Positions 1 to 64,000 of a stretch of DNA of 64,000 nt are shown piece after piece. A program made the position numbers and the translations under genes. This stretch comes from a virus, in the IMG/VR virus record IMGVR_UViG_3300020220_004906, positions 1-64,000 of that record, one strand, 5' to 3'. The number at the start of each line of letters is the position of its first letter. Position 1 is the stretch's first letter. The notes under the pieces are model-generated. The model saw nothing but the letters and a program-made list of their open reading frames with translations, searched no databases and was not told where the DNA came from.

Positions 1-93
1 GTTTTTAATCATAAAGTGCATGAAATGGGGATCCTGATGGCGATCTGCGTCAGGATTCCTCATCAGCAACTGGCCACAGATGTTGAAAAATGA
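1..93 (+). CDS. 3' end of an upstream hypothetical CDS (partial)
   Basis: Frame 1 is open from the window start to TGA at 91-93, which overlaps the next ATG (ATGA coupling). Confidence 0.35.
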   Translation, partial: VFNHKVHEMGILMAICVRIPHQQLATDVEK

Positions 94-662
94 AAAAAAA
101 CATATTCATTGTGTATGGACACTACAGCGATAAATCTTTTAATGCTGCCATTAGAGACACTTTCATAGCCACTGCCAAACAAAAAGGCCACAACATAGAC
201 TGCGTGGACCTCTACAAAGAAAACTTTGATCCAGTGTATCGTGGTGAAAGTCCTGATGCAGTCACTCTATCACATCGCGAAAGGATCATGAAAGCGGACA
301 CCATTGTGTTGATTGCACCCATTTGGAATTTTAGAATGCCAGCCATACTGGAAGGATGGATTGACAAAGTGTTGGCACCACCTTTTGCATTTAGATTCAA
401 GCGATTGGTGGGCAACTATGGTTATCCCATTGGAAACCTTGCGGACAAAAATGCTGTGATCTTCTGTACCTATGGATCACCCAGACTGGCCATCACCACT
501 TTCTTTCTCAACCTACCAATCAGAAGATTGAAGCGAGGTGTGTTTCATATCTGTGGCATCAGAGACATCAAATACAGAAGATACTTTGCCGTGCCGTTCG
601 TGACCCCGGAAGAGCGCGCAGGATTCCTGCAGGATGTCAGGGACACAGCGGAGAATCTGTGA
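90..662 (+). CDS. NAD(P)H-dependent oxidoreductase, flavodoxin-like fold (Flavodoxin_2 / MdaB-KefF type)
   Basis: Family motifs GH..SFN..I, DLY..NFDP, ADTIVL.APIWNF.MPAILEGWIDKV. Confidence 0.85.
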   Translation: MKKNIFIVYGHYSDKSFNAAIRDTFIATAKQKGHNIDCVDLYKENFDPVYRGESPDAVTLSHRERIMKADTIVLIAPIWNFRMPAILEGWIDKVLAPPFAFRFKRLVGNYGYPIGNLADKNAVIFCTYGSPRLAITTFFLNLPIRRLKRGVFHICGIRDIKYRRYFAVPFVTPEERAGFLQDVRDTAENL

Positions 663-678
663 GGCATTTCATGGCAAG

Positions 679-686
679 TATAAATA
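679..686 (+). promoter_or_regulatory. T4 late-type promoter TATAAATA upstream of the csp leader
   Basis: Exact TATAAATA in the intergenic region ~125 nt before the csp ATG. Confidence 0.55.
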
Positions 687-812
687 ACAGTGAGTAATAA
701 CAGTAAAGTAAGGCAAGTAGAGACAGTAACAACGGGCACACAGTGCCAATAGAGATTTTCCCCACCCAACATACGGTACACAATATCAACAATCAACAGA
801 AAGAGTGAAACA

Positions 813-1010
813 ATGACACAAGGAACAGTGAAATGGTTCAATGCCCAGAAGGGTTTTGGATTCATAGCCACAGAGGACCGTGACGTGTTCGTTCACATCA
901 CCGCGGTTCAGGCCTCTGGCCTGGAAGGCCTAAACGAGGGCGACGCAGTGATGTTCGACATGGAGGACACCGCCAAGGGTCCTGCCGCCATCAACCTCAC
1001 AGTGCAGTAA
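813..1010 (+). CDS. cspA: Cold-shock protein (CSD)
   Basis: GTVKWFN..KGFGFI (RNP1) and DVFVH (RNP2); 65 aa. Confidence 0.95.
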
Positions 1011-1020
1011 TCAGCACACA

Positions 1021-1041
1021 GCCCAGGGCTGGTCCCTGGGC
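1021..1041 (+). terminator. GC-rich hairpin after csp
   Basis: GCCCAGGG-CTGGT-CCCTGGGC inverted repeat just after the stop codon; no clear U-tract. Confidence 0.45.
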
Positions 1042-1067
1042 AACACAGCATACAATATTACCAAAGG

Positions 1068-1095
1068 TTGACACACAGCCACAGTGTGCTAAAAT
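1068..1095 (+). promoter_or_regulatory. Sigma70-type promoter
   Basis: TTGACA-16 nt-TAAAAT with extended TG, upstream of the 1121 ORF. Confidence 0.65.
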
Positions 1096-1120
1096 ATATC
1101 CATAAACAAAGGAGAACAAC

Positions 1121-1282
1121 ATGAGTAATTTGTTCACAATCAAGAATGGCATCATTGCCGCAGTGGTGATCCTAGCGGTCGTCATCGGCTACTACTTGCT
1201 GAAGCCCGCGCCCAAGGCGCCAGCTCCGGTCAAGCCAGCAGTGACAGCCCCGGCCACACCGGCGGCACCTGCCAAGAAGTAA
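1121..1282 (+). CDS. Small single-pass membrane protein with Pro/Ala-rich tail (53 aa; not in ORF track)
   Basis: MSNLFTIKNGIIAAVVILAVVIGYYLLKPAPKAPAPVKPAVTAPATPAAPAKK; AAGGAG RBS, promoter upstream, hairpin downstream. Confidence 0.8.
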   Translation: MSNLFTIKNGIIAAVVILAVVIGYYLLKPAPKAPAPVKPAVTAPATPAAPAKK

Positions 1283-1300
1283 TCACACACATACTGCAAC

Positions 1301-1324
1301 ATCACAGGGCATATGCCCTGTGAT
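1301..1324. terminator. Perfect 24-bp palindrome between convergent genes, likely terminator
   Basis: ATCACAGGGCAT|ATGCCCTGTGAT. Confidence 0.55.
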
Positions 1325-1342
1325 TGTTAGGCAATAAAAAGT

Positions 1343-1894
1343 TTAATCTAAATTTATATTTTGAGGCAAGCCATCTAGGCTCATTTGAACACTGATTCTG
1401 TCGCTGGTAAGATTCTCCACACTATGCAGTATGCGAGTATCAAGAATGGCCCAACTTCCTTCTTCTAGTCGCCTTGAATCCAATACCTTTAGTTTGCTGT
1501 AATCGCCCACACGTGAATGTGGATCTCTCATTATAGGATGTCCCTCTTCCTGCCAGTAGGTCAGGGTGGCGCCACCATCACGAACCAGATACTGCAGCAC
1601 ATACTTGCGTGTCTGATCGGTATGCACCCCCGCGGTGCCGGGATTGGCAGACCCGAACGCGTAGCGTATGCCAACATCACGGTACACCGAAGTGATGTTG
1701 TGCTTCAACCATGACTCTAGCTCGGGAGATGCCGTGCAGATGGGATTTCGCGCGGAAACCACAATCGTGCCATCTTCTCGCACATGAGTCCATCCAGGAT
1801 AATCTCTCAGTATGTCCGCGGGCCCATGGGCTAATATGGCATCAATAAAATGTTGGGGGATGGGAGATAGATTCAGCACTTTGAAATACCACAT
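1343..1894 (-). CDS. Putative cupin/2OG-Fe(II) oxygenase-like protein
   Basis: HxD (GVHTD) plus distal LHSV. Start moved to MWYFK at 1894, which follows a TAAATA box. Confidence 0.55.
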   Translation of the reverse strand: MWYFKVLNLSPIPQHFIDAILAHGPADILRDYPGWTHVREDGTIVVSARNPICTASPELESWLKHNITSVYRDVGIRYAFGSANPGTAGVHTDQTRKYVLQYLVRDGGATLTYWQEEGHPIMRDPHSRVGDYSKLKVLDSRRLEEGSWAILDTRILHSVENLTSDRISVQMSLDGLPQNINLD

Positions 1895-1996
1895 ATTAGA
1901 AATATTTATGGGGTGATAATATGCAAGCAACTTTTATTGAATTTTTTTTATTATAAGCAGTCATATTAAAATTATATCATATATCTTAAATATTTT

Positions 1997-2380
1997 ATGC
2001 CTAGAGTATTATATCAAAAAAAAAATTTAAGACAAAGCGTGGATAGTTGGTACAAAAAACGCAAGAAATGCTTTATGTATCACTATCATCTGGTCAATGG
2101 GGGCAAGTTGCCAGAGGATTGGATCAATCTCAATACCATATCTGGCTGCCGCTTCCATGGCTGGGTTCAGTTGGGGCACCTACATCGTGGCGAATTATGG
2201 AGTTATGCCACTGCTCGGCATCGTACCTTGATCACAATGCGAGTGCCAGCAAACAGATTGTTGTGGCCAGAACAGTACCGCAAGGTTTCGCGCAGCATGC
2301 TGCACCAGCAAAAACAGTGGAAGAATCAAATTGATCGTTTATGTAAAACCTATGGTGATAAATCTGATCTTTGGGTTTAA
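1997..2380 (+). CDS. Hypothetical basic protein
   Basis: 127 aa ORF with TAAATA 4 nt before the ATG. Confidence 0.55.
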   Translation: MPRVLYQKKNLRQSVDSWYKKRKKCFMYHYHLVNGGKLPEDWINLNTISGCRFHGWVQLGHLHRGELWSYATARHRTLITMRVPANRLLWPEQYRKVSRSMLHQQKQWKNQIDRLCKTYGDKSDLWV

Positions 2381-2384
2381 ATAA

Positions 2385-3173
2385 TTAAACCACTCTCAAT
2401 TCAATATTAAGCAGATCGGTAATCAGCATGCAGCCAGGCGAATGAGTAATACACAAACTGGGTTTGGCTTTTTGTATTACAACCTGAGGAGTAACGCCAC
2501 AGGCCCAAAACATTGGCACATGATCTAGAGGTAGTACATCAGGAGTTTCTCCCCAATTGGGTTGATATAAATTTTTAATTCCTATTTCCGCCGGATCACC
2601 TACATGCACAGGACCACCGTGTACCTTAGGAAATTTAGAAGTTATTCTCACTACCTCTTCCGCTCGATCTTTTGGAAAGGATCTCATGCTCACAACCATT
2701 GGTCCCCAAAAACGTCCAGCAGGCCGACACAGTTGATTTGTTATATACATAGGCACAATGGTACCTTGTTTGATATGAGGTAAATGAAATCCCGCTTCTA
2801 GTAAAGGCAATTCAAAACTTAGGCTACAGCCCAACACAAAAGCCACAAGATCAAGACTCCAATAAGAATCAATGTTTGTGGGTTCATCTACTAACTCACC
2901 GTGACGGAACACTCGATATTTGGGTACATCGGTACGTATATCTAATTCACCCAGAGTGCAATTCAAGAAAGGGTCACCCGGGGTGCTCATACCAATGAGT
3001 GGACAAGGTTTTGGATTACGCTGGCAGAAAGCAGCAAATTCTATAGCATATTCTGCAGGAAGTATAACCACATTACCTTGCACATGTTTACTGGCAGCAC
3101 CCGTGGTATACCCACAGTATTTGCCCGCTCTGATGATTTCTCTCGCCTCGCGAGAATCTTGAACATTCAACAT
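2385..3173 (-). CDS. DUF1445 / UPF0317 putative hydro-lyase (D-glutamate cyclase family)
   Basis: QGNVVILP, FCQRNPKPCPL, DIRTDVPKY, GCSLSFE, FWACGVTPQ, THSPGCMLITD. Start taken at MLNVQ (3173). Confidence 0.9.
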   Translation of the reverse strand: MLNVQDSREAREIIRAGKYCGYTTGAASKHVQGNVVILPAEYAIEFAAFCQRNPKPCPLIGMSTPGDPFLNCTLGELDIRTDVPKYRVFRHGELVDEPTNIDSYWSLDLVAFVLGCSLSFELPLLEAGFHLPHIKQGTIVPMYITNQLCRPAGRFWGPMVVSMRSFPKDRAEEVVRITSKFPKVHGGPVHVGDPAEIGIKNLYQPNWGETPDVLPLDHVPMFWACGVTPQVVIQKAKPSLCITHSPGCMLITDLLNIELRVV

Positions 3174-3194
3174 TATCCAATACTTATAGACACT

Positions 3195-3872
3195 ATGAAA
3201 AACTTTTTCCAATTTGACAGTGCCTGTGTAAATATTCATATGTTTGCAACATTCCAAGATGTGTGGAAAAAAGAAGAACTGTTGTGGTTTTACCAAGACA
3301 TGCAGAGGGCCAAATGTACTTTGGAGAAACAGAACAGCAGCGATCCCAACTATAAAAATCCTTCTTGTTTGCGATGGCTACATAAGAAAGGCACCGATGC
3401 CAGAAATCGATTAGAAGAAAAAATTTTAAAATTGTTGCCCGATCATGAAATGACCTTTGCAGCCTATGTAGAACAATATCAACCCAACATGTTACATTTT
3501 GACAGTGATGGCGGCCCATTTGGTGCCACTTGTATCATACCTCTTCTAGATTATAAAGGTGACACAGACCAAACACTGGTGTTTGATTATCTTTGCAAAG
3601 ACGGAGAAACCACAAAATCAACGTTGGAAAAGCTGTGCAAGGAAACAGAGCATGGTAGGCCTAAATTCAAGCACACACAGCAATATAAATTAGATCATTG
3701 CGGATACAATTCTATTATAAATGCCACAAAACTTTTGGGAGTGTTCTATTATAGACAAGGGGACATGGCAGTGTTTGACAAACGGTTATTACACTGCTCA
3801 AACAACTGGAATCTCACGGACCCTGTGAGGGAACACAAGGACTTTATCTTAATACACACACAAGCAAAATAG
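3195..3872 (+). CDS. Putative 2OG-Fe(II)/cupin oxygenase-like protein
   Basis: LHFD...TCIIPL...GDMAVFD..LLHCS. Start moved to MKNFF (3195), divergent from DUF1445. Confidence 0.55.
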   Translation: MKNFFQFDSACVNIHMFATFQDVWKKEELLWFYQDMQRAKCTLEKQNSSDPNYKNPSCLRWLHKKGTDARNRLEEKILKLLPDHEMTFAAYVEQYQPNMLHFDSDGGPFGATCIIPLLDYKGDTDQTLVFDYLCKDGETTKSTLEKLCKETEHGRPKFKHTQQYKLDHCGYNSIINATKLLGVFYYRQGDMAVFDKRLLHCSNNWNLTDPVREHKDFILIHTQAK

Positions 3873-3876
3873 ACAA

Positions 3877-4020
3877 TTAGTCCTCGTCCCCGGGCCTATC
3901 TCCCCAGCGCTGATGGGCAGTTTCACGCTCTCCCCATAGTTCCGGCAAAGTCCACTCTCGCTGACCGTTATAATCTTCCATGCAGTTGCTCTCTTCCCAT
4001 TCCCACCACTGAGAAAGCAT
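3877..4020 (-). CDS. Small Trp/acidic-rich peptide (47 aa; not in ORF track)
   Basis: MLSQWWEWEESNCMEDYNGQREWTLPELWGERETAHQRWGDRPGDED; fills the gap; AGAAGGG upstream. Confidence 0.5.
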   Translation of the reverse strand: MLSQWWEWEESNCMEDYNGQREWTLPELWGERETAHQRWGDRPGDED

Positions 4021-4028
4021 GGGCCCTT

Positions 4029-4172
4029 CTAGGTTAGTAGTTTCCAAGCAATTATACCCATTATGATTATCAGCACAATTAGCAGTCTAATTGCCCAACA
4101 TCTAGGGCAAAATCCTTCGTGGAATCTATCGCGGTATTTCTGTAATAATTCACTGATTTTGCGGTTTTGCAT
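4029..4172 (-). CDS. Small membrane protein (47 aa; not in ORF track)
   Basis: MQNRKISELLQKYRDRFHEGFCPRCWAIRLLIVLIIIMGIIAWKLLT; CxxC then a TM helix; TAAATA upstream. Confidence 0.6.
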   Translation of the reverse strand: MQNRKISELLQKYRDRFHEGFCPRCWAIRLLIVLIIIMGIIAWKLLT

Positions 4173-4289
4173 AGCTTATGTTATTTAATAGTCATCATAC
4201 AGACTAAAACATTACCAAAAATAACCATTTACAGACGTTAGATTCATAAATAATTCTGTATACAAACCAAGACTACGTAGGAGACTTAG

Positions 4290-5339
4290 ATGTCAAAACA
4301 AAAAATAAGATGGCTCATCACACATGAACCGCAAGATCTATTCATTAGAGCGGCACGTTGTTTCGAGCAAAAATTAGACGCGAAGTTACCTGGAAAATTT
4401 GAATTAGAACTTTACACTTCTGTGGACGATATGGTGGCGAAAAATGCTGACATGTTTTCAGCTGAAGAAAAAGAAGTTTTAAAAGACAGATCACCGGTAC
4501 TTAAAGGCCTAGAAAGCGACAATGAATCAGTTGAAGGAAAAGATTCAAACTTTAAATACAGAATAGCTAAATGGGCGAAAGTATTTGAAATCTTAAATGA
4601 TGGAAGAATACATATGTCACAAGCACAGGTTAACATCATTGGTGGTTACTTAGACAAAACCATTTCTGTGTTAGACATGCCTTTTTTATTCAAAGACCAC
4701 AACCATGTTACTAGAACGGTAGAAGGTGCTGTTGGAAAAATTATATCCAGCAAGGTTCACAATAAAACAGGTATCAAGCCACTTTGCTACACCTACTCTG
4801 GTGGATACAGAGTGATTGGTGCGACCCAAGATATTAAATCTTTGGAAGATCTAAGAAATCAACCACACTTCATCACCACAACAGGTGTGTCAAGTCATTT
4901 GTTCAGATATGCAGGTGCTGAAAAAGCCACAGGCACTTGGAGCTTGACAGACAGAGATGTTCAAGATATGAATGTCAACGGTGGAGCGATTGAAACAACT
5001 TTGATTAGATTTACTGGCAAGTATGTTTTCAAAACAAACCACAGCATGTTCATGACATCAATTCTTTGCGGTAAAACGTTTTGGAATTCTTTATCTGCAC
5101 AAGAAAAAGAACTATTCGTTCAAGCCGGCCTAGAAACTTCTAGACAAGAAAGAATCTGGTCATTAGAAGATGCAGCTAAAATCGAAGCAGAAGCAAAAGA
5201 AAAAGGATTGGTAATCAATACTATTTCTGATGTAGAAACTGCAGAGCTTAAGAAAGCGGCAGAAAAATGTTATCTGTCCGGTTTCTTAGATCGTCAAGGC
5301 ATTGATCATAAAATTGTTGGTCTTGCATTGAGATCATAA
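4290..5339 (+). CDS. TRAP substrate-binding protein (DctP family) homologue, no signal peptide
   Basis: LDMPFLFKDHNHV.R..EG.VG, YSGGYR, TNHSMF, FWNSLS..EK; AGGAG RBS. Confidence 0.85.
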   Translation: MSKQKIRWLITHEPQDLFIRAARCFEQKLDAKLPGKFELELYTSVDDMVAKNADMFSAEEKEVLKDRSPVLKGLESDNESVEGKDSNFKYRIAKWAKVFEILNDGRIHMSQAQVNIIGGYLDKTISVLDMPFLFKDHNHVTRTVEGAVGKIISSKVHNKTGIKPLCYTYSGGYRVIGATQDIKSLEDLRNQPHFITTTGVSSHLFRYAGAEKATGTWSLTDRDVQDMNVNGGAIETTLIRFTGKYVFKTNHSMFMTSILCGKTFWNSLSAQEKELFVQAGLETSRQERIWSLEDAAKIEAEAKEKGLVINTISDVETAELKKAAEKCYLSGFLDRQGIDHKIVGLALRS

Positions 5340-5373
5340 AAAATCACACCTATAGGCACGGTAGTTAAATACC

Positions 5374-6279
5374 GTGTCTATGGACTCACATCACCCTCTA
5401 TATTTCCAATGTCGGCATGATCCGTCTCATGAGAGATACGGGTTATTACATCAAAAAAGCAATAGTTTTTATATTATTGATAGTGATCCGGCGTTGTTAA
5501 AAAAAGTTCAATTAACAGCCATGAGATATGAGGTACTACATCTAGTAAACATAGATCATTTTTTTACTTTTTTAGAAAAAATATGGAAGATTTTGGACAA
5601 ATATCAAATTAAAAGCATGACCGAAGCACATCATATACACGAGCTCAGGGCGGCAGTATATCTAAACGACAAATCAAGGACAGAAGATATTCAAAAATTT
5701 CTAAATAATGATAACTGTCATTTTTTTGGAATGACTGTAAGCACAACTAGATCTATTCCGTTGGACATAAATCATTATCGTTTGCAAGATAATATAATAA
5801 AACATCAAAAAAAAGATAAACTTTTTAATGATGAGTTGCAGGAAAAATTATTTTTGATTCGTCGAATCTTATATGTTCTTAAAGGAGTGTTTGAATATTC
5901 TACGGAATTTGTAAATTTGCAAGAAAGCATTTGTAACTTTGGATTAAAAGAATATCAAAAACATTTTGCTATCTGCAATGCAACAGACACTGCTATTCCA
6001 AAAATAGTAGAAGGGGAGATAGAAAGCAATGAAATAAGAGTCAAGTCGATACAACAATTATATAACACAATTTATAAACGTTTTAACGAAATAAATTTTA
6101 ATCAATCTAATAAGGAAATACTTTTACAGTTCATCTCAACTATATGGGCAAAAGAATGTATTACGGAAGCAGAGGAACAATACCCAGATTTTCAGATGAC
6201 ATACGATATTAACAAAATTAGAGGCATTTTAAGAAATGAAATAAACAATCTGATCGCATATTATGCTTCTGAATTTTAA
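5374..6279 (+). CDS. Hypothetical protein X1 (paralogue of 8745-9506)
   Basis: Shares P.YF..R, YGLL..K.N.FY, LLK..QL and LQEK.F.I..IL..L..VF with 8745-9506. Confidence 0.75.
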   Translation: MSMDSHHPLYFQCRHDPSHERYGLLHQKSNSFYIIDSDPALLKKVQLTAMRYEVLHLVNIDHFFTFLEKIWKILDKYQIKSMTEAHHIHELRAAVYLNDKSRTEDIQKFLNNDNCHFFGMTVSTTRSIPLDINHYRLQDNIIKHQKKDKLFNDELQEKLFLIRRILYVLKGVFEYSTEFVNLQESICNFGLKEYQKHFAICNATDTAIPKIVEGEIESNEIRVKSIQQLYNTIYKRFNEINFNQSNKEILLQFISTIWAKECITEAEEQYPDFQMTYDINKIRGILRNEINNLIAYYASEF

Positions 6280-6291
6280 CAGGATATACAA

Positions 6292-7554
6292 ATGAGTAAT
6301 TCAACGTCCGAAGGAGCACATCTTATAGAAAAAATAAGAGCACACAATAATTTCGACGCATCTGTGTATCTTAAAAAATTAAAAAATAATCAATGCATGT
6401 ATCTAACACAACTTGGGTCTGGACTATTCCACGAATGGGATATGTTATCAAAAGATGCGCAATATTATCTAATGATACCATATATATTAATTGGCACTCG
6501 AGATTTTAGACCACGCATAGGTAAATTTGAAGACCCGTGGAAATCCAAGGTACATCCATTGTATGCTGCACCACCTTTAAAATTTATAAAAGATTCACTA
6601 GCGGATATTGCAGACAATCGTGCAATCCAACTTATAAACAATGCCAAAAGTACTGGAAGAAATATTGCAGTGATGTGGAGTGGCGGCATCGACAGCACAG
6701 TTATGTTAACTTCCATCCTAAAGAACATAAGCGATTCAGATCAGGAACTACTCACGGTATTTTTAACCACCCACAGTATATCCGACAATCCAGATTTTTA
6801 TTTTAAATTTTTATCTTCTAATAAAAAAATTCAAATAAAAAATGCAGCAACATTAAGAGTGGACAACAGTTTTTTAGATAAAACTCTTTTATTAACAGGA
6901 GATCCCGGGGATGGTGTGTTTGGTCCATCTTCGTCCATGTACAGTTGGTTTTCCGAAAGTAAAAAACACTTAGAACCATGGCGCGATCACTTGAAGACAA
7001 TCATGCAACTTCTTGAACCCAACATAGAAAGAGATATGCTTGTACAACCGGGTATAGGTGAATGGTTTACTAATATCGTGACTCAAAATTTAGAGGAAAG
7101 CGGCTATGCTGATCATGTCAGCTCAGTGACCGATTGGTACTGGTGGACATATTTTAATTATAAATGGTCTTCCTTATGCTCTTATCCCCTACATAATAGT
7201 ATTATGGGAGAGCAACATAAAGGAATCACACACGATAATCATAAATTTTACGCTGAAAATATTTTTTATCATACTACACAATGGCAACTTTGGTCCTATT
7301 CAAATTTAAAAGAACTAGTTGGGCCGGATGTTTTTAAAACTCATAAGTTGAAGGCTAGAGAATATATCTATGAGTTTGATAAAAATTTTCAATATTTTTC
7401 TAGAAAAAGAAAAACATCAACCCCACCTCCCAACATGAAATTGCAAAAGTCATCGTTGATCGGGCATGACGAAAATTGGAAACCAATCTATTTAGACCAT
7501 TATCCAGATAGATATCTTATAACTCTTATTCTATCAAGATATAAAACGTCATGA
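6292..7554 (+). CDS. PP-loop ATPase (adenine nucleotide alpha-hydrolase; Asn-synthetase C-domain-like) 1
   Basis: IAVMWSGGIDST PP-loop and TGDPGD (cf. AsnB SGEGAD); no glutaminase domain. Confidence 0.75.
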   Translation: MSNSTSEGAHLIEKIRAHNNFDASVYLKKLKNNQCMYLTQLGSGLFHEWDMLSKDAQYYLMIPYILIGTRDFRPRIGKFEDPWKSKVHPLYAAPPLKFIKDSLADIADNRAIQLINNAKSTGRNIAVMWSGGIDSTVMLTSILKNISDSDQELLTVFLTTHSISDNPDFYFKFLSSNKKIQIKNAATLRVDNSFLDKTLLLTGDPGDGVFGPSSSMYSWFSESKKHLEPWRDHLKTIMQLLEPNIERDMLVQPGIGEWFTNIVTQNLEESGYADHVSSVTDWYWWTYFNYKWSSLCSYPLHNSIMGEQHKGITHDNHKFYAENIFYHTTQWQLWSYSNLKELVGPDVFKTHKLKAREYIYEFDKNFQYFSRKRKTSTPPPNMKLQKSSLIGHDENWKPIYLDHYPDRYLITLILSRYKTS

Positions 7555-7562
7555 AGTAAACC

Positions 7563-8741
7563 ATGAATCAACACCTAATAAATCTAAAAGATTCTCCTTG
7601 TATACCTTGCAATCGTTTAGCTATACTGAGGCCGTCTGAAAGATTCCCACACGCCAAATATTGGATAAGGACTCAACATCTATTAATGGGCGTAATAGAT
7701 TTAAGGGCTCGAGTGGGCACGTTTACAACGCCATGGGATATCGCCAGCAATTCTTTATATAAAATTCCAGAATTTAAAATTACTAACGATTCTCTAGAAG
7801 ATCTATTAGATGAAAGAGCATTAGAAATTTATTATTCTGCCAAAAGGACTAATAAAAAAATTGCTGTCATGTGGAGCGGGGGGATCGACAGCACCTCGGT
7901 GTTGACTGCGTTCCTAAAAAATGTTCCGATCGCTGACAAAAATATTATTACGGTGTTGTGCGATACTAATTCTATTTTAGAAAATATTGAATTTTATAAA
8001 AAATTTATTTCAAATAAATTAACATGCATACATTACAGGACCATTAACTTGACCGAGGAATTCTTACAAAGTTATATATTGCTACACGGAGATCCTGGGG
8101 ATTGTTTATTTGGTCCTAGCATTTCCAAATATCAATACTTCATAGATCGCGGGCTACATTTAGAGCCATGGAAAAACCATCTAGGTAAAATGAAAGAATT
8201 ATTAGAGATACCCCAAGTTGATCCCATGTCGTATGAACCAGGGTTTGGGGATTGGTATGTAAATAAAATTACGAATAATTTAGAGGAAACAAAGCAGTCA
8301 GCATATCTCACTTCAATTGCCGAGTGGTGGTTTTGGACCTATTACAACTTCAAATGGGAATTCAGTTGTCAGCGTCCATTTGCATATTTAAGGAGGGATT
8401 TCACAACTAAATTTAGCGACAATAGTATAAAAGAATTTGCTCAAAATACTTTTTTTAATACTGAAAAATTTCAACAGTGGGCATATTCAAACATTAAGAA
8501 AAATATACCCAAAGATTTTTCATTACACAAACAACAAGTCAAGATGTACATATACGAGTTTACAAAAAATTTAGATTATTTAAAATACAAATCTAAATTG
8601 CCAGCGAGGCCAGCAAATCTTGATTTGATGACATCGTCTCCCTTCCGACCGATCTATTATACAAAAAATTGGCAAGGCGTGTTAGATGATTCGCTTTCTA
8701 TTAAAACCCTGAAAATATTGTTAGAGAGGTACCAAGGATAA
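7563..8741 (+). CDS. PP-loop ATPase (Asn-synthetase C-domain-like) 2, paralogue of 6292-7554
   Basis: IAVMWSGGIDST, HGDPGDCLFGPS, HLEPW, T.NLEE and W.W.Y.N.KW shared with the previous gene. Confidence 0.75.
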   Translation: MNQHLINLKDSPCIPCNRLAILRPSERFPHAKYWIRTQHLLMGVIDLRARVGTFTTPWDIASNSLYKIPEFKITNDSLEDLLDERALEIYYSAKRTNKKIAVMWSGGIDSTSVLTAFLKNVPIADKNIITVLCDTNSILENIEFYKKFISNKLTCIHYRTINLTEEFLQSYILLHGDPGDCLFGPSISKYQYFIDRGLHLEPWKNHLGKMKELLEIPQVDPMSYEPGFGDWYVNKITNNLEETKQSAYLTSIAEWWFWTYYNFKWEFSCQRPFAYLRRDFTTKFSDNSIKEFAQNTFFNTEKFQQWAYSNIKKNIPKDFSLHKQQVKMYIYEFTKNLDYLKYKSKLPARPANLDLMTSSPFRPIYYTKNWQGVLDDSLSIKTLKILLERYQG

Positions 8742-8744
8742 TTT

Positions 8745-9506
8745 ATGACAGGAATTGTTAAATCGCCTTATTATTTTTCTGTACGCTCACATATTGAGAC
8801 AGACCTTAATTTTTATGGACTGCTAGATATAAAACAAAATTGTTTTTATATGTTACACAGCAACCATTCATTGTTAAAATTTTTTCAACTTATGTTGTTA
8901 AAAAATTTCTATACTTTTTCTATCGTTAGTTTCAAACACCTCAATTGTGATATGCACAAAAATATTGACAACAGCGATTGTATAAATTGGGGCGGGACCG
9001 CCGACATGATCAACAGCCTAGAATTCGAAGTCAATACTTCGATGAATGAAGTAAAATTAATAAAAGTTACACCAGGTTATGATTTAATATTACAAGAAAA
9101 AATGTTTTTTATAATGTATATCTTGTCAAAATTAGATAATGTTTTTCAAAAAATACGGAAACACGAAATAGATATAAAAGAAACCATGCACGAGGGATAT
9201 GACGAATTAAGAAAATATCTTGAAATGCTCTGCCCAGATGATAAGAACATAAGTGAGTTTATCAACGAGGAAGACAAACAATTGCGTTCTAAATCCCAAG
9301 AATTAGATGTATATTGGCAAAAAATACTTTTATTTTTTTATAATCTTGATTTCCGCAATAATTCAACGATCTCCATGTTTGATTCTTTTAAAAAATATAT
9401 AGAAACAGCCGAATTTGGGCTCGAACGTTTTAGAAGGTTATATCGACACCCAGATGCAGCGCTAGAAGAATTTCACCAAATTTTAAATATAACTAGAAGA
9501 TCTTAA
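8745..9506 (+). CDS. Hypothetical protein X2 (paralogue of 5374-6279)
   Basis: Same shared motifs as X1. Confidence 0.75.
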   Translation: MTGIVKSPYYFSVRSHIETDLNFYGLLDIKQNCFYMLHSNHSLLKFFQLMLLKNFYTFSIVSFKHLNCDMHKNIDNSDCINWGGTADMINSLEFEVNTSMNEVKLIKVTPGYDLILQEKMFFIMYILSKLDNVFQKIRKHEIDIKETMHEGYDELRKYLEMLCPDDKNISEFINEEDKQLRSKSQELDVYWQKILLFFYNLDFRNNSTISMFDSFKKYIETAEFGLERFRRLYRHPDAALEEFHQILNITRRS

Positions 9507-9602
9507 GCCAAAATATCTAATATCCTTGGTAAAGTAGCATAAATACTTTTAACAAATTACCTTAATTTGTTATTTTAACGTTAAAAACAAAGGGAATAAA
9601 AA

Positions 9603-10079
9603 ATGACTAAAACTACTAAGATTAGATGGGTTATAGCACACGAGCCTTTATCTTTATTTGTGAGAGCAGCTAAAGATTTTCAAGACTATGTGAATCAAGC
9701 TCAGACTGCAGAAAAAATAGAAGTTGAAGTTATGACTCTAAGTGAGTACAGCGAGAGATACAACAACGGTGTTGTTGTAACTAAACACGATTTACTTGAC
9801 CTTATGGAACAAGGCAAAATTGAAATGTCGCAAATGTACACAACTTGGTTAGCTGAAAAATTTGATCAAGACATGTTAGCATTAGATATGCCTTTCATAT
9901 TCACAGATCATGATCATGCAACTAGAGTATTAGAAGGTGAAGTGGGACAGTTTTTATTAAACAAGATCACTGAAAAATCTAATGTAAGAGGCATGGCGTT
10001 CACCTACTCAGGTGGATTTAGAAACGTAATTTCTAGTAAAAAAGTTGATAAGTTATCAGACTTAACTACTAAACACTAA
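9603..10079 (+). CDS. DctP-family protein, N-terminal half
   Basis: KIRWVIAHEP, LDMPFIFTDHDHA.RVLEGEVG, YSGGFR..., ending at LSDL just before the conserved K-[IV]-R strand. Confidence 0.85.
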   Translation: MTKTTKIRWVIAHEPLSLFVRAAKDFQDYVNQAQTAEKIEVEVMTLSEYSERYNNGVVVTKHDLLDLMEQGKIEMSQMYTTWLAEKFDQDMLALDMPFIFTDHDHATRVLEGEVGQFLLNKITEKSNVRGMAFTYSGGFRNVISSKKVDKLSDLTTKH

Positions 10080-10100
10080 TTACTATCTTACCAAAATTAA

Positions 10101-10128
10101 AAGGGCGGCAGCGATGTCGCCCTTTTTT
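10101..10128 (+). terminator. Rho-independent terminator inside the split dctP
   Basis: AAGGGCGGCA-GCGA-TGTCGCCCTT followed by a T-run. Confidence 0.85.
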
Positions 10129-10160
10129 ATTCTACCTTATATACAAACTAAATATTTTTA

Positions 10161-10646
10161 ATGAAGGTACGAACAAATAGAAATCCAGTTGCCAAAGCAA
10201 CTTTCAAAGCACTAGGCGCCGAAGGACATGTTTCTGAAATTGAAGAAGTAAAAGGACTGATGGAAGATGGTACAGTAGAGGGCGGCGAGACTGTATATTC
10301 AAGAATTTATCCATTAGAACAAAATCAAGTCACAGAATCGGTAATTGACACACAACATAGTTTGTTCCTCACAAGTATGATCATGAGAAACGATTTCTAT
10401 GAAAAATTATCTCCAGAAGTTCAAGCAATAATAAAGGAAGCCGCTATTAAAGCCGGACGTAAAGAAAGAGAAACTACAATCATGGACGGAGAAGAAGCCA
10501 AAGAAAGATTAAAAGCCGAAGGAGTTGCGATTCATGAATTAACACCAGAAGAAAAAGAAGAATTTATTGAAAAAACCAAAGCGGTGTATGAAGAATTTAA
10601 AGACAAATTCACACCTGGATTGATTGAAAAAATTAAAAAGGCCTAA
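10161..10646 (+). CDS. DctP-family protein, C-terminal half, copy 1
   Basis: Starts MKVR (conserved Arg strand); FKALGA, TQHSLF, FYEKLSPEVQ.II.EAA, LKAEGV.I; own TAAATA box at 10149. Confidence 0.85.
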   Translation: MKVRTNRNPVAKATFKALGAEGHVSEIEEVKGLMEDGTVEGGETVYSRIYPLEQNQVTESVIDTQHSLFLTSMIMRNDFYEKLSPEVQAIIKEAAIKAGRKERETTIMDGEEAKERLKAEGVAIHELTPEEKEEFIEKTKAVYEEFKDKFTPGLIEKIKKA

Positions 10647-10649
10647 TAC

Positions 10650-11141
10650 ATGAAAGTTCGTACCAATAAAAATCCAGTTGCCAAAGCAACATTTAAAGCA
10701 CTAGGAGCCGACATAAATTCGCAAGTTATAGAAATAGAAGACCTTAAAGCAAAAATAGAGGCCAACGAGGTACAAGCAGGAGAAGGCATATATTCGAGAA
10801 TATATCCACTAGAGCAAAATCAAGTGCTTCGATCGGTATTGGATACACAGCACAGTCTATTCCTCACAAGCATGATCATGAGAAACGACTTCTACGAAAA
10901 ACTATCACCCGAGGTCAAGTCGGTGCTAAAAGAAGCCGCTATTAAAGCCGGACGTAAAGAAAGAGAAACTACCATACAAGATGGAGAAGAAGCCAAAGAA
11001 AGATTAAAAGCCGAAGGCGTGTCCATACATGAATTGACCCCAGAAGAAAAAGAAGAATTTATTGAAAAAACTAGAGTAGTATACGACACGTTCAAAGATT
11101 TTTTTACCCCCGGACTGATCGAAAAAATCAAAAAGTCTTAA
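10650..11141 (+). CDS. DctP-family protein, C-terminal half, copy 2
   Basis: Highly similar to 10161-10646; diverges mainly around residues 20-50. Confidence 0.85.
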   Translation: MKVRTNKNPVAKATFKALGADINSQVIEIEDLKAKIEANEVQAGEGIYSRIYPLEQNQVLRSVLDTQHSLFLTSMIMRNDFYEKLSPEVKSVLKEAAIKAGRKERETTIQDGEEAKERLKAEGVSIHELTPEEKEEFIEKTRVVYDTFKDFFTPGLIEKIKKS

Positions 11142-12457
11142 GCTGTTTCTTTTAAAACTTTTTTAAAACTATCCACTATCTTATCTATCTCTTTCTTTTC
11201 GATGATAAGAGGTGGGGCCAACGTTAACACATCACCCCCTGTTAATCTTACGTAACAATTTTGCTCATGAAACATTTTTCTGAACACGTCGTTGGCTCTA
11301 ACAAATGGTTTATCTGGCAAAGGGTCTAGTTCTATAGCCCCTAACATACCAATATTCCTGATATCTATAATATGTTTACTGCCTCGCAGTGAATGTAGAG
11401 CGTCTTCAAAATATTTTATTAATTCTTGATCTTTGTTAAACAAATTTTCCTTCTCATACAAGTTGATAGCAGCAAGAGCTGCAGCACAAGCAAGTGGGTG
11501 AGCGGAATAGGTATATCCGTGATAAAGCTCTATTGAATTTTTTTTTGCACTCATAAAAAGATTATAGATCTTATCATGTATAATTGTTGCTCCCATCGGA
11601 ACAGTTCCGCTAGTTAAGCCTTTAGCTATAGTCATCAAGTCGGGTTCGATATTAAAAAAATCTGCGGCAAAGGGTTTTCCTAATCTTCCAAAACCGGTGA
11701 TAACTTCATCAAATATTAAAAGTATTTCATTATCAGTGCAAATTTTTCTTAATTTTTCTAAATAACCCACCGGTGGAATTAAAACTCCGGCAGTCCCGGC
11801 GACCGGCTCAACAATAACTGCCGCGATATTACTTGCGCCATGTTTTTCAATTTGTTTTAACAAATCATCTGCTAGATGAGTGCCCCACTTAGGCTGCCCT
11901 TTAGAATACGCATTGTGCTCAAGATTATGTGTATGTGGAAGATGATAGACATCGGGTAAAAATCTTTCTGCCTGCATATTGATAAAAAGATTTCCCACAG
12001 TAGATCCTCCAAAATTGGTACCGTGGAATCCACGATTTCGTCCTATTATGATTTTTTTGTTTGTCTTGCCTTGCAGCTTGAAGTAAGATAAAGCAATTTT
12101 TAAAGCAGTTTCTACAGCTTCCGAACCGGAATTTGTAAAAAATATTTTATTTAAATTTTTTGGAGTAATAGAACTTAATTTCTCAGCCAGCCTAAATGCG
12201 CCAGGATGGCTCATTTGATATGAAGGTACAAAGTCCAATTTTGCTGCTTGATCTTGTATTGCTCTCACGATCTCGTCTCTGTTGTGCCCAGCATTGCAAC
12301 ACCATAGTCCTCCGTGGGCATCTAAAATTTTATCGTTGTAGATAGTAAAATAGTACATGTCTTTAGCTCTATCGATAATTCTAGGTCTGGGTAAGTTTTT
12401 AAAAATATTGTTAGGTGTAAATGGTAACCAAAGATGATCTAAATTTAAATTTTCCAT
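11138..12457 (-). CDS. Class III PLP aminotransferase (omega-amino acid--pyruvate type)
   Basis: GGLWCCNAGH, NSGSEAVETA, FHG, EPVAG, FDEVITGFGRLG, AKGLTSG (PLP Lys), HGYTYSAHP. Confidence 0.92.
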   Translation of the reverse strand: MENLNLDHLWLPFTPNNIFKNLPRPRIIDRAKDMYYFTIYNDKILDAHGGLWCCNAGHNRDEIVRAIQDQAAKLDFVPSYQMSHPGAFRLAEKLSSITPKNLNKIFFTNSGSEAVETALKIALSYFKLQGKTNKKIIIGRNRGFHGTNFGGSTVGNLFINMQAERFLPDVYHLPHTHNLEHNAYSKGQPKWGTHLADDLLKQIEKHGASNIAAVIVEPVAGTAGVLIPPVGYLEKLRKICTDNEILLIFDEVITGFGRLGKPFAADFFNIEPDLMTIAKGLTSGTVPMGATIIHDKIYNLFMSAKKNSIELYHGYTYSAHPLACAAALAAINLYEKENLFNKDQELIKYFEDALHSLRGSKHIIDIRNIGMLGAIELDPLPDKPFVRANDVFRKMFHEQNCYVRLTGGDVLTLAPPLIIEKKEIDKIVDSFKKVLKETA

Positions 12458-12527
12458 ATCGAATATGTTTATTTACATACTGAATTTTTACCAATTATTT
12501 TTTTAAAAATTTAATTTGGCTAGATAA

Positions 12528-12556
12528 TTGACATTCACATTCACAAGTGTTACACT
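12528..12556 (+). promoter_or_regulatory. Sigma70-type promoter of clpP
   Basis: TTGACA-17 nt-TACACT, 8 nt before ATG 12565. Confidence 0.7.
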
Positions 12557-12564
12557 ACTATCAT

Positions 12565-13161
12565 ATGCCATTGATTCCAATAGTAATAGAGCAAACAAGC
12601 AAAGGCGAGCGCAGTTATGACATATTCAGCCGACTGCTGAAAGATAGGATCATTGTGTTGGAAGGCCCGATCGAAGAACACTCAGCATCGGTTATTTGTG
12701 CTCAATTATTATTTTGCGAATCACAGGCACCAGAGAGAGATATAACAATCTACGTCAATTCACCAGGCGGATTGGTCACAGCAGGCATGGCCATATATGA
12801 TACCATGCAGTATATAAAATGTGATGTGCAAACTATTGTAATGGGACAGGCATGTTCAATGGGATCATTGTTAGCAGCAGCAGGCACCAAAGATAAAAGA
12901 TTGATATTGCCACATGCTAGACACATGATACATCAGCCACTGGGCGGAGCTTCTGGACAGGCAACAGATGTGCAAATTCAAGCTAACGAGTTGTTGAGAT
13001 GGAAAGATGAATTAACACGAGTTTACGAGAAGCACACAGGCCAACCATACGAAAAATTAAAAGCCGACATGGAGAGAGATAATTTCATGACAGCCGAACA
13101 GGCCGTGGCATATGGCCTAGCCGATAAAGTTGTTACCAGCAGAGAAGCGGAAAATAAATAG
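12565..13161 (+). CDS. clpP: ATP-dependent Clp protease proteolytic subunit
   Basis: [30 protein letters not shown] (Ser), MIHQP (His), ERDNFM (Asp). Start at MPLIP. Confidence 0.95.
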
Positions 13162-13192
13162 GCATTAGTCCAATGCCAGCGTTTGATTTAAC

Positions 13193-14485
13193 ATGTCTTT
13201 AGAGAAAAACTTCTGCTCGAGTCCTTGGTTCCATATGAGGATACTGCCATCTGGAGCACTGAGATATTGCCGATGGATGGAAGATAAAAAAAATCCAATC
13301 GCTTCTGACCTAACCCAACAAGATTTTTTACAATATTTTCAAAAGGACATGTCTTCGCTGCGTGTAAAAATGTTGAAAGGAGAACACATTCCCTCTTGTG
13401 ATCAATGTGCCAAGATGGAACAACACGGCAAGATAAGTGGCAGGGAAAAGCAATTATTAAAGGTAGGGATCAAACTAGATCACTTTGAAAAAACTTTTAG
13501 ATCCAGTACCTTTTACGATCAATTTGAAAGATCCGCCAACAACGACGGGTCGACCGAGCTATGGCCGCAAGACTGGCAAATTGATTTAGGAAACTACTGC
13601 AATAGTGCCTGTATATTTTGCAAACCACAATATAGTTCTAGACTTACCACAGAATTTAAAACACTAGGGTTGATCGATCAATCACCTCAGCAGAACTGGA
13701 CCGACAACGAACAAGCGGTTGACAGATTTGTAGAATTGCTATCGCAGTCCAAAAAATTATCCTACCTACATTTCCTCGGAGGCGAGACTATGATTACTCC
13801 GGCATTTAAAAAAATTTTAATGAAACTCCAAGACAAAGGATTGCACAATGACACGTCAATAGGATTCACGACCAATCTGACCGTATGGGATGAGTCCATT
13901 GTTGCATTATTGAAGCAGTATAAAGAAGTTAATCTAGGCATGAGCGTGGAATGCTTGCACCCGATAAATGATTATCTGCGCTGGCCCAGCAACATTGAAA
14001 AGGTTAAGGAAAATTTAGTGAAATGGTTGCAACTGGGTAAACAATTAGGCTGGCTAATTCAATTTAGGATTACGCCAACAGTTTTCAGTATTGCGCATCT
14101 AAAAACGATATATGAATTTGCCTATTCGTGGGATGTCGGAGTAGAGAGTTGCAATTTTTTACATGATCCGTATTTTATGAGAATGTCGATATTGCCAATG
14201 CACGTGAGAAAGAACATTGCCAATGATTTACAACACTGGATCAATGGAAAAAAATTATTGTTCTCAGAGGAGAAAATTATTAATACCAGAGATCCAAATT
14301 TAGCCAGAGATTGTATAATTCAAGATGCAATGAGTTACGTGGATTACTTGCAAAATGCACCAGATGAATCAGCCAGTTGGACAGCTCTGGTATCTTATTT
14401 GAAAAAAATAGAAAGTTCTAGGAATAATTCAATCTTAGATTACGCACCCGAATATGAAAAATTTTTACGTTCAGCAGGATACTAA
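13193..14485 (+). CDS. Radical SAM protein with N-terminal SPASM/twitch-like Cys cluster
   Basis: CNSACIFC, GGE, TTNLT; N-terminal FC..PW...C...CxxC. Confidence 0.85.
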   Translation: MSLEKNFCSSPWFHMRILPSGALRYCRWMEDKKNPIASDLTQQDFLQYFQKDMSSLRVKMLKGEHIPSCDQCAKMEQHGKISGREKQLLKVGIKLDHFEKTFRSSTFYDQFERSANNDGSTELWPQDWQIDLGNYCNSACIFCKPQYSSRLTTEFKTLGLIDQSPQQNWTDNEQAVDRFVELLSQSKKLSYLHFLGGETMITPAFKKILMKLQDKGLHNDTSIGFTTNLTVWDESIVALLKQYKEVNLGMSVECLHPINDYLRWPSNIEKVKENLVKWLQLGKQLGWLIQFRITPTVFSIAHLKTIYEFAYSWDVGVESCNFLHDPYFMRMSILPMHVRKNIANDLQHWINGKKLLFSEEKIINTRDPNLARDCIIQDAMSYVDYLQNAPDESASWTALVSYLKKIESSRNNSILDYAPEYEKFLRSAGY

Positions 14486-14885
14486 TTTAAACATAAACCT
14501 CACTTTATCACCAATAAAAGATAAAGAGTTTCCCTATGTGATTTTTACTTTTGACACAAACATAATACACGAGGGAATATTGACAGAAACTGCATCATTT
14601 GCACTAAGCAAATCCTTGCTGGAGGCCTTTGATTTGTCCGTAGAATTAAAGCACAAAAACTATGATGTATCTCCGGGCACTGCGGTATCTATTTCAAGCC
14701 TGCGCATCGATGATTTTGAAATTGTGCCGGGCTGGACACAACTTGCGTCATACGAGAATGATTCAAAAATGTCAGGCCCAACAAACTATATAGGATACAA
14801 TGGCACATGGAAGTTGCAGGTGCCCGAACCATTTTATAGATGGCGCCATAAAACTACAGGACAGGGCTGGCTGCTGGAACCATGA
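14454..14885 (+). CDS. Hypothetical protein
   Basis: 143 aa ORF overlapping the radical SAM stop. Confidence 0.6.
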   Translation: MKNFYVQQDTNLNINLTLSPIKDKEFPYVIFTFDTNIIHEGILTETASFALSKSLLEAFDLSVELKHKNYDVSPGTAVSISSLRIDDFEIVPGWTQLASYENDSKMSGPTNYIGYNGTWKLQVPEPFYRWRHKTTGQGWLLEP

Positions 14886-14920
14886 ATTTTACAAATATAA
14901 TTTTATATCTTAAATAAATT

Positions 14921-15466
14921 ATGTTGCTTACTGTACACTTAAAACACGATTTATCGATCATAGCTAACGCCGACCATCGAGTGCATGAGGCAAGCTCCAT
15001 AGGCACAAAAATATTTGACGAAAATAATAAATTTCCTAAAACCTATGTTTTAGAAAATACACGTATCCATCAGTTATGGTGGACGAAAGAACAATTGGAT
15101 TTTAAATCGATAGGCCAAGAGCTGGGCATGACTGTATGCACAGTAAGCAGCATCATAATTCCTCCCGGTTCTGTAATACCATTGCACCAGGACACATTTC
15201 ACAAATTAAGAACACAATTTCCCGATCATCCAGGACACATGGTTAGGGCGGTGATCTATGCTTCTGAATATGATATGGGACAATTCACTCAGTATCTAGA
15301 TGCCGGCCGCATACATAACAGCACCGATTGGAAAGTGGGAGATGGTACAATTTGGGACGACCAAGTGCCGCACGTCACTGTCAACGGCAGCATGAAAGAT
15401 CTTTGCACAGTTAACTTTTCCGGATTCATGGAAAAAGAAGTTGCCTTTTATCCACTTATATTTTGA
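14921..15466 (+). CDS. Cupin/2OG-Fe(II) oxygenase-like (AspH-like) protein
   Basis: PG..IPLHQD, WK.GD..IWD...PH...N. Confidence 0.65.
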   Translation: MLLTVHLKHDLSIIANADHRVHEASSIGTKIFDENNKFPKTYVLENTRIHQLWWTKEQLDFKSIGQELGMTVCTVSSIIIPPGSVIPLHQDTFHKLRTQFPDHPGHMVRAVIYASEYDMGQFTQYLDAGRIHNSTDWKVGDGTIWDDQVPHVTVNGSMKDLCTVNFSGFMEKEVAFYPLIF

Positions 15467-15516
15467 AATACAAATAGAACAATATAAAAAAATCTATCTA
15501 TAGATATCTTTATTTT

Positions 15517-15630
15517 TTATTTTTTTTTGAACCAGTTTATAGGATTTATTTTCGAAGACAGGTCTTCAACTTTTTCGTTGAGATACCATCCCGCTATTAA
15601 ACCTATAATAAGACCTAATGTAAAAAACAT
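15517..15630 (-). CDS. Small membrane protein (37 aa; not in ORF track)
   Basis: MFFTLGLIIGLIAGWYLNEKVEDLSSKINPINWFKKK; AGGAGG RBS and TAAATA upstream. Confidence 0.75.
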   Translation of the reverse strand: MFFTLGLIIGLIAGWYLNEKVEDLSSKINPINWFKKK

Positions 15631-15667
15631 GCCGATCCTCCTATATGAGTATTTACCAAAATAAAGT

Positions 15668-15704
15668 TATAAATATTGACGTGAAAAGTAACCCATAGTA
15701 TACT
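15668..15704 (+). promoter_or_regulatory. Adjacent TATAAATA box and sigma70-type promoter
   Basis: TATAAATA at 15668-15675, then TTGACG-17 nt-TATACT at 15676-15704. Confidence 0.6.
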
Positions 15705-15766
15705 TTTACAATGAGTAATATTCAGATGAATTTAAAAAAATCAATAACAATAAAAAAGGATATTGC

Positions 15767-15961
15767 ATGCGTACACGCAGGCACAAATTCAAACACAATA
15801 AACCCAAAGGTAGAAATGATTATTACAGCACCTTTGACCCCAAGGTCCATCACAGGAGCAAGGGCAGCACGGGCTACGGGCTGAAGCGAGGAGTGGCCAC
15901 GGATCCAGCCGAGGATCGAGGCAGCGCTTTGGCGCATTTGTTTGACAAGTGGAAGAGCTAA
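15767..15961 (+). CDS. Small basic hypothetical protein
   Basis: 64 aa; AAGGA RBS; downstream of a promoter. Confidence 0.55.
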   Translation: MRTRRHKFKHNKPKGRNDYYSTFDPKVHHRSKGSTGYGLKRGVATDPAEDRGSALAHLFDKWKS

Positions 15962-16110
15962 AATTTAGGGAAAGGTATTTTTTCCAGAGCCCGTATCACT
16001 TCATTGTAATTGATCGGGGACTTGTCTTCTTGCTTGGGATCTTTGTCGGCAGTCACGGTGGCACAGCCAAGAATGATCAATAGTGATAGAATAATGAATA
16101 TCTTTTTCAT
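15958..16110 (-). CDS. Small lipoprotein (50 aa; not in ORF track)
   Basis: MKKIFIILSLLIILG-C lipobox, then ATVTADKDPKQEDKSPINYNEVIRALEKIPFPKF. Confidence 0.7.
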   Translation of the reverse strand: MKKIFIILSLLIILGCATVTADKDPKQEDKSPINYNEVIRALEKIPFPKF

Positions 16111-16145
16111 ACAATATTAAATTGTATTGTACTATGGTAAACCAA

Positions 16146-16174
16146 TTGACACAACCTTTCTTATCCTGTACAAT
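16146..16174 (+). promoter_or_regulatory. Sigma70-type promoter of the FTR1 gene
   Basis: TTGACA-17 nt-TACAAT. Confidence 0.7.
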
Positions 16175-16204
16175 AAGTACGATGTTTAAATTTTATCTGA
16201 ATCA

Positions 16205-16804
16205 ATGACACCATTCCTCAGTTCAACTTTTGTAATATTCCGAGAGGGCTTTGAAGTGTGGTTGATCATGGTGCTGGCCATGGCCAGCGTTGGTGGTAAT
16301 TTACCACAGCAACGCACCATCTGGATCAGCGCTATGGCTGCTTTTGCAGCCACAATACTGTTGGGCAGTGCAACTGCTGCTTGGCTGGGAGATCATGCAA
16401 ATTTAGAGCGCTTTGAAGCTTTAATCGCCATTATAACGGGTGTTATATTGGCCTGGGTGGCCTGGTTTTGCCATGGCGCTGCACAGCACGTGCAGAACCT
16501 GCCACGGCACAGCACATTGGCGCTGGGTATCGCTGTTTTCTTCATTATTTTTAGAGAGGGTGTGGAAGTAGTGCTGTTTCTAACCGGCATCTACGCAGAT
16601 CACCCTAATATTGCTTTGATGTCTTTGGGCATTTTGGTGGGTTTGGTGGTTTTGGTAATAGCAATTAAGGTTGCTAACCATCAAATCAAGAAATTGCCAG
16701 TGAAACAGATATTCTTGTACAGTCGATGGCTGTTTACTGGACTTGCGGTGTATTTCCTTTATTCGGGCATACATGAGCTCGTGGAGCATGGCATCAGGTT
16801 CTAA
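16205..16804 (+). CDS. FTR1/EfeU-family iron permease (short form)
   Basis: Two REGxE motifs (FREGFE, FREGVE); multiple TM helices. Confidence 0.88.
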   Translation: MTPFLSSTFVIFREGFEVWLIMVLAMASVGGNLPQQRTIWISAMAAFAATILLGSATAAWLGDHANLERFEALIAIITGVILAWVAWFCHGAAQHVQNLPRHSTLALGIAVFFIIFREGVEVVLFLTGIYADHPNIALMSLGILVGLVVLVIAIKVANHQIKKLPVKQIFLYSRWLFTGLAVYFLYSGIHELVEHGIRF

Positions 16805-16808
16805 ACAG

Positions 16809-16836
16809 TTGGCAGATCAAAATTTCCTGTTATAAT
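16809..16836 (+). promoter_or_regulatory. Sigma70-type promoter of the tRNA cluster
   Basis: TTGGCA-16 nt-TATAAT with extended TG. Confidence 0.65.
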
Positions 16837-16844
16837 ATTTGCAA

Positions 16845-16918
16845 GCCCCCATAGTTAAATGGCATAACAAGTCCATGGTAAGGATTAGTCGCAAGTTCGA
16901 TTCTCGCTGGGGGCACCA
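16845..16918 (+). tRNA. tRNA-Thr(GGT)
   Basis: Cloverleaf GCCCCCA/TGGGGGC; anticodon arm AGTCC-ATGGTAA-GGATT; TTCGA; encoded CCA. Confidence 0.9.
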
Positions 16919-16923
16919 TGCAT

Positions 16924-16999
16924 GGGGGCGTAGCTCATTTGGTAGAGCGCTTGGCTGGCAGTCAAGAGGTAGTCAGTTCGATCCTGATCGCCTCCACCA
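16924..16999 (+). tRNA. tRNA-Ala(GGC)
   Basis: G3:U70 identity pair; loop CTGGCAG; TTCGA; CCA. Confidence 0.93.
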
Positions 17000-17003
17000 A
17001 CGA

Positions 17004-17078
17004 GCGGGTGTAGCTCAGTGGTAGAGCGAATCGTTGCCAACGATTAGGTCGTGGGTTCAATTCCCTTCACCCGCTCCA
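17004..17078 (+). tRNA. tRNA-Gly(GCC)
   Basis: GCGGGTG/CACCCGC; loop TTGCCAA; U73; CCA. Confidence 0.93.
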
Positions 17079-17083
17079 AAACA

Positions 17084-17158
17084 GGGCACCTAGTTCATTG
17101 GTAGAACACGTGGTCGACATCCACGGGGTGGCAGGTTCGATTCCTGCGGTGCCCACCA
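17084..17158 (+). tRNA. tRNA-Val(GAC)
   Basis: GGGCACC/GGTGCCC; loop TCGACAT (C33); A73; CCA. Confidence 0.9.
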
Positions 17159-17162
17159 ATAT

Positions 17163-17239
17163 CGGGGTGTGGCCCAGCCTGGTAGGGCGCCTGGATGGGG
17201 TCCAGGAGGTCGCTGGTTCGAATCCAGCCACTCCGACCA
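17163..17239 (+). tRNA. tRNA-Pro(GGG)
   Basis: C1-G72 acceptor; loop ATGGGGT; TTCGAAT; CCA. Confidence 0.92.
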
Positions 17240-17245
17240 ACACAT

Positions 17246-17461
17246 ATGAAATGGCCTTTAGATAAAGAACCAAAAAAGTTTGCAACTGACCTCACAGTGC
17301 CCCAACGCAGCCGCGGAGATCGCTACTGGGTACGTATCACCACAGAGCATTGGGATATCATCACGCAGTGGAGAGGCACGCCACGTCAAATTGAACAAAA
17401 CTGCTGGAGTTGGTATGGCAGAGATGCACTGGCGGTAGAGTTGGAACTAATAGTCAAATAA
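17246..17461 (+). CDS. Hypothetical protein
   Basis: Start moved to MKWPL after tRNA-Pro; 71 aa. Confidence 0.5.
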   Translation: MKWPLDKEPKKFATDLTVPQRSRGDRYWVRITTEHWDIITQWRGTPRQIEQNCWSWYGRDALAVELELIVK

Positions 17462-17482
17462 TTTGAAACATTAAATATTGAT

Positions 17483-18196
17483 ATGGAATACGGATTTTTT
17501 TCTGACAACAAATTGCCAAAATTTAAACCTTATAAAAATTATAGAACAAATTCTTACGGATATCGCTGTCCAGAATTTTTAAAGCTTCGTGAAGGTGGAA
17601 AAAATGTTGTTGTGTTAGGCTGTTCGCACACATTCGGAGAAGGGCTGGAAGATAATGAGATTTGGGTAAATGTACTGGCTGAGAATCTAGAAGACAAAAA
17701 AAACAATATAAAAAAATTAAGATGGTGGAATCTGGCGAGGCCCGGCGGCAACGCGGATCAGATGATAAGAATCTTATATGCAACAGAAAATTTTCTATAT
17801 CCCAAAATTATAATAGCATGCTGGCCCGCAATCAGTCGTAGAGAACGTCTCGATAGAGAACCAGAAAACTTAACTAGTGATTCTGAATTTTTAAAAATAG
17901 AGACATCAGACACGGATAAGAATAATTTTTTACGTAATGTTTTCTTTTTAGAAAAATTCGCTCAAAAAAACAATGCTAAAACCTTTCATTGTTTTGCAGA
18001 CGAATATGTACCTTTGCAGGGAGATCTAAATATTTTAAAAAGCAAAACTATTAGGAACTGTTGGCCGGAATGGAACCATGATCGTATCATAATCCAAGAA
18101 CCAAATTTAGCCCGAGATGGGGTGCATTATGGTTTGGAACATCATCAAGTATTTGCTAAATTATTCCAAGAAAAGTTCCAAACAAAATTAAAGTAA
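17483..18196 (+). CDS. SGNH/GDSL hydrolase-like protein
   Basis: NSYGYR, LGCSHTFGEG, NLA.PG, DGVHYG (DxxH). Confidence 0.65.
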   Translation: MEYGFFSDNKLPKFKPYKNYRTNSYGYRCPEFLKLREGGKNVVVLGCSHTFGEGLEDNEIWVNVLAENLEDKKNNIKKLRWWNLARPGGNADQMIRILYATENFLYPKIIIACWPAISRRERLDREPENLTSDSEFLKIETSDTDKNNFLRNVFFLEKFAQKNNAKTFHCFADEYVPLQGDLNILKSKTIRNCWPEWNHDRIIIQEPNLARDGVHYGLEHHQVFAKLFQEKFQTKLK

Positions 18197-19201
18197 AGAT
18201 CTAAACTCAACAAAATCTTCTTTATTTTTAATTTTATCCAATATCGCAAGTAGTTTTTTATTTTCGTGGTGTGTCTCATCTGCAACAGCGACAGTATCAA
18301 AATTTGATAATGTATTCCAATCAGTAATTCTATTAAGAAATATTTTATCAGCATTATATTTTACGCCAAGTTCTATGAATGCTTCAATCTCATGATAATT
18401 TTTTTGTTGCACGACAAAATGAAAATGTATTTTAAAATCTTTGATTGTTTTTAAAAATTCTAAGTTTTCTAAGAGTTTTTCCCAAACACCTCCCTGTCGT
18501 AATTTTTCATAGGTTTGTTTAGAAGCACCGTCTATACTAATACCAATCTGCGAAAGATTATCGGTAATATGTTTAAATTTGTGAAAATTCTTTTTAATAA
18601 GCAATCCATTAGTTTGTATACTGTATTTCAAATTTTTAAAGTGTTTGGTTTTCAACATGAAATATCTATACACAAGACTGGCAAAAGGATCACCGTCGGA
18701 TCCGATATGTACCTGTATATAGTGTTTCTGATATTTTAAAAAATCTAAAACCTTATCGATTAATTTTATTCTTTTATTAAATTCCCCTCCGCTTTTGTAA
18801 AAAATTTTTTTTGTTCTACAACTAGGACAACTGAGGTTACAACTATCATCGATGGCTAACCTAATTTGTTTAATTTGTCTCATAGGTTCAACAAGTTTCC
18901 ATGGATCAGTGCCTTTGTTATCTAATAGATAAGCACAGTGCCGATTATTACAATATCGATAGGAATTATCTAATATTGCGTGTTGAAGCGTGTTGGCCAT
19001 ATCTCCGTTTATAATTTCGCCGAGTGTTTTAATTTGCAAATTTCCGGCAGATTGTGGCAACCAAGACGTGCATTCGCACAGATAGCAAGAACCTTGTTTG
19101 TCTATCAACACAGTATCAAACGGTCGAGGACAGCGTTTTTTTATTTTTAAATTTTTATTGATATCTATATTATACCAATCAAATAATCTAGAATTAATCA
19201 C
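18188..19201 (-). CDS. Radical SAM protein (SPASM/twitch-like N-terminus)
   Basis: CNLSCPSC, GDPF, TNG, SIDGA...YEKLR.GG. Confidence 0.88.
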   Translation of the reverse strand: MINSRLFDWYNIDINKNLKIKKRCPRPFDTVLIDKQGSCYLCECTSWLPQSAGNLQIKTLGEIINGDMANTLQHAILDNSYRYCNNRHCAYLLDNKGTDPWKLVEPMRQIKQIRLAIDDSCNLSCPSCRTKKIFYKSGGEFNKRIKLIDKVLDFLKYQKHYIQVHIGSDGDPFASLVYRYFMLKTKHFKNLKYSIQTNGLLIKKNFHKFKHITDNLSQIGISIDGASKQTYEKLRQGGVWEKLLENLEFLKTIKDFKIHFHFVVQQKNYHEIEAFIELGVKYNADKIFLNRITDWNTLSNFDTVAVADETHHENKKLLAILDKIKNKEDFVEFRSLL

Positions 19202-19392
19202 TTCTTCAAAGCCGGATTAGTCAAATGGTCTAGCGTCACCACTTCATTATCTGGAACCACGTAAACATCTACTGGTGCTTGTTGTTTGGACTTTTTTCGC
19301 TGTTCGCTGCGTCTACGCAACTCTTCCTGTTTCTGTTGTTTGCGCAGGTTTCGCTCGCCGCTCTGTGATTTGTATGTGTAGTGTATGCCCAT
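19198..19392 (-). CDS. Small basic hypothetical protein
   Basis: 64 aa; AGGAG RBS; coupled to the radical SAM start. Confidence 0.6.
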   Translation of the reverse strand: MGIHYTYKSQSGERNLRKQQKQEELRRRSEQRKKSKQQAPVDVYVVPDNEVVTLDHLTNPALKK

Positions 19393-19493
19393 TGAACATC
19401 TCCTGCTGTGTCATCATTGTTATTGTAATTATCTGCATGTATTGATGCTAAAAAATTACTTTATTATACAATCAATTTTCGATAAAGCCTATG

Positions 19494-20216
19494 CTATAAT
19501 AATGAAAAATTCAACCACGACGTAATTTGTTTACTGGAAATTTCTGCAGCGGTGAAATGATTACCGCTGGCTAGCATATAGGCACTGAGAGGATGATAGG
19601 GTGCTCTTGAAAAAACACAATCAGGACCAACGTGTATATGATCTGTGGCCCCTTCTATGTATAATAACGGGATAGACTTTTTAAATTTTTTTATAGTTTC
19701 AGGCATATGTCCTAATCCAGCTGGATTAAAATAGCTGAAAAAAATATCTGCTGGTAAGGTAAATTTCTTATGAATATCACAGTTAAGATCAATAAAATCT
19801 ATAAGAGTTTTATTTTTATTTCTTTTTAGATTATCTTCCGCTTTTTTTACAACATATTCATGATGTTTGTCCTTTTTGCACATAAGATATGGAACATGTC
19901 CGGGGGTAATGGCTACAATGGCATCAGCATCACCGATATGGGATTGATAGGCTATGGCAGCATTCGCTCCAAGACTGTGTCCTATTAACACCATTTTTTT
20001 TATTCCTTCTCGCCTATGCTGCTGAATCATTTTTGCTAAATCTTGCAGAGCCAATTCATAGGTTTGATCATATTGTCTAGTTTTGCTCCATGGCATATGG
20101 GGTTTTGCCACAACATAATTTTTCTCTCTTAAATCTTTTTCTAAAATTCTAAACACCGGAGTGTTTGGATATGACCATTTACCATGTATCAACACTGCCA
20201 AACAATTAGGAACCAT
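19494..20216 (-). CDS. Alpha/beta hydrolase
   Basis: LIHG, GHSLG nucleophile elbow, G..D, GNH. Start taken at MVPNC. Confidence 0.8.
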   Translation of the reverse strand: MVPNCLAVLIHGKWSYPNTPVFRILEKDLREKNYVVAKPHMPWSKTRQYDQTYELALQDLAKMIQQHRREGIKKMVLIGHSLGANAAIAYQSHIGDADAIVAITPGHVPYLMCKKDKHHEYVVKKAEDNLKRNKNKTLIDFIDLNCDIHKKFTLPADIFFSYFNPAGLGHMPETIKKFKKSIPLLYIEGATDHIHVGPDCVFSRAPYHPLSAYMLASGNHFTAAEISSKQITSWLNFSLL

Positions 20217-20295
20217 ATGATAAAGATATTTATAGATAAGTTTTTCAACAACCAAAATGATAACATTACCACTTTCTGCTCGATAATTACGCTAT

Positions 20296-21117
20296 ATGAG
20301 ACTGGAAACACTACAACCCTATGGTGTAAAAATATACGACTCATCAGCTGATCAAGTATTACGAGACACAGATAAGATCATCGACCTCATGATGCAAAAC
20401 AAAATTTTAATTTTTAAGAACTTTGAGGCCACCCCGGATCAGTTGGTGGCCATAAACAAAAAATTTGGCACACCCGTGCGGCACGCCAAGTGGAGGACCA
20501 ATGCCCTCAAAACACATCCAGAGATATATGTGTTGCACAATGACAAGACCAAAGGACAATTAAGTCCGGAGATCTGGCACATAGACCAGTCATTCATGCA
20601 GTGTCCACCCACATTCAGTTTCTTGTATTCAATCACAGTGGCGCGGGTTGGCGGAACCACGATATTCTCAGATCAGTCCGCTGTGTACAGAGATCTCCCC
20701 CTCGACATCAAAAAGAAGATCACAGGCAAAGTAGCAGTACACAAACACGCAACTGATTATTTTTCATCTGCTGTGCCCACGCAAGAAGAGTTGAAAGAAA
20801 TGCATGCGGACGATTTGGTGTATCATCCCCTGGTTATGCCGCATTGGATATCAGGAGAGAATTGTTTATTTTCTGTGTATGGTCACATACGACAGATATT
20901 GGGGCTCAGCAAGGAAGAGAGCGATCGCCTGTTAGAGGAGTTACGCAGATATGCCACCAATGAAAAATATGTGTATGAGCATCACTGGGACAGGAAGGAT
21001 TTTCTTATCTGGGACAACATCAGCATGCTGCATTCTGCCAAAGGAACAATTGACAGCCTCGATGATCAATATTCCAGAGAGATCTGGCGAATGAACAGCC
21101 GACACGGCGACGTCTAA
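20296..21117 (+). CDS. TauD/TfdA-family 2OG-dependent dioxygenase
   Basis: WHID, GGTT.F, HPLV..H..SG, H.W...D..IWDN...LH, R..WR. Confidence 0.92.
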   Translation: MRLETLQPYGVKIYDSSADQVLRDTDKIIDLMMQNKILIFKNFEATPDQLVAINKKFGTPVRHAKWRTNALKTHPEIYVLHNDKTKGQLSPEIWHIDQSFMQCPPTFSFLYSITVARVGGTTIFSDQSAVYRDLPLDIKKKITGKVAVHKHATDYFSSAVPTQEELKEMHADDLVYHPLVMPHWISGENCLFSVYGHIRQILGLSKEESDRLLEELRRYATNEKYVYEHHWDRKDFLIWDNISMLHSAKGTIDSLDDQYSREIWRMNSRHGDV

Positions 21118-21198
21118 TTTTCAATCAAAATTTCAGCACGCTAACTTACGCTGTCGCTTGTTGGAAAAAAATTGCGCTGACGCAGTGCGTCTAAAATA

Positions 21199-22890
21199 TC
21201 AGCTCTTGGTAAAATTCTCTAGCACGAATGTTTTGGCGTCATAGCATTCTACATAGTCGGAATTGTTGGCGTGCCTCACAGTGCCTTGTCCCCAGATCAC
21301 GTCCTGATCATGCAAGGACACAGCACGCTTGATTGTGACATCGATATATTGTCCGTTACCCACACCCAGCGTGACGAACGTGATGTACTGTCCCCGATCT
21401 CCACGAAATATCCTACCATTGGCTACCAGTCCTGCGAATTCAACTCGATCCATGTACAATTCTTTCACGTACAATCCGTCAAGAAATTTCTTGCCTGACC
21501 ACCAGCCGTATTTCCTATATTGGAACTGCGGAGTGTCCCATCGATCTGAGCAGGAGGGAGTAACTACCTCCAGTCCCGCACGCTTGCTTTCTAATTTGTA
21601 CACCCAGCGACGATAGGAGCCCTGGCAGTGCTTCATGCAGGCCTCCCAGAATTTCTTGTTGTTGTGTGCCTTTTGATAGGCCAGTGCCCAGATTAGCCTG
21701 CCTAAATTCACCGCGTGTGCTCGGCACAGTCCAAAACCCGAAAGGCTCTGCAGCATGGTTATTATTTCTGATTTCCTTGGATGGTTGCCCAGTCTCGTGG
21801 TGAATTCTAAAATTTTTTCTTCGTTTTTCTTGGCGAAGGCGCGTCTGTACATGTCGGCTTCGTATTTGTCTATGTCCAGCACTTCTGCTATTCTGTCTAT
21901 GGCGTCATCTTCATACACTATGGTGTCCTCCATGCGCTCTTGGCTCCAGTCATGGAACATGGTGGCCTTCTTTCTGCCGGACACGGCCACTGGCCTTATG
22001 AGGGCAGTGGCGAACACGCAGTCCTTCCTGCTGGTGGGTTTTATCGCTCTGAAAAGTCTCCTCATCGCGGGCGACTCCGCCTGGGTGACCCCCAGCACGT
22101 CACCTCTGCACAGCAGTTCTGCCGTGGCATCATCGCGCTCGGGATATTCTGTCAGTTTTGTGTGTGGGTCGATCTCCAGTAATTGGCTCAGCCCTCTGTT
22201 GGCCAGTATGTCTACCTTGAGGTGTTCCAGGTCCTCCACTTCGTTCTTGTCCAGCAGTATCTGATTTTCAGCTGTGAACAGGCTTTTTGGCAAGGCTCTG
22301 CCGAACATCAATATTCCGCCGCAGTGTTTGGATATGCATCTCTTCTTCCCCAGCAATTTCTTCTCTATCCTAGCGGCCTCCCTGATGTCGATGTTGAGAG
22401 ACTCATATTTGAAATTGCGAGGCAGATTGCCCTTTGCACCCAATCTCTTTGCAGCTTCTCTTCTCGCACTTTTGTCCCTGTACAGCACATAATTGGATAT
22501 CCTGGCGGATCTTCCGGGCCAGCGATCGAATATTCTCTGCATGACCTCCTCCTGTTTGTGGTGTGGGAAGTCTATGTCCACGTCCGGGAGGTCGTCCCTA
22601 TTGGGATTGAGGAAACGTGCTATGGGTATGTTCCATTCTATGGGATCCACATCAGTGATGCCCAACAGATAGCACACCAAGGATGATCCCGCGGAGCCCC
22701 TGGTCATGTGTGGTATGTCTCTAGTCAGAGACATGATGTCACATATCTGTATGAAGTAATCTACGAAGCGTAATTGCAGTATGATCTTGGTTTCCTCGGC
22801 CAGACGCTGCGTGTGTTGTTCCGAGTCCGGACACTGCCTGATGAATCTTTCGTACAGCCTGGTTATGTCGTTTAGTTCCTGATCTTTCAT
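21199..22890 (-). CDS. dnaE: Family C DNA polymerase (DnaE / Pol III alpha-like), lacks PHP domain
   Basis: RGSAGSSLVCYLLGITDVDP, RFLNP.R.DLPDVDIDF, SKHCGG, KVDIL, GFGLCRAHA; C-terminal OB-like region. Confidence 0.88.
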   Translation of the reverse strand: MKDQELNDITRLYERFIRQCPDSEQHTQRLAEETKIILQLRFVDYFIQICDIMSLTRDIPHMTRGSAGSSLVCYLLGITDVDPIEWNIPIARFLNPNRDDLPDVDIDFPHHKQEEVMQRIFDRWPGRSARISNYVLYRDKSARREAAKRLGAKGNLPRNFKYESLNIDIREAARIEKKLLGKKRCISKHCGGILMFGRALPKSLFTAENQILLDKNEVEDLEHLKVDILANRGLSQLLEIDPHTKLTEYPERDDATAELLCRGDVLGVTQAESPAMRRLFRAIKPTSRKDCVFATALIRPVAVSGRKKATMFHDWSQERMEDTIVYEDDAIDRIAEVLDIDKYEADMYRRAFAKKNEEKILEFTTRLGNHPRKSEIITMLQSLSGFGLCRAHAVNLGRLIWALAYQKAHNNKKFWEACMKHCQGSYRRWVYKLESKRAGLEVVTPSCSDRWDTPQFQYRKYGWWSGKKFLDGLYVKELYMDRVEFAGLVANGRIFRGDRGQYITFVTLGVGNGQYIDVTIKRAVSLHDQDVIWGQGTVRHANNSDYVECYDAKTFVLENFTKS

Positions 22891-22927
22891 TGCCTTTTTT
22901 GCCTATTATTGCCTTGAGCAATATTAG

Positions 22928-23629
22928 TTATCTGGTCAAAGGTTGTGCGGAAATTTTTTGGTGTTCTCTCAATTTACTTTTAGGTATGTCAACATCTCTG
23001 CGATCACAAGCTGCTTTAATAATACAGGTGTCACACAGCGGACTGCGTGATTTACATACCATTTTCGCATGAGTGATCAACCACATGTGGGCCCCATATT
23101 TGTATGATTGAGGAGTGGTAGCATTCACAGTGATAGATGCTTTGCTTTCATCCAAAGAATCCACCCAGCCCAATCTCCACAGCATTCTGAATACATGGGT
23201 GTCCACTGCTATGTGTGGCTGTCCCCAAACAAATCGCATCACGATATCTGAGCTCTTGCGCCCCACGCCGGGCAGTGTCATCAATTCCTCTTGTGTCTGT
23301 GGGACCTTGCCATTAAATTTTTCTATCAGCATCTTGCTCGTGGCCAATATGTTTTTTGATTTTGCGTTGAACAGCCCGGCCGGGCGTATGGCTTCTATAA
23401 TTTCTTGCTGGGTGAGTTTGAGCATGTCTTCGGGGGTGCTGGCGAGGGAGAACAGTTGCCTGCAGGCGACCGCCGTCCTAGCGTCCTGTGACTGGGCGCT
23501 GAGCATCACACCTATGAGGCTGGTGTATGCCCTGGAATAGATTTTAGCTTTGGGCTTACGATTGGAGTGCGTGGGATAGAGCTGACTTAGTTTTTCATAG
23601 ATATAAGATATGTCGTTACTGTTCTTCAT
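22928..23629 (-). CDS. nth: Endonuclease III (HhH-GPD glycosylase, 4Fe-4S)
   Basis: LSAQS.D, LPGVGRKS, AVDTHV.R, C-x6-C-xx-C-x5-C. Confidence 0.93.
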   Translation of the reverse strand: MKNSNDISYIYEKLSQLYPTHSNRKPKAKIYSRAYTSLIGVMLSAQSQDARTAVACRQLFSLASTPEDMLKLTQQEIIEAIRPAGLFNAKSKNILATSKMLIEKFNGKVPQTQEELMTLPGVGRKSSDIVMRFVWGQPHIAVDTHVFRMLWRLGWVDSLDESKASITVNATTPQSYKYGAHMWLITHAKMVCKSRSPLCDTCIIKAACDRRDVDIPKSKLREHQKISAQPLTR

Positions 23630-24282
23630 CGGAATGCAGTTCGTTCAGCGATTGTAGGGTCATTCTTACCAATAAACTTAAAACCGTCTAGACGATCCAA
23701 ACAATTTGAACATACGCCACACGGATTCATGCTTGGTTGGTGACATGACCTAGTCAACATTATATATTCTTGATATCCTAAATCATAATAGGCCTTGATT
23801 GTGTCCTCTTTATGTAGATTTAAAAAAGGAGCAAAAATTTTTTGATTATTTTGTAGATATAAATTTAATCCGTTGATCCATTCCTGGGAGGAGCAATATC
23901 CATATCTGACAATATTTGCACCAACAAATATTTTATCTAAATTTGGGACACTATTCCAGACCCGCAGTAAAAATTCTTCTTTGACCCCATTTCGTGTCAA
24001 TGTTTTATCATTGGTTATATCTATTTCAATTTCTTGATAGTTTGTAAGATTTAATTTTTTTGTTATTGCATTGACATATCTATGGTATATAGGCACCGGA
24101 GAGTTATCTGTTGTTACATTTTTTTGAGAAAATACATACACATTATTTTTACCATATCTTTCAATGCAAATCAATAATATTAATGAAGATTCTAAACCAG
24201 CAGAAAAAGATACTGCTATTTTTTTATAGATATTAGGAAAATATGTGTCTAAATTTAAAGAAATATCTTTAGTTGTTTCCAT
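23626..24282 (-). CDS. QueC-like PP-loop protein
   Basis: SAGLES (variant PP-loop), PF..L.K, TRSC-x7-CGVCSNC..R. Confidence 0.7.
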   Translation of the reverse strand: METTKDISLNLDTYFPNIYKKIAVSFSAGLESSLILLICIERYGKNNVYVFSQKNVTTDNSPVPIYHRYVNAITKKLNLTNYQEIEIDITNDKTLTRNGVKEEFLLRVWNSVPNLDKIFVGANIVRYGYCSSQEWINGLNLYLQNNQKIFAPFLNLHKEDTIKAYYDLGYQEYIMLTRSCHQPSMNPCGVCSNCLDRLDGFKFIGKNDPTIAERTAFR

Positions 24283-24285
24283 TAA

Positions 24286-25722
24286 TTACTGCTCTTCGTC
24301 TGAATGAAGATCATTTAACAATTGTCTCAACTTGCTGCCTTCCACTGTGGCTCTGATTTTACCCACTTCATCCCCCTTGGTTGGATCTGGTTCTATCCTC
24401 GCATCTGTGGCAGTGCCGTCTGGCGAAATTTTGCTTCTCTGTTTTAGATTGTCATATATGGTCGATGTTTGTTTTTTAAACTGTTGATACTCTGGATCAT
24501 CTGCAAGATCTCTTATTCGCAATGTGTCCACATCAAATTCTAGATCCACTTTCTGCCCTACGCCGCTGCTGCTCCTAGTCTTCATGAACTGCAGCTGATA
24601 TCTACCACGCTCCTTCATCGCTCGACTAGTGAATATACCAAAAACGTTGTCTGCTGTCTGTACCTTGCTCAATCCGCCCGCTATGTGGCTGTGGTCAAAT
24701 TCAATTTCCTCCACAGATGCCCTATTCAGCTGTGACGCTGTGGCCATCAGCATTTTGGATTCCACGGCCAAATTCCTTAGCTCCTCTGACACGTACTTGT
24801 CTTTGATGAACAGGTCTGCCGGTGATACTCGTTTGCTCTTGGGCATCATGAGATCGAGATAATCAATCAATATACAATCTATTTTTCTTTTAGATTTGAT
24901 CTCTAATTCTTTTATATATGTTTTTATATCTAATACTGTGCTGGCCGATGGCAAATATTTGATTTGCAGATTGCCTGATTTCTTAGCGAGCAGTTTGATC
25001 TTCATTTCAACGTTTTCGATCTCGGGAAATATTTTCCTTGTGGGTATATTAGTGATCATAGCATCCAATCTCATCGCCACCAACATCTCGCTCAATTCAA
25101 AAGTGATATAACAACAGTTCAAGCCAGAGCTGGCCCAGTTCACCGCTAGATTTTGTAAGAACAAAGATTTACCTGCACCTGATCCGCCTGCAAATATGTT
25201 CAGCTCACCGCGATTGAATCCACCAAACAATTTCTTGTCGATGCTGGGCCAACCTGTGCTGACCTGTCCATTAGAGTTTTTTAATCGCTCTAATCTACCT
25301 CGAGGATCCTCGAAGTAATCCGTACCCATGTCTCTGGTCAATCCAATATTGACCGCTGCCTTGATCTTGTCTTCCACAGGAGCATAATCACCATGCTCTA
25401 ACAAATCTGCAGATTCCAGTATGGCACGTGAGAGTGCTTTGTGTCGGGAAAACGTTTCGAACTCATCTAATAACCAAGAGAAATGAGATGGGTCTAAATC
25501 TTTTGCTGATTTTAATTTGATGTCAAACTTGGCATTCACTTGCTCAACTTCCGGCAATACCTTATACTGCTCGGCATAGTCTTTGATAAATTTTGCGATG
25601 GGTATCAATTTTCTATCAAAATTATTGCTGTCAAAAATATTCTGTGATCTAGCGTATGATTCCGCATCAGCCAATAACATTTCTAGATATAATTTTTGTA
25701 CGTCGAAGGTATAGTCAGCCAT
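24286..25722 (-). CDS. Replicative DnaB-like helicase (T4 gp41-like)
   Basis: GGSGAGKS Walker A, IDYLDLM, ASQLNR, TAD, KTR. Confidence 0.93.
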   Translation of the reverse strand: MADYTFDVQKLYLEMLLADAESYARSQNIFDSNNFDRKLIPIAKFIKDYAEQYKVLPEVEQVNAKFDIKLKSAKDLDPSHFSWLLDEFETFSRHKALSRAILESADLLEHGDYAPVEDKIKAAVNIGLTRDMGTDYFEDPRGRLERLKNSNGQVSTGWPSIDKKLFGGFNRGELNIFAGGSGAGKSLFLQNLAVNWASSGLNCCYITFELSEMLVAMRLDAMITNIPTRKIFPEIENVEMKIKLLAKKSGNLQIKYLPSASTVLDIKTYIKELEIKSKRKIDCILIDYLDLMMPKSKRVSPADLFIKDKYVSEELRNLAVESKMLMATASQLNRASVEEIEFDHSHIAGGLSKVQTADNVFGIFTSRAMKERGRYQLQFMKTRSSSGVGQKVDLEFDVDTLRIRDLADDPEYQQFKKQTSTIYDNLKQRSKISPDGTATDARIEPDPTKGDEVGKIRATVEGSKLRQLLNDLHSDEEQ

Positions 25723-25746
25723 AAATCCTTTTATTTCCTCATATGA

Positions 25747-26934
25747 TTATAACACATTTTCTATTTGAAGCCACTCTAAAAATGTTTTTGGAAATATTTT
25801 TAAATCGAGGTTCTTACGTCTTTTTGTGAATTCACATAGGAATTCTCTGATGTTCTTCCTTTCCAACTCGCTGGGCTCTTGTTTTATTGATTTTAATATA
25901 GGTTCATAAACACTTTTTGGTAATGTTGATAGATCCTGTGCAATCAAATCCTTGCTCTTTTTATCAATGATGTGCGGACTCATCATTCTTGGTTGATAGG
26001 AGAACGTCACAATTATTTTATGTGATTTGTATTGGTCGTAAAATTTTTTGAATCCAAACAGGGTGAGATTGGATAATGTTGAATGAAATTCAAAATTAAT
26101 CTTTTCTTTTTTAAATATATCAATCTTGTGAGAAAACTCTATCCATTTGACACCGTATCTATTAAATTCTAATAGTTGGTCTATGTTTTCAGAACTTATT
26201 TTTACAACAAGATTTTTTATTTTTTTTATTTTTCCTATCATGTTCAAAAATCTAGAATTACTTAGACCTAGACCTGTGTACATTTCTATCTGTGTCATAG
26301 CGGGTAGATTTAATTGTTCTAAAGTATCTATGAGAGCATTATCTAACAATGGTTCTCCACCAGTTATAACTAATTTTTTCAACTTTGCTGCAGATAGTTC
26401 TATCTCTTTCAATAAGATTTTGTAGTGCTCTGTATTTTTTAATTTTGATTGACTGATTCTCAACATGAACTTGTCTTTGATGTTGCCTTGATATCTATCA
26501 TCCTGAGAATCCGTTATATCATAATTGCCATTGGTTAGGACGTCTCTCCTCCAGGCATTGCTGTATTCTTTGCAACAGTATGAACAGGTTAGATTGCAAT
26601 CCGCTCCTATGGTCAAATCGATTATCTCTGGCCGTGTGACAGCTTCTTGGTGTGTTTTTTCCACGCCGCCCTGATACAACCTTGGGCTTTGTGCGCCGTT
26701 GTCTTCTGCTTTCCAGCAATTCTGTTCGCAACTGGCATTGCGTTCGTTTCTTAACATTTGCTCTCGTTCGAATACATTCACTTTGCTGTTAAAAAGATTA
26801 CCGGGGTTTTCTTTCAGCCAATCGAAATCTATTGAATGCGGAGCTGCCGCATGACAATTATATGTTGTTTTAGATCCTAAATCAATTTTTAGGAATTTAA
26901 ATTTCATTGAACAATAATAGTTTCTACTGTCCAT
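25747..26934 (-). CDS. Radical SAM protein (SPASM/twitch-like N-terminus)
   Basis: CNLTCSYC, ITGGEPL, E..RYG..W. Confidence 0.85.
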   Translation of the reverse strand: MDSRNYYCSMKFKFLKIDLGSKTTYNCHAAAPHSIDFDWLKENPGNLFNSKVNVFEREQMLRNERNASCEQNCWKAEDNGAQSPRLYQGGVEKTHQEAVTRPEIIDLTIGADCNLTCSYCCKEYSNAWRRDVLTNGNYDITDSQDDRYQGNIKDKFMLRISQSKLKNTEHYKILLKEIELSAAKLKKLVITGGEPLLDNALIDTLEQLNLPAMTQIEMYTGLGLSNSRFLNMIGKIKKIKNLVVKISSENIDQLLEFNRYGVKWIEFSHKIDIFKKEKINFEFHSTLSNLTLFGFKKFYDQYKSHKIIVTFSYQPRMMSPHIIDKKSKDLIAQDLSTLPKSVYEPILKSIKQEPSELERKNIREFLCEFTKRRKNLDLKIFPKTFLEWLQIENVL

Positions 26935-27943
26935 ATCCTTTTTTCCTCAAATCTATTTTTAACGCTGAAGATTCTGTAGATTTCAATATTGATTGTAGGG
27001 TAAACAATCTACCATATTTAGATACGGCGTCAGCAACGTCGATGACGCTGTGAGGCCATTGCGGAAATGCCACGCTCCAACCAAAATCCTTGGCCTGTTC
27101 TATAAGTTTTTGTCCTGCTTGATCTCTATCTGGCACAACAATAATCTGCCTATTTAGGCCTTGTATCAACTCCCTTTGTGTATCACCAATTTCGGAACCC
27201 AATATAGCAACCCCGCTCAATGATATGGCATCAAACGGTCCCTCCATGACCAACACAAATTTTCTCTGCCAGTCTTGGGCATCCATATTGAACACATATC
27301 CTGGTTGTGTCTCTGTCCAATATTTCATTTCTTTGTTACCAGTGTCAAACAATCTACCAGTATGTCCAATTATTTCACCATGCCAATAGAAAGGCACAAT
27401 CACCCTGCGATGGAAATCAGCAGTCTGATCTGGAGAATAATAAAAATCATACCAATCGGGCTCAATGCCTCGTCTCTTCAAATAATTTAGTAATTGATCT
27501 ATTTTTTCGTACTGAGCAGTTGTGAGATCCTGTGCAAGATATTTTTCTAACCAAATTTCTAACTTGTGGGAATTTTTAGGCAGTGATTTTTTTTGAAAAG
27601 TTATAAATTTTTTCTTTTCATACTTTATATCAGCTTCTTCATGACGCATAGCCTCTATGGCTAATTTTTTAATGGTATCTTCAGCGATACCTAGCCATCC
27701 CATAAGGGTTTTCATCTTGATGGACAGCTTACGACCAATGACATAAGATGCTGTATATCCACAATTGAAACAGTGATAACTGAGAGTACCGTCTGCAGAT
27801 GTCATTACTCCACCACGTTTTCTCTTATCGGTGGACTCCCCATTGTATACACAACAAGGTGCGTTAAAACTTAACCAACCCGATGGTGTTTTTTTCCTTC
27901 CGGCCGGCAAGGATGTCAGAATAGTAGATTGGATCAGGTTCAT
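26924..27943 (-). CDS. DNA primase (T4 gp61-like)
   Basis: Zn-binding PCC...YHCFNC; TOPRIM EGPFDA and PDRD.AG. Confidence 0.88.
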   Translation of the reverse strand: MNLIQSTILTSLPAGRKKTPSGWLSFNAPCCVYNGESTDKRKRGGVMTSADGTLSYHCFNCGYTASYVIGRKLSIKMKTLMGWLGIAEDTIKKLAIEAMRHEEADIKYEKKKFITFQKKSLPKNSHKLEIWLEKYLAQDLTTAQYEKIDQLLNYLKRRGIEPDWYDFYYSPDQTADFHRRVIVPFYWHGEIIGHTGRLFDTGNKEMKYWTETQPGYVFNMDAQDWQRKFVLVMEGPFDAISLSGVAILGSEIGDTQRELIQGLNRQIIVVPDRDQAGQKLIEQAKDFGWSVAFPQWPHSVIDVADAVSKYGRLFTLQSILKSTESSALKIDLRKKGYGQ

Positions 27944-27949
27944 CCTACT

Positions 27950-27978
27950 ATTTTAATGCCTATAAAGTATTTTGTCAA
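27950..27978 (-). promoter_or_regulatory. Sigma70-type promoter of primase (leaderless)
   Basis: TTGACA-17 nt-TAAAAT on the minus strand, 6 nt before the ATG. Confidence 0.7.
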
Positions 27979-28753
27979 TTCGTCCGGTATTACCTGTGTG
28001 ATTAGCCCAACTAAATCTAACATTTTGGTAAACACCTGTAAAATTGTAATAGGTCACACTGGACGAATTATCAAAGTTGATTGTGTTGGAATGGTCTGCT
28101 GCAGTGATATCAAAATAATCATTGTGATCAGGTATCGCCGCCATGGTTCCTTGAATTCTTAAAGAACCAGAGAATGATTTTGTGTATACCGCAATGGTGT
28201 GCAGTGCCGTGTTATTATTGATTCCGGGATTGGCGTCTATCGCTGAACTTGTTCTGCTGAGTGGTCCGCCTGTGTCAGTGAAACTTGCAATTTCTGCACT
28301 GTTTATCATGTCAGGATAAGCACCGTCCAATACTTCAACAGTGCCAGCAGCATTGTAAGAACTGTCAGCAAAGGTCACTGTCCGAGAATTATCTGCGGCT
28401 ACTTCTCTGATAGCATAATTATAAAACTTGGCATCCAGCCCCAAAAGATCGCCCTCGGTGACATTTATGCTGGCAGTTCCTTTAGATGAGAGCGTGGAGC
28501 CATCATCTAAAATATTTAAGTTTCTGGTTAAAACAGACCTTTTAGTCTCAGAATCTATCAGTACAAACTCATAAGTTTTAGCTGTGACATCTTGTGCCTT
28601 TTGATCTTCGTTCTTGAATATAAAAGTAAGCGGATTTGACACTCCTTTATACAGTTTTATGCGTCTATTGTACACAGTAGAATTCCTTCCATGATAACCA
28701 GATGTGCATACAATTACCACATTGTTTAGTAAATACCTTGCTACAGTTTGCAT
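27953..28753 (-). CDS. Hypothetical beta-rich protein, possibly virion structural
   Basis: 266 aa, Thr/Ser/Asn-rich; TAAATA upstream. Confidence 0.6.
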   Translation of the reverse strand: MQTVARYLLNNVVIVCTSGYHGRNSTVYNRRIKLYKGVSNPLTFIFKNEDQKAQDVTAKTYEFVLIDSETKRSVLTRNLNILDDGSTLSSKGTASINVTEGDLLGLDAKFYNYAIREVAADNSRTVTFADSSYNAAGTVEVLDGAYPDMINSAEIASFTDTGGPLSRTSSAIDANPGINNNTALHTIAVYTKSFSGSLRIQGTMAAIPDHNDYFDITAADHSNTINFDNSSSVTYYNFTGVYQNVRFSWANHTGNTGRIDKILYRH

Positions 28754-28786
28754 AATACATTGCTCACTGTATTTATTGAATATAAC

Positions 28787-29161
28787 ATGAATGAAATTTT
28801 TGAAACATTAAAAAATAAATTCCCGTTTTTATCCCTTATACGCAAAGGAGATTTAGAATTTGTTGGAATCATACAAAATCAAGATAATCAAGTCACAAGC
28901 TTCTATGACTATGGGCGTATAATGTTGCCAGCAGATAAAATGAAATTCTTAAAACTGGGTGAAATGTGGTGGTGGGAATCCAATAGAAAAATTCCTATCA
29001 ACATATTTTTGAAGAAAGATTTTTTGTATTTCAAACCAACGTTGGTAACTTTATCCAGCAAAGACATTAAAATAATGCATGGACCTGTGGTGAGATTAGA
29101 GGATATTTCCAAGAAAAGAGTCAAACGCCGAACTATACAGCTGATGCGCAGGCCGATTTAA
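28787..29161 (+). CDS. Hypothetical protein
   Basis: Start MNEIF; contains WWWESNR.IPINIF. Confidence 0.7.
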   Translation: MNEIFETLKNKFPFLSLIRKGDLEFVGIIQNQDNQVTSFYDYGRIMLPADKMKFLKLGEMWWWESNRKIPINIFLKKDFLYFKPTLVTLSSKDIKIMHGPVVRLEDISKKRVKRRTIQLMRRPI

Positions 29162-29185
29162 TCTTTAATTTAATTTTTTTTAAAT

Positions 29186-29407
29186 TTAATCTAAATCTTC
29201 ATAATAAAATAGGAAAGCCACTATGGCTCCCATGGCTCCCAAAACAAAGAAGAATGGCCCACAGGCCGCCGCCGCCAATTTAAGCGTTCCAAGCTGGTGC
29301 CATTTGAGATTGAATATAACTAGAGGTCCCACGCTCAATGATAAGAATAGGTAAATGAATATTGCCCATTCTGGCAGTGTCTTTAAAAATTTTTGTATAC
29401 TTTTCAT
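29186..29407 (-). CDS. Small two-TM membrane protein
   Basis: 73 aa, two hydrophobic segments. Confidence 0.6.
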   Translation of the reverse strand: MKSIQKFLKTLPEWAIFIYLFLSLSVGPLVIFNLKWHQLGTLKLAAAACGPFFFVLGAMGAIVAFLFYYEDLD

Positions 29408-29411
29408 TCAT

Positions 29412-29975
29412 CTATTTATTTTTCCTTATCAAATTCATCTGAACTACAATGGCCTGAGCATAGGCAACAGCATGAGACTTTTTAAAATAGTAGCTTTCGT
29501 CTGAAGGTTTCACCCACACTTCTTTTAATATTTCCGTCCAGTATTTGTGCATGAGATGCCGCTTGGCAGGTCTGATTATTGCCAACACCGCCGCCAGCTG
29601 TTCAATATTTTTTGGTTCCAATTTATATACTATATCGAAATGGCCATTGATATGGAACAATTGATCCACAATTGTTTTATCTTTTAACATGTCCCAGTCT
29701 GGTTCTTCCAGCATCAACTCAACTAATTCCTGTTCTGTTTTCACGCCTTCATAGAGATTAACGTTTAGCAGATCTATTTTAAAATAACCACGATCTTCTG
29801 CTCTTTTAAAATCAAAACTGCACGAGCCCAACATTGGGTCCACAGGCACTTCATGAAAGTACACGCCTGTCTTGTGTTTTTCTATCTCCTCGTCTTTGAT
29901 TATGGATGCTGGCACATGTTTAAACAATTTGAGTGCGTGTTCTCTATTGGCAAAATCTATGTCTACGTCTGGCAT
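29412..29975 (-). CDS. Minimal DnaE (Pol III alpha) catalytic-core fragment
   Basis: Begins MPDVDIDF; H.TGVY, KIDLL, LAIIRP, FKKSHAVAY; only 187 aa. Confidence 0.85.
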   Translation of the reverse strand: MPDVDIDFANREHALKLFKHVPASIIKDEEIEKHKTGVYFHEVPVDPMLGSCSFDFKRAEDRGYFKIDLLNVNLYEGVKTEQELVELMLEEPDWDMLKDKTIVDQLFHINGHFDIVYKLEPKNIEQLAAVLAIIRPAKRHLMHKYWTEILKEVWVKPSDESYYFKKSHAVAYAQAIVVQMNLIRKNK

Positions 29976-30199
29976 CAGTTATATTTCCTCCTGTTGTTTT
30001 CTTTTCTTATCAAACTACCCTTTTCCTTATCGATAAATTCTAACACATCCAAAGTCAATTTATAACCCTTGCTCTCCTGGGCGGGGTTGCTTACTTCGGG
30101 CAGTATCACCTGTCCTATTGAACCATCTTCTTTTATTACTATGATGCAATCTCCCACTGCCACATCTATGCTTTCATCGATGACAATTTTATCACTCAA
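29975..30199 (-). CDS. Hypothetical protein
   Basis: Probable TTG start at 30199 with GGAGG RBS. Confidence 0.55.
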   Translation of the reverse strand: MSDKIVIDESIDVAVGDCIIVIKEDGSIGQVILPEVSNPAQESKGYKLTLDVLEFIDKEKGSLIRKENNRRKYN

Positions 30200-30878
30200 T
30201 TTTGGCCTCCCGAGCTGTTTCCTGCACAAAGATCGCATCCGCAGGAGATGATTTAAATTTGTTTGACCAATACTCAGGGTTGATAAACCTTTGTATCATT
30301 TGTAATTGTTCATCCGAGAGAGTTTGTAGCATTTTTTTCCCAGCGCTGCAACCAAGTATCAACCACGGAGACAACTTGCCGTTTTGTATATGTTGCACAG
30401 CCCGCGGAGTGTTGACCAAACGGAAATAATCTGCCCATTGTACATGTTGTTCCTCTGCCCAATCCATCATGGTTTGTATTGATCTAGTAAGGGCTGCTTC
30501 CACTGGTTCTGACTTTAACATGTCTATGAGATATGCTTCATAGAGATCGTCTCTTGCCCAATGATCTAATTTTATTCTTGATTTGATTATGTAATCGATA
30601 TACTTTTCAGGATACAGGGGACTCACATGCATGATGTATCTGCCAAATTTCACAAAAGCATTGTAGTAGGCGCTCTTGCAAAAATCTTCATAGGATTTTG
30701 GTTTGCCATTGTTCTGATGTATCTCATAGAATCTCTGGAACACCATCAGAGCGTTCTGCACCCACTTCTCATTTTTTTGCAGATGTCGACGTTTGGGTTC
30801 ACACACATGCACCTGCAGAGTTCTCTCTTTCGTGAAACTCTTGCCGCAAAATGTACAGGTGTTAAGATTGCTTTCCAT
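30192..30878 (-). CDS. Hypothetical protein with N-terminal C2HC/C2H2-type zinc finger
   Basis: CTFCGKSF...L..HVC. Confidence 0.7.
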   Translation of the reverse strand: MESNLNTCTFCGKSFTKERTLQVHVCEPKRRHLQKNEKWVQNALMVFQRFYEIHQNNGKPKSYEDFCKSAYYNAFVKFGRYIMHVSPLYPEKYIDYIIKSRIKLDHWARDDLYEAYLIDMLKSEPVEAALTRSIQTMMDWAEEQHVQWADYFRLVNTPRAVQHIQNGKLSPWLILGCSAGKKMLQTLSDEQLQMIQRFINPEYWSNKFKSSPADAIFVQETAREAKIE

Positions 30879-31308
30879 GATCTTCTAGCAGTTGTTCTAG
30901 TTCGCCGTCGGTGATGATCTTATCCAGCGCTTCGAGGTCTAGCATTTTGGTGTTAGGATAGATGTCCATCAGAGTTTGTAGTGATTTATTTACATTCTTC
31001 TTCATGGGTTTGATCCATGGATGGAACTGTTGTTTCAGCCCCCCGCACATGGCAGTCAAAAGCCAACATAATTTTTTATGTTTGCCGCTCAATTCAAAAA
31101 GATTTTTATTAACACATTCGTTGATCATTTCCACGTAGTGCTCTTGATAAAATCTATCCCCGGACACTGCGGAGGCATACCTCATAGTCATGTAAGGACT
31201 GTATAATGATCTCTCATGTTCATCGATACGATCATAGTAATCCTTGTTACGAAAGTCTATGGCTTTCATGCTGTTTCTTAATTCAAAAAATTTTTTCTTT
31301 TCACTCAT
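30862..31308 (-). CDS. Probable clamp-loader small subunit (T4 gp62-like)
   Basis: YSPYMTMRY, N...N, H.KL.W.L, F.PWIK pattern; size and replication context fit. Confidence 0.6.
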   Translation of the reverse strand: MSEKKKFFELRNSMKAIDFRNKDYYDRIDEHERSLYSPYMTMRYASAVSGDRFYQEHYVEMINECVNKNLFELSGKHKKLCWLLTAMCGGLKQQFHPWIKPMKKNVNKSLQTLMDIYPNTKMLDLEALDKIITDGELEQLLEDHGKQS

Positions 31309-31543
31309 CTTCGCTCCATGTTAGTGCAAATATTGATGCATGTTTAGGATTTTTAAAAGTGATCTCAATGTTCTTACCTCGCAACTGATAACCCTGTATG
31401 CTTAATTTTTTCTTTCGAGCATGATCTATTATCCAATCGATGTAGTGCCTGTTCATCAGCACGGGTGTTTCTCTGTCTTGGTCATCCGGAATCATCATCA
31501 CCGGAGCCTCCATGCTAACCACGTTGTCTCTTTTTTTTACCAT
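31301..31543 (-). CDS. Hypothetical protein
   Basis: 80 aa; overlaps both neighbours. Confidence 0.6.
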   Translation of the reverse strand: MVKKRDNVVSMEAPVMMIPDDQDRETPVLMNRHYIDWIIDHARKKKLSIQGYQLRGKNIEITFKNPKHASIFALTWSEDE

Positions 31544-32040
31544 ACCGATGCGTATTCTAAAAATTCTGATTGTCTGGATATATCCTTAACAAAATAAGCA
31601 CAGGGTGGATTATCCGCATCTGTTAAAGGAACCGCAAGTATCTGTCCTGATTTGATCTTGGGGAAATACCATTTAACTTCTTGATAAATGTCCACAATAT
31701 CAATTTCTGCAAATTCTGGCCTCGATCCAGTAATTGGATTGTATATAAATGCGGAAAATCCTCGATCATTGAGACTGGTTATCGGTAAGACATGTAATTC
31801 TCCCTGTTCTGCGTCTCCTATGATCATCTTCCAATCTAAAGGCATTTGTATTTTATATTTTCCTACCTGTAACACCGCCGCGGGAGCATTGAATGATTCC
31901 AAGAATATCAGAGGTATGAAGAAGTAATCTGGATCAGCAGGATTGGAATTGTCCAGAACCGCAAATCTCAATTTGTCATCCACATACTCGGGTATCTTTT
32001 CTAATACGTATGTTTTATTTTCCAGTGTAAGGATTTTCAT
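31537..32040 (-). CDS. Hypothetical protein (possibly Hint-like beta fold)
   Basis: 167 aa, beta-rich; coupled to the helicase stop. Confidence 0.65.
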   Translation of the reverse strand: MKILTLENKTYVLEKIPEYVDDKLRFAVLDNSNPADPDYFFIPLIFLESFNAPAAVLQVGKYKIQMPLDWKMIIGDAEQGELHVLPITSLNDRGFSAFIYNPITGSRPEFAEIDIVDIYQEVKWYFPKIKSGQILAVPLTDADNPPCAYFVKDISRQSEFLEYASVW

Positions 32041-33484
32041 AATCTATCTTTTCTATATTATACGGGTAATTGGCCTCTTTGTAAAACTTTTTCCTTTGCC
32101 CAAGATGTCTTTTTGCAAATTTGCAACTGGAAGTGATATCCCATATGTTCACATGATCCTTATCCTCTGCTTTTCTTATACCCCTACCAATGCTTTGTAT
32201 TACACGCACGAAACTTTTACCAGGCTCTATTAATACCAAATTAAAGATCCTGGGTATGTTTATGCCCACGGAGGCCACGCCATAGGTAGCGATAATGACC
32301 TTGCGTTGCGAGATTGAGACTTCGTCGTAGTGTTCCTTTCGCTCCATATTCTTTGTGGAACCAGATATAAACACGCTGTCTGGTATCTTGCTTTCTAACA
32401 ACTCACCAGCAGATATCCTGTCCACAAGGATCATCGTGTTGCCTGTAGTTGAAATATTTTCTATAGTTTTTGCAATCCACGACATCCGAGTTTCATCAGT
32501 GGTTAGCCATTTCAATTCTTCTTGATAATTTTTGAATTCTGGATGATCCTGAGTCTGCAACACATTGACGTGGCATAGCGCCAGCACGCCTTTGTCTTGT
32601 AATTCTTTGGCTGCTATCTTATGGGCTACATCACCTATGCTGCATCTCAATCCATAAAATTCATAGTCCGCCTTGGGCACTGTGCCCGTGAGTCCCCAAC
32701 GTATACCACACTTAGCAAAAGGTCCTGTCAGCATTCTTTTCAACACATCTGCCTTGGCCATGTGAACTTCGTCCACTATTACGGTGTTGATATTATCTAT
32801 TGCTTCTAGGAATGCGGTGGTTTCATCATCGCGGCTTTTCTTCTCTAAAACGTTCAGTGATTGCCAAGTTGCGATCGTATTCTGCCTTCCTAATTCTTTC
32901 CTGTCGCCGTAATACACCCCAACATCTAGATTGCACGCTAAAAAATCATCCTCAGTCTGTGTGACTAGACTTTTGTTGGGAACGATTGTGAGAGTTCTCC
33001 CATAGTTCTCAACCAGTTTGCACAGAGCTGCCGTGATGATGGTCTTACCCGCTCCGGTGGCGATCTCCTGTATACATTGAGGATTCTTAAGGAACTTGTT
33101 TATGGTTTCCACCTGATAGTCCCTCAACACTATTGATTGCCCCGCACAGGGATGATTCTTTGGCCATTTGATATCGGATAGATAGTTTTGATCTATCAAT
33201 TTAAATTCAAAGTTGTGTGGGGTTCTTTGATCTTCCAATTCCACATACACACCGGCACCTTCCAATACTGGCAATATCTCTCCCACCAATGCTAGATAGG
33301 TATTGCCGCCCAATCCAAAGAAACTTACCTTGCCATCCCATCTGCCCAGTTTCACTGCAGGTAGATGTCGAGCATATGGTATCTCAAATTTGAATTTGTT
33401 GCTGAGATGCTTTCTATGTTCTAGAGAAAGATTTTCAAATTTGACATTTACCTCGTCTCGAATTATCAGTTTGCATGAGCTCAT
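32015..33484 (-). CDS. uvsW: SF2 DNA helicase (UvsW-like)
   Basis: LRDYQ, ATGAGKT, DEVH, GLTGT, GINIP, QSIGRGIR. Confidence 0.88.
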   Translation of the reverse strand: MSSCKLIIRDEVNVKFENLSLEHRKHLSNKFKFEIPYARHLPAVKLGRWDGKVSFFGLGGNTYLALVGEILPVLEGAGVYVELEDQRTPHNFEFKLIDQNYLSDIKWPKNHPCAGQSIVLRDYQVETINKFLKNPQCIQEIATGAGKTIITAALCKLVENYGRTLTIVPNKSLVTQTEDDFLACNLDVGVYYGDRKELGRQNTIATWQSLNVLEKKSRDDETTAFLEAIDNINTVIVDEVHMAKADVLKRMLTGPFAKCGIRWGLTGTVPKADYEFYGLRCSIGDVAHKIAAKELQDKGVLALCHVNVLQTQDHPEFKNYQEELKWLTTDETRMSWIAKTIENISTTGNTMILVDRISAGELLESKIPDSVFISGSTKNMERKEHYDEVSISQRKVIIATYGVASVGINIPRIFNLVLIEPGKSFVRVIQSIGRGIRKAEDKDHVNIWDITSSCKFAKRHLGQRKKFYKEANYPYNIEKIDYENPYTGK

Positions 33485-34815
33485 ACAGATTGTATTTTGT
33501 CAGATGGTTTCTGACTCATATAATACAATCTTTTCGGCAAATTTTCAACCAGCTTGTCCAGAGTGTTGGTGCTCATGGCCCACATGGGAGTGTCCTGCAG
33601 CATGAATGCTATCTTGGGTTTGATTCCAGATCTCAATAGTGCTCTTGGTATTTTATTTCTAACAAATATGATTTTGGTCCGCGGGGAGATCCTTTTATTG
33701 CTGACGCTCAATGCATGCAAGGTTTTCCATTGATCATATATTAGCTTACGCTCTTCCATGGATGTTTCTGCTCCATAGATAAAATCCGCGTTAGGAAACT
33801 GGTCGACCTCTGGATCTGGATCCAGAGACATGGGTTGATTGAGCTCGAAACCAAACGTTATCTCGTCCTTGGCAATACCCGCTGACTCAAATTCCTGCAG
33901 CCACTGGTACACTGGCGTTATTTCATTCTTCACATCAAGTTCTCCGCTGAACGGACAGATTGCTGGAAGATCTCCTAACTCGATGATGGCTTGTAGTAAG
34001 GTTTTTTTATCATAAACTTTTCTGTCCACAAACAAATTAGTATCAGATGCATAGGCTATTTTTTCTGCTAGGCTTTTTGCAGGTGCAGAATTATTTCTTG
34101 TGCAAGAAACACGGATATGTTTCAATTGATCTCGCTGTTGAAGATACGACAGCGATTGGCAGTTTTGTTGCCAATAATCTGCAAGTGAGTTGGGAGCATT
34201 GATCAGTTTTATCGAGTCATACTCGATGTCAACAATGATAGGTAGATACTTTTTCTTTTCTTGTTTTATTTCTTCATAGTCAGTTAAAATTTTAAGGTTC
34301 AATATCTTGAAATCATATCTCACCGCTATCAGCGTGACATAGTAGGCCACAGTGTCGGTGTAATTCATTGTCCATTTTTTTGTCTCCCCATCATACAACA
34401 TAGGAACTAATTCTTGTGTCTTCTTTTTCAGACATCTTATCAATGCAATTAATTTCTCGTTGTAAGGAAATCTTATTTCTATAACTTCTCTGCCGTCTTC
34501 CGCATGCAATATGTCTATACTTTTTTCAAAATTTATTATCCTGAAGGGCTGGTCGTATCTTGGATTTTTAATAAGCTCGTCAACATCGAAATCAAATTTT
34601 TCTAACAGAGTTTTATATCTCTTTAAGAACAGCATGGCCAGTGTACCCTGCTTCTCTGTCCAGGCGTATGGAGCGTCAGCCAGACTTTGAATGGTTTTGA
34701 AATCTTTGTCATGCACACCAGAACTTTGCCATGCTCCTCCTGTATTGTAAGCCAGTATTCTTATAGCGGCTTCCATGGATTCCAGCTGGCGTCGTGTTGT
34801 GTTTGTGTTTGACAT
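33481..34815 (-). CDS. Hypothetical protein
   Basis: Start MSNTN (34815), after a TTGACT-16-TATACT promoter on the minus strand. Confidence 0.7.
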   Translation of the reverse strand: MSNTNTTRRQLESMEAAIRILAYNTGGAWQSSGVHDKDFKTIQSLADAPYAWTEKQGTLAMLFLKRYKTLLEKFDFDVDELIKNPRYDQPFRIINFEKSIDILHAEDGREVIEIRFPYNEKLIALIRCLKKKTQELVPMLYDGETKKWTMNYTDTVAYYVTLIAVRYDFKILNLKILTDYEEIKQEKKKYLPIIVDIEYDSIKLINAPNSLADYWQQNCQSLSYLQQRDQLKHIRVSCTRNNSAPAKSLAEKIAYASDTNLFVDRKVYDKKTLLQAIIELGDLPAICPFSGELDVKNEITPVYQWLQEFESAGIAKDEITFGFELNQPMSLDPDPEVDQFPNADFIYGAETSMEERKLIYDQWKTLHALSVSNKRISPRTKIIFVRNKIPRALLRSGIKPKIAFMLQDTPMWAMSTNTLDKLVENLPKRLYYMSQKPSDKIQSV

Positions 34816-34870
34816 TTTTGGATAATTAAGTATAACATATAAGGTAATAAAGTCAATTGATCTGCCAATT

Positions 34871-35275
34871 ATGAGAAGAAAAAAAGCATTGAAATTGAGG
34901 CACAAGATAGTGAAAGAGACCCTTGATCACAAAGGACCGTATCTTACGAATAGACGTGCCATACATCGCTGGTTTCGTTACATCAATCGAGCAGTCTTTA
35001 ACAACCAGTTACCCAATTTCGACAAGATCATAATCAAGAAATGGTTGAAACAGGCCATGGGGCAGGTGTGCGCCTATCCAGATAAAAATCCTACAAGATT
35101 TGAATTAGAGATGGTACGCAAGTATCAGACAAAGAAAGATTTTATAGAAACACTTGCACACGAGATGATACATCTATACCAATTTGCATTGAAGAAGGAC
35201 ACCGGAAATCACAACAGCATTTTCTACAGCTTCCGTCCTAGATTTAAATTTATCGGCTTAGGACTTTCTCTGTAA
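34871..35275 (+). CDS. SprT-like zinc metalloprotease domain protein
   Basis: N...F...LP, ETLAHEMIH (HExxH), downstream H...F. Confidence 0.8.
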   Translation: MRRKKALKLRHKIVKETLDHKGPYLTNRRAIHRWFRYINRAVFNNQLPNFDKIIIKKWLKQAMGQVCAYPDKNPTRFELEMVRKYQTKKDFIETLAHEMIHLYQFALKKDTGNHNSIFYSFRPRFKFIGLGLSL

Positions 35276-36002
35276 ATTCAGCGTAGGTCATAAGTTTTGT
35301 ATTCTTTAAGTCGATACCTGTTTGTAAATGATGCAATGGTTCTGTTGGATTATCGTGTACCACAGTAAATTGACAATATGGTCTCTGTTTAATACAAATT
35401 CTAAATTGAGTCAGCCATCCCTCATGCAAAGTGTCGCTGTCGCGAGGACCATAGTGTTCCGTGTTTTGATAGATGTTGTTCAATTGCCCCTTGCCATATT
35501 CTTTGAAATCAAATCCTATCAAATATATATTTTTATGTCCATGCACACAGGCTGTCCAGATGGCGGCGGAACCAGATACCCAATGAGGATTATTTGGAAT
35601 CAAGTTTAGTTTCTTTTTACTTTTAGTGTATTCTAAAGCCGGAGCATAACACACGCATTTTTCATAAATTTTTTCATCTACTATGGTTTGGGAAATAAAT
35701 CTATCCACCATGAATAGATAATCGGGAATAAAATCTCTGTAGAGAGCATTACATCCATATATTTGGCCAGAATCTCTGAGAAGATTGAGATCGAATCCTT
35801 TTCTGGAGGGGCCGTTGCCGATAATGTAGGCATTGCCTCGAGGCCGTGCCTTAACTACATCCTCAACATATTCCGTTTCGTGGGTTTTCTTGCCCCCTTT
35901 GATTGACACTTTGGTTATGATAGTTTCGCCTTTGTAAGGGGTCCACTCGATAGCAGTCACGGTGTGTAAGTCTTTGTGTCGTATGATTGATTGAACAGGC
36001 AT
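35250..36002 (-). CDS. Putative glycosyltransferase (MAF/DUF115/sialyltransferase-like Rossmann domain)
   Basis: IIGNGPSR, YGCNALYR, PDYL..VD, SG..A, IYLIGFD. Confidence 0.6.
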   Translation of the reverse strand: MPVQSIIRHKDLHTVTAIEWTPYKGETIITKVSIKGGKKTHETEYVEDVVKARPRGNAYIIGNGPSRKGFDLNLLRDSGQIYGCNALYRDFIPDYLFMVDRFISQTIVDEKIYEKCVCYAPALEYTKSKKKLNLIPNNPHWVSGSAAIWTACVHGHKNIYLIGFDFKEYGKGQLNNIYQNTEHYGPRDSDTLHEGWLTQFRICIKQRPYCQFTVVHDNPTEPLHHLQTGIDLKNTKLMTYAEFTEKVLSR

Positions 36003-36875
36003 CTATTTTATGTATCTTTCTGCAAGTCTCTGCCGTATTCTAGACCATGGCAATCCATCTCTGATTTCCTGTACTGTCCATTCCGTATAAGAAAGTTTGT
36101 GCGCCCAACCTAGTCTATTAGGCATTGCCGGTTTTTCTAAATCAAAAAGATTTGCATTGCCCACTTCATAACACAAACTTGATTCACTCACAAAAACTGG
36201 TATACCATTAATTACAGATTCTATGGCTGGATTGCTGGAATGATTCACAACCGCCCAAGTCGATTTGAGTGTTTTTTTAAAATCAGTATCATCATATGTG
36301 GTCCAATCCCTTTCAGGTTTTTTAATTTTCACGTTAATATATTTTTTCCCGTCAAAATCAAAGCTGTTTCTAGGATGTGGTCTAACCAGTATGGGTTTTT
36401 GACTGTATTTTCTGATTTCTTTTATCTGCTGTTCTATCCAGTGAGACATACGTGGATTTTTTTGCCATTGCTGACTAGTGTCGTGTTGTCCGCATATTAC
36501 TATTACATTTCCTGTTTGCTTCCACGGTTTCATTTCTATATTGAATAGTGGCCATCTTTTGTTATCAAATATCTGATTCGCAAAATCAGCATCTCTGTTG
36601 ATACCATTGATGCCCATCTTCCAAGTCGTGTTTCTCTTTAGGCCGCCCACCTCCATTACTACCACTGGTTTATTTTTTGCTTTGTATTTTTCCCATATTT
36701 GTCTATTGCTGGCCATCCTTCCTAACCATAACACAGACCAAATCACAGCAACGTCACAATCTCTATCTTCATTGATGTATATGTTTTCTCCTTTTGCTCT
36801 GAGGTGTTCTATTAGCGCGGCGAACACGGGTTTACTGTTGAGACTGCCATTGTCTGGAAATAATGCTATTTTCAT
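36003..36875 (-). CDS. Capsule-biosynthesis (KpsS-like, GT-B) putative glycosyltransferase
   Basis: GQ..TS, ILVRPHP, VVNHSSNPAIES..NGIPVF, R..W...L.Y.EW...EI..G.PW. Confidence 0.6.
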   Translation of the reverse strand: MKIALFPDNGSLNSKPVFAALIEHLRAKGENIYINEDRDCDVAVIWSVLWLGRMASNRQIWEKYKAKNKPVVVMEVGGLKRNTTWKMGINGINRDADFANQIFDNKRWPLFNIEMKPWKQTGNVIVICGQHDTSQQWQKNPRMSHWIEQQIKEIRKYSQKPILVRPHPRNSFDFDGKKYINVKIKKPERDWTTYDDTDFKKTLKSTWAVVNHSSNPAIESVINGIPVFVSESSLCYEVGNANLFDLEKPAMPNRLGWAHKLSYTEWTVQEIRDGLPWSRIRQRLAERYIK

Positions 36876-37780
36876 TTTAATGACGTTGGTACTTTCTTCC
36901 AATAATCTATTTCCCACACATTTGCAGGAGCATTCTTCATTGGTGGTCTTAAATCATTTTTAGAGCTGCTGCCTAATTTTTTTCTCTTGCCTTTCATGTG
37001 ATCCATGTATAATCCCAATTCGCTGTTCACGAACACGTGATGTCCCTTGACATTTTTATCATAGCCTATGTCATTTACTTCTATATTATATTTTTTTTGG
37101 AAATATTTTACAAGATGCCAAAATAAAAAACTATCATGCCATTCTAATAATTTGAAAACTTCATCTGTGATAAACAAATTTTCCCATTCTTTGGCAAATT
37201 CTTGTACATGGGCGTGCCTTAGATTGTAGCCAACGAAACCGCACTCTGGATATTTGCCCCCATCATTTAGAGAAAATCTTTCTCTGCCGAGATATGTAAC
37301 CATAGTATTGCTGGGTAAAAGTTTCATTAGAAACTCTAATGGCATGGATCTAAAAGTAAATGTGTCAGCATCGATCCATATTACATAATCATATTGTCTG
37401 GAATTACGTATGGCATTGATCACGCAGAAAACTTTATTACTGAATCTCACAGCGTCCCAAAGAAAGGAACCCTTATTTTTGTCCAATCCCCCCTTTTGTT
37501 GCAGACAAGCGGGCCTCCTGACTCCTCCCGGTATCTCCTGTAGCTCACCACAAGCCACTGGATCGTTCCTGTGTCGATTTTTAAATTTCAACAACTCCGG
37601 TTCGGCAGCGTTGAGATCAATCCATGTGATCCTGGGATGGTCGTACTTGGGTTTGGGCTCTTCGAGATAGACCACAAGGTCAACTTCTGCAGGCCATTGT
37701 TCGGCAATGCTCTTGATACCTCTGCCGGAATAGAGATCCCATGTGCCTGGTTTGTAAGAAGTGATTACTTTGATTTTCAT
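36872..37780 (-). CDS. GT-A nucleotide-diphospho-sugar transferase
   Basis: RFSNKV, WIDAD (DxD), ECGFVGY, WHDS, DH.KG.RK. Confidence 0.7.
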   Translation of the reverse strand: MKIKVITSYKPGTWDLYSGRGIKSIAEQWPAEVDLVVYLEEPKPKYDHPRITWIDLNAAEPELLKFKNRHRNDPVACGELQEIPGGVRRPACLQQKGGLDKNKGSFLWDAVRFSNKVFCVINAIRNSRQYDYVIWIDADTFTFRSMPLEFLMKLLPSNTMVTYLGRERFSLNDGGKYPECGFVGYNLRHAHVQEFAKEWENLFITDEVFKLLEWHDSFLFWHLVKYFQKKYNIEVNDIGYDKNVKGHHVFVNSELGLYMDHMKGKRKKLGSSSKNDLRPPMKNAPANVWEIDYWKKVPTSLK

Positions 37781-37808
37781 GTTAAATATATTATATTTAA
37801 TTGATACC

Positions 37809-38408
37809 ATGTCACAAAAAATTATTTACAATTTAACCTATATGCCTCCTGGACACACAGGACATCTATGCCCAACCGAGCATGTGGTCAATGCATGGAA
37901 ACATTTTTACAATTCATTTCCATTTACCAACGTATTGGAATTTGGATTCAATACCGGTTGGAGCAGTGCCTTGTTGATGACTATGTTTCCATCAGTAAAG
38001 ATCACCAGCATCGAGATAATAGAAATAGACAGCTCCAGGAAGGGTGCGGAAATCCTCAAAGAAAAATTTCCCGGCAGGCATGAAATAGTGTGGGGTGACA
38101 GTCAGAAAGTGGCTATGGAGGTCATGCTAGGCAGCAGGTCGTTGCCGATATCAGGGTATGACTTGGCATTCATCGACGGGGGACATTGGCCAGAGATAGT
38201 GCAGAGGGATATAGAGCTGTCCCTGCATCTCGGCATAAAGAATTTCGTATTCGATGATGGAAACCATCCCCATATCAAACCCGGCATAGAAAAATTTAAA
38301 AATCTTAAATTCGTTCAAAAGCGAACATACTTTGATACGAGGTACAAAGCCAATTACTATAAATTTAAAACGAGAGAAATTGATCTATGCCATTATCAAG
38401 TACATTGA
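37809..38408 (+). CDS. Class I SAM methyltransferase (Methyltransf_24-like)
   Basis: VLEFGFNTGWS, GDS, DLAFIDGGH, FDD. Confidence 0.8.
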   Translation: MSQKIIYNLTYMPPGHTGHLCPTEHVVNAWKHFYNSFPFTNVLEFGFNTGWSSALLMTMFPSVKITSIEIIEIDSSRKGAEILKEKFPGRHEIVWGDSQKVAMEVMLGSRSLPISGYDLAFIDGGHWPEIVQRDIELSLHLGIKNFVFDDGNHPHIKPGIEKFKNLKFVQKRTYFDTRYKANYYKFKTREIDLCHYQVH

Positions 38409-40124
38409 TCACAACATCTCATACTTTTTGATCCAATCTTGCATGACCCAGGCTGGAACCAGAGCTTTGCTTGCCTTTTGGCTTACCGTTATCCTATCCA
38501 GTCTTGATTTCTCTCCGACACAGCTAGTATAAAACTTTTTTAAATTGTTATCAATGCCCATGGCCAGCCACTGTCCGATTGGCACAGTCCAACCTGTCTT
38601 TTGTTTCGTAATTATTGCATCTGGCAGTAATCCTTTGTAGGCAATTTTGGTCAATAACTTTGTCTCGTGTTTATTTTTTCCTATCTTGTGACTGGTTGGT
38701 ATGTCCAGGCAATATTGCATGAACATTTTTGTGGTCAAAGGAAATCTCCCCTCCATGCCAAACGCCATGCCGTATTTGTCGTTCCTAGAGAAGAATTCAT
38801 TTGGTGCTTGTGCCACACAATCAAGGGCCATATAAGATGCTACGGGATCCACAGGATTCCATAAGGTGTCAGGATACAACTTTATTAACTCTTCTCTCAA
38901 CACCGCGGCCGGCAGAGTCGGCACTCCCACCACTAGTGGTCTTTTTATTCTTTGTAACCATTTGTCTATTATGTCTCCCCATGAACGGAACTTTTCATCT
39001 TTCATTTTCCAATACTTGGGATATCCTCCCAGTATCTCATCGCCCATGTCTCCCGCCATGGTTATGACGGTGCCGGCCTCCGACAATTTGCGATTGGTAT
39101 GATAATACATGCTCATGCTGGGGTTGTAGACAGGTTGTTCCATGTAGTAGATGCTGTCTTTCCATGCCGCGATGACATCGTTGGGTGTGATAATAACTTC
39201 GGTGTGATTGAATTTTTCTTGCACAGCTAAAATTTTTGCACAGGCGGCATCACTGTTGTAATCTTCATCGGTCACGACATTGGGCTGCATTTTATTAGTG
39301 AATGTGTTCACAGCTCCATGTATCTTCATCATCTCATATGCTACCACGCTGCTATCCAACCCACCGCTGAGGAATACCCCCATCTGTCTTCGTCCTATGC
39401 TTGACATCTGCACAGTCTTTCTCACACGATCTCTGAACTCCGCGGGATCAAAGGATCGATTAGATCTTGGAGTGATGTAAATTCTTTCTGATGATTTTAT
39501 TCTTTTTCTTGCACAGTCATATGTGATTGTTTCTCCCGGCATCAGTTGTTTTATGTTGGAGAAGAATGTGTTCCTGGTGGCATTGATGCCGGTGAGGCTC
39601 ATGCAGCTGATCGCCAACTGATCTATCTTCCTGGAGTTGGGCACCTGATCCAGCATGCCTTTTATTTCTGAACCAAATATTAATCCCTCCGCGGTTTCAG
39701 CATAGTATAGAGGTTTGATGCCAGCATGATCTCTACTCAATATCAGTTGCTTTGACTGGGTGTTGTAATAGGCAAAGGCATGCATGCTGTCAATCTCTTC
39801 AACAAATTTTTCACCATGGTGATCCAATCCCCATGCTAACAATTCTGTATCACATGTGGTACGGGGTTTAAAAGCTGTGTATTTTTTTATCAAATCAAAA
39901 TAATTAAAAATCTCTCCATTATATATTAATATGTTGCCTCTCTCAGTGTGCCATGGCTGATGCGACACTTGTGGCTGATCGGTTATGCTTAAAAGATTAT
40001 GTCCTAGAGTGACAGAATCATCATTCCAAATATCCTGTCCATCTGGTCCTCGATGTTCGCAGATTTTTATATACTTTTCTATAAAGTCTCTATCTCGTTT
40101 GGTTATGCCATATATGCCACACAT
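38409..40124 (-). CDS. asnB: Asparagine synthase (glutamine-hydrolysing)-like amidotransferase
   Basis: MCGI, HRGPD, NGEIFN, RD..GIKPLYY, LSGGLDSS, GDMGDE..GGY, E.RFP. Confidence 0.9.
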   Translation of the reverse strand: MCGIYGITKRDRDFIEKYIKICEHRGPDGQDIWNDDSVTLGHNLLSITDQPQVSHQPWHTERGNILIYNGEIFNYFDLIKKYTAFKPRTTCDTELLAWGLDHHGEKFVEEIDSMHAFAYYNTQSKQLILSRDHAGIKPLYYAETAEGLIFGSEIKGMLDQVPNSRKIDQLAISCMSLTGINATRNTFFSNIKQLMPGETITYDCARKRIKSSERIYITPRSNRSFDPAEFRDRVRKTVQMSSIGRRQMGVFLSGGLDSSVVAYEMMKIHGAVNTFTNKMQPNVVTDEDYNSDAACAKILAVQEKFNHTEVIITPNDVIAAWKDSIYYMEQPVYNPSMSMYYHTNRKLSEAGTVITMAGDMGDEILGGYPKYWKMKDEKFRSWGDIIDKWLQRIKRPLVVGVPTLPAAVLREELIKLYPDTLWNPVDPVASYMALDCVAQAPNEFFSRNDKYGMAFGMEGRFPLTTKMFMQYCLDIPTSHKIGKNKHETKLLTKIAYKGLLPDAIITKQKTGWTVPIGQWLAMGIDNNLKKFYTSCVGEKSRLDRITVSQKASKALVPAWVMQDWIKKYEML

Positions 40125-40125
40125 G

Positions 40126-41109
40126 CTATAATCCTAATCTATGTTTAAATCTACGAAACACTGTGCCATTAGATATCTCTTCCGTGGTCCACATTTTATA
40201 TCCTATGTCATTTAACCATTGTGACCTATCAGGCAATACTGGTGATTCTATTTTGGTCAAGTCTTGGTTTGCCACAGGCCAGCATATTGCCAAATCTGAC
40301 GTGCAGAAAGTAGGTATGCCTCTCACACAACTGTCTGTGCTAGCGGTGGAGTTGTGGGTGACCACAGCATGACAATTGGCAATCGCTTCTTGAAAATTAA
40401 ATCTATAGAATTTTTTATTATCTCCCGTAAAAAACTTAGGGCCTATAACTAATTCCACGTCCCCGGGAAATTCTTTTGCCCTGTCTGCTATCGCTGCCAT
40501 ATGATTAGGATGAGGCCTCACTAAAAATTTCCTGTGAGTCAATTTCCTCAGTGTGTCATAGACTCCATTGAACCAATCGATCGGATCTAGCTCGTTCATG
40601 CTCCAGTTATCTTTGGGTTGTAGAACAAACAGTATCGGATCTTCGGGATTGGACTTCCTCCAGGGATCATTTTTAATATTCCATAAACTTTTCATCATTT
40701 CCCAACGATCTGGTGGAGAGTTGTCTGATAGGAAGTCGCCATTGTTCATGGGAGAATATAGAGCCACTCTCCAATGGTGATGAGGATGATCCACTGTGTT
40801 TCCAAAACTGCTCAGCAAACCACCATCAAATGTAATAATATAGATGCCTTTCTTTTTGGCACGTTCCACAAGGTCCCTCCTTCTGCCCTTGGTGTGATGT
40901 ATCTGTTTGTCACCACCATACCCAAACATGCAACCAATTGGAGCAGTGGGTTCCATCTCGTCTTGGCGCCAATTTCCTGTGAGATTTTCGTTCACAATCA
41001 CGGGTTCGTCGCCGGATTTTTTTATACCCTCGGCCATGTGTTGCAATAATTCCCAGCTGGCTCCTCGACGTCTATCTTTCACTGTTCTTCTAAATATTTC
41101 AACTTTCAT
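40126..41109 (-). CDS. KpsS-like putative glycosyltransferase
   Basis: LQ...NWS, VRPHP, VVTHNSTAS..S..RGIP, R.QWL. Confidence 0.6.
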   Translation of the reverse strand: MKVEIFRRTVKDRRRGASWELLQHMAEGIKKSGDEPVIVNENLTGNWRQDEMEPTAPIGCMFGYGGDKQIHHTKGRRRDLVERAKKKGIYIITFDGGLLSSFGNTVDHPHHHWRVALYSPMNNGDFLSDNSPPDRWEMMKSLWNIKNDPWRKSNPEDPILFVLQPKDNWSMNELDPIDWFNGVYDTLRKLTHRKFLVRPHPNHMAAIADRAKEFPGDVELVIGPKFFTGDNKKFYRFNFQEAIANCHAVVTHNSTASTDSCVRGIPTFCTSDLAICWPVANQDLTKIESPVLPDRSQWLNDIGYKMWTTEEISNGTVFRRFKHRLGL

Positions 41110-41914
41110 CTAATATGCTCCATGCGTACCCATTTTGAATTTCTTCTTTTGTAAATTGTCCGTATGCCAAAGAATGATAGCAGGGCTCTCTATCCGCATA
41201 CCTGGGCGTTTCTATCTTTGAGAAATCTAATTCTGCTATAGGAGCACATGAGTTCATTATGTCCGTAAACACGGGCACGCCTCTCGCTGTGGCTTCTATG
41301 GTTATGTTACTGTTAAATGCCACAATGGCATAAGTGTCATTCCAATCGATTGGTGTGGCAGTGTCCTCATTGTCGTTTGGGCCAGGCATCAGTCGACCGA
41401 ACTCATCTATTTTGCTATCGGGATTATATCCTTTATTTCTCACAACTATGTCTCGATCTGTATTAGCTCTTAAAATTTCTAAAGTTTTAGATAGCCAACC
41501 TTCCTGTTCGAACATGACCGCTATGCTGTGCGTGGGAGGGCATACTACAATTTTTTTTCCATTCTTCTTCCATGGTTCGATCTTAAATGGGAAATATTTT
41601 TGAAAACGATCATCAGGCCTAGATTCTAAATAATTTTTTGCGTGATGGTTCTTGGTTATCCTCATGAGGTAAGGTTCGCTTCGGCTCATCCCCCAATAAG
41701 GTCGGTCAATGAAATAGAAATCTATCTTGTTTTTGATAGCCCAATGATATACCATGTTGGTACCCCTTAATATACCCATCAATATGACCTTGTCGGCATC
41801 TCTCTGCCGAAGTACTTGATCATATGGTAAAATTTTTGATCCTGGTAAACCCTGTTGGGCCCAACTTATGTATTTCTCTGTAGTGGGTCTATCAGTCTTG
41901 CTCAGATATATCAT
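41099..41914 (-). CDS. KpsS-like putative glycosyltransferase
   Basis: ID.PY, VVCPP, T.R.I.VR.K, FNSNI..EA...GVPV, LAY.QF...EI..G. Confidence 0.6.
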   Translation of the reverse strand: MIYLSKTDRPTTEKYISWAQQGLPGSKILPYDQVLRQRDADKVILMGILRGTNMVYHWAIKNKIDFYFIDRPYWGMSRSEPYLMRITKNHHAKNYLESRPDDRFQKYFPFKIEPWKKNGKKIVVCPPTHSIAVMFEQEGWLSKTLEILRANTDRDIVVRNKGYNPDSKIDEFGRLMPGPNDNEDTATPIDWNDTYAIVAFNSNITIEATARGVPVFTDIMNSCAPIAELDFSKIETPRYADREPCYHSLAYGQFTKEEIQNGYAWSILDES

Positions 41915-41929
41915 TTGTTATTAATTATT

Positions 41930-43012
41930 CTATTTTTGCACCTGATTAATCAATTCAAATAGAGCGGACGTGTTTACGGTGATGTCATTGAAATCTTTTT
42001 TTCTTTTTACTCCTTTGGGTTTATCTCCTGCTATTGTCACTTTTTCACCCAATAATACATGGTGGGATAATCCCAAATGATGGCTTAAAACAGGATAGAC
42101 TTTTTTATCTAATAATTCCTTTTGACTTATTTCTATGATTTTTGTTCCTGCCTGGCACCATAATAGATTGGCTAATCCAGCTCCGTGTGTAGATATTACA
42201 TGACTAGCTCCTGAAAAAAGTTCTATCTGTTTTTGGGTTATCATTCCAGATAGAGTAACGGTTTCCCAACCTTGCAGAGCCATGAACACTTCCTCGGCAT
42301 TAATCAATTTCCTCGCGGGGGCATCCTCCCTGCTGATAAAAATTTTTCTTGTAGGCTCTATTTTCTGGCCAAATTTATGGCGGAGCCACTTTGGCATTTC
42401 TGGCACAGTCACGCCATCCTCATGATTGCTCATGGATGGCACCAAAAGATGCGCAAATTTCCATGTTGTGTTTTTGGGCATCACGTAATATCTAAGTTCA
42501 GGAAATAATTCTCCGGCCACACGATCGAAATATTCACTGGAGTTGCTCAACACATAGATAAAATCCGTATATTTGTGGCTGAATTTTTTTTCCATCAATC
42601 TAAACTTTGATATCACGTCGATCCAGATGTGCCAGGCGTTGTTGGCGCTGAGCTCATCGATGGGCAACCACACGTATTTGTACTCTTCCTCAAATTTTTT
42701 GGCGGGAGCAGATAGAGATATATCTATGTTCTCTCCCCATGCACTCCATAGCCCATGTGTCTTCTTTGGTTTGTATTTTGTATTATGCAATAGGGGCCAT
42801 ATGTGTGAGGTAATGAGATGATTTTCATTTGTTATCAACAAGGGTAAACTGTGTGTTGTACAGTCATGGAACTCAGCCATAAACGTGGGATTGGTGATAA
42901 AAGTTTTTCGAGGAGCATCAATATGATAATCAACGGTGTATTGATATGGTGCATCTAGTATATCAAACCGTTCTATGAAGTATTGTATAGCTGATATATT
43001 TTTTACAATCAT
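41930..43012 (-). CDS. Glycosyltransferase family 61 (DUF563)
   Basis: N.WH...D, IFISR.DA..R.L.N..E, QI.LF..A..VI..HGAGLAN. Confidence 0.85.
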   Translation of the reverse strand: MIVKNISAIQYFIERFDILDAPYQYTVDYHIDAPRKTFITNPTFMAEFHDCTTHSLPLLITNENHLITSHIWPLLHNTKYKPKKTHGLWSAWGENIDISLSAPAKKFEEEYKYVWLPIDELSANNAWHIWIDVISKFRLMEKKFSHKYTDFIYVLSNSSEYFDRVAGELFPELRYYVMPKNTTWKFAHLLVPSMSNHEDGVTVPEMPKWLRHKFGQKIEPTRKIFISREDAPARKLINAEEVFMALQGWETVTLSGMITQKQIELFSGASHVISTHGAGLANLLWCQAGTKIIEISQKELLDKKVYPVLSHHLGLSHHVLLGEKVTIAGDKPKGVKRKKDFNDITVNTSALFELINQVQK

Positions 43013-43046
43013 TGTTTTTTCTATAATTATACTATATTATACATGA

Positions 43047-43712
43047 ATGTCCAAATTGTTTTCCAATGGTTGTAGTTTCTTATGCAGGAGGCCCAAAGAC
43101 AATGTTGATACGTTTGTTGCAGAAGAATTAGCCCAACATTACAATTTGCAATTAACGAATCTGGCCATGGGTGGGCGGGGCAATGATCGTATCAGTTTTA
43201 CCACCAAGGTTTGGTTTGAGCAGAATGGCACCAAGGATGTATTTGCCATTATAGGATGGAGCAGTATGCATAGGAATGACTACGTAACCAATGATGGTTG
43301 GAAGGCAGGAAGAGTCAAAGGATCGGAGCTGACGTGGCGCACCTGGAAAACGCTGGATAATGTCAGCTTCCTGATAAAGAATACTGGCTGGGATATAGAT
43401 AACAATGCAATCATGAACTTTTTAGACAATGTGTTCGACATCCAAAATTATTTTGAAAGAAAAAATATACCCTATGTGATGTACAATGCAATGCCAAATA
43501 GCTTTGACACCGATGTATCTGATTTCAAAATCATACGAGATTCCATCAATATGCGAAGATTTTTCTCTCCGCAGATATCACACTTTGAATATGTGGTTGA
43601 AAAAAATTTGTTTGTAAGTCCACAAGATCCCCACCCCAGCACAGAGGGACACCGACAATGGGCAAAACTTTTACAAGAATTTATAGATGCTAACAATTTA
43701 CGCACCATCTGA
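43047..43712 (+). CDS. SGNH-like hypothetical protein
   Basis: NGCSF, NLAMGG.GN, IGWS...R, DPHPS.EGH. Confidence 0.65.
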   Translation: MSKLFSNGCSFLCRRPKDNVDTFVAEELAQHYNLQLTNLAMGGRGNDRISFTTKVWFEQNGTKDVFAIIGWSSMHRNDYVTNDGWKAGRVKGSELTWRTWKTLDNVSFLIKNTGWDIDNNAIMNFLDNVFDIQNYFERKNIPYVMYNAMPNSFDTDVSDFKIIRDSINMRRFFSPQISHFEYVVEKNLFVSPQDPHPSTEGHRQWAKLLQEFIDANNLRTI

Positions 43713-44499
43713 TAGTCCCAAGAGTAAATGCTGGGAAGTGTTTAAAGGAATACAAAGAACCTGGCCCGAGAAAACAGAAATAAAAAATAATCTGGACACA
43801 GATGCTAAATCTCCTGCTATGTTTTGGGGATTTATTAATAACAATATTAATCTTGTGCATCAATTAGAGCAACAGCGATCTGAGTATTGGTACACAGACA
43901 CACCTTATTTTGGGAGATTTAACAATTCAAACTTAAAGAATGATAATCACTACTGGAGAATTTGTAAGAATCAGATACATGCTAAATTTATAAGAGATTG
44001 TCCTTCGGATAGGTTTGATAAATTTAACTTACCAATAAAAACAAGAAATAAAAATCAAGGAGAATATATTCTTATCTGCCCCAGCAGTCTAGGTATACAC
44101 AAATATCTTAAAAAAACCAATTGGACCAACAACACTGTCAATGAGATAAAAAAATATACCGATCGACCCATTAAGATAAGAGAAAAACCCCGGAAGGCCG
44201 GAACGTCTGGTCCTAGTGTGGCTGCAGTATCTTTGGAGCATGATCTGCGCAATGCTTGGGCTTGCGTGACCAGTTGCAGTATCAGCGCAGTTGAGGCAGC
44301 GTTGGAAGGGGTTCCGATATTCAGTGATACAAAGAGTTTTGCTTGGATCATGTCATCGCCGGGACTGTCGGAAATAGAAGATCCTTTTTACACTGATCCA
44401 TCTAAATGGCTGTATTCCTTGGCTTATCAACAGTTTACGCCCGAGGAATTTGAAAATGGTATGGCAGTCAGCATATTAAAAAACTTAAATATTTTATAA
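43687..44499 (+). CDS. KpsS-like putative glycosyltransferase (paralogue of 41099-41914)
   Basis: D.PYF, ILICPSS, TDRPI..R.KP, S.SAVEA...GVP, LAYQQF...E...G. Confidence 0.6.
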   Translation: MLTIYAPSDSPKSKCWEVFKGIQRTWPEKTEIKNNLDTDAKSPAMFWGFINNNINLVHQLEQQRSEYWYTDTPYFGRFNNSNLKNDNHYWRICKNQIHAKFIRDCPSDRFDKFNLPIKTRNKNQGEYILICPSSLGIHKYLKKTNWTNNTVNEIKKYTDRPIKIREKPRKAGTSGPSVAAVSLEHDLRNAWACVTSCSISAVEAALEGVPIFSDTKSFAWIMSSPGLSEIEDPFYTDPSKWLYSLAYQQFTPEEFENGMAVSILKNLNIL

Positions 44500-45194
44500 T
44501 GAAAAATTGTGTGGTACAATTCTTTATGGAGACTAAGACGTTCTCCAATCCTGATTTTGTAAATATAAAAGTAAATCAAGAACTTTTACAATATTCAAAA
44601 AAGTCTGCCAAAATTTATGCAGACAAATGTAAAGTTGATTATATTTTAATTTCAACGCCAAGAATAAATCACGTACATCCAACATTCGAACGATTTGATT
44701 TATTTTTAAATAATGATTGGTGGGAAGAATACGATCAAATTTTATATTTAGACACCGATGTGATTTGTTGGCCAACTGCACCCAATATTTTTGAAATGTA
44801 TCCTAGAAATAATACTTTCAAGCCTTGTGTAGATAAAAGAGCTTTAAAGAGATCAATCGATTGGCATGAGGAAAGCGAAAAAAATAGCATACTAAAAGTT
44901 TTTGAGCCAAAAGTACTTAGGAATGAAAGATTTAATGCAGGGGTGTTCATGTTAAATGAGTATTCTGCCAAAACCATTGCGCCTTTCTTAAAATTTAAAG
45001 AATATCCAGACGACGATAACAAGATTTTAGTGTACGCAACCTTAAAAAGTCAAGTTGTTGTTGAAAAAATGGATTATAGGTTTAATAAAAAAAATGGTGG
45101 TCCAAAGTGTTGGTTTGGGCACGGTTATGGGCAAAAAAAATACCTGCCAGGTAATAAAATATTAGTAGAGTCCAATAAAATATTCAAAGATTAA
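44499..45194 (+). CDS. GT-A glycosyltransferase (GT8/GT34-like)
   Basis: YDQILYLDTD, PNIF, FNAGV. Confidence 0.7.
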   Translation: MKNCVVQFFMETKTFSNPDFVNIKVNQELLQYSKKSAKIYADKCKVDYILISTPRINHVHPTFERFDLFLNNDWWEEYDQILYLDTDVICWPTAPNIFEMYPRNNTFKPCVDKRALKRSIDWHEESEKNSILKVFEPKVLRNERFNAGVFMLNEYSAKTIAPFLKFKEYPDDDNKILVYATLKSQVVVEKMDYRFNKKNGGPKCWFGHGYGQKKYLPGNKILVESNKIFKD

Positions 45195-45643
45195 TAGAAA
45201 AACTTTTTTATCTTTTTGTTGGTGATATCGTCAAAATAAATTTCGCAAAAGGGCCTTTGCGGCAACTGGTGCTTTCTAGCAAGCACGTTGAAAGTTTTGT
45301 CAGTTTCTATTATTAAAATTGTGTTGCTGCAGTAGTTTAATATTTTTTTATCAGTTCCATTTGCAAGCTCTATTTCTCCCCCCTTGCTCCTATCTGTGCG
45401 TTGTTGGAAAAACCAATAGCCGATATATCCGTTGATCTTTTTTGGAGTCAACATGCTGGTGAAATCATCGTGAAAGTATACTTCGACTTTCATCTCATCG
45501 GTGAATTTTCTCCAATGTTCATGCCCTATGTTATTCCATTGCTCATACAACTTGTCGTAGATGTTTCTTGATACTAGAGCACCGGAGTAAACATGGCATA
45601 TGGGTTTTCTATGACAATTGATATTGGCTATGGACCAGCTCAC
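45191..45643 (-). CDS. Hypothetical protein
   Basis: 150 aa, coupled to the upstream GT. Confidence 0.6.
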   Translation of the reverse strand: MSWSIANINCHRKPICHVYSGALVSRNIYDKLYEQWNNIGHEHWRKFTDEMKVEVYFHDDFTSMLTPKKINGYIGYWFFQQRTDRSKGGEIELANGTDKKILNYCSNTILIIETDKTFNVLARKHQLPQRPFCEIYFDDITNKKIKKFFY

Positions 45644-46314
45644 GACGAAAAAAGATTTATAAGTTCTTTCTTCCAGACATCACCATATTCGCAGTTCCTA
45701 TAATTTTCAAACCACGGACCACCTTCGGTGTAATGTAGGATCTTTGGATGCCCGTCTCTGGGTTCCTTGTACCAGCCCACAAGCCAATTGTATTCGCAAG
45801 GCATAGAGCCAATTTCAGAATCTTCTAACCAACTGAATCTGTGCAAAAATTTTCCTGTCTCTTTGTTTAATAATTCTGGAGTTAATATTTGATTTTTTGG
45901 ATGGGCACAATTCCATAACACCATTGAACTCCAGTTCTTTCGGGGATAAGCAAGTTGTAATTGCCCATCCATTTTCACACCTTCTTCTGGATTGTAATCA
46001 TGTTGTACACACACTACCGCTTTACTGTCATCGTAAAATTGTTCTAGCTCCATGGCATCTATTCGCCAGACAAAATCACAGTCACAGAATACTGCCCATC
46101 CTTGATAATTCTGCAGATATGGAATAAAAAATCTTGTGAAAGTGAATTCTGTGCTGGCCAATTTGTCGATATCTCTGGTGTAGATTCCAGACTCCCTGAG
46201 CAGTTTCATTTTTAATGGAACCACATTAACGTCCTTATTTCTCCGTTTGATCGAGTGCTCACACACCTGATATGATATGTCTTCTCGAGTATCATATCCT
46301 ACGAATATTTTCAT
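45640..46314 (-). CDS. GT-A glycosyltransferase
   Basis: KIFVGYD.RE, STEFTFTRF, FCDCD, YPRKNWSS, LHRFSW, HYTEGGPW. Confidence 0.85.
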   Translation of the reverse strand: MKIFVGYDTREDISYQVCEHSIKRRNKDVNVVPLKMKLLRESGIYTRDIDKLASTEFTFTRFFIPYLQNYQGWAVFCDCDFVWRIDAMELEQFYDDSKAVVCVQHDYNPEEGVKMDGQLQLAYPRKNWSSMVLWNCAHPKNQILTPELLNKETGKFLHRFSWLEDSEIGSMPCEYNWLVGWYKEPRDGHPKILHYTEGGPWFENYRNCEYGDVWKKELINLFSS

Positions 46315-46902
46315 CTATATCCTTTTGGTAATAATCTTATATATTTGTTGCCAATTATTTACTCTTACGATATGTTCATGTGTTAATCCTTGGTTGTAAA
46401 TGTGATTATACAATAAAGGTTTCAATCCATATTCCAATCCCTTGATAGCATTGCTCCATTTGTCTTCTATCCACCATAATCCAGTATTGTGGAACTCTGC
46501 CAATGCGGAATCCTTATGATCTCCTGTCTCCAATATGAAATAGTTTGCAAACACGGTATCACCAAATAATTCTTCCAATCTTTTTTTCCTTAATCTTTGA
46601 GCCGGTACATCAGATGTTTGTGATGTGATGGGAATAAATGTCCAACCCTCCGCATGCAGCAATTTCACCCAAGTTTGAGAGTCCGGCATGGGAGATTGCG
46701 TGGCCATCCATGCACTCTTGTTAAATTCTCTGATCAATTCGCTGCCGTTGTCTTTGTGTATGCCATATCTAACGCTCATGTCGTATTCTGTATTTGTATT
46801 TTTTAATTCTTTATATCCTTTAGAATGCATCCATTTTTTAAAATGATCCTCCCATTCTAATAGCACGCCGTCCACATCTGTCAATATTATTTTATTAAGC
46901 AT
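46315..46902 (-). CDS. HAD-family 5'(3')-deoxyribonucleotidase-like phosphatase
   Basis: DVDGVL motif I, ITS, K, WIED motif IV. Confidence 0.8.
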   Translation of the reverse strand: MLNKIILTDVDGVLLEWEDHFKKWMHSKGYKELKNTNTEYDMSVRYGIHKDNGSELIREFNKSAWMATQSPMPDSQTWVKLLHAEGWTFIPITSQTSDVPAQRLRKKRLEELFGDTVFANYFILETGDHKDSALAEFHNTGLWWIEDKWSNAIKGLEYGLKPLLYNHIYNQGLTHEHIVRVNNWQQIYKIITKRI

Positions 46903-47476
46903 GTATTTTTTTCAACATAAATGATTTGAAATTATCTTCATTTGTGATGCCTATGAATTCAAATTTATTTTTACAAACATATTCTTCTACTGCGCGATTG
47001 ACTCCAAATATCACTCCATGTTTTTTTTTCGGTTTAGTCGTCCAATCATGTCCGCATATAAATCCACCTAGTTTAATTTTTTCTCCCCATTCGATCAAAT
47101 CCTTTGATACTCCTTCATAACTGTGATCCGCATCTATGTAAATCCAGTCGAGACTGTTATTCTCAAATAATTTGCTGGCATCTACGCTAGATTCTCTGAT
47201 AATTTCCACCTCTAAATATTTTTGGAATTTTTTTCTTACATCATTATAATTTTTTTCCTGCCTTAGTGTTTCTTCTTGATTACGAAATTTTCCTGTCATG
47301 ACATCAATCCAGCTGTCAATAAGGTAAAGTTTTTTTGGTCTCACTGCCGATAATATAAGTTCTGAAAAACGCCCGTGCTCAACTCCAAGTTCGGCTCCGA
47401 TAGAATCTTTTGGCAAAAACTCTAATAGGCCCTGCCTGTCAAATGGTAAAATTTTTATGTTATCTGATAGTGGCAT
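46895..47476 (-). CDS. Class I SAM methyltransferase (Methyltransf_24-like)
   Basis: GAELGV..G.FS, LIDSW, DWIYIDADHSYE, GG.ICGHD. Confidence 0.85.
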   Translation of the reverse strand: MPLSDNIKILPFDRQGLLEFLPKDSIGAELGVEHGRFSELILSAVRPKKLYLIDSWIDVMTGKFRNQEETLRQEKNYNDVRKKFQKYLEVEIIRESSVDASKLFENNSLDWIYIDADHSYEGVSKDLIEWGEKIKLGGFICGHDWTTKPKKKHGVIFGVNRAVEEYVCKNKFEFIGITNEDNFKSFMLKKIHA

Positions 47477-47918
47477 CTTCCATACCCGCCACTCGTAGTT
47501 TGACTATGTTGGTCAATTGCCATTGTTTTTGGTCCAGTCCCTTCGTTATACCCAACCACTTGTTTCTCAGCAGAGCGAACTCATTGATTATTTTTTCCAT
47601 ATCCACGACATCTGATTCACCATCCACGTACTTGTCGGCATCTCGAGAAGTCAGTGCCCTGTTGTAGTTTTCTAGGAACTTTTTAAATGTCTTTGACCTC
47701 AATCTTCTATTTTCAATGTGTAGATACTCTAATATGGCTTCGATTTCTTGCAATTGATTGAATCTTTGCTCCACTACTCCTGGCAATGATGCTGCAGATT
47801 TTTCCAGACTGCCAAAAATATATATCTCTTTACGTGCTGTTTCCAATTCTTGCTCAAAGAACTTGATGCAGTCTGGTATTAAACTAATATCTTGGCTGAC
47901 TTTTGTATACCAACTCAT
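47460..47918 (-). CDS. uvsY: Recombination mediator UvsY-like
   Basis: Helical 152 aa; KYVDGE, KGLD.K.WQL.NI.KLR.AG; next to uvsX. Confidence 0.75.
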   Translation of the reverse strand: MSWYTKVSQDISLIPDCIKFFEQELETARKEIYIFGSLEKSAASLPGVVEQRFNQLQEIEAILEYLHIENRRLRSKTFKKFLENYNRALTSRDADKYVDGESDVVDMEKIINEFALLRNKWLGITKGLDQKQWQLTNIVKLRVAGMEDATIR

Positions 47919-48145
47919 TATTCCTCGTAGTCTTCCTCATCTTCTTCTTCGAAAACAGTTTCTATCGCTTCTTCTAACTTGTCGTCGTATTCTCCCGCTG
48001 CCTTTATCGTCTTAGTGGATATGCCCACATCAACCAACGTCTTTATAAAGTCAACAGCGCAGTCCACTTTCTGCCTGTCGGGAACGTAATGGCTGATGGA
48101 ACCCCATATCTGTTCTATGTCTTCATGCGTGAGTTCTTGCATCAA
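47918..48145 (-). CDS. Small acidic hypothetical protein
   Basis: 75 aa with acidic C-terminus. Confidence 0.65.
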   Translation of the reverse strand: MMQELTHEDIEQIWGSISHYVPDRQKVDCAVDFIKTLVDVGISTKTIKAAGEYDDKLEEAIETVFEEEDEEDYEE

Positions 48146-48166
48146 TCTTTTTTCTGCCAGAGGATT

Positions 48167-49246
48167 TTAAATGCTCTTTTTTTCCTTCTTGCTCTGTGCT
48201 TCATCTGCTTGTTTTATTTCTGTTTTTTTAACGTTTTGATAATCGTTCATTATCATTGTTAATTTATCTCCGTCCCAGTCTTTCCTATATTCTAGATGTT
48301 CTTTGCCTTTGCTATCCACGTATTTCAATCTGTTGCCTGACTGCACCAACACTCCTTGTTTCTCATAAAGATCAACCAATCCAGAATATGGATCCATGCC
48401 CGTGTCATATGGAATCTTAACCTGTACGCTCTCGAAAGGCTTGGCGTATCTGGTTTTCATGACCTTGCATGCTGCTCTTATACCCCTCACTTCTGAGATT
48501 TTATTACCGGCTTCGTCTTCTTTTAATTTTAATTTTTTCATTGCTATCACGATTGAAGAAGCATAGATAAATCCCTGCCCTCCAGATATCTTGTCATCGG
48601 GATCAAACATATCTTGAGAAGCGTACGTGTGATTGGTTGCGACCAATCCCACATTGTAAGAGCCAAACATGTTCACACAGTTTCTGACCAGTGCTGTAAG
48701 GGCCTTGGGCTTTCTGCCCAAGTCACCTTTCATCTCTCCTGCCTCAAATTGATTTACATCTGTGGGGGTCAATAACATTCCCAAAGAATCTATCACAAAT
48801 AGTATCTTGGGTGCGGTCTGTTTGTTATCCAGGTTCTCTTCTTTATAACCTTTCATGAACTCAGATATTGTTTTTGCCACATCATCCACCATGGAAAGAC
48901 TCAACTTCAATAATTTCTTTTCATCTGTGTCCACGTCCAGTGCCTGCAACCAAGATTCGTCCAATGCGTTCTCTGTATCAATCAGAATGACGTATATACC
49001 TTGTGCCTGTGCATTTTTGACTATGTTGCCAGACGCTATGTATGATTTGCCTGACCCAGGTTCGCCCGCAAACACAGTGACTTTGCCTAGAGGTATTCCT
49101 TTTTTAAAATCTCCTGACATCAAATAGTTCAATGCGTAGTTGCCTGTGGAAATCCAATCTGTGGGATCATTGAATCCTAACCCCAACCCTTGTATTGATT
49201 TGGTAATGCTTTTTCTGAATTTTGTAACGTCGAATACTTTTGTCAT
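48167..49246 (-). CDS. uvsX: RecA/UvsX recombinase
   Basis: STGNYALN, GEPGSGKS, IDTENA, DSLGML, NHTY, GG.G..YASS. Confidence 0.93.
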   Translation of the reverse strand: MTKVFDVTKFRKSITKSIQGLGLGFNDPTDWISTGNYALNYLMSGDFKKGIPLGKVTVFAGEPGSGKSYIASGNIVKNAQAQGIYVILIDTENALDESWLQALDVDTDEKKLLKLSLSMVDDVAKTISEFMKGYKEENLDNKQTAPKILFVIDSLGMLLTPTDVNQFEAGEMKGDLGRKPKALTALVRNCVNMFGSYNVGLVATNHTYASQDMFDPDDKISGGQGFIYASSIVIAMKKLKLKEDEAGNKISEVRGIRAACKVMKTRYAKPFESVQVKIPYDTGMDPYSGLVDLYEKQGVLVQSGNRLKYVDSKGKEHLEYRKDWDGDKLTMIMNDYQNVKKTEIKQADEAQSKKEKKSI

Positions 49247-49264
49247 TTTTATTCCTATGTTCTT

Positions 49265-49293
49265 ATTTTAACACTAATTGGCTCCAGTGTCAA
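49265..49293 (-). promoter_or_regulatory. Sigma70-type promoter of uvsX embedded in an inverted repeat
   Basis: TTGACA (49293-49288)-17 nt-TAAAAT (49270-49265). Confidence 0.7.
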
Positions 49294-49319
49294 TGCTGGA
49301 GCCAAAAGGGAAATTAGTG

Positions 49320-50291
49320 TTATTTGCTTTGTCTTGATCTGATCAGTTTCAAGATATCTTCAGCTCTCTTGGCGCTGTCAGTGGATGGTTGAGGTGCTGC
49401 CGCAACAGGAGCCGCTTTTACCGGTTCCGCTTTGGTTGCCAACACTTCTTCATCGACCGTGGCTGTTACTGATGCTGATCCGTTTGCAGAACCATTTGCC
49501 GTAGCTGATACTCCGGCTGGCCTGAAATACTGACCATATTTTTCCAGATCATATGCCTCGCCTTCCACAGATCTCTCAAATAATTCTTTGATTATTTTTA
49601 TCTCCGCATCGGTAGGCTTCTTGGGTCTGAAGTCTGAGAGATTGAACAATCCAAACTTATCAATCGCTGCTCGTTCCGCCTCATCCAGGGCTCTTTCTCT
49701 TCTGCTCCATTTTGAAGTGGAATAGTCAGCGTATCCGCCTTTGGATGTCTTGGTTATCCTAAAATCCACACCTCTCACGTAATCAGTTGGCAATTCTTCC
49801 ATCTCTGGATCTAGCAATGCAGATCTGATTATGTTGAAAATTTGTGGACCAATGATGAATCTTCTGATAGGATTCTCAGAGGCCTTATCATCGGTTAAGG
49901 GATTTTGTAGAACAAAACCTTGGAATATGTAACTTTTCTTTTTCCAATATTTTCTGCCCATGTCTTCCATTGACTTGTCCTTGAACCAGGGTCGAACTTC
50001 CGTAAGGACCGGGCAAGTTTCTCCATACATCTCCATGCATGGTACCTGTACCTGCACTGGTCTCGAATCCGACTGTCCCTTGATCCCAGCGAAAGGCAAT
50101 TTGATCATTGCTCTTTCTGTCCAGAAGAAAGTGTTACCGGTATCCTTGTCAGGCAAGAAACGAACTACTGCTTCTTGATTTTCCTGTATGTTCCAGTGTG
50201 GGTAGATGGCGTTGTCGCCGCCGGTTGATGAAGTGGAGCGATTCACTTCTTGAGATTTTAACCTCGCTCTTATTTCAGCTAGTGTAGCCAT
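49320..50291 (-). CDS. Single-stranded DNA-binding protein (T4 gp32-like)
   Basis: VRFLPD, PC.EM.G..CP, YW.K.SY, G.DF.I.K..KGGYADYS.S; AAGGAGG RBS. Confidence 0.88.
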   Translation of the reverse strand: MATLAEIRARLKSQEVNRSTSSTGGDNAIYPHWNIQENQEAVVRFLPDKDTGNTFFWTERAMIKLPFAGIKGQSDSRPVQVQVPCMEMYGETCPVLTEVRPWFKDKSMEDMGRKYWKKKSYIFQGFVLQNPLTDDKASENPIRRFIIGPQIFNIIRSALLDPEMEELPTDYVRGVDFRITKTSKGGYADYSTSKWSRRERALDEAERAAIDKFGLFNLSDFRPKKPTDAEIKIIKELFERSVEGEAYDLEKYGQYFRPAGVSATANGSANGSASVTATVDEEVLATKAEPVKAAPVAAAPQPSTDSAKRAEDILKLIRSRQSK

Positions 50292-50401
50292 AATGTAAGC
50301 CTCCTTGTGTGCCTATGTTTGTTTTGTTTGCCTAAATGTACATTAGACATAAAGAATAATATACACAGTTATTTATCTGTTGTCTATGGTGAAATTTGGT
50401 A

Positions 50402-52945
50402 TTATATACCGGATAACTTTTTAATGATTGCCAATTCGTCTTCTTTTACCGACTCGTTGGCGCTGGCAACGTTTTCTGCGGCAAAATCAAAATCTTCCAA
50501 TTGCATGCCGGCCAATTCTATGGCGTCCTTCAATGAGTATTCCTTGTCGCCAACCTTGAACTTGTCGCCGGGTTTCATGCCTGCTGCCTTGGCCTTCTGC
50601 ACTGCCAGGGCGAACTCATTGCCCTCGGTCTTGGCACCTTGCTTGGCTTTTTCGTCACTATACTGTTTTGAAATAGTTGCGTATTCTTGTGGTTTTAAGT
50701 CAGTTACTTCTTTGTTGTGTGTCTTTTTCAACCAATCACGAAATTTATATTCAGCATCAATCTGGCCCTTGTATTCATTCTTCACCGATTCTATCAATCC
50801 CAAATCGGCCAATCTGGTTGTTATCCAATTTATAGGATCTCCATCTTTGGCGTTTGAAGTGCCATAGGGCATGTCTCCAGAATTTACATAATAATCCAAC
50901 AAATCTGAATACAATTCTTTGTGCTTGTATAGATCGTCTCCTGATTTAAATTGCTTATAAGCATTTTGATGTTTATTCAATATCTGCTGCACATCTTCTA
51001 TTTCGTCAGGTTCTTCCGCGTAGTCTCGAAACTGCGGGCTCATGCCCACGTCTGCTGGCTCATCTCTCTCTTTCACTGTGTCGGATACTTCCGCCATGGC
51101 CGGTTCTTTTGCCTTCATGAAATCTTTCTCGTTGGCCGTGACCGCATTGGTCAGCGCGCTGTGCTCCGCCGGGCTGTAGTAATTTTTTGCCGCCGGCATT
51201 GCCAGCATTTTCAACACATAATCTCTCACTGTCTCCCTGGCGCAGGCGTCTGGACCTTCCTTGTCTGCTAGGTCACCCAGCTGATCAAATAGATCATCAT
51301 CATCAAAACCCAAACCCTGCAGTGTTGATACTGCATTTACGGCTTCGGTGCCCACTGGGAAATGTTTGCTCATTAGATCCTTCACTTTTATGAAGTCCTT
51401 GCCTGCATGGTCCTCGTCCGGCAGTGAGCTGATGCCCTCATTGACCTTTGCCTCTATTCTGTTGGTCCAGTTCTCGAAAGGCTGTGCCAAATCTTCCTTG
51501 GCCTTGCCCTGCCTGTCTTTTTTTGGCATGAACTTGCTGGGGTCCTGTCTCACTTCGTCCCTGTAGATTGGATCTTGCTGCATCTTCTTGTAGTCATCGA
51601 TATATCTCTTGGCCAGTTGTATGGCGATTTTTTTATTTTTCGTGTAGTTGGCATCGGGCTTGAAGAACAGCGAGCCCTCGTTGCCCATGTCGTCGGCCAC
51701 CTGGCTGGCGAAGTTGGCTATCCTGTCTTCTTCATCGTTCCTGGTCAACATTCTCGAAGCTATGTCAGACAGTATGGAGCTCAACATGCTGTTCTTATTT
51801 GTAAATTTAGTCAATGACAGCATCTTATCGGCTGCGGGATCCGCCCTTAGCACTAATTTTTTTTCTGGATTGGCAAGGAATGACTGCACCATCGCAGATT
51901 GATCCACTGGAGTGGACATCTCAGCATCTCGGTCATCATACTCTTTCATGATTGAATGGATCAATGGTAGAGCTGATTCTATTTTATTATCAAGATGCCT
52001 CAACGTAAATTTTTCTCTTAGACTGTTTCTGGTAGCATCATCTAACTCAGCTATTGTGGTGGGTTGGAAACTTTCTTTGGCTTTCATGTAGTGACTTTGT
52101 TTGCTTAAATTTTTTACATAACTTCTCATGTTTTCTAATTTAAGTTTACAGTTTTCTATGATGTCACCCACTGAATTATTCAACTGATCTTTGTGAGAGG
52201 CATATCGGGCAAAGCTATTAAGTTGTGCTATCTGTTCGCTCATCTTTATTATATGTTTGCCAAAATCATCGTGAGGTACACCTCCATTAGCTACATGTCT
52301 GGCCATTGCCCTTGCACCTGCCAGATGTTTCATTGGATACTTGAATCTTTCTCCCTGCTCATTTTCTACATATAGGCTGTTAATCTGTCTGCTTCTTGAG
52401 CCTGGAACATTTTCGTCAACTGCTTGTGAGTGTCTTATGATCAATCTAGTTTTATCTGTATTTTCGTATGAAGACTTTTTGGTTCCTGTGAGACCTTCTG
52501 CAACCGGAATTCCAGCTAGTTCTGTTAATCTGCTTAGTTCTTCTGACATATTATCACTTATATTTACCGTTTGATTCACATCTGCGAGATTCTTAAAATC
52601 TTGTTGTGTAAGGCCGCTTTTTGTGATATCTCGCACGTCAAAAGTCACCTGGTGTTGAACTGCGAAATCTTTGAGTTCTTTTAAAAAACTGTACCAATTC
52701 GCTTTGGCTTCGTCGTCTATCTTTTCAACCAATCCTCGATTGTAAAAAACTTTCATATTTTCACCATCGGCCAAACTGATGCTCACTCTACCAAAATTAT
52801 CAGAATTTTCACTGAATTCAAAGTCGAAAAATACAGCTGATTTAGGATCAGCTGTGACGTTGCCCTCGCTGTCCCCTAGTTTTATATTAGAGAACTTGCT
52901 GCGGATTTTGTTGAATAAGTCCTGTGATGTTTTGGGCTTGATCAT
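50402..52945 (-). CDS. Large hypothetical protein, likely head/core (virion) protein
   Basis: 847 aa; TAAATA box; next to terminase; repeated L..L[AS]G motifs. Confidence 0.65.
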   Translation of the reverse strand: MIKPKTSQDLFNKIRSKFSNIKLGDSEGNVTADPKSAVFFDFEFSENSDNFGRVSISLADGENMKVFYNRGLVEKIDDEAKANWYSFLKELKDFAVQHQVTFDVRDITKSGLTQQDFKNLADVNQTVNISDNMSEELSRLTELAGIPVAEGLTGTKKSSYENTDKTRLIIRHSQAVDENVPGSRSRQINSLYVENEQGERFKYPMKHLAGARAMARHVANGGVPHDDFGKHIIKMSEQIAQLNSFARYASHKDQLNNSVGDIIENCKLKLENMRSYVKNLSKQSHYMKAKESFQPTTIAELDDATRNSLREKFTLRHLDNKIESALPLIHSIMKEYDDRDAEMSTPVDQSAMVQSFLANPEKKLVLRADPAADKMLSLTKFTNKNSMLSSILSDIASRMLTRNDEEDRIANFASQVADDMGNEGSLFFKPDANYTKNKKIAIQLAKRYIDDYKKMQQDPIYRDEVRQDPSKFMPKKDRQGKAKEDLAQPFENWTNRIEAKVNEGISSLPDEDHAGKDFIKVKDLMSKHFPVGTEAVNAVSTLQGLGFDDDDLFDQLGDLADKEGPDACARETVRDYVLKMLAMPAAKNYYSPAEHSALTNAVTANEKDFMKAKEPAMAEVSDTVKERDEPADVGMSPQFRDYAEEPDEIEDVQQILNKHQNAYKQFKSGDDLYKHKELYSDLLDYYVNSGDMPYGTSNAKDGDPINWITTRLADLGLIESVKNEYKGQIDAEYKFRDWLKKTHNKEVTDLKPQEYATISKQYSDEKAKQGAKTEGNEFALAVQKAKAAGMKPGDKFKVGDKEYSLKDAIELAGMQLEDFDFAAENVASANESVKEDELAIIKKLSGI

Positions 52946-52955
52946 ACTGTATTTA

Positions 52956-54551
52956 TTATGAACCTAGGTTGGCAAATATGGGCATCGGCGCAGTCCATTC
53001 TGTGGTTCTGTCGGTCCATCTTTCAAATATTTTAGGGTCGAATGTGGCCAATACCTGCATCATGCGGGTCATCAGCAAGCATGCACTTACCAAGTCATCA
53101 TGCTGGCCTGGCTTGCCTTTGTAGGACACGCCCGTGGCCACGAAGTCTTTTAATTCGGATATCAGTGGCTTGCTGTTGAGTTTCATCTTATTTAATTCTA
53201 CCAATTCCTTGAACTTGGCGCAGGCCGCTATCTTGTGTTTAGCGGTAGTGTTAAAACCTCTTCTGAACTTTCTTCGATGCCCTTTTCTGATAGGTTCGCT
53301 GATGAACTGTCCATGTATGTTCTCCTCACCAATGTCCATCACTCTTAAGAGTGCTGCTTCTCCCAACGTGTTATTTTCCATGCTGTAGAAAATGCTGGGT
53401 GTCGTGGTGGGGCTTTTTTCAATGATGGTGTCATAGATGTGCTTGGTGATTGCCTGTAATATTCTTACCTGTTGATTGGCCGGCGTGGTGTTATGATGCC
53501 ATTCCGCCACCTGCTCGAACGTGGGCAGCTCGAATACCTGAATCGCAGCGAAATCTCCACCGGTGCCCAGGCTGGGATCCAACGCCACCATGTAGGTGTT
53601 GCCCGGCGTTGGCGTCTTCCACCAACGCACCTGACCCATATTGATCAGGGGATCTCGTCCTTCCAGCTCTGCTAATCTAATACTGGAGATTAATGTTTCG
53701 TCAAAGATCAAGAACTCGCACTCGTGTTCTCTTCTGAATCTCTCCTCTCCGATTCTGCTTCTTTCCGTCTCAGCCCATTTCTCGTCTCTGTCAGGATGCT
53801 CGCTCCAGTGGGCCTTCATTGCGTAAAAACCATTGGTGCCCACGACCTTGTCAACGCCGTAGTCATCAAATCTCTTGCAGGCCTCTTTCCAGATCAATGC
53901 AAATTGATCTTCATCGGAGTTTGGGGTTGAAGTTATAAGGCACTTACCACCTGTGGACAATGTAGGAGATAATGATGTCCAAAACTCCTTGGCCTTTTCT
54001 GGCGGTTGCACGAAAGCGAACTCGTCGCAATAGATAAGAGACAAGGACATACCTCTGCCGGTGTTTTCTGTTGTGGTGGTGGCCATTATCTTGGAGCCGT
54101 TGTCAAACTCTATGGAGTTTCTATTGTATTGTGTTACTCCCGCCTTTATCCATGATGGCAATAGCTCGTAGGCATAGCGTACCCTGCTCATGATGTCCGA
54201 TGCACCTTGATACTTGTGAGCGGCTATTAGTATTTGTGAATCAGGTTTGAACATAGCATACCATAACAGATAGCCCGAAGCGCAGGTGGTCTTTCCGGTC
54301 TGTCTTGGCAGCATGGCTATGCTGAACCTGTGGTTGTTATAAGCTTCTACCAATCTCTCCTGGAACGGATAGGGATCAAATTTCAATTCTCCTCTTGTGG
54401 GGTGCTGTATTCGCATGAATTCCCGCATGAAGAAAAGCGGTCCACTTCTGAGATCCATGCACTTTTCCAGTCTTATCACTTGATCAGCTGTGTACTTGTG
54501 TTTTTTGTGTGCCTTTTTTATTTGGTCACTATCTAACGATATGTATGCCAT
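52956..54551 (-). CDS. terL: Terminase large subunit (T4 gp17-like)
   Basis: PRQTGKT, RG.S, DEFAFV, STPN; nuclease DPS.G.GGD, ENN, HDDLV. Confidence 0.95.
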   Translation of the reverse strand: MAYISLDSDQIKKAHKKHKYTADQVIRLEKCMDLRSGPLFFMREFMRIQHPTRGELKFDPYPFQERLVEAYNNHRFSIAMLPRQTGKTTCASGYLLWYAMFKPDSQILIAAHKYQGASDIMSRVRYAYELLPSWIKAGVTQYNRNSIEFDNGSKIMATTTTENTGRGMSLSLIYCDEFAFVQPPEKAKEFWTSLSPTLSTGGKCLITSTPNSDEDQFALIWKEACKRFDDYGVDKVVGTNGFYAMKAHWSEHPDRDEKWAETERSRIGEERFRREHECEFLIFDETLISSIRLAELEGRDPLINMGQVRWWKTPTPGNTYMVALDPSLGTGGDFAAIQVFELPTFEQVAEWHHNTTPANQQVRILQAITKHIYDTIIEKSPTTTPSIFYSMENNTLGEAALLRVMDIGEENIHGQFISEPIRKGHRRKFRRGFNTTAKHKIAACAKFKELVELNKMKLNSKPLISELKDFVATGVSYKGKPGQHDDLVSACLLMTRMMQVLATFDPKIFERWTDRTTEWTAPMPIFANLGS

Positions 54552-54556
54552 GGCTA

Positions 54557-54820
54557 TTATTTAAGTTTGAACCAATCTGTGGCGTTGGTATATGAAGTGG
54601 CACCAAAGCGGTCCATATGACCCACTTCCAGGCTGTGTATCACTGCTTCGATGTAGTCGTTCCAGTAGTCCACGAACTGCTTCATCCTAGGGTATCTGGG
54701 CGGCACGTCCAGGGTCTGCCACCAGAACTCCTGCAGTATGTTTTGATAGTCCGGCATCTTATAAACCACCTTGATGGAGGTGTATCTCAGCCCGTCAGAA
54801 TATCGTCCAAAGAATTCCAT
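54557..54820 (-). CDS. usg: Usg-family protein
   Basis: Y.MPD...LQ.F.WQ..D..P..P....F...W...IE...HS..V, matching the alphaproteobacterial Usg pattern. Confidence 0.75.
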   Translation of the reverse strand: MEFFGRYSDGLRYTSIKVVYKMPDYQNILQEFWWQTLDVPPRYPRMKQFVDYWNDYIEAVIHSLEVGHMDRFGATSYTNATDWFKLK

Positions 54821-54875
54821 AAAAATATTTAGTGGGGTCTATAATGGAATTAAACCTGGTGTTATTGGCCCCGGG

Positions 54876-55943
54876 CTACTTCTTCGCCTGCTCTTTGTCC
54901 TTCAGCGCTTTTGTCATGGGCTCGGACTTGTTGCCATCCTTGTCCACGTCCAAGAAATCTGGTTTCGAGTTGGCCGCTTCCTGATAGGTCTTCTTGAAAC
55001 TCTCGTACTGCGCTCTAAGGCTGTTTGACAGTTCCTCTTCTGAGATCTCAGATTCTCCCATCTTGATGGACATGGGATTGTCTCCACCGGCCGCCTTGAT
55101 GTAGGCGCCTTTTGCTCTGTGCAGATCAGTGCCGCTTGGCACCACTGCTTTCACATCGCTGTATTTTTCTTTTGGCGTGTTTGCGAACGCCTCGTCGGCC
55201 TGCGCATCTGTTGGCACTTCTTTCGGAGCTTCAGGCTGATTGATCATGTCTTGTCCAACTGGTCTTACTCCTGCCAATTTCAGCAACTGCATCATCATGC
55301 TGGCTTCTTCTGGTGAATCAGTGGCTATCATGATTGACTCGTTCATCTTATCTTTCTTCATTTTCTTCTCCTCATGTGTTATGCCCAACTGCTTTTCTAT
55401 CTTTTCGATCTCTTCTTCCGTTTCTGAAGGATCACCTGCATAGGCGTTGGCCATTTGTGCATTGTATTTGTCTTTCAAGTCGCTCAATTTTTTCTTTAGG
55501 TCAACATTAGCAGCGTCCGCCTCGGCCATCGCCACTCCTGCCGCTGACATGAATCTTTGCATGTCGAACCTCGGATTGCTCTTGGCCATCACGCCCGCTA
55601 TCATCTCTGCTGTCTCTTTGCGCTTGATTGGGTCCTCGATCTGTTTAATTGTGTCGGCGAACAGCTGAAAGTGCTGTCGCGTCATGGTCTCGTCGATCTC
55701 GCCTTCATTTTTCTCTATCGACTTCGCGATGTCATGCGCTTTCTCAATGGTGGATTTTTTTAGTGGTGGAGTGTCTCCTGTGGATTTCATGGCCTGCGCC
55801 ATTCCGATCGCATACGGGCTCTGTGTTTTCTCTGCTACTGGTCCGTTTGCTTTCTCCACATTGCTTATGGCGTCCTTGACATCAATTGATGGATTGCTTT
55901 CCTGAATCTGTCTAAGTCTAGATAAGATATCGATCATGTCCAT
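54876..55943 (-). CDS. Hypothetical protein, likely internal head protein
   Basis: Charged modular protein; C-terminal DVDKDGN (EF-hand-like loop); LLKLAG. Confidence 0.6.
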   Translation of the reverse strand: MDMIDILSRLRQIQESNPSIDVKDAISNVEKANGPVAEKTQSPYAIGMAQAMKSTGDTPPLKKSTIEKAHDIAKSIEKNEGEIDETMTRQHFQLFADTIKQIEDPIKRKETAEMIAGVMAKSNPRFDMQRFMSAAGVAMAEADAANVDLKKKLSDLKDKYNAQMANAYAGDPSETEEEIEKIEKQLGITHEEKKMKKDKMNESIMIATDSPEEASMMMQLLKLAGVRPVGQDMINQPEAPKEVPTDAQADEAFANTPKEKYSDVKAVVPSGTDLHRAKGAYIKAAGGDNPMSIKMGESEISEEELSNSLRAQYESFKKTYQEAANSKPDFLDVDKDGNKSEPMTKALKDKEQAKK

Positions 55944-55947
55944 AAAA

Positions 55948-56574
55948 TTATTTTCCTGCTGGATCTGGGTTGCCTTTTACTGGCCCTTTATGAGCTGCTT
56001 TGATCGGAGATCCAGAATTTTTTTTATCCACTTCATTTTTCATCACTTCCTGTTCCACTTTAGGTTTTTCAGCAAATTCCGTTTGTTTTCTGGCTTTGAG
56101 TAATTCTTTTAATAAACTTTGATTGGCCCGATCCCCATACACCTCATCCGCTTTGACTTTTGGAGCATCTTTGTATTCTATATCATGTAACATAGACTTA
56201 TATTCAGATTTTTTTTCCGCCCTGGCCTTTATTTCTTCCTGGTATTCCTCTGTTGGCTCTCCCGGTTTTCTAATTACGATTTGGTTGTCATGTAAACGCA
56301 TGCTGTCAGCTATCAATGCTCTCATTTCAAATACTGATGCCGGGTACAGGGTGGTCAATTCAAAAATTGTTACTGCTTGATTTTTGATATGGGAAAAATC
56401 CAATGGCACTTCCTGTATTGGGGTTTTTTTACCTTTTGACAGAGACTTTACTTCATATTTTCGCAGTGCTGTTTCCAATTTAGAGCCAAAATCTTCGCTT
56501 ATATCACCAGCTATTTTAATTTTGTAGTGATATTCCTTCGTCGATTCTGCTAGATATTGTTTAAAGTTTGTCAT
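55948..56574 (-). CDS. Hypothetical virion protein
   Basis: N-terminal FKQYLAE, resembling T4-type processed head-protein leaders; TAAATA box. Confidence 0.6.
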   Translation of the reverse strand: MTNFKQYLAESTKEYHYKIKIAGDISEDFGSKLETALRKYEVKSLSKGKKTPIQEVPLDFSHIKNQAVTIFELTTLYPASVFEMRALIADSMRLHDNQIVIRKPGEPTEEYQEEIKARAEKKSEYKSMLHDIEYKDAPKVKADEVYGDRANQSLLKELLKARKQTEFAEKPKVEQEVMKNEVDKKNSGSPIKAAHKGPVKGNPDPAGK

Positions 56575-56584
56575 AATGCTGTAT

Positions 56585-57106
56585 TTAGTCTTTCTTCAGC
56601 AGTTTCTTCATCAACTCATTGCGGTCGCTTATTATCATGCCCTCACTTTCAATCGGTTCGCTGATGTCGTCCGAGCCGCTTTTGTCAATTTTGAGTTTTT
56701 TCAGCTGTAATTCCACCATGTGTAATTTTTTATCGATTTTTTGTGATTTTGCATCTATAGCATTGCGCAACATTGAACTTGCCACTTCAAAAATACGTCC
56801 TGAATATCTGCTGTCCACGTTCATGCCCAGATCCATGAGATTTTTATAGCTCTCTTCGGCCTCCATGGCCAGCTTATCCAGCTCGAGATCGCTTAATTCG
56901 CCCAAACCCTTGACCTGCGGTAATGCTGCCGCAATTTTATCGAATTCTTGATAGGTTTTTTCCAAGGCCTTTGCTGTCTGGGGATCAACATTTTTAGGAA
57001 TAGTGTGTCTTTCCTTGTCTTCGCGTGATTTTTCCTTGGCATCCACCTTTGCGAATGCTTCTTTTACATTTGGTAAATTGAGTATATCTTCCAGCTTGCG
57101 TGTCAT
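56585..57106 (-). CDS. Probable terminase small subunit (T4 gp16-like)
   Basis: Helical; R..EVA..ML, coiled coil, C-terminal ..RNEL.K.L; packaging context. Confidence 0.55.
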   Translation of the reverse strand: MTRKLEDILNLPNVKEAFAKVDAKEKSREDKERHTIPKNVDPQTAKALEKTYQEFDKIAAALPQVKGLGELSDLELDKLAMEAEESYKNLMDLGMNVDSRYSGRIFEVASSMLRNAIDAKSQKIDKKLHMVELQLKKLKIDKSGSDDISEPIESEGMIISDRNELMKKLLKKD

Positions 57107-57115
57107 TTAAGATAT

Positions 57116-57550
57116 TTACTTGCGTTTCCCTTGATGGAATAATTGTTCCTCGCTCAGAACCCGAAAGGTTATCCTATTTTGCTTCGCATACGCAGAGGCA
57201 GCCTCCCATTTGGCTCGATTAATCACAACTTGTGTCTGTCTTCCAGTGCTCTTACCAGCCCGTTCCATGGTGGCTTGATTCATTGGTTTGACTTCTACCA
57301 ACTCTGCGTGCTTGTTGCCGTTTTTATCAACATATACTAGAAAGAAGTCTGGCACATAGATGGTGTATTTGCCAGTCAAAGGATGGCGATAAGGTATCTT
57401 TATGGATTCGCTTGCCCACTGGTAGACATTTGGGTGCTCATCACACAGTCGCATGAAAGAGTGTTCCCAACCACTCCTATACGTTGGAGCTTTTGTTCCC
57501 ACGTACTTGGCAGGATTCTTCATCAAGAATTTTCCTTTGGCGAATTTCAT
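57116..57550 (-). CDS. Head completion nuclease (T4 gp4 / TnsA-like)
   Basis: NP.KY.G, YRS.WE, WASE...IPY, Y.PDF, EVKP, N.AKW.AA. Confidence 0.88.
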   Translation of the reverse strand: MKFAKGKFLMKNPAKYVGTKAPTYRSGWEHSFMRLCDEHPNVYQWASESIKIPYRHPLTGKYTIYVPDFFLVYVDKNGNKHAELVEVKPMNQATMERAGKSTGRQTQVVINRAKWEAASAYAKQNRITFRVLSEEQLFHQGKRK

Positions 57551-57928
57551 CTATGCTTTGATGTTTCTGGATACGATATCTCTGCTAGTTCTGCTATTCC
57601 TTACTCCCAATCGACTGCTCTTGTATCTATTGGCATTCAAAACCACTGTGAGCAGTTCATTCAATTGGGCTGAGTCGGCCCTTGTTAAGATATCTAGCAT
57701 TTGTGCCACTGGAATAGAATCTATCTTGGCCTGTTGTAAGATTACGTAAGCAGTCTCTTCCGCTGGTTGTCGGTCAAATCCTCTTTTGACAAAAAAACCT
57801 ACAGCGATATCATAATCATTGGTGCTGAATTCAAATGGCTCAACATACTGTGCCTTAGTAAGATCGTCGATGGTTTTTTGCAATCTATCTTTTTCTTTTT
57901 GTGGTAGGTTGGTGTAGAATTCTGCCAT
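57551..57928 (-). CDS. Hypothetical protein
   Basis: 125 aa within the structural operon. Confidence 0.65.
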   Translation of the reverse strand: MAEFYTNLPQKEKDRLQKTIDDLTKAQYVEPFEFSTNDYDIAVGFFVKRGFDRQPAEETAYVILQQAKIDSIPVAQMLDILTRADSAQLNELLTVVLNANRYKSSRLGVRNSRTSRDIVSRNIKA

Positions 57929-59328
57929 TATAATCCTGCTCTTTCAGCGACGATGGCCACTTCGTTGCCCGCTCTACTGATCCTCACAAAGCCATCATTG
58001 ACCAATTTTGTTGTGTCGGTCAACGTTCTGCTTCTATATATTTTTTTGACGTCATTGGATGCTGCTGTATATTCTATCTCGCTTTGGCTGATAGTAAGAC
58101 CTTTTCTTGACCCGACCTGTTTGTAATAAATCCCTGCTGCCACTTTATCTTGTGCCACCAAATTGGTTTGAACGAGATTAAAAGATTCTGTTGGCGAGAG
58201 GTAAAGCCTAGTGTCTAATACCCTAGTTGGGATTACTTGGTTGTTAGGATTGCTTTGATCACCTAAACTCTTTGATCGTGCCAATGATGGGGCCGCGGCA
58301 AGACCTGCCACGGCCAGAGCGCCGATGGAAAAACTGCCCACAGGATTGGTTACTGTGCCAGCTTGACGGGCAATATCTATCACTCCCTCTTTCACTATGC
58401 CTTTCAATTCTTCTTTCACTGCTTGTTTGGCTTTGATCTTTTTGGCATTGTTGTAGGTGTTTATGGCTCCAAGCACCGCTCCTAGATAATTGCCCTCTCT
58501 TACGTTGCCTATCACAGATCCAATGCCATCCACGATTCCTCCCTGCCCAAATATAGATGTGGTGCCTCGTCCCAACACACTGAGAGGGGAAGGTTCTTTG
58601 TCATAATGCAAAGTTGCGAACCCCGGCACAGATACCGGATCAACCTTACCTGCTGTGTATATGACGGTCTCGTAAAACAATTGCATGGTGTTGGTCAACA
58701 ATCCTTGCCCATCTGTTTGATCAAGATTGTCATGGCTGAAAGATCCAATGATTGGATTGACCAGAGTGAATCCGCTGAAAGTTTTTTTATGCAACACAAA
58801 TATTTGCACTGATTTAAGGAATGGTTTACCTCTTTTTTGTGAATTGTCCATTCCGAACTGTGTGACCGTTTTTCTATTGGTGTCATGATACATATCATCT
58901 TTGGCAATGTCTACAATTTGTGTCCTGTTTATAGATTGTGAATCTGCGATGTTGTACTCGTAATAGGCCTTCCAAAAGGCATTCACGGTATCAGCATGAT
59001 CATCATGGAAAACTATGTTCACAGGATTATATTTTATTCTTGTGCCCACATAGACTTTTTTATTGTATTGCAATCTTTCTTCAAGATTCATGTCATACTT
59101 GGGCAATTCACATGACTTGACCAACATGTTGAGTTCCAAACGTTCATTTGTGCTGAACGGCCTCACAGGTATGGTATTATCGATATTGAACACCACATGG
59201 AATAGGAATTTTTGTTTGGGTAGTAATCTAAAATTGTCGTCTATATATAATCTACTGGCGTGTTGAAAATCCTTCAATCCAGGAAGACCGTTTGAGAAAC
59301 CTTTTAAGAAATTATTGATCTTTGGCAT
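57928..59328 (-). CDS. Tail-tube-like / baseplate tube initiator protein
   Basis: LVK..ELP, QYN, Y.PV.I.FHDD tube-fold pattern; start MPKIN after TATAAATA. Confidence 0.6.
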   Translation of the reverse strand: MPKINNFLKGFSNGLPGLKDFQHASRLYIDDNFRLLPKQKFLFHVVFNIDNTIPVRPFSTNERLELNMLVKSCELPKYDMNLEERLQYNKKVYVGTRIKYNPVNIVFHDDHADTVNAFWKAYYEYNIADSQSINRTQIVDIAKDDMYHDTNRKTVTQFGMDNSQKRGKPFLKSVQIFVLHKKTFSGFTLVNPIIGSFSHDNLDQTDGQGLLTNTMQLFYETVIYTAGKVDPVSVPGFATLHYDKEPSPLSVLGRGTTSIFGQGGIVDGIGSVIGNVREGNYLGAVLGAINTYNNAKKIKAKQAVKEELKGIVKEGVIDIARQAGTVTNPVGSFSIGALAVAGLAAAPSLARSKSLGDQSNPNNQVIPTRVLDTRLYLSPTESFNLVQTNLVAQDKVAAGIYYKQVGSRKGLTISQSEIEYTAASNDVKKIYRSRTLTDTTKLVNDGFVRISRAGNEVAIVAERAGL

Positions 59329-59333
59329 ACCTA

Positions 59334-59341
59334 TATTTATA
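59334..59341 (-). promoter_or_regulatory. T4 late-type promoter TATAAATA
   Basis: Exact TATAAATA on the minus strand, 5 nt before ATG 59328. Confidence 0.65.
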
Positions 59342-59346
59342 GTCAC

Positions 59347-59376
59347 AAAAAAAGCGCCGTTAAAGGCGCTTCTTTT
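59347..59376 (-). terminator. Rho-independent terminator after the tail tube gene
   Basis: Minus strand AGCGCC-TTTAAC-GGCGCT followed by a T-run. Confidence 0.8.
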
Positions 59377-59397
59377 GCTATAAATGCAAATGTTCTA

Positions 59398-60024
59398 TTA
59401 TATACCGCCGCCTGTGCTTAATGTGCCTATGGTTCTTGTCACCCTTGTGCCGATTCCTGTGCCTTGCGGAGTTTGTACTGCGTTGTCGTATCTTATGTTG
59501 AGGCTGATGGTCACTGGATCGCTGGTGTTGTAAGCCAATGTGTTGTAATTCACTGATTCGACATAGGAACCATAAAGTTCCCAAGTTTCTAGTATACCTG
59601 CTGTGGAAGCACCATTACCGCCATCTAGCATTTCAATTCTAGTTGTGAATTTGTAGTCAATACCAGAAGCTGCAGAGGCTTGCTCAAAGAAATCAAATTG
59701 TTTCTGAATTTGTTCTCCCACTAATTTCGAAACTGAATTGTTGACGTCATCTCTCAATGTCAATGCGATCGGTTCCCAAGTGTGTTTACCAGCTGCATAT
59801 ACTTTAGAGTTGTAAACATCTAGTGTGACAGTATCAAAAGTTAGGTTTGGTCGTGTCACATCCATTACTTGTTTGGTGATTTCTGATCTTGGAGTGGACA
59901 CCCCAAAATTCTCGAGAACCACTCTGAAACGATACTGTAGTTTTGGCATCAACAAACCTTGTGATGCTGAACTCTGATCGTTTGCCAAAGGTACTGTAAA
60001 TTTGCTTAGTGTTGAAATTGCCAT
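59398..60024 (-). CDS. Tail tube protein (T4 gp19-like)
   Basis: PKL.YRFRV, AGK.TW..I...LRDD, E.W.L.G, L.Y, I.YDNA; follows the sheath gene. Confidence 0.85.
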   Translation of the reverse strand: MAISTLSKFTVPLANDQSSASQGLLMPKLQYRFRVVLENFGVSTPRSEITKQVMDVTRPNLTFDTVTLDVYNSKVYAAGKHTWEPIALTLRDDVNNSVSKLVGEQIQKQFDFFEQASAASGIDYKFTTRIEMLDGGNGASTAGILETWELYGSYVESVNYNTLAYNTSDPVTISLNIRYDNAVQTPQGTGIGTRVTRTIGTLSTGGGI

Positions 60025-60027
60025 ATA

Positions 60028-63000
60028 TTATACTCCAAGTTTCGCTATTTCACCTGTGTTTTTAATTCTCAACGGTATGTAGATGAACTCTACCGATTTC
60101 ACAGGTTCAATCGCTATGTCCACATACAGTTCGTTTCTGTCTATTCTAGCAGCAGTATTGTTACCCTCGTCACATACTACTAAGAAGTCATATAAAGCTC
60201 TCTTACCCACCAATTCTAACAAGAATGAGTCGATAGCTGATTTGATTTCATTTCTTGTCAAGGTATCGTTGGGTTCAAAAATAAACGGCTGGGCTATTCT
60301 GTCTAATTGTGTTCTTAGGAAAACAGTCAATCTTGCAACGTTGATTCTATCCAGAGATGAACTTCCGGCAGCTTTTGTCAGGTTACCAAAATTGACGATG
60401 CCGGCTCCTGCGAATGCTGTGATTGGATTTATTTTCACAGTATGCATGCTGTCTCTCACAGATTCAGTCAAGGATACTGTTTGAAATTCCCCTGTAGTAG
60501 CATCAATGTATCCTACAGATTGTGCATTGTTAACCACGCCTCTTCTAGTACCAGCTGGTGCAAACCATGGGAATCCCACATTGTCATTGTTCGCTAACAC
60601 TCTCAGCATCATGTGACTTGGTGGAACCACGATGATTTTTCCTTTATTGTCTGTGGTTCTTCCCGATGGATAAAACACTCCCATATATTCACTGGAAGTA
60701 GTCAAGCCATCTTCACCGTTGTCTGCGGCGTTGGCAGAGTTGTTCGACCAGTTAGTGATTGCTGTTGCCGTGCTGGCCAGTCTGAATGGAGTGTCCCCCA
60801 ATATGAATCCAGTGTAGTTTCTGTCGGCATTTAGATTCACCATTTCAGAAATCAATTCTGGATATCCAGGACAAGCGATGAGGTTGAAGCCTCTTTGGTC
60901 TTCTCTGATGGCCTGGTTGGTATTGATCTCTGATTTCAATTGTTGTACAATTACTTTTCTCACAGCTTTTCTGCCAAATGTGCCTGAGCCATCCGCGTTG
61001 TTGGCGTTTTTGGTCACCCATCTATCTTTGAAATATGTGGCCACGCTCTCGTTGCTGTTGAATCTTGTGTTACCTTTGCCGCTTGATCCAGATCCTGGAT
61101 ATTTGACAGTGGTTATGTGATTGTTTTTATATTCTTTCACGTTGAAACCAGACCTTCTGGTGTTCCATAGCAGCATACCTTTTGGATACAGTGCTGGATC
61201 CGGAGCATCAGGATCTAAGAAGTTATCAGACAGAAGATCTTTGATGCTGCCAGCATCGCCGGTTCCGCCCACTGAGTTTGAATCAGTTCTTCCTGCCGCC
61301 TTGTTCCACCTTGCATCGGCAAATAGTATGCCGGCTCCGGTGGTTTGATCACTTTTGTCTATCAACACAAAATCTGCACCATCTGCTAAGGTGGTGTCAT
61401 ATCTGTAAAGTTTTGGATAGTTTTCTGTATCACTGGAGTCAATCCATAAGTCACCGTTCACCAATGCAGTACCATCTGACTGTGTGGTAGGTTTCGTTGC
61501 TGTCAATTGCGGGCCATTGGGGTCGGTAGTTGCCAATGATCCACCTGATTGTGAAGCGGTGGTTCCATTTTTGTATCCAACGAATGTTGTGCCGTTGTGT
61601 ACTAGGATGTCAGCGTCTGTGCCTGAGTTGTACCATAAAGTTCCATCTGCTGGTTCGTTGCTGGGAGCAGTCACTGAAGCTGTGTAGCTCAAGCGCTTCC
61701 AGTTAGAAGCCATCACTGTGGCAGGAGCTGTGGAATCTTCCGTAGCACCAGCTGGGACGTCATACAAATTGTCTACCAATGTGCTTGAATTTGCTGTGTA
61801 GGTTCCGTAGCTGTGAGCAGCCGCAGCGCCGAATCCGGCATCTGAAAGTGCAGTGCCCGAATCCACGTCAAACATTCTGAAGTCTCCACCTTTGTTGTGT
61901 GTGATTTTAATAAAATTATCACTAGTAATTTCCGCCACGATGTTGACGAATCCCGCACCATTGATAGCCGCAACGAAGTCAGTGTTTGCTGTGCCACCAA
62001 GTGTCACTGTTTCTGATTGTTCTTCCAACGCTGCTTGTCCCACTATTGATTCAGCGATCTTGATTGAATGACCTGCTGTGAAAGTGGCTGCTGCGGTTTT
62101 AGATATGATAACGGTTTTTCCGCCTTCATATCTGAATACCTGGAAATCTGCCAGGCTATCTGTTGTGTCGAACGCGCCTAGCAATGATTGTTCGGTGACG
62201 TTGTATTGGGTGTAAAGTGTTCCTGCAGTGATGCCAGTGCCTCCACCAACAGGATCGATTCCATAGATGGCTGCATGATTGTTGGAATAGAAAGGGGCAT
62301 CCACTTCCGAGAATGCTTTGGTGGCTGAGTTGTATATTTTGATTACTACGTCAGCGCCCGCATTTGGAGTGGTGTATTTGAACCACACTGACCCAGTGGG
62401 TCTGTCTTCTTCTGCAGTTTTCCATAACGGTCTATTAATGTGCGAAGCTTGTAAAAATTTTGCATTAGCGCCAATGGCCGTTTTCCACGCTGCACTGCCC
62501 ACTTGCACCCAGGTATTGGACGTTGTTTTCAAATAAATCTTGTTTGTGACATGAGTGGTGTTGATAGCATATTGCCCAACAGTGCCAATCGATGTTAATG
62601 GAATGCCTGTAGATACACCACCAACTAAATTATCGGTCGATGTGATATAGATAGGAGTGATTGTGGTGAATGATTGATCTGTTGCCGACCATTCGAAAAT
62701 CCCAGGGACTATTTTATTTAGATCTAACCAATAGGTGCCGTTGGTTGGTGCTGATGTAGGAGCACTAGTAGAGTCCACCAGTTGACCTAGATCAACATTG
62801 GCTCGTAGTACGAAAGCTCTGTTGGCAATACCTAGAAATGAGTACGCTGCTTGTAGACCATACTCATTTAACTCATAACCATTCCGAGGATTGCTTGATG
62901 CATCTGTGAAAAATTTTGGATCTCCAAAAGTCTCAGTCAGCTCTCTCTGAGAAGAGATCAAATAAACGGTGTTTGCATTAGCACTTTTTGTGCCTGCTGC

Positions 63001-63135
63001 TGTGGCTGTGCCTGCTCCGTTCAATTTGTCTTGAGCAGTTGCTATGATTATTAAAGGCGTGGACGACGCGTCTGCTGGAACGTAGAAACTTTCGTCTAAA
63101 ACTTGTATTTCTACGCCTGGTGATGTTAATGCCAT
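60028..63135 (-). CDS. Tail sheath protein (T4 gp18-like) with large insertion
   Basis: SPGVE...DES, FGDP, PWFAPAG..RG, INPI, LDRINVARL, FEPND..TR, VVCD..NN, I.PVK..EFI. Confidence 0.95.
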   Translation of the reverse strand: MALTSPGVEIQVLDESFYVPADASSTPLIIIATAQDKLNGAGTATAAGTKSANANTVYLISSQRELTETFGDPKFFTDASSNPRNGYELNEYGLQAAYSFLGIANRAFVLRANVDLGQLVDSTSAPTSAPTNGTYWLDLNKIVPGIFEWSATDQSFTTITPIYITSTDNLVGGVSTGIPLTSIGTVGQYAINTTHVTNKIYLKTTSNTWVQVGSAAWKTAIGANAKFLQASHINRPLWKTAEEDRPTGSVWFKYTTPNAGADVVIKIYNSATKAFSEVDAPFYSNNHAAIYGIDPVGGGTGITAGTLYTQYNVTEQSLLGAFDTTDSLADFQVFRYEGGKTVIISKTAAATFTAGHSIKIAESIVGQAALEEQSETVTLGGTANTDFVAAINGAGFVNIVAEITSDNFIKITHNKGGDFRMFDVDSGTALSDAGFGAAAAHSYGTYTANSSTLVDNLYDVPAGATEDSTAPATVMASNWKRLSYTASVTAPSNEPADGTLWYNSGTDADILVHNGTTFVGYKNGTTASQSGGSLATTDPNGPQLTATKPTTQSDGTALVNGDLWIDSSDTENYPKLYRYDTTLADGADFVLIDKSDQTTGAGILFADARWNKAAGRTDSNSVGGTGDAGSIKDLLSDNFLDPDAPDPALYPKGMLLWNTRRSGFNVKEYKNNHITTVKYPGSGSSGKGNTRFNSNESVATYFKDRWVTKNANNADGSGTFGRKAVRKVIVQQLKSEINTNQAIREDQRGFNLIACPGYPELISEMVNLNADRNYTGFILGDTPFRLASTATAITNWSNNSANAADNGEDGLTTSSEYMGVFYPSGRTTDNKGKIIVVPPSHMMLRVLANNDNVGFPWFAPAGTRRGVVNNAQSVGYIDATTGEFQTVSLTESVRDSMHTVKINPITAFAGAGIVNFGNLTKAAGSSSLDRINVARLTVFLRTQLDRIAQPFIFEPNDTLTRNEIKSAIDSFLLELVGKRALYDFLVVCDEGNNTAARIDRNELYVDIAIEPVKSVEFIYIPLRIKNTGEIAKLGV

Positions 63136-63242
63136 TGTTTAGTCTCCTTGCAAGTATATCTAGACTTATTTAGCGTTGTGAATAGTTTTTGCGGCGTTAT
63201 CTTGTCATTTTTGGTGCCTATATAGGGCACGTAAATAATGCT

Positions 63243-63593
63243 ATGAAAAGACCACTTTGTAAAACTTGTATGAGTAATCCCAGGGCTTACGGCTATCGCA
63301 AACAAGAAAAAATCTATTGGCGTAGCCAGTGTGATACCTGCATACGTAAACAAAAAAATCTTAAAGTTACTGGTGCTTCTCGTTGGTTGCTTTCTGGATA
63401 CCGTAAAAAGGCTCGCTGCGAATTATGCGCTTTCAAAGCAGTCAATGAACAGCAAATGGACGTCTTTCATGTGGATGGCAACCGGAACAACACCAGTGTG
63501 TATAATTTGAAAACCATCTGCGCCAACTGCCAAAGATTAAAAAGTACCCAAGAATTGGGATGGTCTATTGGTGATTTAGAAGTAGATGATTGA
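63243..63593 (+). CDS. HNH-like / zinc-binding protein
   Basis: CxxC pairs; H.DGN..N...NL...C.NC; start MKRPLC after TAAATA. Confidence 0.7.
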   Translation: MKRPLCKTCMSNPRAYGYRKQEKIYWRSQCDTCIRKQKNLKVTGASRWLLSGYRKKARCELCAFKAVNEQQMDVFHVDGNRNNTSVYNLKTICANCQRLKSTQELGWSIGDLEVDD

Positions 63594-63999
63594 TCATATG
63601 ATCCACCTGCGTTTTTAGCGTCGCTAAACTGCCGGAGTTATCTATCTCATAATCAAATGTTTGTCCGATCCAATCCCACTCACTTTGATGCACTGTTTTT
63701 TCTTGCATTTCCTCTTTTGTGGGTATGGCGCCTCTTTTGATCAGAACAACTTTGCCTTTCAATGCCTTGATGGTTTCTATCTCATTAACAAATCTTGTGT
63801 CGCTGAGCACTATTTTTCCACCATTGTAGCGAGCAATAAATGAATCGATCCAGATGCTGTCATGGAAATGTCCCCGCATCACTTCTGTGCCCCAATACTG
63901 TAAAATGTATCGAGGGGTCACCGGCTGGTTGAGTTTGTTGCTCCAATAAGGATCAACTCTCTCCCTCCACATGCGACTCTCCTGTGTGGCTCCTTCCAG
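63565..63999 (-). CDS. Deoxynucleoside monophosphate kinase (T4 gp1-like), 5' part outside the window
   Basis: LEG.T.ESR.WRE, TPR..LQ.WGTE..R, SD.RF.NE, H.SE, IDN.G. Confidence 0.88.
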   Translation of the reverse strand: MEGATQESRMWRERVDPYWSNKLNQPVTPRYILQYWGTEVMRGHFHDSIWIDSFIARYNGGKIVLSDTRFVNEIETIKALKGKVVLIKRGAIPTKEEMQEKTVHQSEWDWIGQTFDYEIDNSGSLATLKTQVDHMINHLLLNHQ

Positions 64000-64000
64000 C

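Follow-up and report, generated by a model that had tools for sequence, protein, structure and literature searches.

What use could a bacteriophage have for the binding protein of a bacterial transporter, when this protein carries no export signal and is encoded beside ATP-dependent ligases? The question is raised by an uncultured giant T4-like phage (IMGVR_UViG_3300020220_004906), the record of which comprises 75 kb at an estimated completeness of only 14%; the stretch analysed, called here the window, covers its positions 1-64,000. Eight co-directional genes on the + strand (4290-11141), separated by intergenic gaps of 3-96 nt, form a cassette with the order A-B-C-C'-B'-A'N-A'C1-A'C2, and their open reading frames coincide exactly with those of a first-pass annotation made from the sequence alone. 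It is proposed that this cassette is a cytoplasmic module for the capture and amidation of a carboxylic acid, with expression probably at a late stage of infection, a reading to which we give a probability of roughly one half. Its features are the following:

A, 4290-5339, + strand: DctP-like protein without signal peptide, 349 aa (PF03480, E 1.5e-25)
B, 5374-6279, + strand: partner protein of the fast-evolving B family, 301 aa, paralogue of B'
C, 6292-7554, + strand: stand-alone AsnB-class PP-loop synthetase, 420 aa
C', 7563-8741, + strand: stand-alone AsnB-class PP-loop synthetase, 392 aa
B', 8745-9506, + strand: partner protein, 253 aa, its model showing a small alpha/beta N-domain and then a helical bundle
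A'N, 9603-10079, + strand: N-terminal half of a split DctP-like protein, 158 aa (PF03480 positions 9-134)
Spacer between the A' halves, 10080-10160, + strand: 81 nt, with a hairpin and T-run at 10099-10126
A'C1, 10161-10646, + strand: C-terminal half, 161 aa, starting with MKVR (PF03480 positions 138-284)
A'C2, 10650-11141, + strand: second, alternative C-terminal half, 163 aa (PF03480 positions 138-284)

The arrangement is neither chance nor decay, because the relative L005 carries the identical eight genes in the identical order, and dN/dS against L005 lies between 0.03 and 0.23 for all of them (for instance, 0.17 for A, 0.11 for B and 0.055 for A'C1), indicating purifying selection. A is preceded by the sequence ATAAATA, 38 nt before its start codon. 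The mirror symmetry that had been taken as a feature of the system was found only in the window and in this one close relative, and is thus a lineage-specific arrangement; in the other loci the unit B-C, in that order, is repeated one to three times and may or may not be accompanied by a DctP-like gene. The kit recurs across hundreds of uncultured phages, and no paper was found on the association of DctP-like, PP-loop and B proteins, in agreement with its earlier description as an unrecognised one.

The assignment of the outer genes to the DctP family is sustained by PF03480 scores of 90.5 bits for A, 60.7 for A'N, 102.9 for A'C1 and 83.0 for A'C2, all above the cut-off of 23.4. Signal peptides were judged from the position of the start codon relative to the first beta-strand and from the lack of a hydrophobic leader. 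Every piece starts 4-8 residues before this strand, as had been suspected in calling these proteins signal-less, and the same is true of all 56 non-redundant sequences of a large viral DctP-like clade, none of which has a hydrophobic leader. Judging from these starts, neither the Sec nor the Tat route can export the proteins of the window as they are encoded.

With the DctP-family binders of TRAP transporters (SiaP, 8t9t, 4ovs, 4xfe) they share a full-length PF03480 match and the two arginines that clamp the carboxylate, which in SiaP are R127 and R147, 20 residues apart. Both arginines, with this spacing of 20 residues, are retained in full-length viral DctPs and in A', where A'N provides the first within GGFR and each C half the second in its initial MKVR, MKVRT aligning to LKVRT of the isethionate-binding DctP 8t9t. 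The cassette proteins differ from TRAP binders in being signal-less, usually unaccompanied by DctQM and encoded in phages beside ATP-dependent ligases, with one copy split and provided with two alternative C halves. Copy A also departs from them. Aligned to solved and viral DctPs, it is a divergent paralogue with an insertion of about 40 residues, in which FITT replaces K-x-R on the strand of the second arginine, so that A alone lacks this conserved carboxylate-binding residue; this loss was counted against the amidation module. A further likeness is to PstS and other auxiliary binders, which are also transporter binding proteins carried by phages. Phage PstS-type proteins are exported and feed the host transporter, whereas those of the cassette have no export signal.

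The match to the profile runs over positions 9-134 in A'N and over 138-284 in each C piece, so that A' is one protein cut in two, the second half of which has been duplicated. A'N is 73% identical to an unsplit orthologue of 317 aa in L104. The two C halves are 80% identical, with differences clustering in codons ~21-47, mainly in the segment after the second clamp arginine, and each has its one-to-one orthologue in L005. The spacer contains a 12-pair hairpin with a T-run, the strongest terminator-like site in 3800-12600 and unique in the window, followed by TAAATA just before the ATG of A'C1. The hairpin is kept in L005 with one compensatory pair change; in L013 it is absent, and the halves are joined by TAA TAA ATG. 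A gene cut in two with such a hairpin between its pieces looks broken, and A' and the extra copies could be regarded as the debris of decaying duplicates. However, the three A' pieces show the lowest dN/dS of the cassette (0.03-0.08), the break is clean, with a stop and then an ATG at one codon position, and the split is retained in L005, L013, L019, L024 and L028, whose C enzymes show only ~40-50% identity. Decay is thus already disfavoured, and we consider it barely credible.

The paralogy noted between C and C' holds, with 39% identity over 366 residues (E 3e-90), and both contain IAVMWSGGIDST and GDPGD. WSGGIDST and GDPxD are invariant across a family alignment of 31 sequences that includes both proteins, and C has every invariant residue of this alignment. 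Profile searches were less informative: C gave no Pfam match, C' only a sub-threshold one to argininosuccinate synthase, and PF00733 (Asn_synthase) reached 11.2 bits (E 0.01) against a cut-off of 21. The fold of the AlphaFold2 model of C' (pLDDT 91.7) was compared with known structures, and the best matches were TsnB9 (Z 11.9, 273 aligned residues, rmsd 5.0), beta-lactam synthetase (10.8), human ASNS (10.5), carbapenam synthetase CarA (9.3) and E. coli AsnB (8.3), with 186-273 aligned residues in these AsnB-class folds, against Z values of about 5, at most 5.6, for other PP-loop families; the top Foldseek matches agree. In this model, AsnB-class synthetase domains are the only ones matched well above background, which upholds the relationship to asparagine and beta-lactam synthetases seen in the first reading.

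The C family thus shares with the synthetase domains of AsnB, TsnB9 and the beta-lactam and carbapenam enzymes the SGGxDS PP-loop, the overall fold and the acidic G-[DE]-x-G-D motif after the fourth strand, and the chemistry expected from this likeness would be adenylation of a carboxylate followed by formation of an amide or lactam. It differs from the class in falling below the PF00733 threshold, in having ~75 unrelated N-terminal residues and a family-specific Trp-rich C-terminal half, and in travelling with a B-type partner. The glutaminase domain, already reported missing, is indeed absent: the proteins have 392-420 aa and no GATase Pfam match, and the model of C' aligns only from template residue ~140 onward, past most of that domain. 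Also unlike the class, the family was almost exclusively viral in the searches made, and a tblastn search of GenBank phages with C' gave no match.

B and B' are likewise confirmed as paralogues (25% identity, E 4e-9), with the blocks YGLL..K.N.FY and LQEK.F.I..IL in common. B matched no Pfam or PHROG family, and a fold search with the model of B' (pLDDT 85.9) returned no informative match. Iterated profile searches collected the family from 40 loci, and show it to be fast-evolving, with almost no invariant residues and one nearly invariant lysine; this scarcity, which would be compatible as well with B being a substrate or a decoy, was counted against the amidation module. Of 118 C genes, 64 have a B recognisable by profile immediately upstream, and in 34 more this place is taken by a different unknown protein, mostly of 180-280 aa, some of these being remote B relatives (hhalign 95%). 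In one phage, B and C are fused through a linker. The heteromeric B/C ligase postulated at the outset is consistent with this adjacency and with the fusion, and the complex predicted for B' and C' (ipSAE 0.54, best control 0.00) lends it weak support.

The co-occurrence of DctP-like and PP-loop genes, suggested from this single locus, proved general: among 48 non-redundant DctP-like loci, a PP-loop gene lies within two genes in 34 (71%) and within 10 kb in 40. The adjacency is seen beside C genes of separate clades of the C tree and in several gene orders. As a rough estimate, chance would produce it in a few percent of cases, since there are 1-3 such genes among 200-350. [quoted passage not shown] In several phages a DctP-like gene stands alone between the structural genes phrog_3636 and f7, and B-C pairs are also found tandemly multiplied. 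A complete 236-kb phage genome has C with B and no DctP-like gene, which was likewise counted against the amidation module.

No DctQ or DctM was found in the 75-kb record, as the first reading had it for the window, in a record whose 14% completeness does not cover the whole phage. Independence of the cassette from TRAP genes does not hold everywhere, given that genes for DctQ, DctM and an exported DctP are present in 3 of 28 related phage records; in the two inspected, they stand directly beside a PP-loop gene (L166) and directly beside a signal-less DctP and C (L167). The discovery of dctQM and exported DctPs elsewhere had been named as what would speak against a cytoplasmic module. However, the exported DctPs of L166 and L167 have a clear leader and are separate from the signal-less one; exported and cytoplasmic forms coexist as distinct proteins, so this finding is not a refutation.

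Taking these data into account, the amidation module could work as follows. To take hold of an organic acid within the infected cell, the signal-less DctP-like proteins would use the two-arginine clamp, which in A' would be rebuilt from two polypeptides, the N half giving the first arginine and either C half the second. The acid would then be handed to the C enzymes, which would adenylate its carboxylate with ATP, by means of the SGGIDS PP-loop and the acidic GDPGD, and join it to ammonia or an amine, generating an amide. B would be a non-catalytic subunit bound to C, and may set the specificity for the substrate or the amine, or compensate for the lack of a glutaminase domain. The acid may be imported, in some related phages, by the phage TRAP transporter adjoining the cassette, while in the phage of the window it would come from host transport or metabolism.

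The nearest characterised analogue of the cassette is CmoY of Synechococcus phage S-B43, an asparagine synthetase homologue that, working with CmoA and CmoX, joins glycine to 5-carboxymethylcytosine in DNA (PMC12783734). Like C, CmoY is a small glutaminase-less enzyme of a T4-like phage, and it demonstrates that ligases of this type are able to attach an amine to a carboxyl handle; in contrast to C, it has neither a B partner nor a DctP-like neighbour. From this precedent, C with B could amidate a carboxyl handle on phage DNA (or on RNA or protein), the DctP-like protein supplying a carboxylate-bearing amine partner such as an amino acid. The position of B-C between phrog_3636 and the polymerase would suit this, as would a diatom protein in which a true C-family domain (hhalign 99.2%) is fused to CmoB-like and CmoA-like carboxy-SAM modules. 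Nevertheless, the window record, 14% complete, gave no match to TIGR00740 (CmoA) or PF00145 (cytosine-C5 methyltransferase), neither enzyme was found in 27 related phage records, two of them at least 94% complete, and about 160 loci contained no relative of CmoX or CmoY. Moreover, the likeness of the C family to SpCmoY is confined to the surroundings of the acidic motif (38 columns, hhalign probability 39%), a search of S-B43 found no C-family or viral DctP-like gene, and B and C are not notably basic. We therefore regard this alternative as unlikely.

It is quite improbable that the DctP-like proteins are cytoplasmic sponges or sensors of a host metabolite or signal and that the ligases, merely located in the same variable genome region, serve a separate function. 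The solitary DctP-like genes, the presence of C without them and the divergence of the two C halves after the second arginine would fit, but a PP-loop neighbour in 71% of loci, seen in various gene orders and with different C clades, can hardly be accounted for unless the two share a function. Lasso-peptide cyclases, which together with beta-lactam synthetase belong to the fold class of C, are also asparagine synthetase-like enzymes that depend on an adjacently encoded helper (B1/B2). By analogy, C could install an isopeptide or lactam linkage on a small peptide or on B itself, the part of B being that of substrate, scaffold or binder of the leader, and the nearly invariant lysine of the fast-evolving B and the tandem B-C pairs would agree with this. 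The fold of B is different and unmatched, however, its model being that of a 250-aa two-domain protein and not of a peptide; B, B' and their neighbours gave no Pfam match to a PqqD-like RRE or a transglutaminase-like protease, and no such protein or precursor-like small ORF is conserved with C across loci, which makes this maturation very improbable. As for DctPs that would be exported to supply a TRAP transporter of the host, in the manner of phage PstS with phosphate, membership of PF03480 and the DctQM of some relatives are the points in favour; with a signal peptide in none of the 56 non-redundant viral sequences, and phage TRAP systems having their own signal-bearing DctP next to the signal-less one, this uptake role is extremely unlikely.

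Returning to capture and amidation, a broader meaning can tentatively be suggested, as a possibility well short of even odds. Giant aquatic phages may capture or take up an organic acid, hold it on a former transporter protein that is now cytoplasmic, and convert it, by a partner-dependent AsnB-type ligase, to an undescribed amide. This could be a new metabolite (for instance, a chelator or a signal) or, a reading suggested by the diatom protein that joins a C-family domain with carboxy-SAM enzymes, a new hypermodification of phage DNA on a carboxyl handle. The split binder, with its two C halves, would then allow two ligand specificities to be obtained from one N half.

The cassette at 4290-11141 (+) consists of eight ORFs running in one direction, separated by intergenic gaps of 3-96 nt and ordered A, B, C, C', B', A'N, A'C1 and A'C2, where A and the A' pieces are DctP-like proteins, C and C' are PP-loop synthetases, and B and B' are paralogous partner proteins. 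This arrangement, proposed in the first-pass annotation, is confirmed by ORF calls and repeated gene for gene in L005, an IMG/VR locus of a close relative whose C' is ~84% identical to that of the window. Between both loci, the dN/dS of each cassette gene is 0.03-0.23, the three A' pieces giving the lowest values (0.03-0.07), and these ORFs are working genes. The source record (75.5 kb; completeness 14% by CheckV) contains myovirus genes, encoding among others a 1035-aa tail sheath, a tail tube, a large terminase and a DnaB-type helicase. Gene neighbourhoods were taken from IMG/VR loci with ORF calls made in this analysis; in GenBank phages, blastn/tblastn searches with cassette, C' and viral DctP queries gave no true relatives.

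Features of the window referred to in the text
2385-3296 (-), D-glutamate-cyclase-like protein (PF07286, E 1e-57)
3078-3872 (+), unknown 264-aa protein
3877-4172 (-), two small ORFs of 56 and 47 aa, the latter with a hydrophobic stretch
4290-11141 (+), eight-gene cassette
11138-12457 (-), class-III aminotransferase (NCBIfam equivalog 'omega-aminotransferase AptA', 614.8 bits against a cut-off of 500)
12547-14485, ClpP protease (PF00574, E 5e-81), then twitch-domain radical SAM protein (NF033640, 243 bits)
16205-16804, FTR1-type iron permease
16845-17236, five tandem tRNA genes (Rfam RF00005, 58-71 bits)
23626-24282 (-), QueC-like PP-loop protein (phrog_1550, E 2e-12)
38409-40124 (-), 571-aa ORF with a canonical Asn_synthase match at 38556-39440 (PF00733, 163 bits)
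56585-57106 (-), gene labelled f7
57116-57550 (-), phrog_3636-like protein

The first two genes overlap when the first start codons are used, as was done here, and their real starts may differ; homologues of both lie 5' of the cassette in L005, L013 and L028. The 417-nt gap 5' of A (3873-4289) is mostly occupied by the two small ORFs and shows no obvious leader RNA, and an Rfam scan of 1-20000 returned only the five tRNAs, the rest being sub-threshold noise. On the other side, the ClpP and radical SAM genes hold the same place beside the cassette in L005. The aminotransferase gene, convergent on the cassette, is missing at that place in L005, and in L013 an unrelated 283-aa gene stands there instead, which suggests that a bacterial-type gene was inserted recently. 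The heptamer ATAAATA is under-represented in the window (12 sites, including 4246, 9539, 13154 and 52950, against 20.9 expected), and several copies lie shortly 5' of gene starts, A and A'N among them, which fits putative T4-type late promoters.

C and C' are paralogues, as had been proposed, with 39% identity (E 3e-90) and with IAVMWSGGIDST and GDPGD common to both; neither belongs to any Pfam or PHROG family. Their family is large: over 211 protein clusters were collected, IMG/VR gave 501 matching stretches, and none of 50,697 GenBank phage records matched. When 185,579 prokaryote species genomes were scanned with two narrow peptide patterns, which could miss distant bacterial relatives, the single match came from a Polynucleobacter MAG (contig of 3.5 kb). 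Every one of the best fold matches of the AlphaFold2 model of C' (pLDDT 91.7) is a synthetase domain from the asparagine-synthetase-B class, in agreement with Foldseek, while NAD synthetase, GMP synthetase, LarE, TilS and the remaining PP-loop folds reach Z 5.6 at most.

Fold matches of the C' model
TsnB9, Z 11.9
beta-lactam synthetase, Z 10.8
human ASNS, Z 10.5
carbapenam synthetase, Z 9.3
E. coli AsnB, Z 8.3

The glutaminase domain is absent from C and C', which bears out the earlier reading, the model of C' matching synthetase domains only. Among PDB sequences, the C profile found LarE and TilS alone, and in these no more than the PP-loop. The motifs SGGIDST and G-D-P-x-D are invariant in 31 family members, both window copies included; the latter, the equivalent of the GEGSDE acid motif of AsnB, falls opposite GIGADG of CmoY in profile alignment. 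Taking into account the AsnB-class fold, the lack of a glutaminase domain and the invariant motifs, C and C' are predicted to be competent carboxylate-adenylating, amide-forming enzymes, whose amine source would be ammonia or another amine rather than glutamine.

The partner proteins B and B' share 25% identity (E 4e-9) and both blocks on which their paralogy had been based, YGLL..K.N.FY and LQEK.F.I..IL. An iterated profile search from the two collected 58 distinct proteins at 40 loci. A profile-detectable B is encoded directly 5' of 64 of 118 C genes; at 34 others the upstream neighbour is another unknown protein, mostly of 180-280 aa, and the remaining C genes are mostly at contig ends. One group of these unrecognised upstream proteins is a remote relative of B (hhalign 95%, E 4e-8). 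B-C pairs occur in tandem, one to three per locus, and on the contig shared by L066 and L088 a single ORF of 598 aa (L066 18-1814) encodes a B-like region and a C domain, connected by a collagen-like linker rich in Gly, Pro and Thr. When B' and C' were modelled as a complex, the score was 0.54, three controls scoring 0.00; the mark used is reached by 58 of 80 solved complexes and by 2 of 110 mismatches, but few true pairs are at 0.60 or below, and the tool rates the result as weak support for the heteromeric B/C complex suggested earlier. B is fast-evolving: mean column identity is 17% and only one Leu and one Lys are nearly invariant. In the model of B', a small alpha/beta domain precedes a helical bundle; fold searches with the whole model returned only generic helical bundles (best Z 8.9, YicC), none informative, and a search of the ESM Atlas with B gave no usable match. 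B is read as a non-catalytic subunit of C, although it may instead be its substrate.

A and the three A' pieces all score above the Pfam cut-off for DctP (PF03480), A'N covering profile positions 9-134 and A'C1 and A'C2 each 138-284. Viral DctP-like sequences gave 341 matches in IMG/VR and no true relatives in GenBank phages. All 56 non-redundant viral sequences begin 4-8 residues before the first strand, at the motif K-I-R-W-V-[IL]-A-H-E-P, and have no hydrophobic leader; the lack of a signal peptide reported for the window thus extends to the whole set, which represents a viral clade of DctP-like proteins predicted to be cytoplasmic. In full-length members two arginines 20 residues apart (GGFR, K-L-R) correspond to the carboxylate clamp of SiaP (R127/R147), and the second aligns with LKVRT in the solved structure of an isethionate binder. 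The paralogue A is divergent, with an insertion of ~40 residues and without the second arginine. The only fusions of DctP-like proteins to other domains that were found are bacterial chemoreceptors.

A' represents a true split of one DctP-like protein. L104/L105, loci of related phages, encode an unsplit orthologue of 317 aa whose N half is 73% identical, and the cut falls precisely at the junction of D-L-T-x with (L->M)-K-V-R. The halves are joined by TAA TAA ATG only in L013, while the window and L005 have a spacer of 81-83 nt comprising a 12-pair hairpin with a T-run (10099-10126 in the window), then TAAATA, then ATG; between the two, one stem pair of the hairpin is altered in a compensatory manner. 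The spacer was also considered as a repeated mobile element and rejected as such, being single-copy in the window. The split is retained in five further loci, where the C enzymes are ~40-50% identical to those of the window. Since the first clamp arginine lies on A'N and the second on each C half, the ligand site would have to be rebuilt from two chains. A'C1 and A'C2, both with orthologues in L005, are 80% identical, and their differences cluster in codons ~21-47, after the second arginine, which fits two putative alternative binding specificities.

The three families are linked well beyond the window. Of the non-redundant DctP-like loci, 48 are flanked by two or more genes on both sides; among these, a PP-loop gene lies within two genes of the DctP-like gene in 34 (28 of the C family and six of f6, a second SGGxDS family named in this analysis) and within 10 kb in 40. 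DUF2061, a small membrane protein (PF09834, E 5e-13), is found within two genes in 18 of the 48, and the orders DUF2061-DctP-C and B-C-DctP recur. In the C-family tree, built with FastTree, DctP adjacency is seen beside C genes of separate clades. The co-occurrence anticipated in the first-pass annotation thus stands, but the mirror order does not generalise: A-B-C-C'-B'-A' is confined to the window and L005, and the next relatives show x-C-C-B-C-A'N-A'C. The DUF2061 gene often precedes the DctP-like gene (for example, L101 9701-9955) and was not found in the window. Two papers list bacterial DUF2061 genes as iron-responsive or associated with Fur (PMC3751524, PMC12442407); an FTR1-type iron permease gene is present in the window.

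The DctP-like and B-C parts can also occur apart. Many phages have B-C between a phrog_3636 DNA-binding protein and a family-B DNA polymerase, and where the whole contig was checked the DctP-like gene is tens to >100 kb away from this polymerase-side B-C; one complete 236-kb genome contains C and no DctP-like gene. Other phages carry the DctP-like gene between phrog_3636 and f7, in a tail-to-terminase block. In the window the phrog_3636-like gene adjoins f7 with no DctP-like gene between; in other phages, either a DctP-like gene or a B-C pair is inserted after the phrog_3636-like gene.

The absence of dctQM noted for the window holds for its 75.5-kb record (14% complete) but not for all its relatives, as 3 of 28 related phage records encode DctQ/DctM. 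In two of the relatives the TRAP transporter is complete and lies directly beside cassette-type genes. The gene order in L166 (G002:C1:17500-24500) is desaturase, x, DctQ, DctM, DctP (363 aa, its signal peptide clear) and f6 PP-loop gene. L167 (G020:C1:26000-38000) contains a signal-less DctP, DctQ, DctM, an exported DctP, a signal-less DctP, two unknowns and C, so exported and signal-less DctPs coexist as distinct proteins in one cluster. These TRAP-cassette clusters suggest that import would be followed by capture in the cytoplasm and then by ligation. Also recurrent near such loci are TctC-type binders and fatty-acid desaturases.

The best-supported mechanism, with a probability of about one half, is that a carboxylic acid would be captured in the cytoplasm and then amidated, at the expense of ATP, by a B/C ligase. 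The earlier reading of a cytoplasmic binder with a B/C ligase module is largely right, leaving aside the mirror order. The main rival, which we consider rather unlikely, is the modification of a macromolecule in the manner of CmoY, an Asn-synthetase homologue of Synechococcus phage S-B43 that ligates glycine to the 5-carboxymethylcytosine placed in DNA by CmoX from Cx-SAM, itself made by CmoA (PMC12783734). CmoY (annotated length 271 aa, GenBank MN018232) is the closest characterised analogue; however, in profile alignment the likeness of C to CmoY is confined to the acidic motif, and S-B43 has neither a C-family gene nor a viral DctP-like gene. Moreover, CmoA and CmoX are missing from the window's record (14% complete), 27 related records and every fetched locus, and a partnership with phage-encoded CmoA/CmoX was rejected. 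On all these grounds the cassette is not counted as a CmoA-CmoX-CmoY system.

What sustains the DNA/carboxymethyl idea, as a lead, is a 1599-aa protein of the diatom Seminavis robusta (P0121). Its residues 369-648 form a true C-family domain (hhalign 99.2%), Trp-rich motifs peculiar to the family included, and this domain is fused to a CmoB-like methyltransferase, to a cupin and to a CmoA-like domain that scores below the cut-off (TIGR00740, E 7e-19). A metagenomic protein (P0122) likewise fuses a C-family ligase domain to a CmoB-like methyltransferase and a cupin.

The literature search found no paper on a DctP-ligase association, in keeping with the first-pass annotation, which recognised it from no described system. 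If capture and amidation by the B/C ligase are true, no transporter binding protein would, as far as we have found, have been shown before to act in the cell interior alongside an amide ligase, and a large, almost exclusively viral enzyme family would be defined (501 IMG/VR matches, none in cultured phages). The naturally split binder, with its clamp spread over two polypeptides and two interchangeable second halves, is an unusual protein architecture. CmoY sets a precedent in that ligases of this type can give rise to new DNA bases, and the cassette could accordingly yield either a novel modification of DNA or a new metabolite made by the phage.

Follow-up and report, generated by a model that had tools for sequence, protein, structure and literature searches.

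The binding proteins of the superfamily to which DctP belongs are textbook single-chain 'Venus flytrap' modules. Members of the DctP family of TRAP binding proteins, such as SiaP, IseP and DctP itself, usually have three features: they are single chains, they are exported, and they have a membrane partner. Arg-147 of SiaP is the carboxylate-binding residue in ~97% of this family (PMC4646407). The halves of an engineered ribose-binding protein showed no activity singly and full activity once combined into a heterodimer (Michel, Romero-Romero and Hocker 2023, PMC10601554). That construct was made in the laboratory by cutting a type I ABC binding protein, giving permuted lobes. Jumbo phages encode a two-piece minimal Pol III alpha and a split RNAP beta/beta', which are thought to reassemble (Iyer et al. 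2021, PMC7824862).

The phage-borne protein described here resembles the DctP family in its sequence, its predicted fold and its signature Arg. It differs in being encoded by two or three genes, in lacking a signal peptide, and in that no DctQ or DctM was found with it in its record. It is a DctP-family member that fails all three of the usual features. It shares with the split ribose-binding protein a periplasmic-binding-protein fold that would be built from two chains, but this is a natural TRAP-type fission at the hinge crossover that is evolutionarily conserved and comes with alternative second chains. As with the split enzymes of jumbo phages, a protein that is a single chain in cells is encoded as separate polypeptides. 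Those splits, however, concern replication and transcription enzymes, some of their pieces lie far apart, and no alternative halves are described for them; neither DctP nor binding proteins are mentioned in that overview of jumbo phages (PMC7824862). A full-text search of the literature, in which 'DctP' collides with 'dCTP', yielded no account of phage DctP-like genes or of a TRAP binding protein that is naturally split. The phage family phrog_31178 (336 positions) is matched by the front half at profile positions 50-168 and by the first back half at 171-330. This profile is full length and the split form is not catalogued there. New in the DNA studied here are a duplicated back half with a variable segment that appears to be protected from gene conversion, and an insert between the halves that carries a terminator and a gene-start motif.

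The stretch of DNA analysed, referred to here as the window, is 64,000 nt long and is part of a 75-kb record, a fragment of the genome of an uncultured jumbo myophage. Its genes include those for a T4-type large terminase, a tail sheath, a DnaB-like helicase, and reduced Pol III alpha (DnaE-like) proteins. The genes of interest all lie on the + strand. The N-half gene (9603..10079) encodes 158 aa with the C-terminus KLSDLTTKH. It is followed by a spacer of 81 nt (10080..10160) with three in-frame TAA codons, and this spacer is confined to the lineage of the window and one related locus, L005. The first C-half gene, C1 (10161..10646), encodes 161 aa, and the second, C2 (10650..11141), encodes 163 aa. 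Both begin with MKVRTN, and N, C1 and C2 are all in the same reading frame. The C1 stop and the C2 start are 3 nt apart (TAA-TAC-ATG). These open reading frames, the junction sequence at the break in DctP and the 81-nt gap had all been claimed in the original prediction, and all are present in the window.

The three genes each match PF03480 above its gathering cut-off of 23.4 bits. N covers profile positions 9-134 (E 1.8e-16, 60.7 bits), C1 covers 138-284 (E 2.6e-29, 102.9 bits), and C2 covers 138-283 (E 3.1e-23, 83.0 bits), so that jointly they span positions 9-284. N possesses the family-invariant residues R8, W9, H13, E14, P15, H103, H105 and T134-G138, and the near-invariant R140. Judged by these matches, N, C1 and C2 together amount to one complete TRAP-type solute-binding protein plus a second back half.

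It is probable that a DctP-family gene underwent fission in the ancestor of a clade of phages and has since been kept as two separately translated chains. The N-half was used as a query in a scan of viral contigs, which gave 54 related loci. In all relatives whose N-half is at least 76% identical, the cut falls at the same residue (25 loci, 26 N-C pairs), and in ~27 more distant loci the DctP gene is intact. The window and its split relatives form a single clade, requiring one change of state, with SH-aLRT values of 89 in the N tree and 80 in the C tree; both trees are quick searches of moderate support. In both, the split clade sits nested among intact forms, so the fission took place a single time and was then inherited. 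The start codon of the C-half points the same way. The start codon is ATG in all split C-halves except two, which have GTG, and K-[IVL]-R-[TA]-N comes next. At the position of the start codon, the 19 intact genes inspected have T, E, V, L, A, Q or K, except for M in three more distant paralogues, and the intact relatives sampled from the sister clades have T, E, V, L or A. The start codon is thus derived and conserved.

The junction between the halves takes five forms within the split clade. In two of them the genes overlap, either by 4 nt (ATGA) or by 17-23 nt in the +1 frame. A third, found in L006, reads TAA-TAA-ATG in frame. The other two have a spacer, either of 18-19 nt with TAAATA or, in the window and L005, of 81-82 nt. 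The junction has thus been reworked several times. N and C are adjacent in 26 of 26 related split pairs as well as in the window, and they mostly overlap or abut. L005 comes from a different metagenome and has N, an 82-nt gap, C1 and C2 in the same order as the window. A second lineage with N-C-C (L016) and one locus with N-C-N-C (L019) were also found. Misassembly had been raised as a possible source of the arrangement. The layout of L005 and the differing frames and stops of the junctions rule out such an artefact.

Among the related contigs, lengths reach 316-357 kb, with an estimated completeness of 89-100%. In a set of 5.8 billion proteins, there are at least 207 clusters of relatives of N-half size, on contigs of up to ~360 kb. 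Where these are annotated at all, they are labelled simply as TRAP binding proteins. A DNA search of deposited phage genomes gave no match, and a protein search of them gave only one weak, unrelated match. Thus, no cultured phage appears to carry the family.

The two halves were also explored with structure prediction. For N with C1, the TAA codons of the gap were read as Gly, which gives N, a 27-residue linker and C1, and 26 relatives were aligned. The AF2 model has a pLDDT of 89.8 and a pTM of 0.86, with values below 50 only in the linker and values of ~88-97 for the residues of N. In Foldseek it gave target-normalised TM scores of 0.84-0.88 to solved TRAP binding proteins. N with C2 was modelled on L005 because in the window C1 lies in frame between N and C2; in L005 the out-of-frame C1 becomes a nonsense linker of 192 aa. 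The ordered parts of this model have a pLDDT of ~82-98, and it has a TM of 0.88 to IseP across both halves. Both models have the two lobes, the two hinge strands and the long helix at the C-terminus that characterise the type II binding-protein fold. The alignments contain intact homologues, which bias the halves towards docking, and the models are therefore to be taken as indicating that the chains are compatible with one fold, not that they bind.

By alignment with IseP and SiaP, the cut falls directly after the long first hinge strand and three residues before the signature Arg. This residue, R4 of C1 and C2 (MKVR), aligns with LKVR of IseP, is equivalent to SiaP Arg-147 by alignment offset, and is present in all C-halves of the split clade. 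Family-invariant residues are distributed over both chains, and residues that are invariant in intact relatives are also invariant in both halves. Lobe I would come largely from the N chain, as would the first hinge strand, and the C chain would contribute lobe II, the signature Arg, the return strand of the hinge and the long helix at the C-terminus. With the signature Arg and the invariant residues shared out in this way, the binding cleft would be composite, and we infer that N pairs physically with both C1 and C2.

The halves could possibly be functional without reassembly. Each would then be an independent single-lobe protein that arose from the fission, for example a C-half that binds ligand by itself or oligomerises, with N serving some other purpose. 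Purifying selection alone does not show association, and C-half duplication without N does occur. In the window, a terminator lies between N and C and their times of expression may differ. We regard independent halves as unlikely. The adjacency of N and C in the related pairs and the window, mostly with overlapping or abutting genes, suggests translational coupling, and the invariant residues of intact relatives have been kept in both halves. In addition, the C-half is made of parts of both lobes and the return strand of the hinge and is not a self-contained lobe. The engineered halves of ribose-binding protein lost binding singly and regained it only as a heterodimer (PMC10601554).

To the fission, the lineage of the window would have added two things, the first of which is the tandem second C-half, with both copies under purifying selection. 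C1 and C2 have 79% aa identity and 77% nt identity, with an NG86 dN/dS of 0.085. Most of their differences had been thought to be third-position changes, and the count bears this out (71 of 113 differing bases). The claimed focus of amino acid divergence at residues ~20-50 is likewise found. Codons 20-52 hold 22.3 of the 45.9 non-synonymous differences, and pN is 0.31 there vs 0.085 downstream. The variable segment lies at 10218..10310 in C1 (codons 20-50, + strand) and at 10707..10805 in C2 (codons 20-52, + strand), where it is 2 aa longer through an insertion that C1 lacks. No other stretch of the C-half varies as much over the split clade as a whole. On SiaP it would presumably map onto the ligand contacts F170 and N187, a placement that was not used as evidence.

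When the four C genes of the window and L005 are compared, they form a mosaic. In codons 1-52 the informative sites follow orthology by 23:1, and in codons 91-163 they group the copies within each genome by 15:0 (Fisher p = 6e-10 for the contrast between the two regions). C1 and C2 of L005 have stretches of 100% identity within codons 91-163. Between the window and L005, hardly any change is seen in the variable segment of either copy. Gene conversion appears to homogenise the 3' two-thirds of the copies again and again, with the 5' third staying as two old versions and the variable segment resisting conversion. Selection for two different C variants would produce such a mosaic. The variable segment has stayed distinct despite repeated gene conversion elsewhere, which argues for two functionally different C chains that would share one common N chain and may differ in specificity. 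The original prediction had called the halves swappable. If this is taken to mean that phage lineages exchange them, it was not borne out. Quick trees had suggested such exchange for C1 of L016 and C1 of L019, and AU tests left native duplication unrejected, with p of 0.70 and 0.73 for the native placement. The constrained trees with native placement outscored the quick search.

Another reading of the two copies is that N has a single true partner. The remaining C-half would then act as a regulator, compete for N, or be a recent redundant copy that is being lost. Most relatives have one C-half, and only C1 has a gene-start motif of its own, with C2 probably depending on C1. These observations fit the reading, and it nonetheless seems rather improbable. 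Both copies are conserved between the window and L005, with omega values for the orthologues of 0.055 for C1 and 0.072 for C2 at a dS of ~1. R4 and the other invariant residues are found in both copies, the variable segments are almost unchanged across two phages despite the conversion elsewhere, and N+C1 and N+C2 model equally well. The retention of two C-halves is in line with the original prediction, with the divergent segment kept distinct and the remainder homogenised.

In a single genome, stop codons within the family domain resemble disruption, and an intact paralogue is present 5 kb upstream. The locus could therefore be taken for a decaying pseudogene, a DctP gene broken by insertion and partial duplication. 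Such decay is very improbable. The median pairwise Nei-Gojobori (NG86) omega of the N-half is 0.081 in the split clade and 0.096 in intact relatives, and that of the C-half is 0.108 in the split clade vs 0.222 in the matching part of intact relatives; these values are approximate, dS being near saturation for many pairs. A comparison of dN/dS across related phages had been proposed as a check, and the values are far below 1 and no higher than in intact relatives. An omega of ~0.1 in both halves over a clade with saturated dS, an inherited split, and a derived start codon in every member refute the pseudogene reading, and no half has internal stops or frameshifts. The claim that the split is not decay is upheld, and the locus appears to be a working multi-piece protein and not a broken gene.

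In phage T4 gene 60, ribosomes bypass a gap that has a hairpin. Recoding of the present genes into a single full-length chain by read-through, frameshifting or a bypass of this type has in its favour the frame shared by N and C1 in the window and the hairpin in the gap, but it is next to impossible given the three in-frame TAA codons and the terminator in the gap, the lack of matching take-off and landing codons in frame, the differing frames (0, +1, -1) and stops (TAA and TGA) of relatives, which no single mechanism fits, and the retention of the C-half start codon throughout the split clade.

The second addition in the lineage of the window would be the 81-nt insert, with an intrinsic terminator and a TAAATA gene-start motif. 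An intrinsic-terminator-like hairpin with its T-run was identified at 10099..10131 (+ strand) by folding and by comparison with L005. The hairpin itself (10099-10126) has 12 bp and a 4-nt GCGA loop. It folds with a dG of -18.9 kcal/mol (z = -4.5), a value equalled by 0 of 200 shuffled sequences. In L005 the stem has a compensatory G-C to A-T change. TAAATA (10149-10154) and the 6 nt that follow it (10149..10160, + strand) abut the ATG of C1, which has no Shine-Dalgarno sequence. The strong terminator and the TAAATA 6 nt before the ATG of C1 were thus correctly recognised in the original prediction.

TAAATA is a recurrent gene-start motif in the window. TAAATA-N4-10-ATG is found before ~17 window genes vs 0.33 expected (P ~3e-20), among them the terminase gene and several in the structural module. 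The TAAATA-type starts listed have no Shine-Dalgarno sequence when inspected by eye, and other genes have clear ones. A 14-nt stretch at the start of C1 recurs unchanged at 54820-54833, in the start region of another gene (54820). The motif resembles TATAAATA, the late promoter of T4, and may act as a late promoter. From a site this near the ATG, transcripts would be nearly leaderless. This promoter reading rests on position and recurrence, and the motif could be a translation signal instead.

Putative expression signals lie upstream of N (9540..9602, + strand). These are TAAATA at 9540-9545, 63 nt before the ATG of N, a perfect 10-bp hairpin at 9550-9572, and a Shine-Dalgarno-like AAGGGA at 9590-9595. 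N would thus keep a leader with a Shine-Dalgarno sequence, and C1-C2 would be transcribed separately, probably late and without a leader. With its start only 3 nt from the stop of C1, C2 is probably coupled to the translation of C1. The overlapping or abutting N and C genes of most relatives suggest translational coupling there too. The independent expression proposed earlier is accordingly only partly sustained. C1 does have its own gene-start signal behind a terminator, but this holds for the lineage of the window and L005 and is not general, most relatives having halves that overlap or abut.

The spacer seems to be an ordinary intergenic control region of the phage that lies inside a formerly continuous gene. 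Arbiol and colleagues in 2010 reportedly described PeSL, mobile cassettes of T4-type phages in which a stem-loop terminator is followed by a promoter and similar copies lie between genes. In the window, a hairpin is followed by TAAATA both in the N-C1 gap and before the gene starting at 59328, and the whole 81-nt spacer is single-copy. A repeated mobile cassette was considered and rejected, with only the 14-nt gene-start motif recurring in the window.

The location of the protein in the infected cell can be approached through what precedes the N-half. No signal peptide was found in N. Its first beta-strand begins at residue 4, and the maximum hydropathy of its N-terminus is low. The ATG of N has an in-frame stop close or immediately upstream, and in several relatives this stop is directly before the ATG, which leaves no room for a signal peptide. 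The neighbouring TctC-family genes in relatives have classical signal peptides. Neither DctM nor DctQ was found in the 75-kb record, and DctM was absent from the five related contigs in which it was searched for (220-357 kb, three of them at least 90% complete). Use of DctQ and DctM of the host would require export. With no signal peptide and no membrane partner, a cytoplasmic role is likely and docking to a transporter is unlikely. The suggestion that the variable segment forms part of a docking surface was dropped for these reasons. From its sequence, the DctP-like protein is most likely cytoplasmic, and its most likely ligand is a small anionic metabolite there, within the infected cell. 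No characterised cytoplasmic precedent was found for a protein with the DctP fold.

A further proposal concerns the use of such a protein and is offered tentatively, as possible but doubtful. A constant N chain and interchangeable C chains may form cytoplasmic binding proteins of differing specificity that serve a pathway run by the phage and not transport, and selection may keep the specificity segments apart despite gene conversion. These proteins could capture or sequester an organic anion or a signalling molecule, or they could feed the neighbouring phage-only PP-loop enzymes. If this is true, one N chain with two C chains of protected segments would be a compact route to diversify ligand recognition, and alternative C chains could serve as a template for modular biosensor design.

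The split protein would be a natural and long-stable two-chain version of the hinge-bending fold, and it mirrors the laboratory deconstruction of ribose-binding protein. It offers a ready system for asking how the fold tolerates a break in the backbone. The clusters of relatives point to an abundant cytoplasmic DctP-like protein of phages, with hundreds of variants on jumbo-phage contigs of up to ~360 kb. Databases now annotate it simply as a transporter subunit, despite the lack of a transporter partner.

Other features were found near the split genes and in relatives. A conserved leader RNA precedes DctP genes without a signal peptide in ~15 of the 22 relatives aligned, with covariation, and is absent from the window. 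The intact DctP-like paralogue of the window (4290..5339, + strand, 349 aa) lies outside the split gene set. It is 30% identical to the N-half, is without a signal peptide, and has DLRNQPHFITT in place of an equivalent of Arg-147. The window, L005 and the L006 group have two phage-only PP-loop ATPase paralogues upstream, a pair that is missing there in most other relatives.

When the alternative C-halves of the split DctP, C1 and C2, were compared in the nearest relative, L005 (L005:4560-5539), several 45-nt windows in the 3' two-thirds had 100% DNA identity. The variable segment had just 56-67% identity. The identical windows point to recent gene conversion between C1 and C2 of L005.

Most C-halves of the split clade, the loci in which DctP is cut at the same residue, contain two cysteines, in V-C-E-I/T-E and G-x-C-D/E-G/A-G. 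Positions 10161-10310 (C1) and 10650-10805 (C2) of the window were compared with the C-halves of the related loci L006-L027. In the sampled relatives, the two cysteines mostly co-occur or are jointly missing, and they may form a paired structural or metal site. Both positions are substituted in the window and L005, by S and V in C1 and by I and V in C2.

An intact DctP-like paralogue (4290-5339) lacks the equivalent of Arg-147, with QPHFITT versus MKVRTN in the split copy. It has an insertion of approximately 35 residues after the second strand. The arginine is also missing in distant paralogues of two relatives, L012 (MKFATA) and L050 (MKFTTG). In relatives, the signal-less DctP-like genes have neighbors that encode Bug-like binding proteins of the TctC family, each with a classical signal peptide (L020:2959-3873, L031:2958-3857, and L012:5027-5935). 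Thus, exported and non-exported binding proteins are found in the same phages.

In relatives, the DctP-like gene is preceded by a conserved leader of approximately 90 nt, with L007:3880-3975, L012:3874-3975, L028:3895-3985, and L031:3895-3985 among the examples. Its sequence reads GACGC..GGGTA..ACCCTTTTAC..GAACGCC..CCGTAG..GCAAGC. It folds into two hairpins, with compensatory changes at 10 of the 12 predicted pairs. The leader is missing from the window, L005, and the L006 group (L006/L009-L011), which have a different upstream region common to all three. It is present in approximately 15 of 22 aligned relatives, with both split and intact DctP forms.

In the window, approximately 17 genes are preceded by TAAATA, 4-10 nt, and ATG; the expected count is 0.33. 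Examples are 54551 (terL), 52945, 54820, 56574, 57106, and 59328 on the - strand and 1997, 5380, 14921, 17483, 44499, and 63243 on the + strand. Judged by eye, a Shine-Dalgarno sequence is absent at these starts and clear at other window genes. The arrangement looks like a candidate T4-late-type promoter giving nearly leaderless mRNAs.

A class III aminotransferase gene (11138-12457, - strand) is convergent with C2 in the window, and their stop codons overlap (CTTAAG). L005 has no aminotransferase gene at that position; ClpP and a radical SAM gene directly follow C2. The aminotransferase gene is an indel between these close relatives. Upstream of the split DctP, positions 6292-8741 of the window hold a pair of paralogous genes for PP-loop (SGGIDS) ATPases. 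The pair is missing from most other related loci. It is kept in L005 (L005:680-3120) and the L006 group (about 540-3870), and more distant versions occur near the loci L052 and L058.
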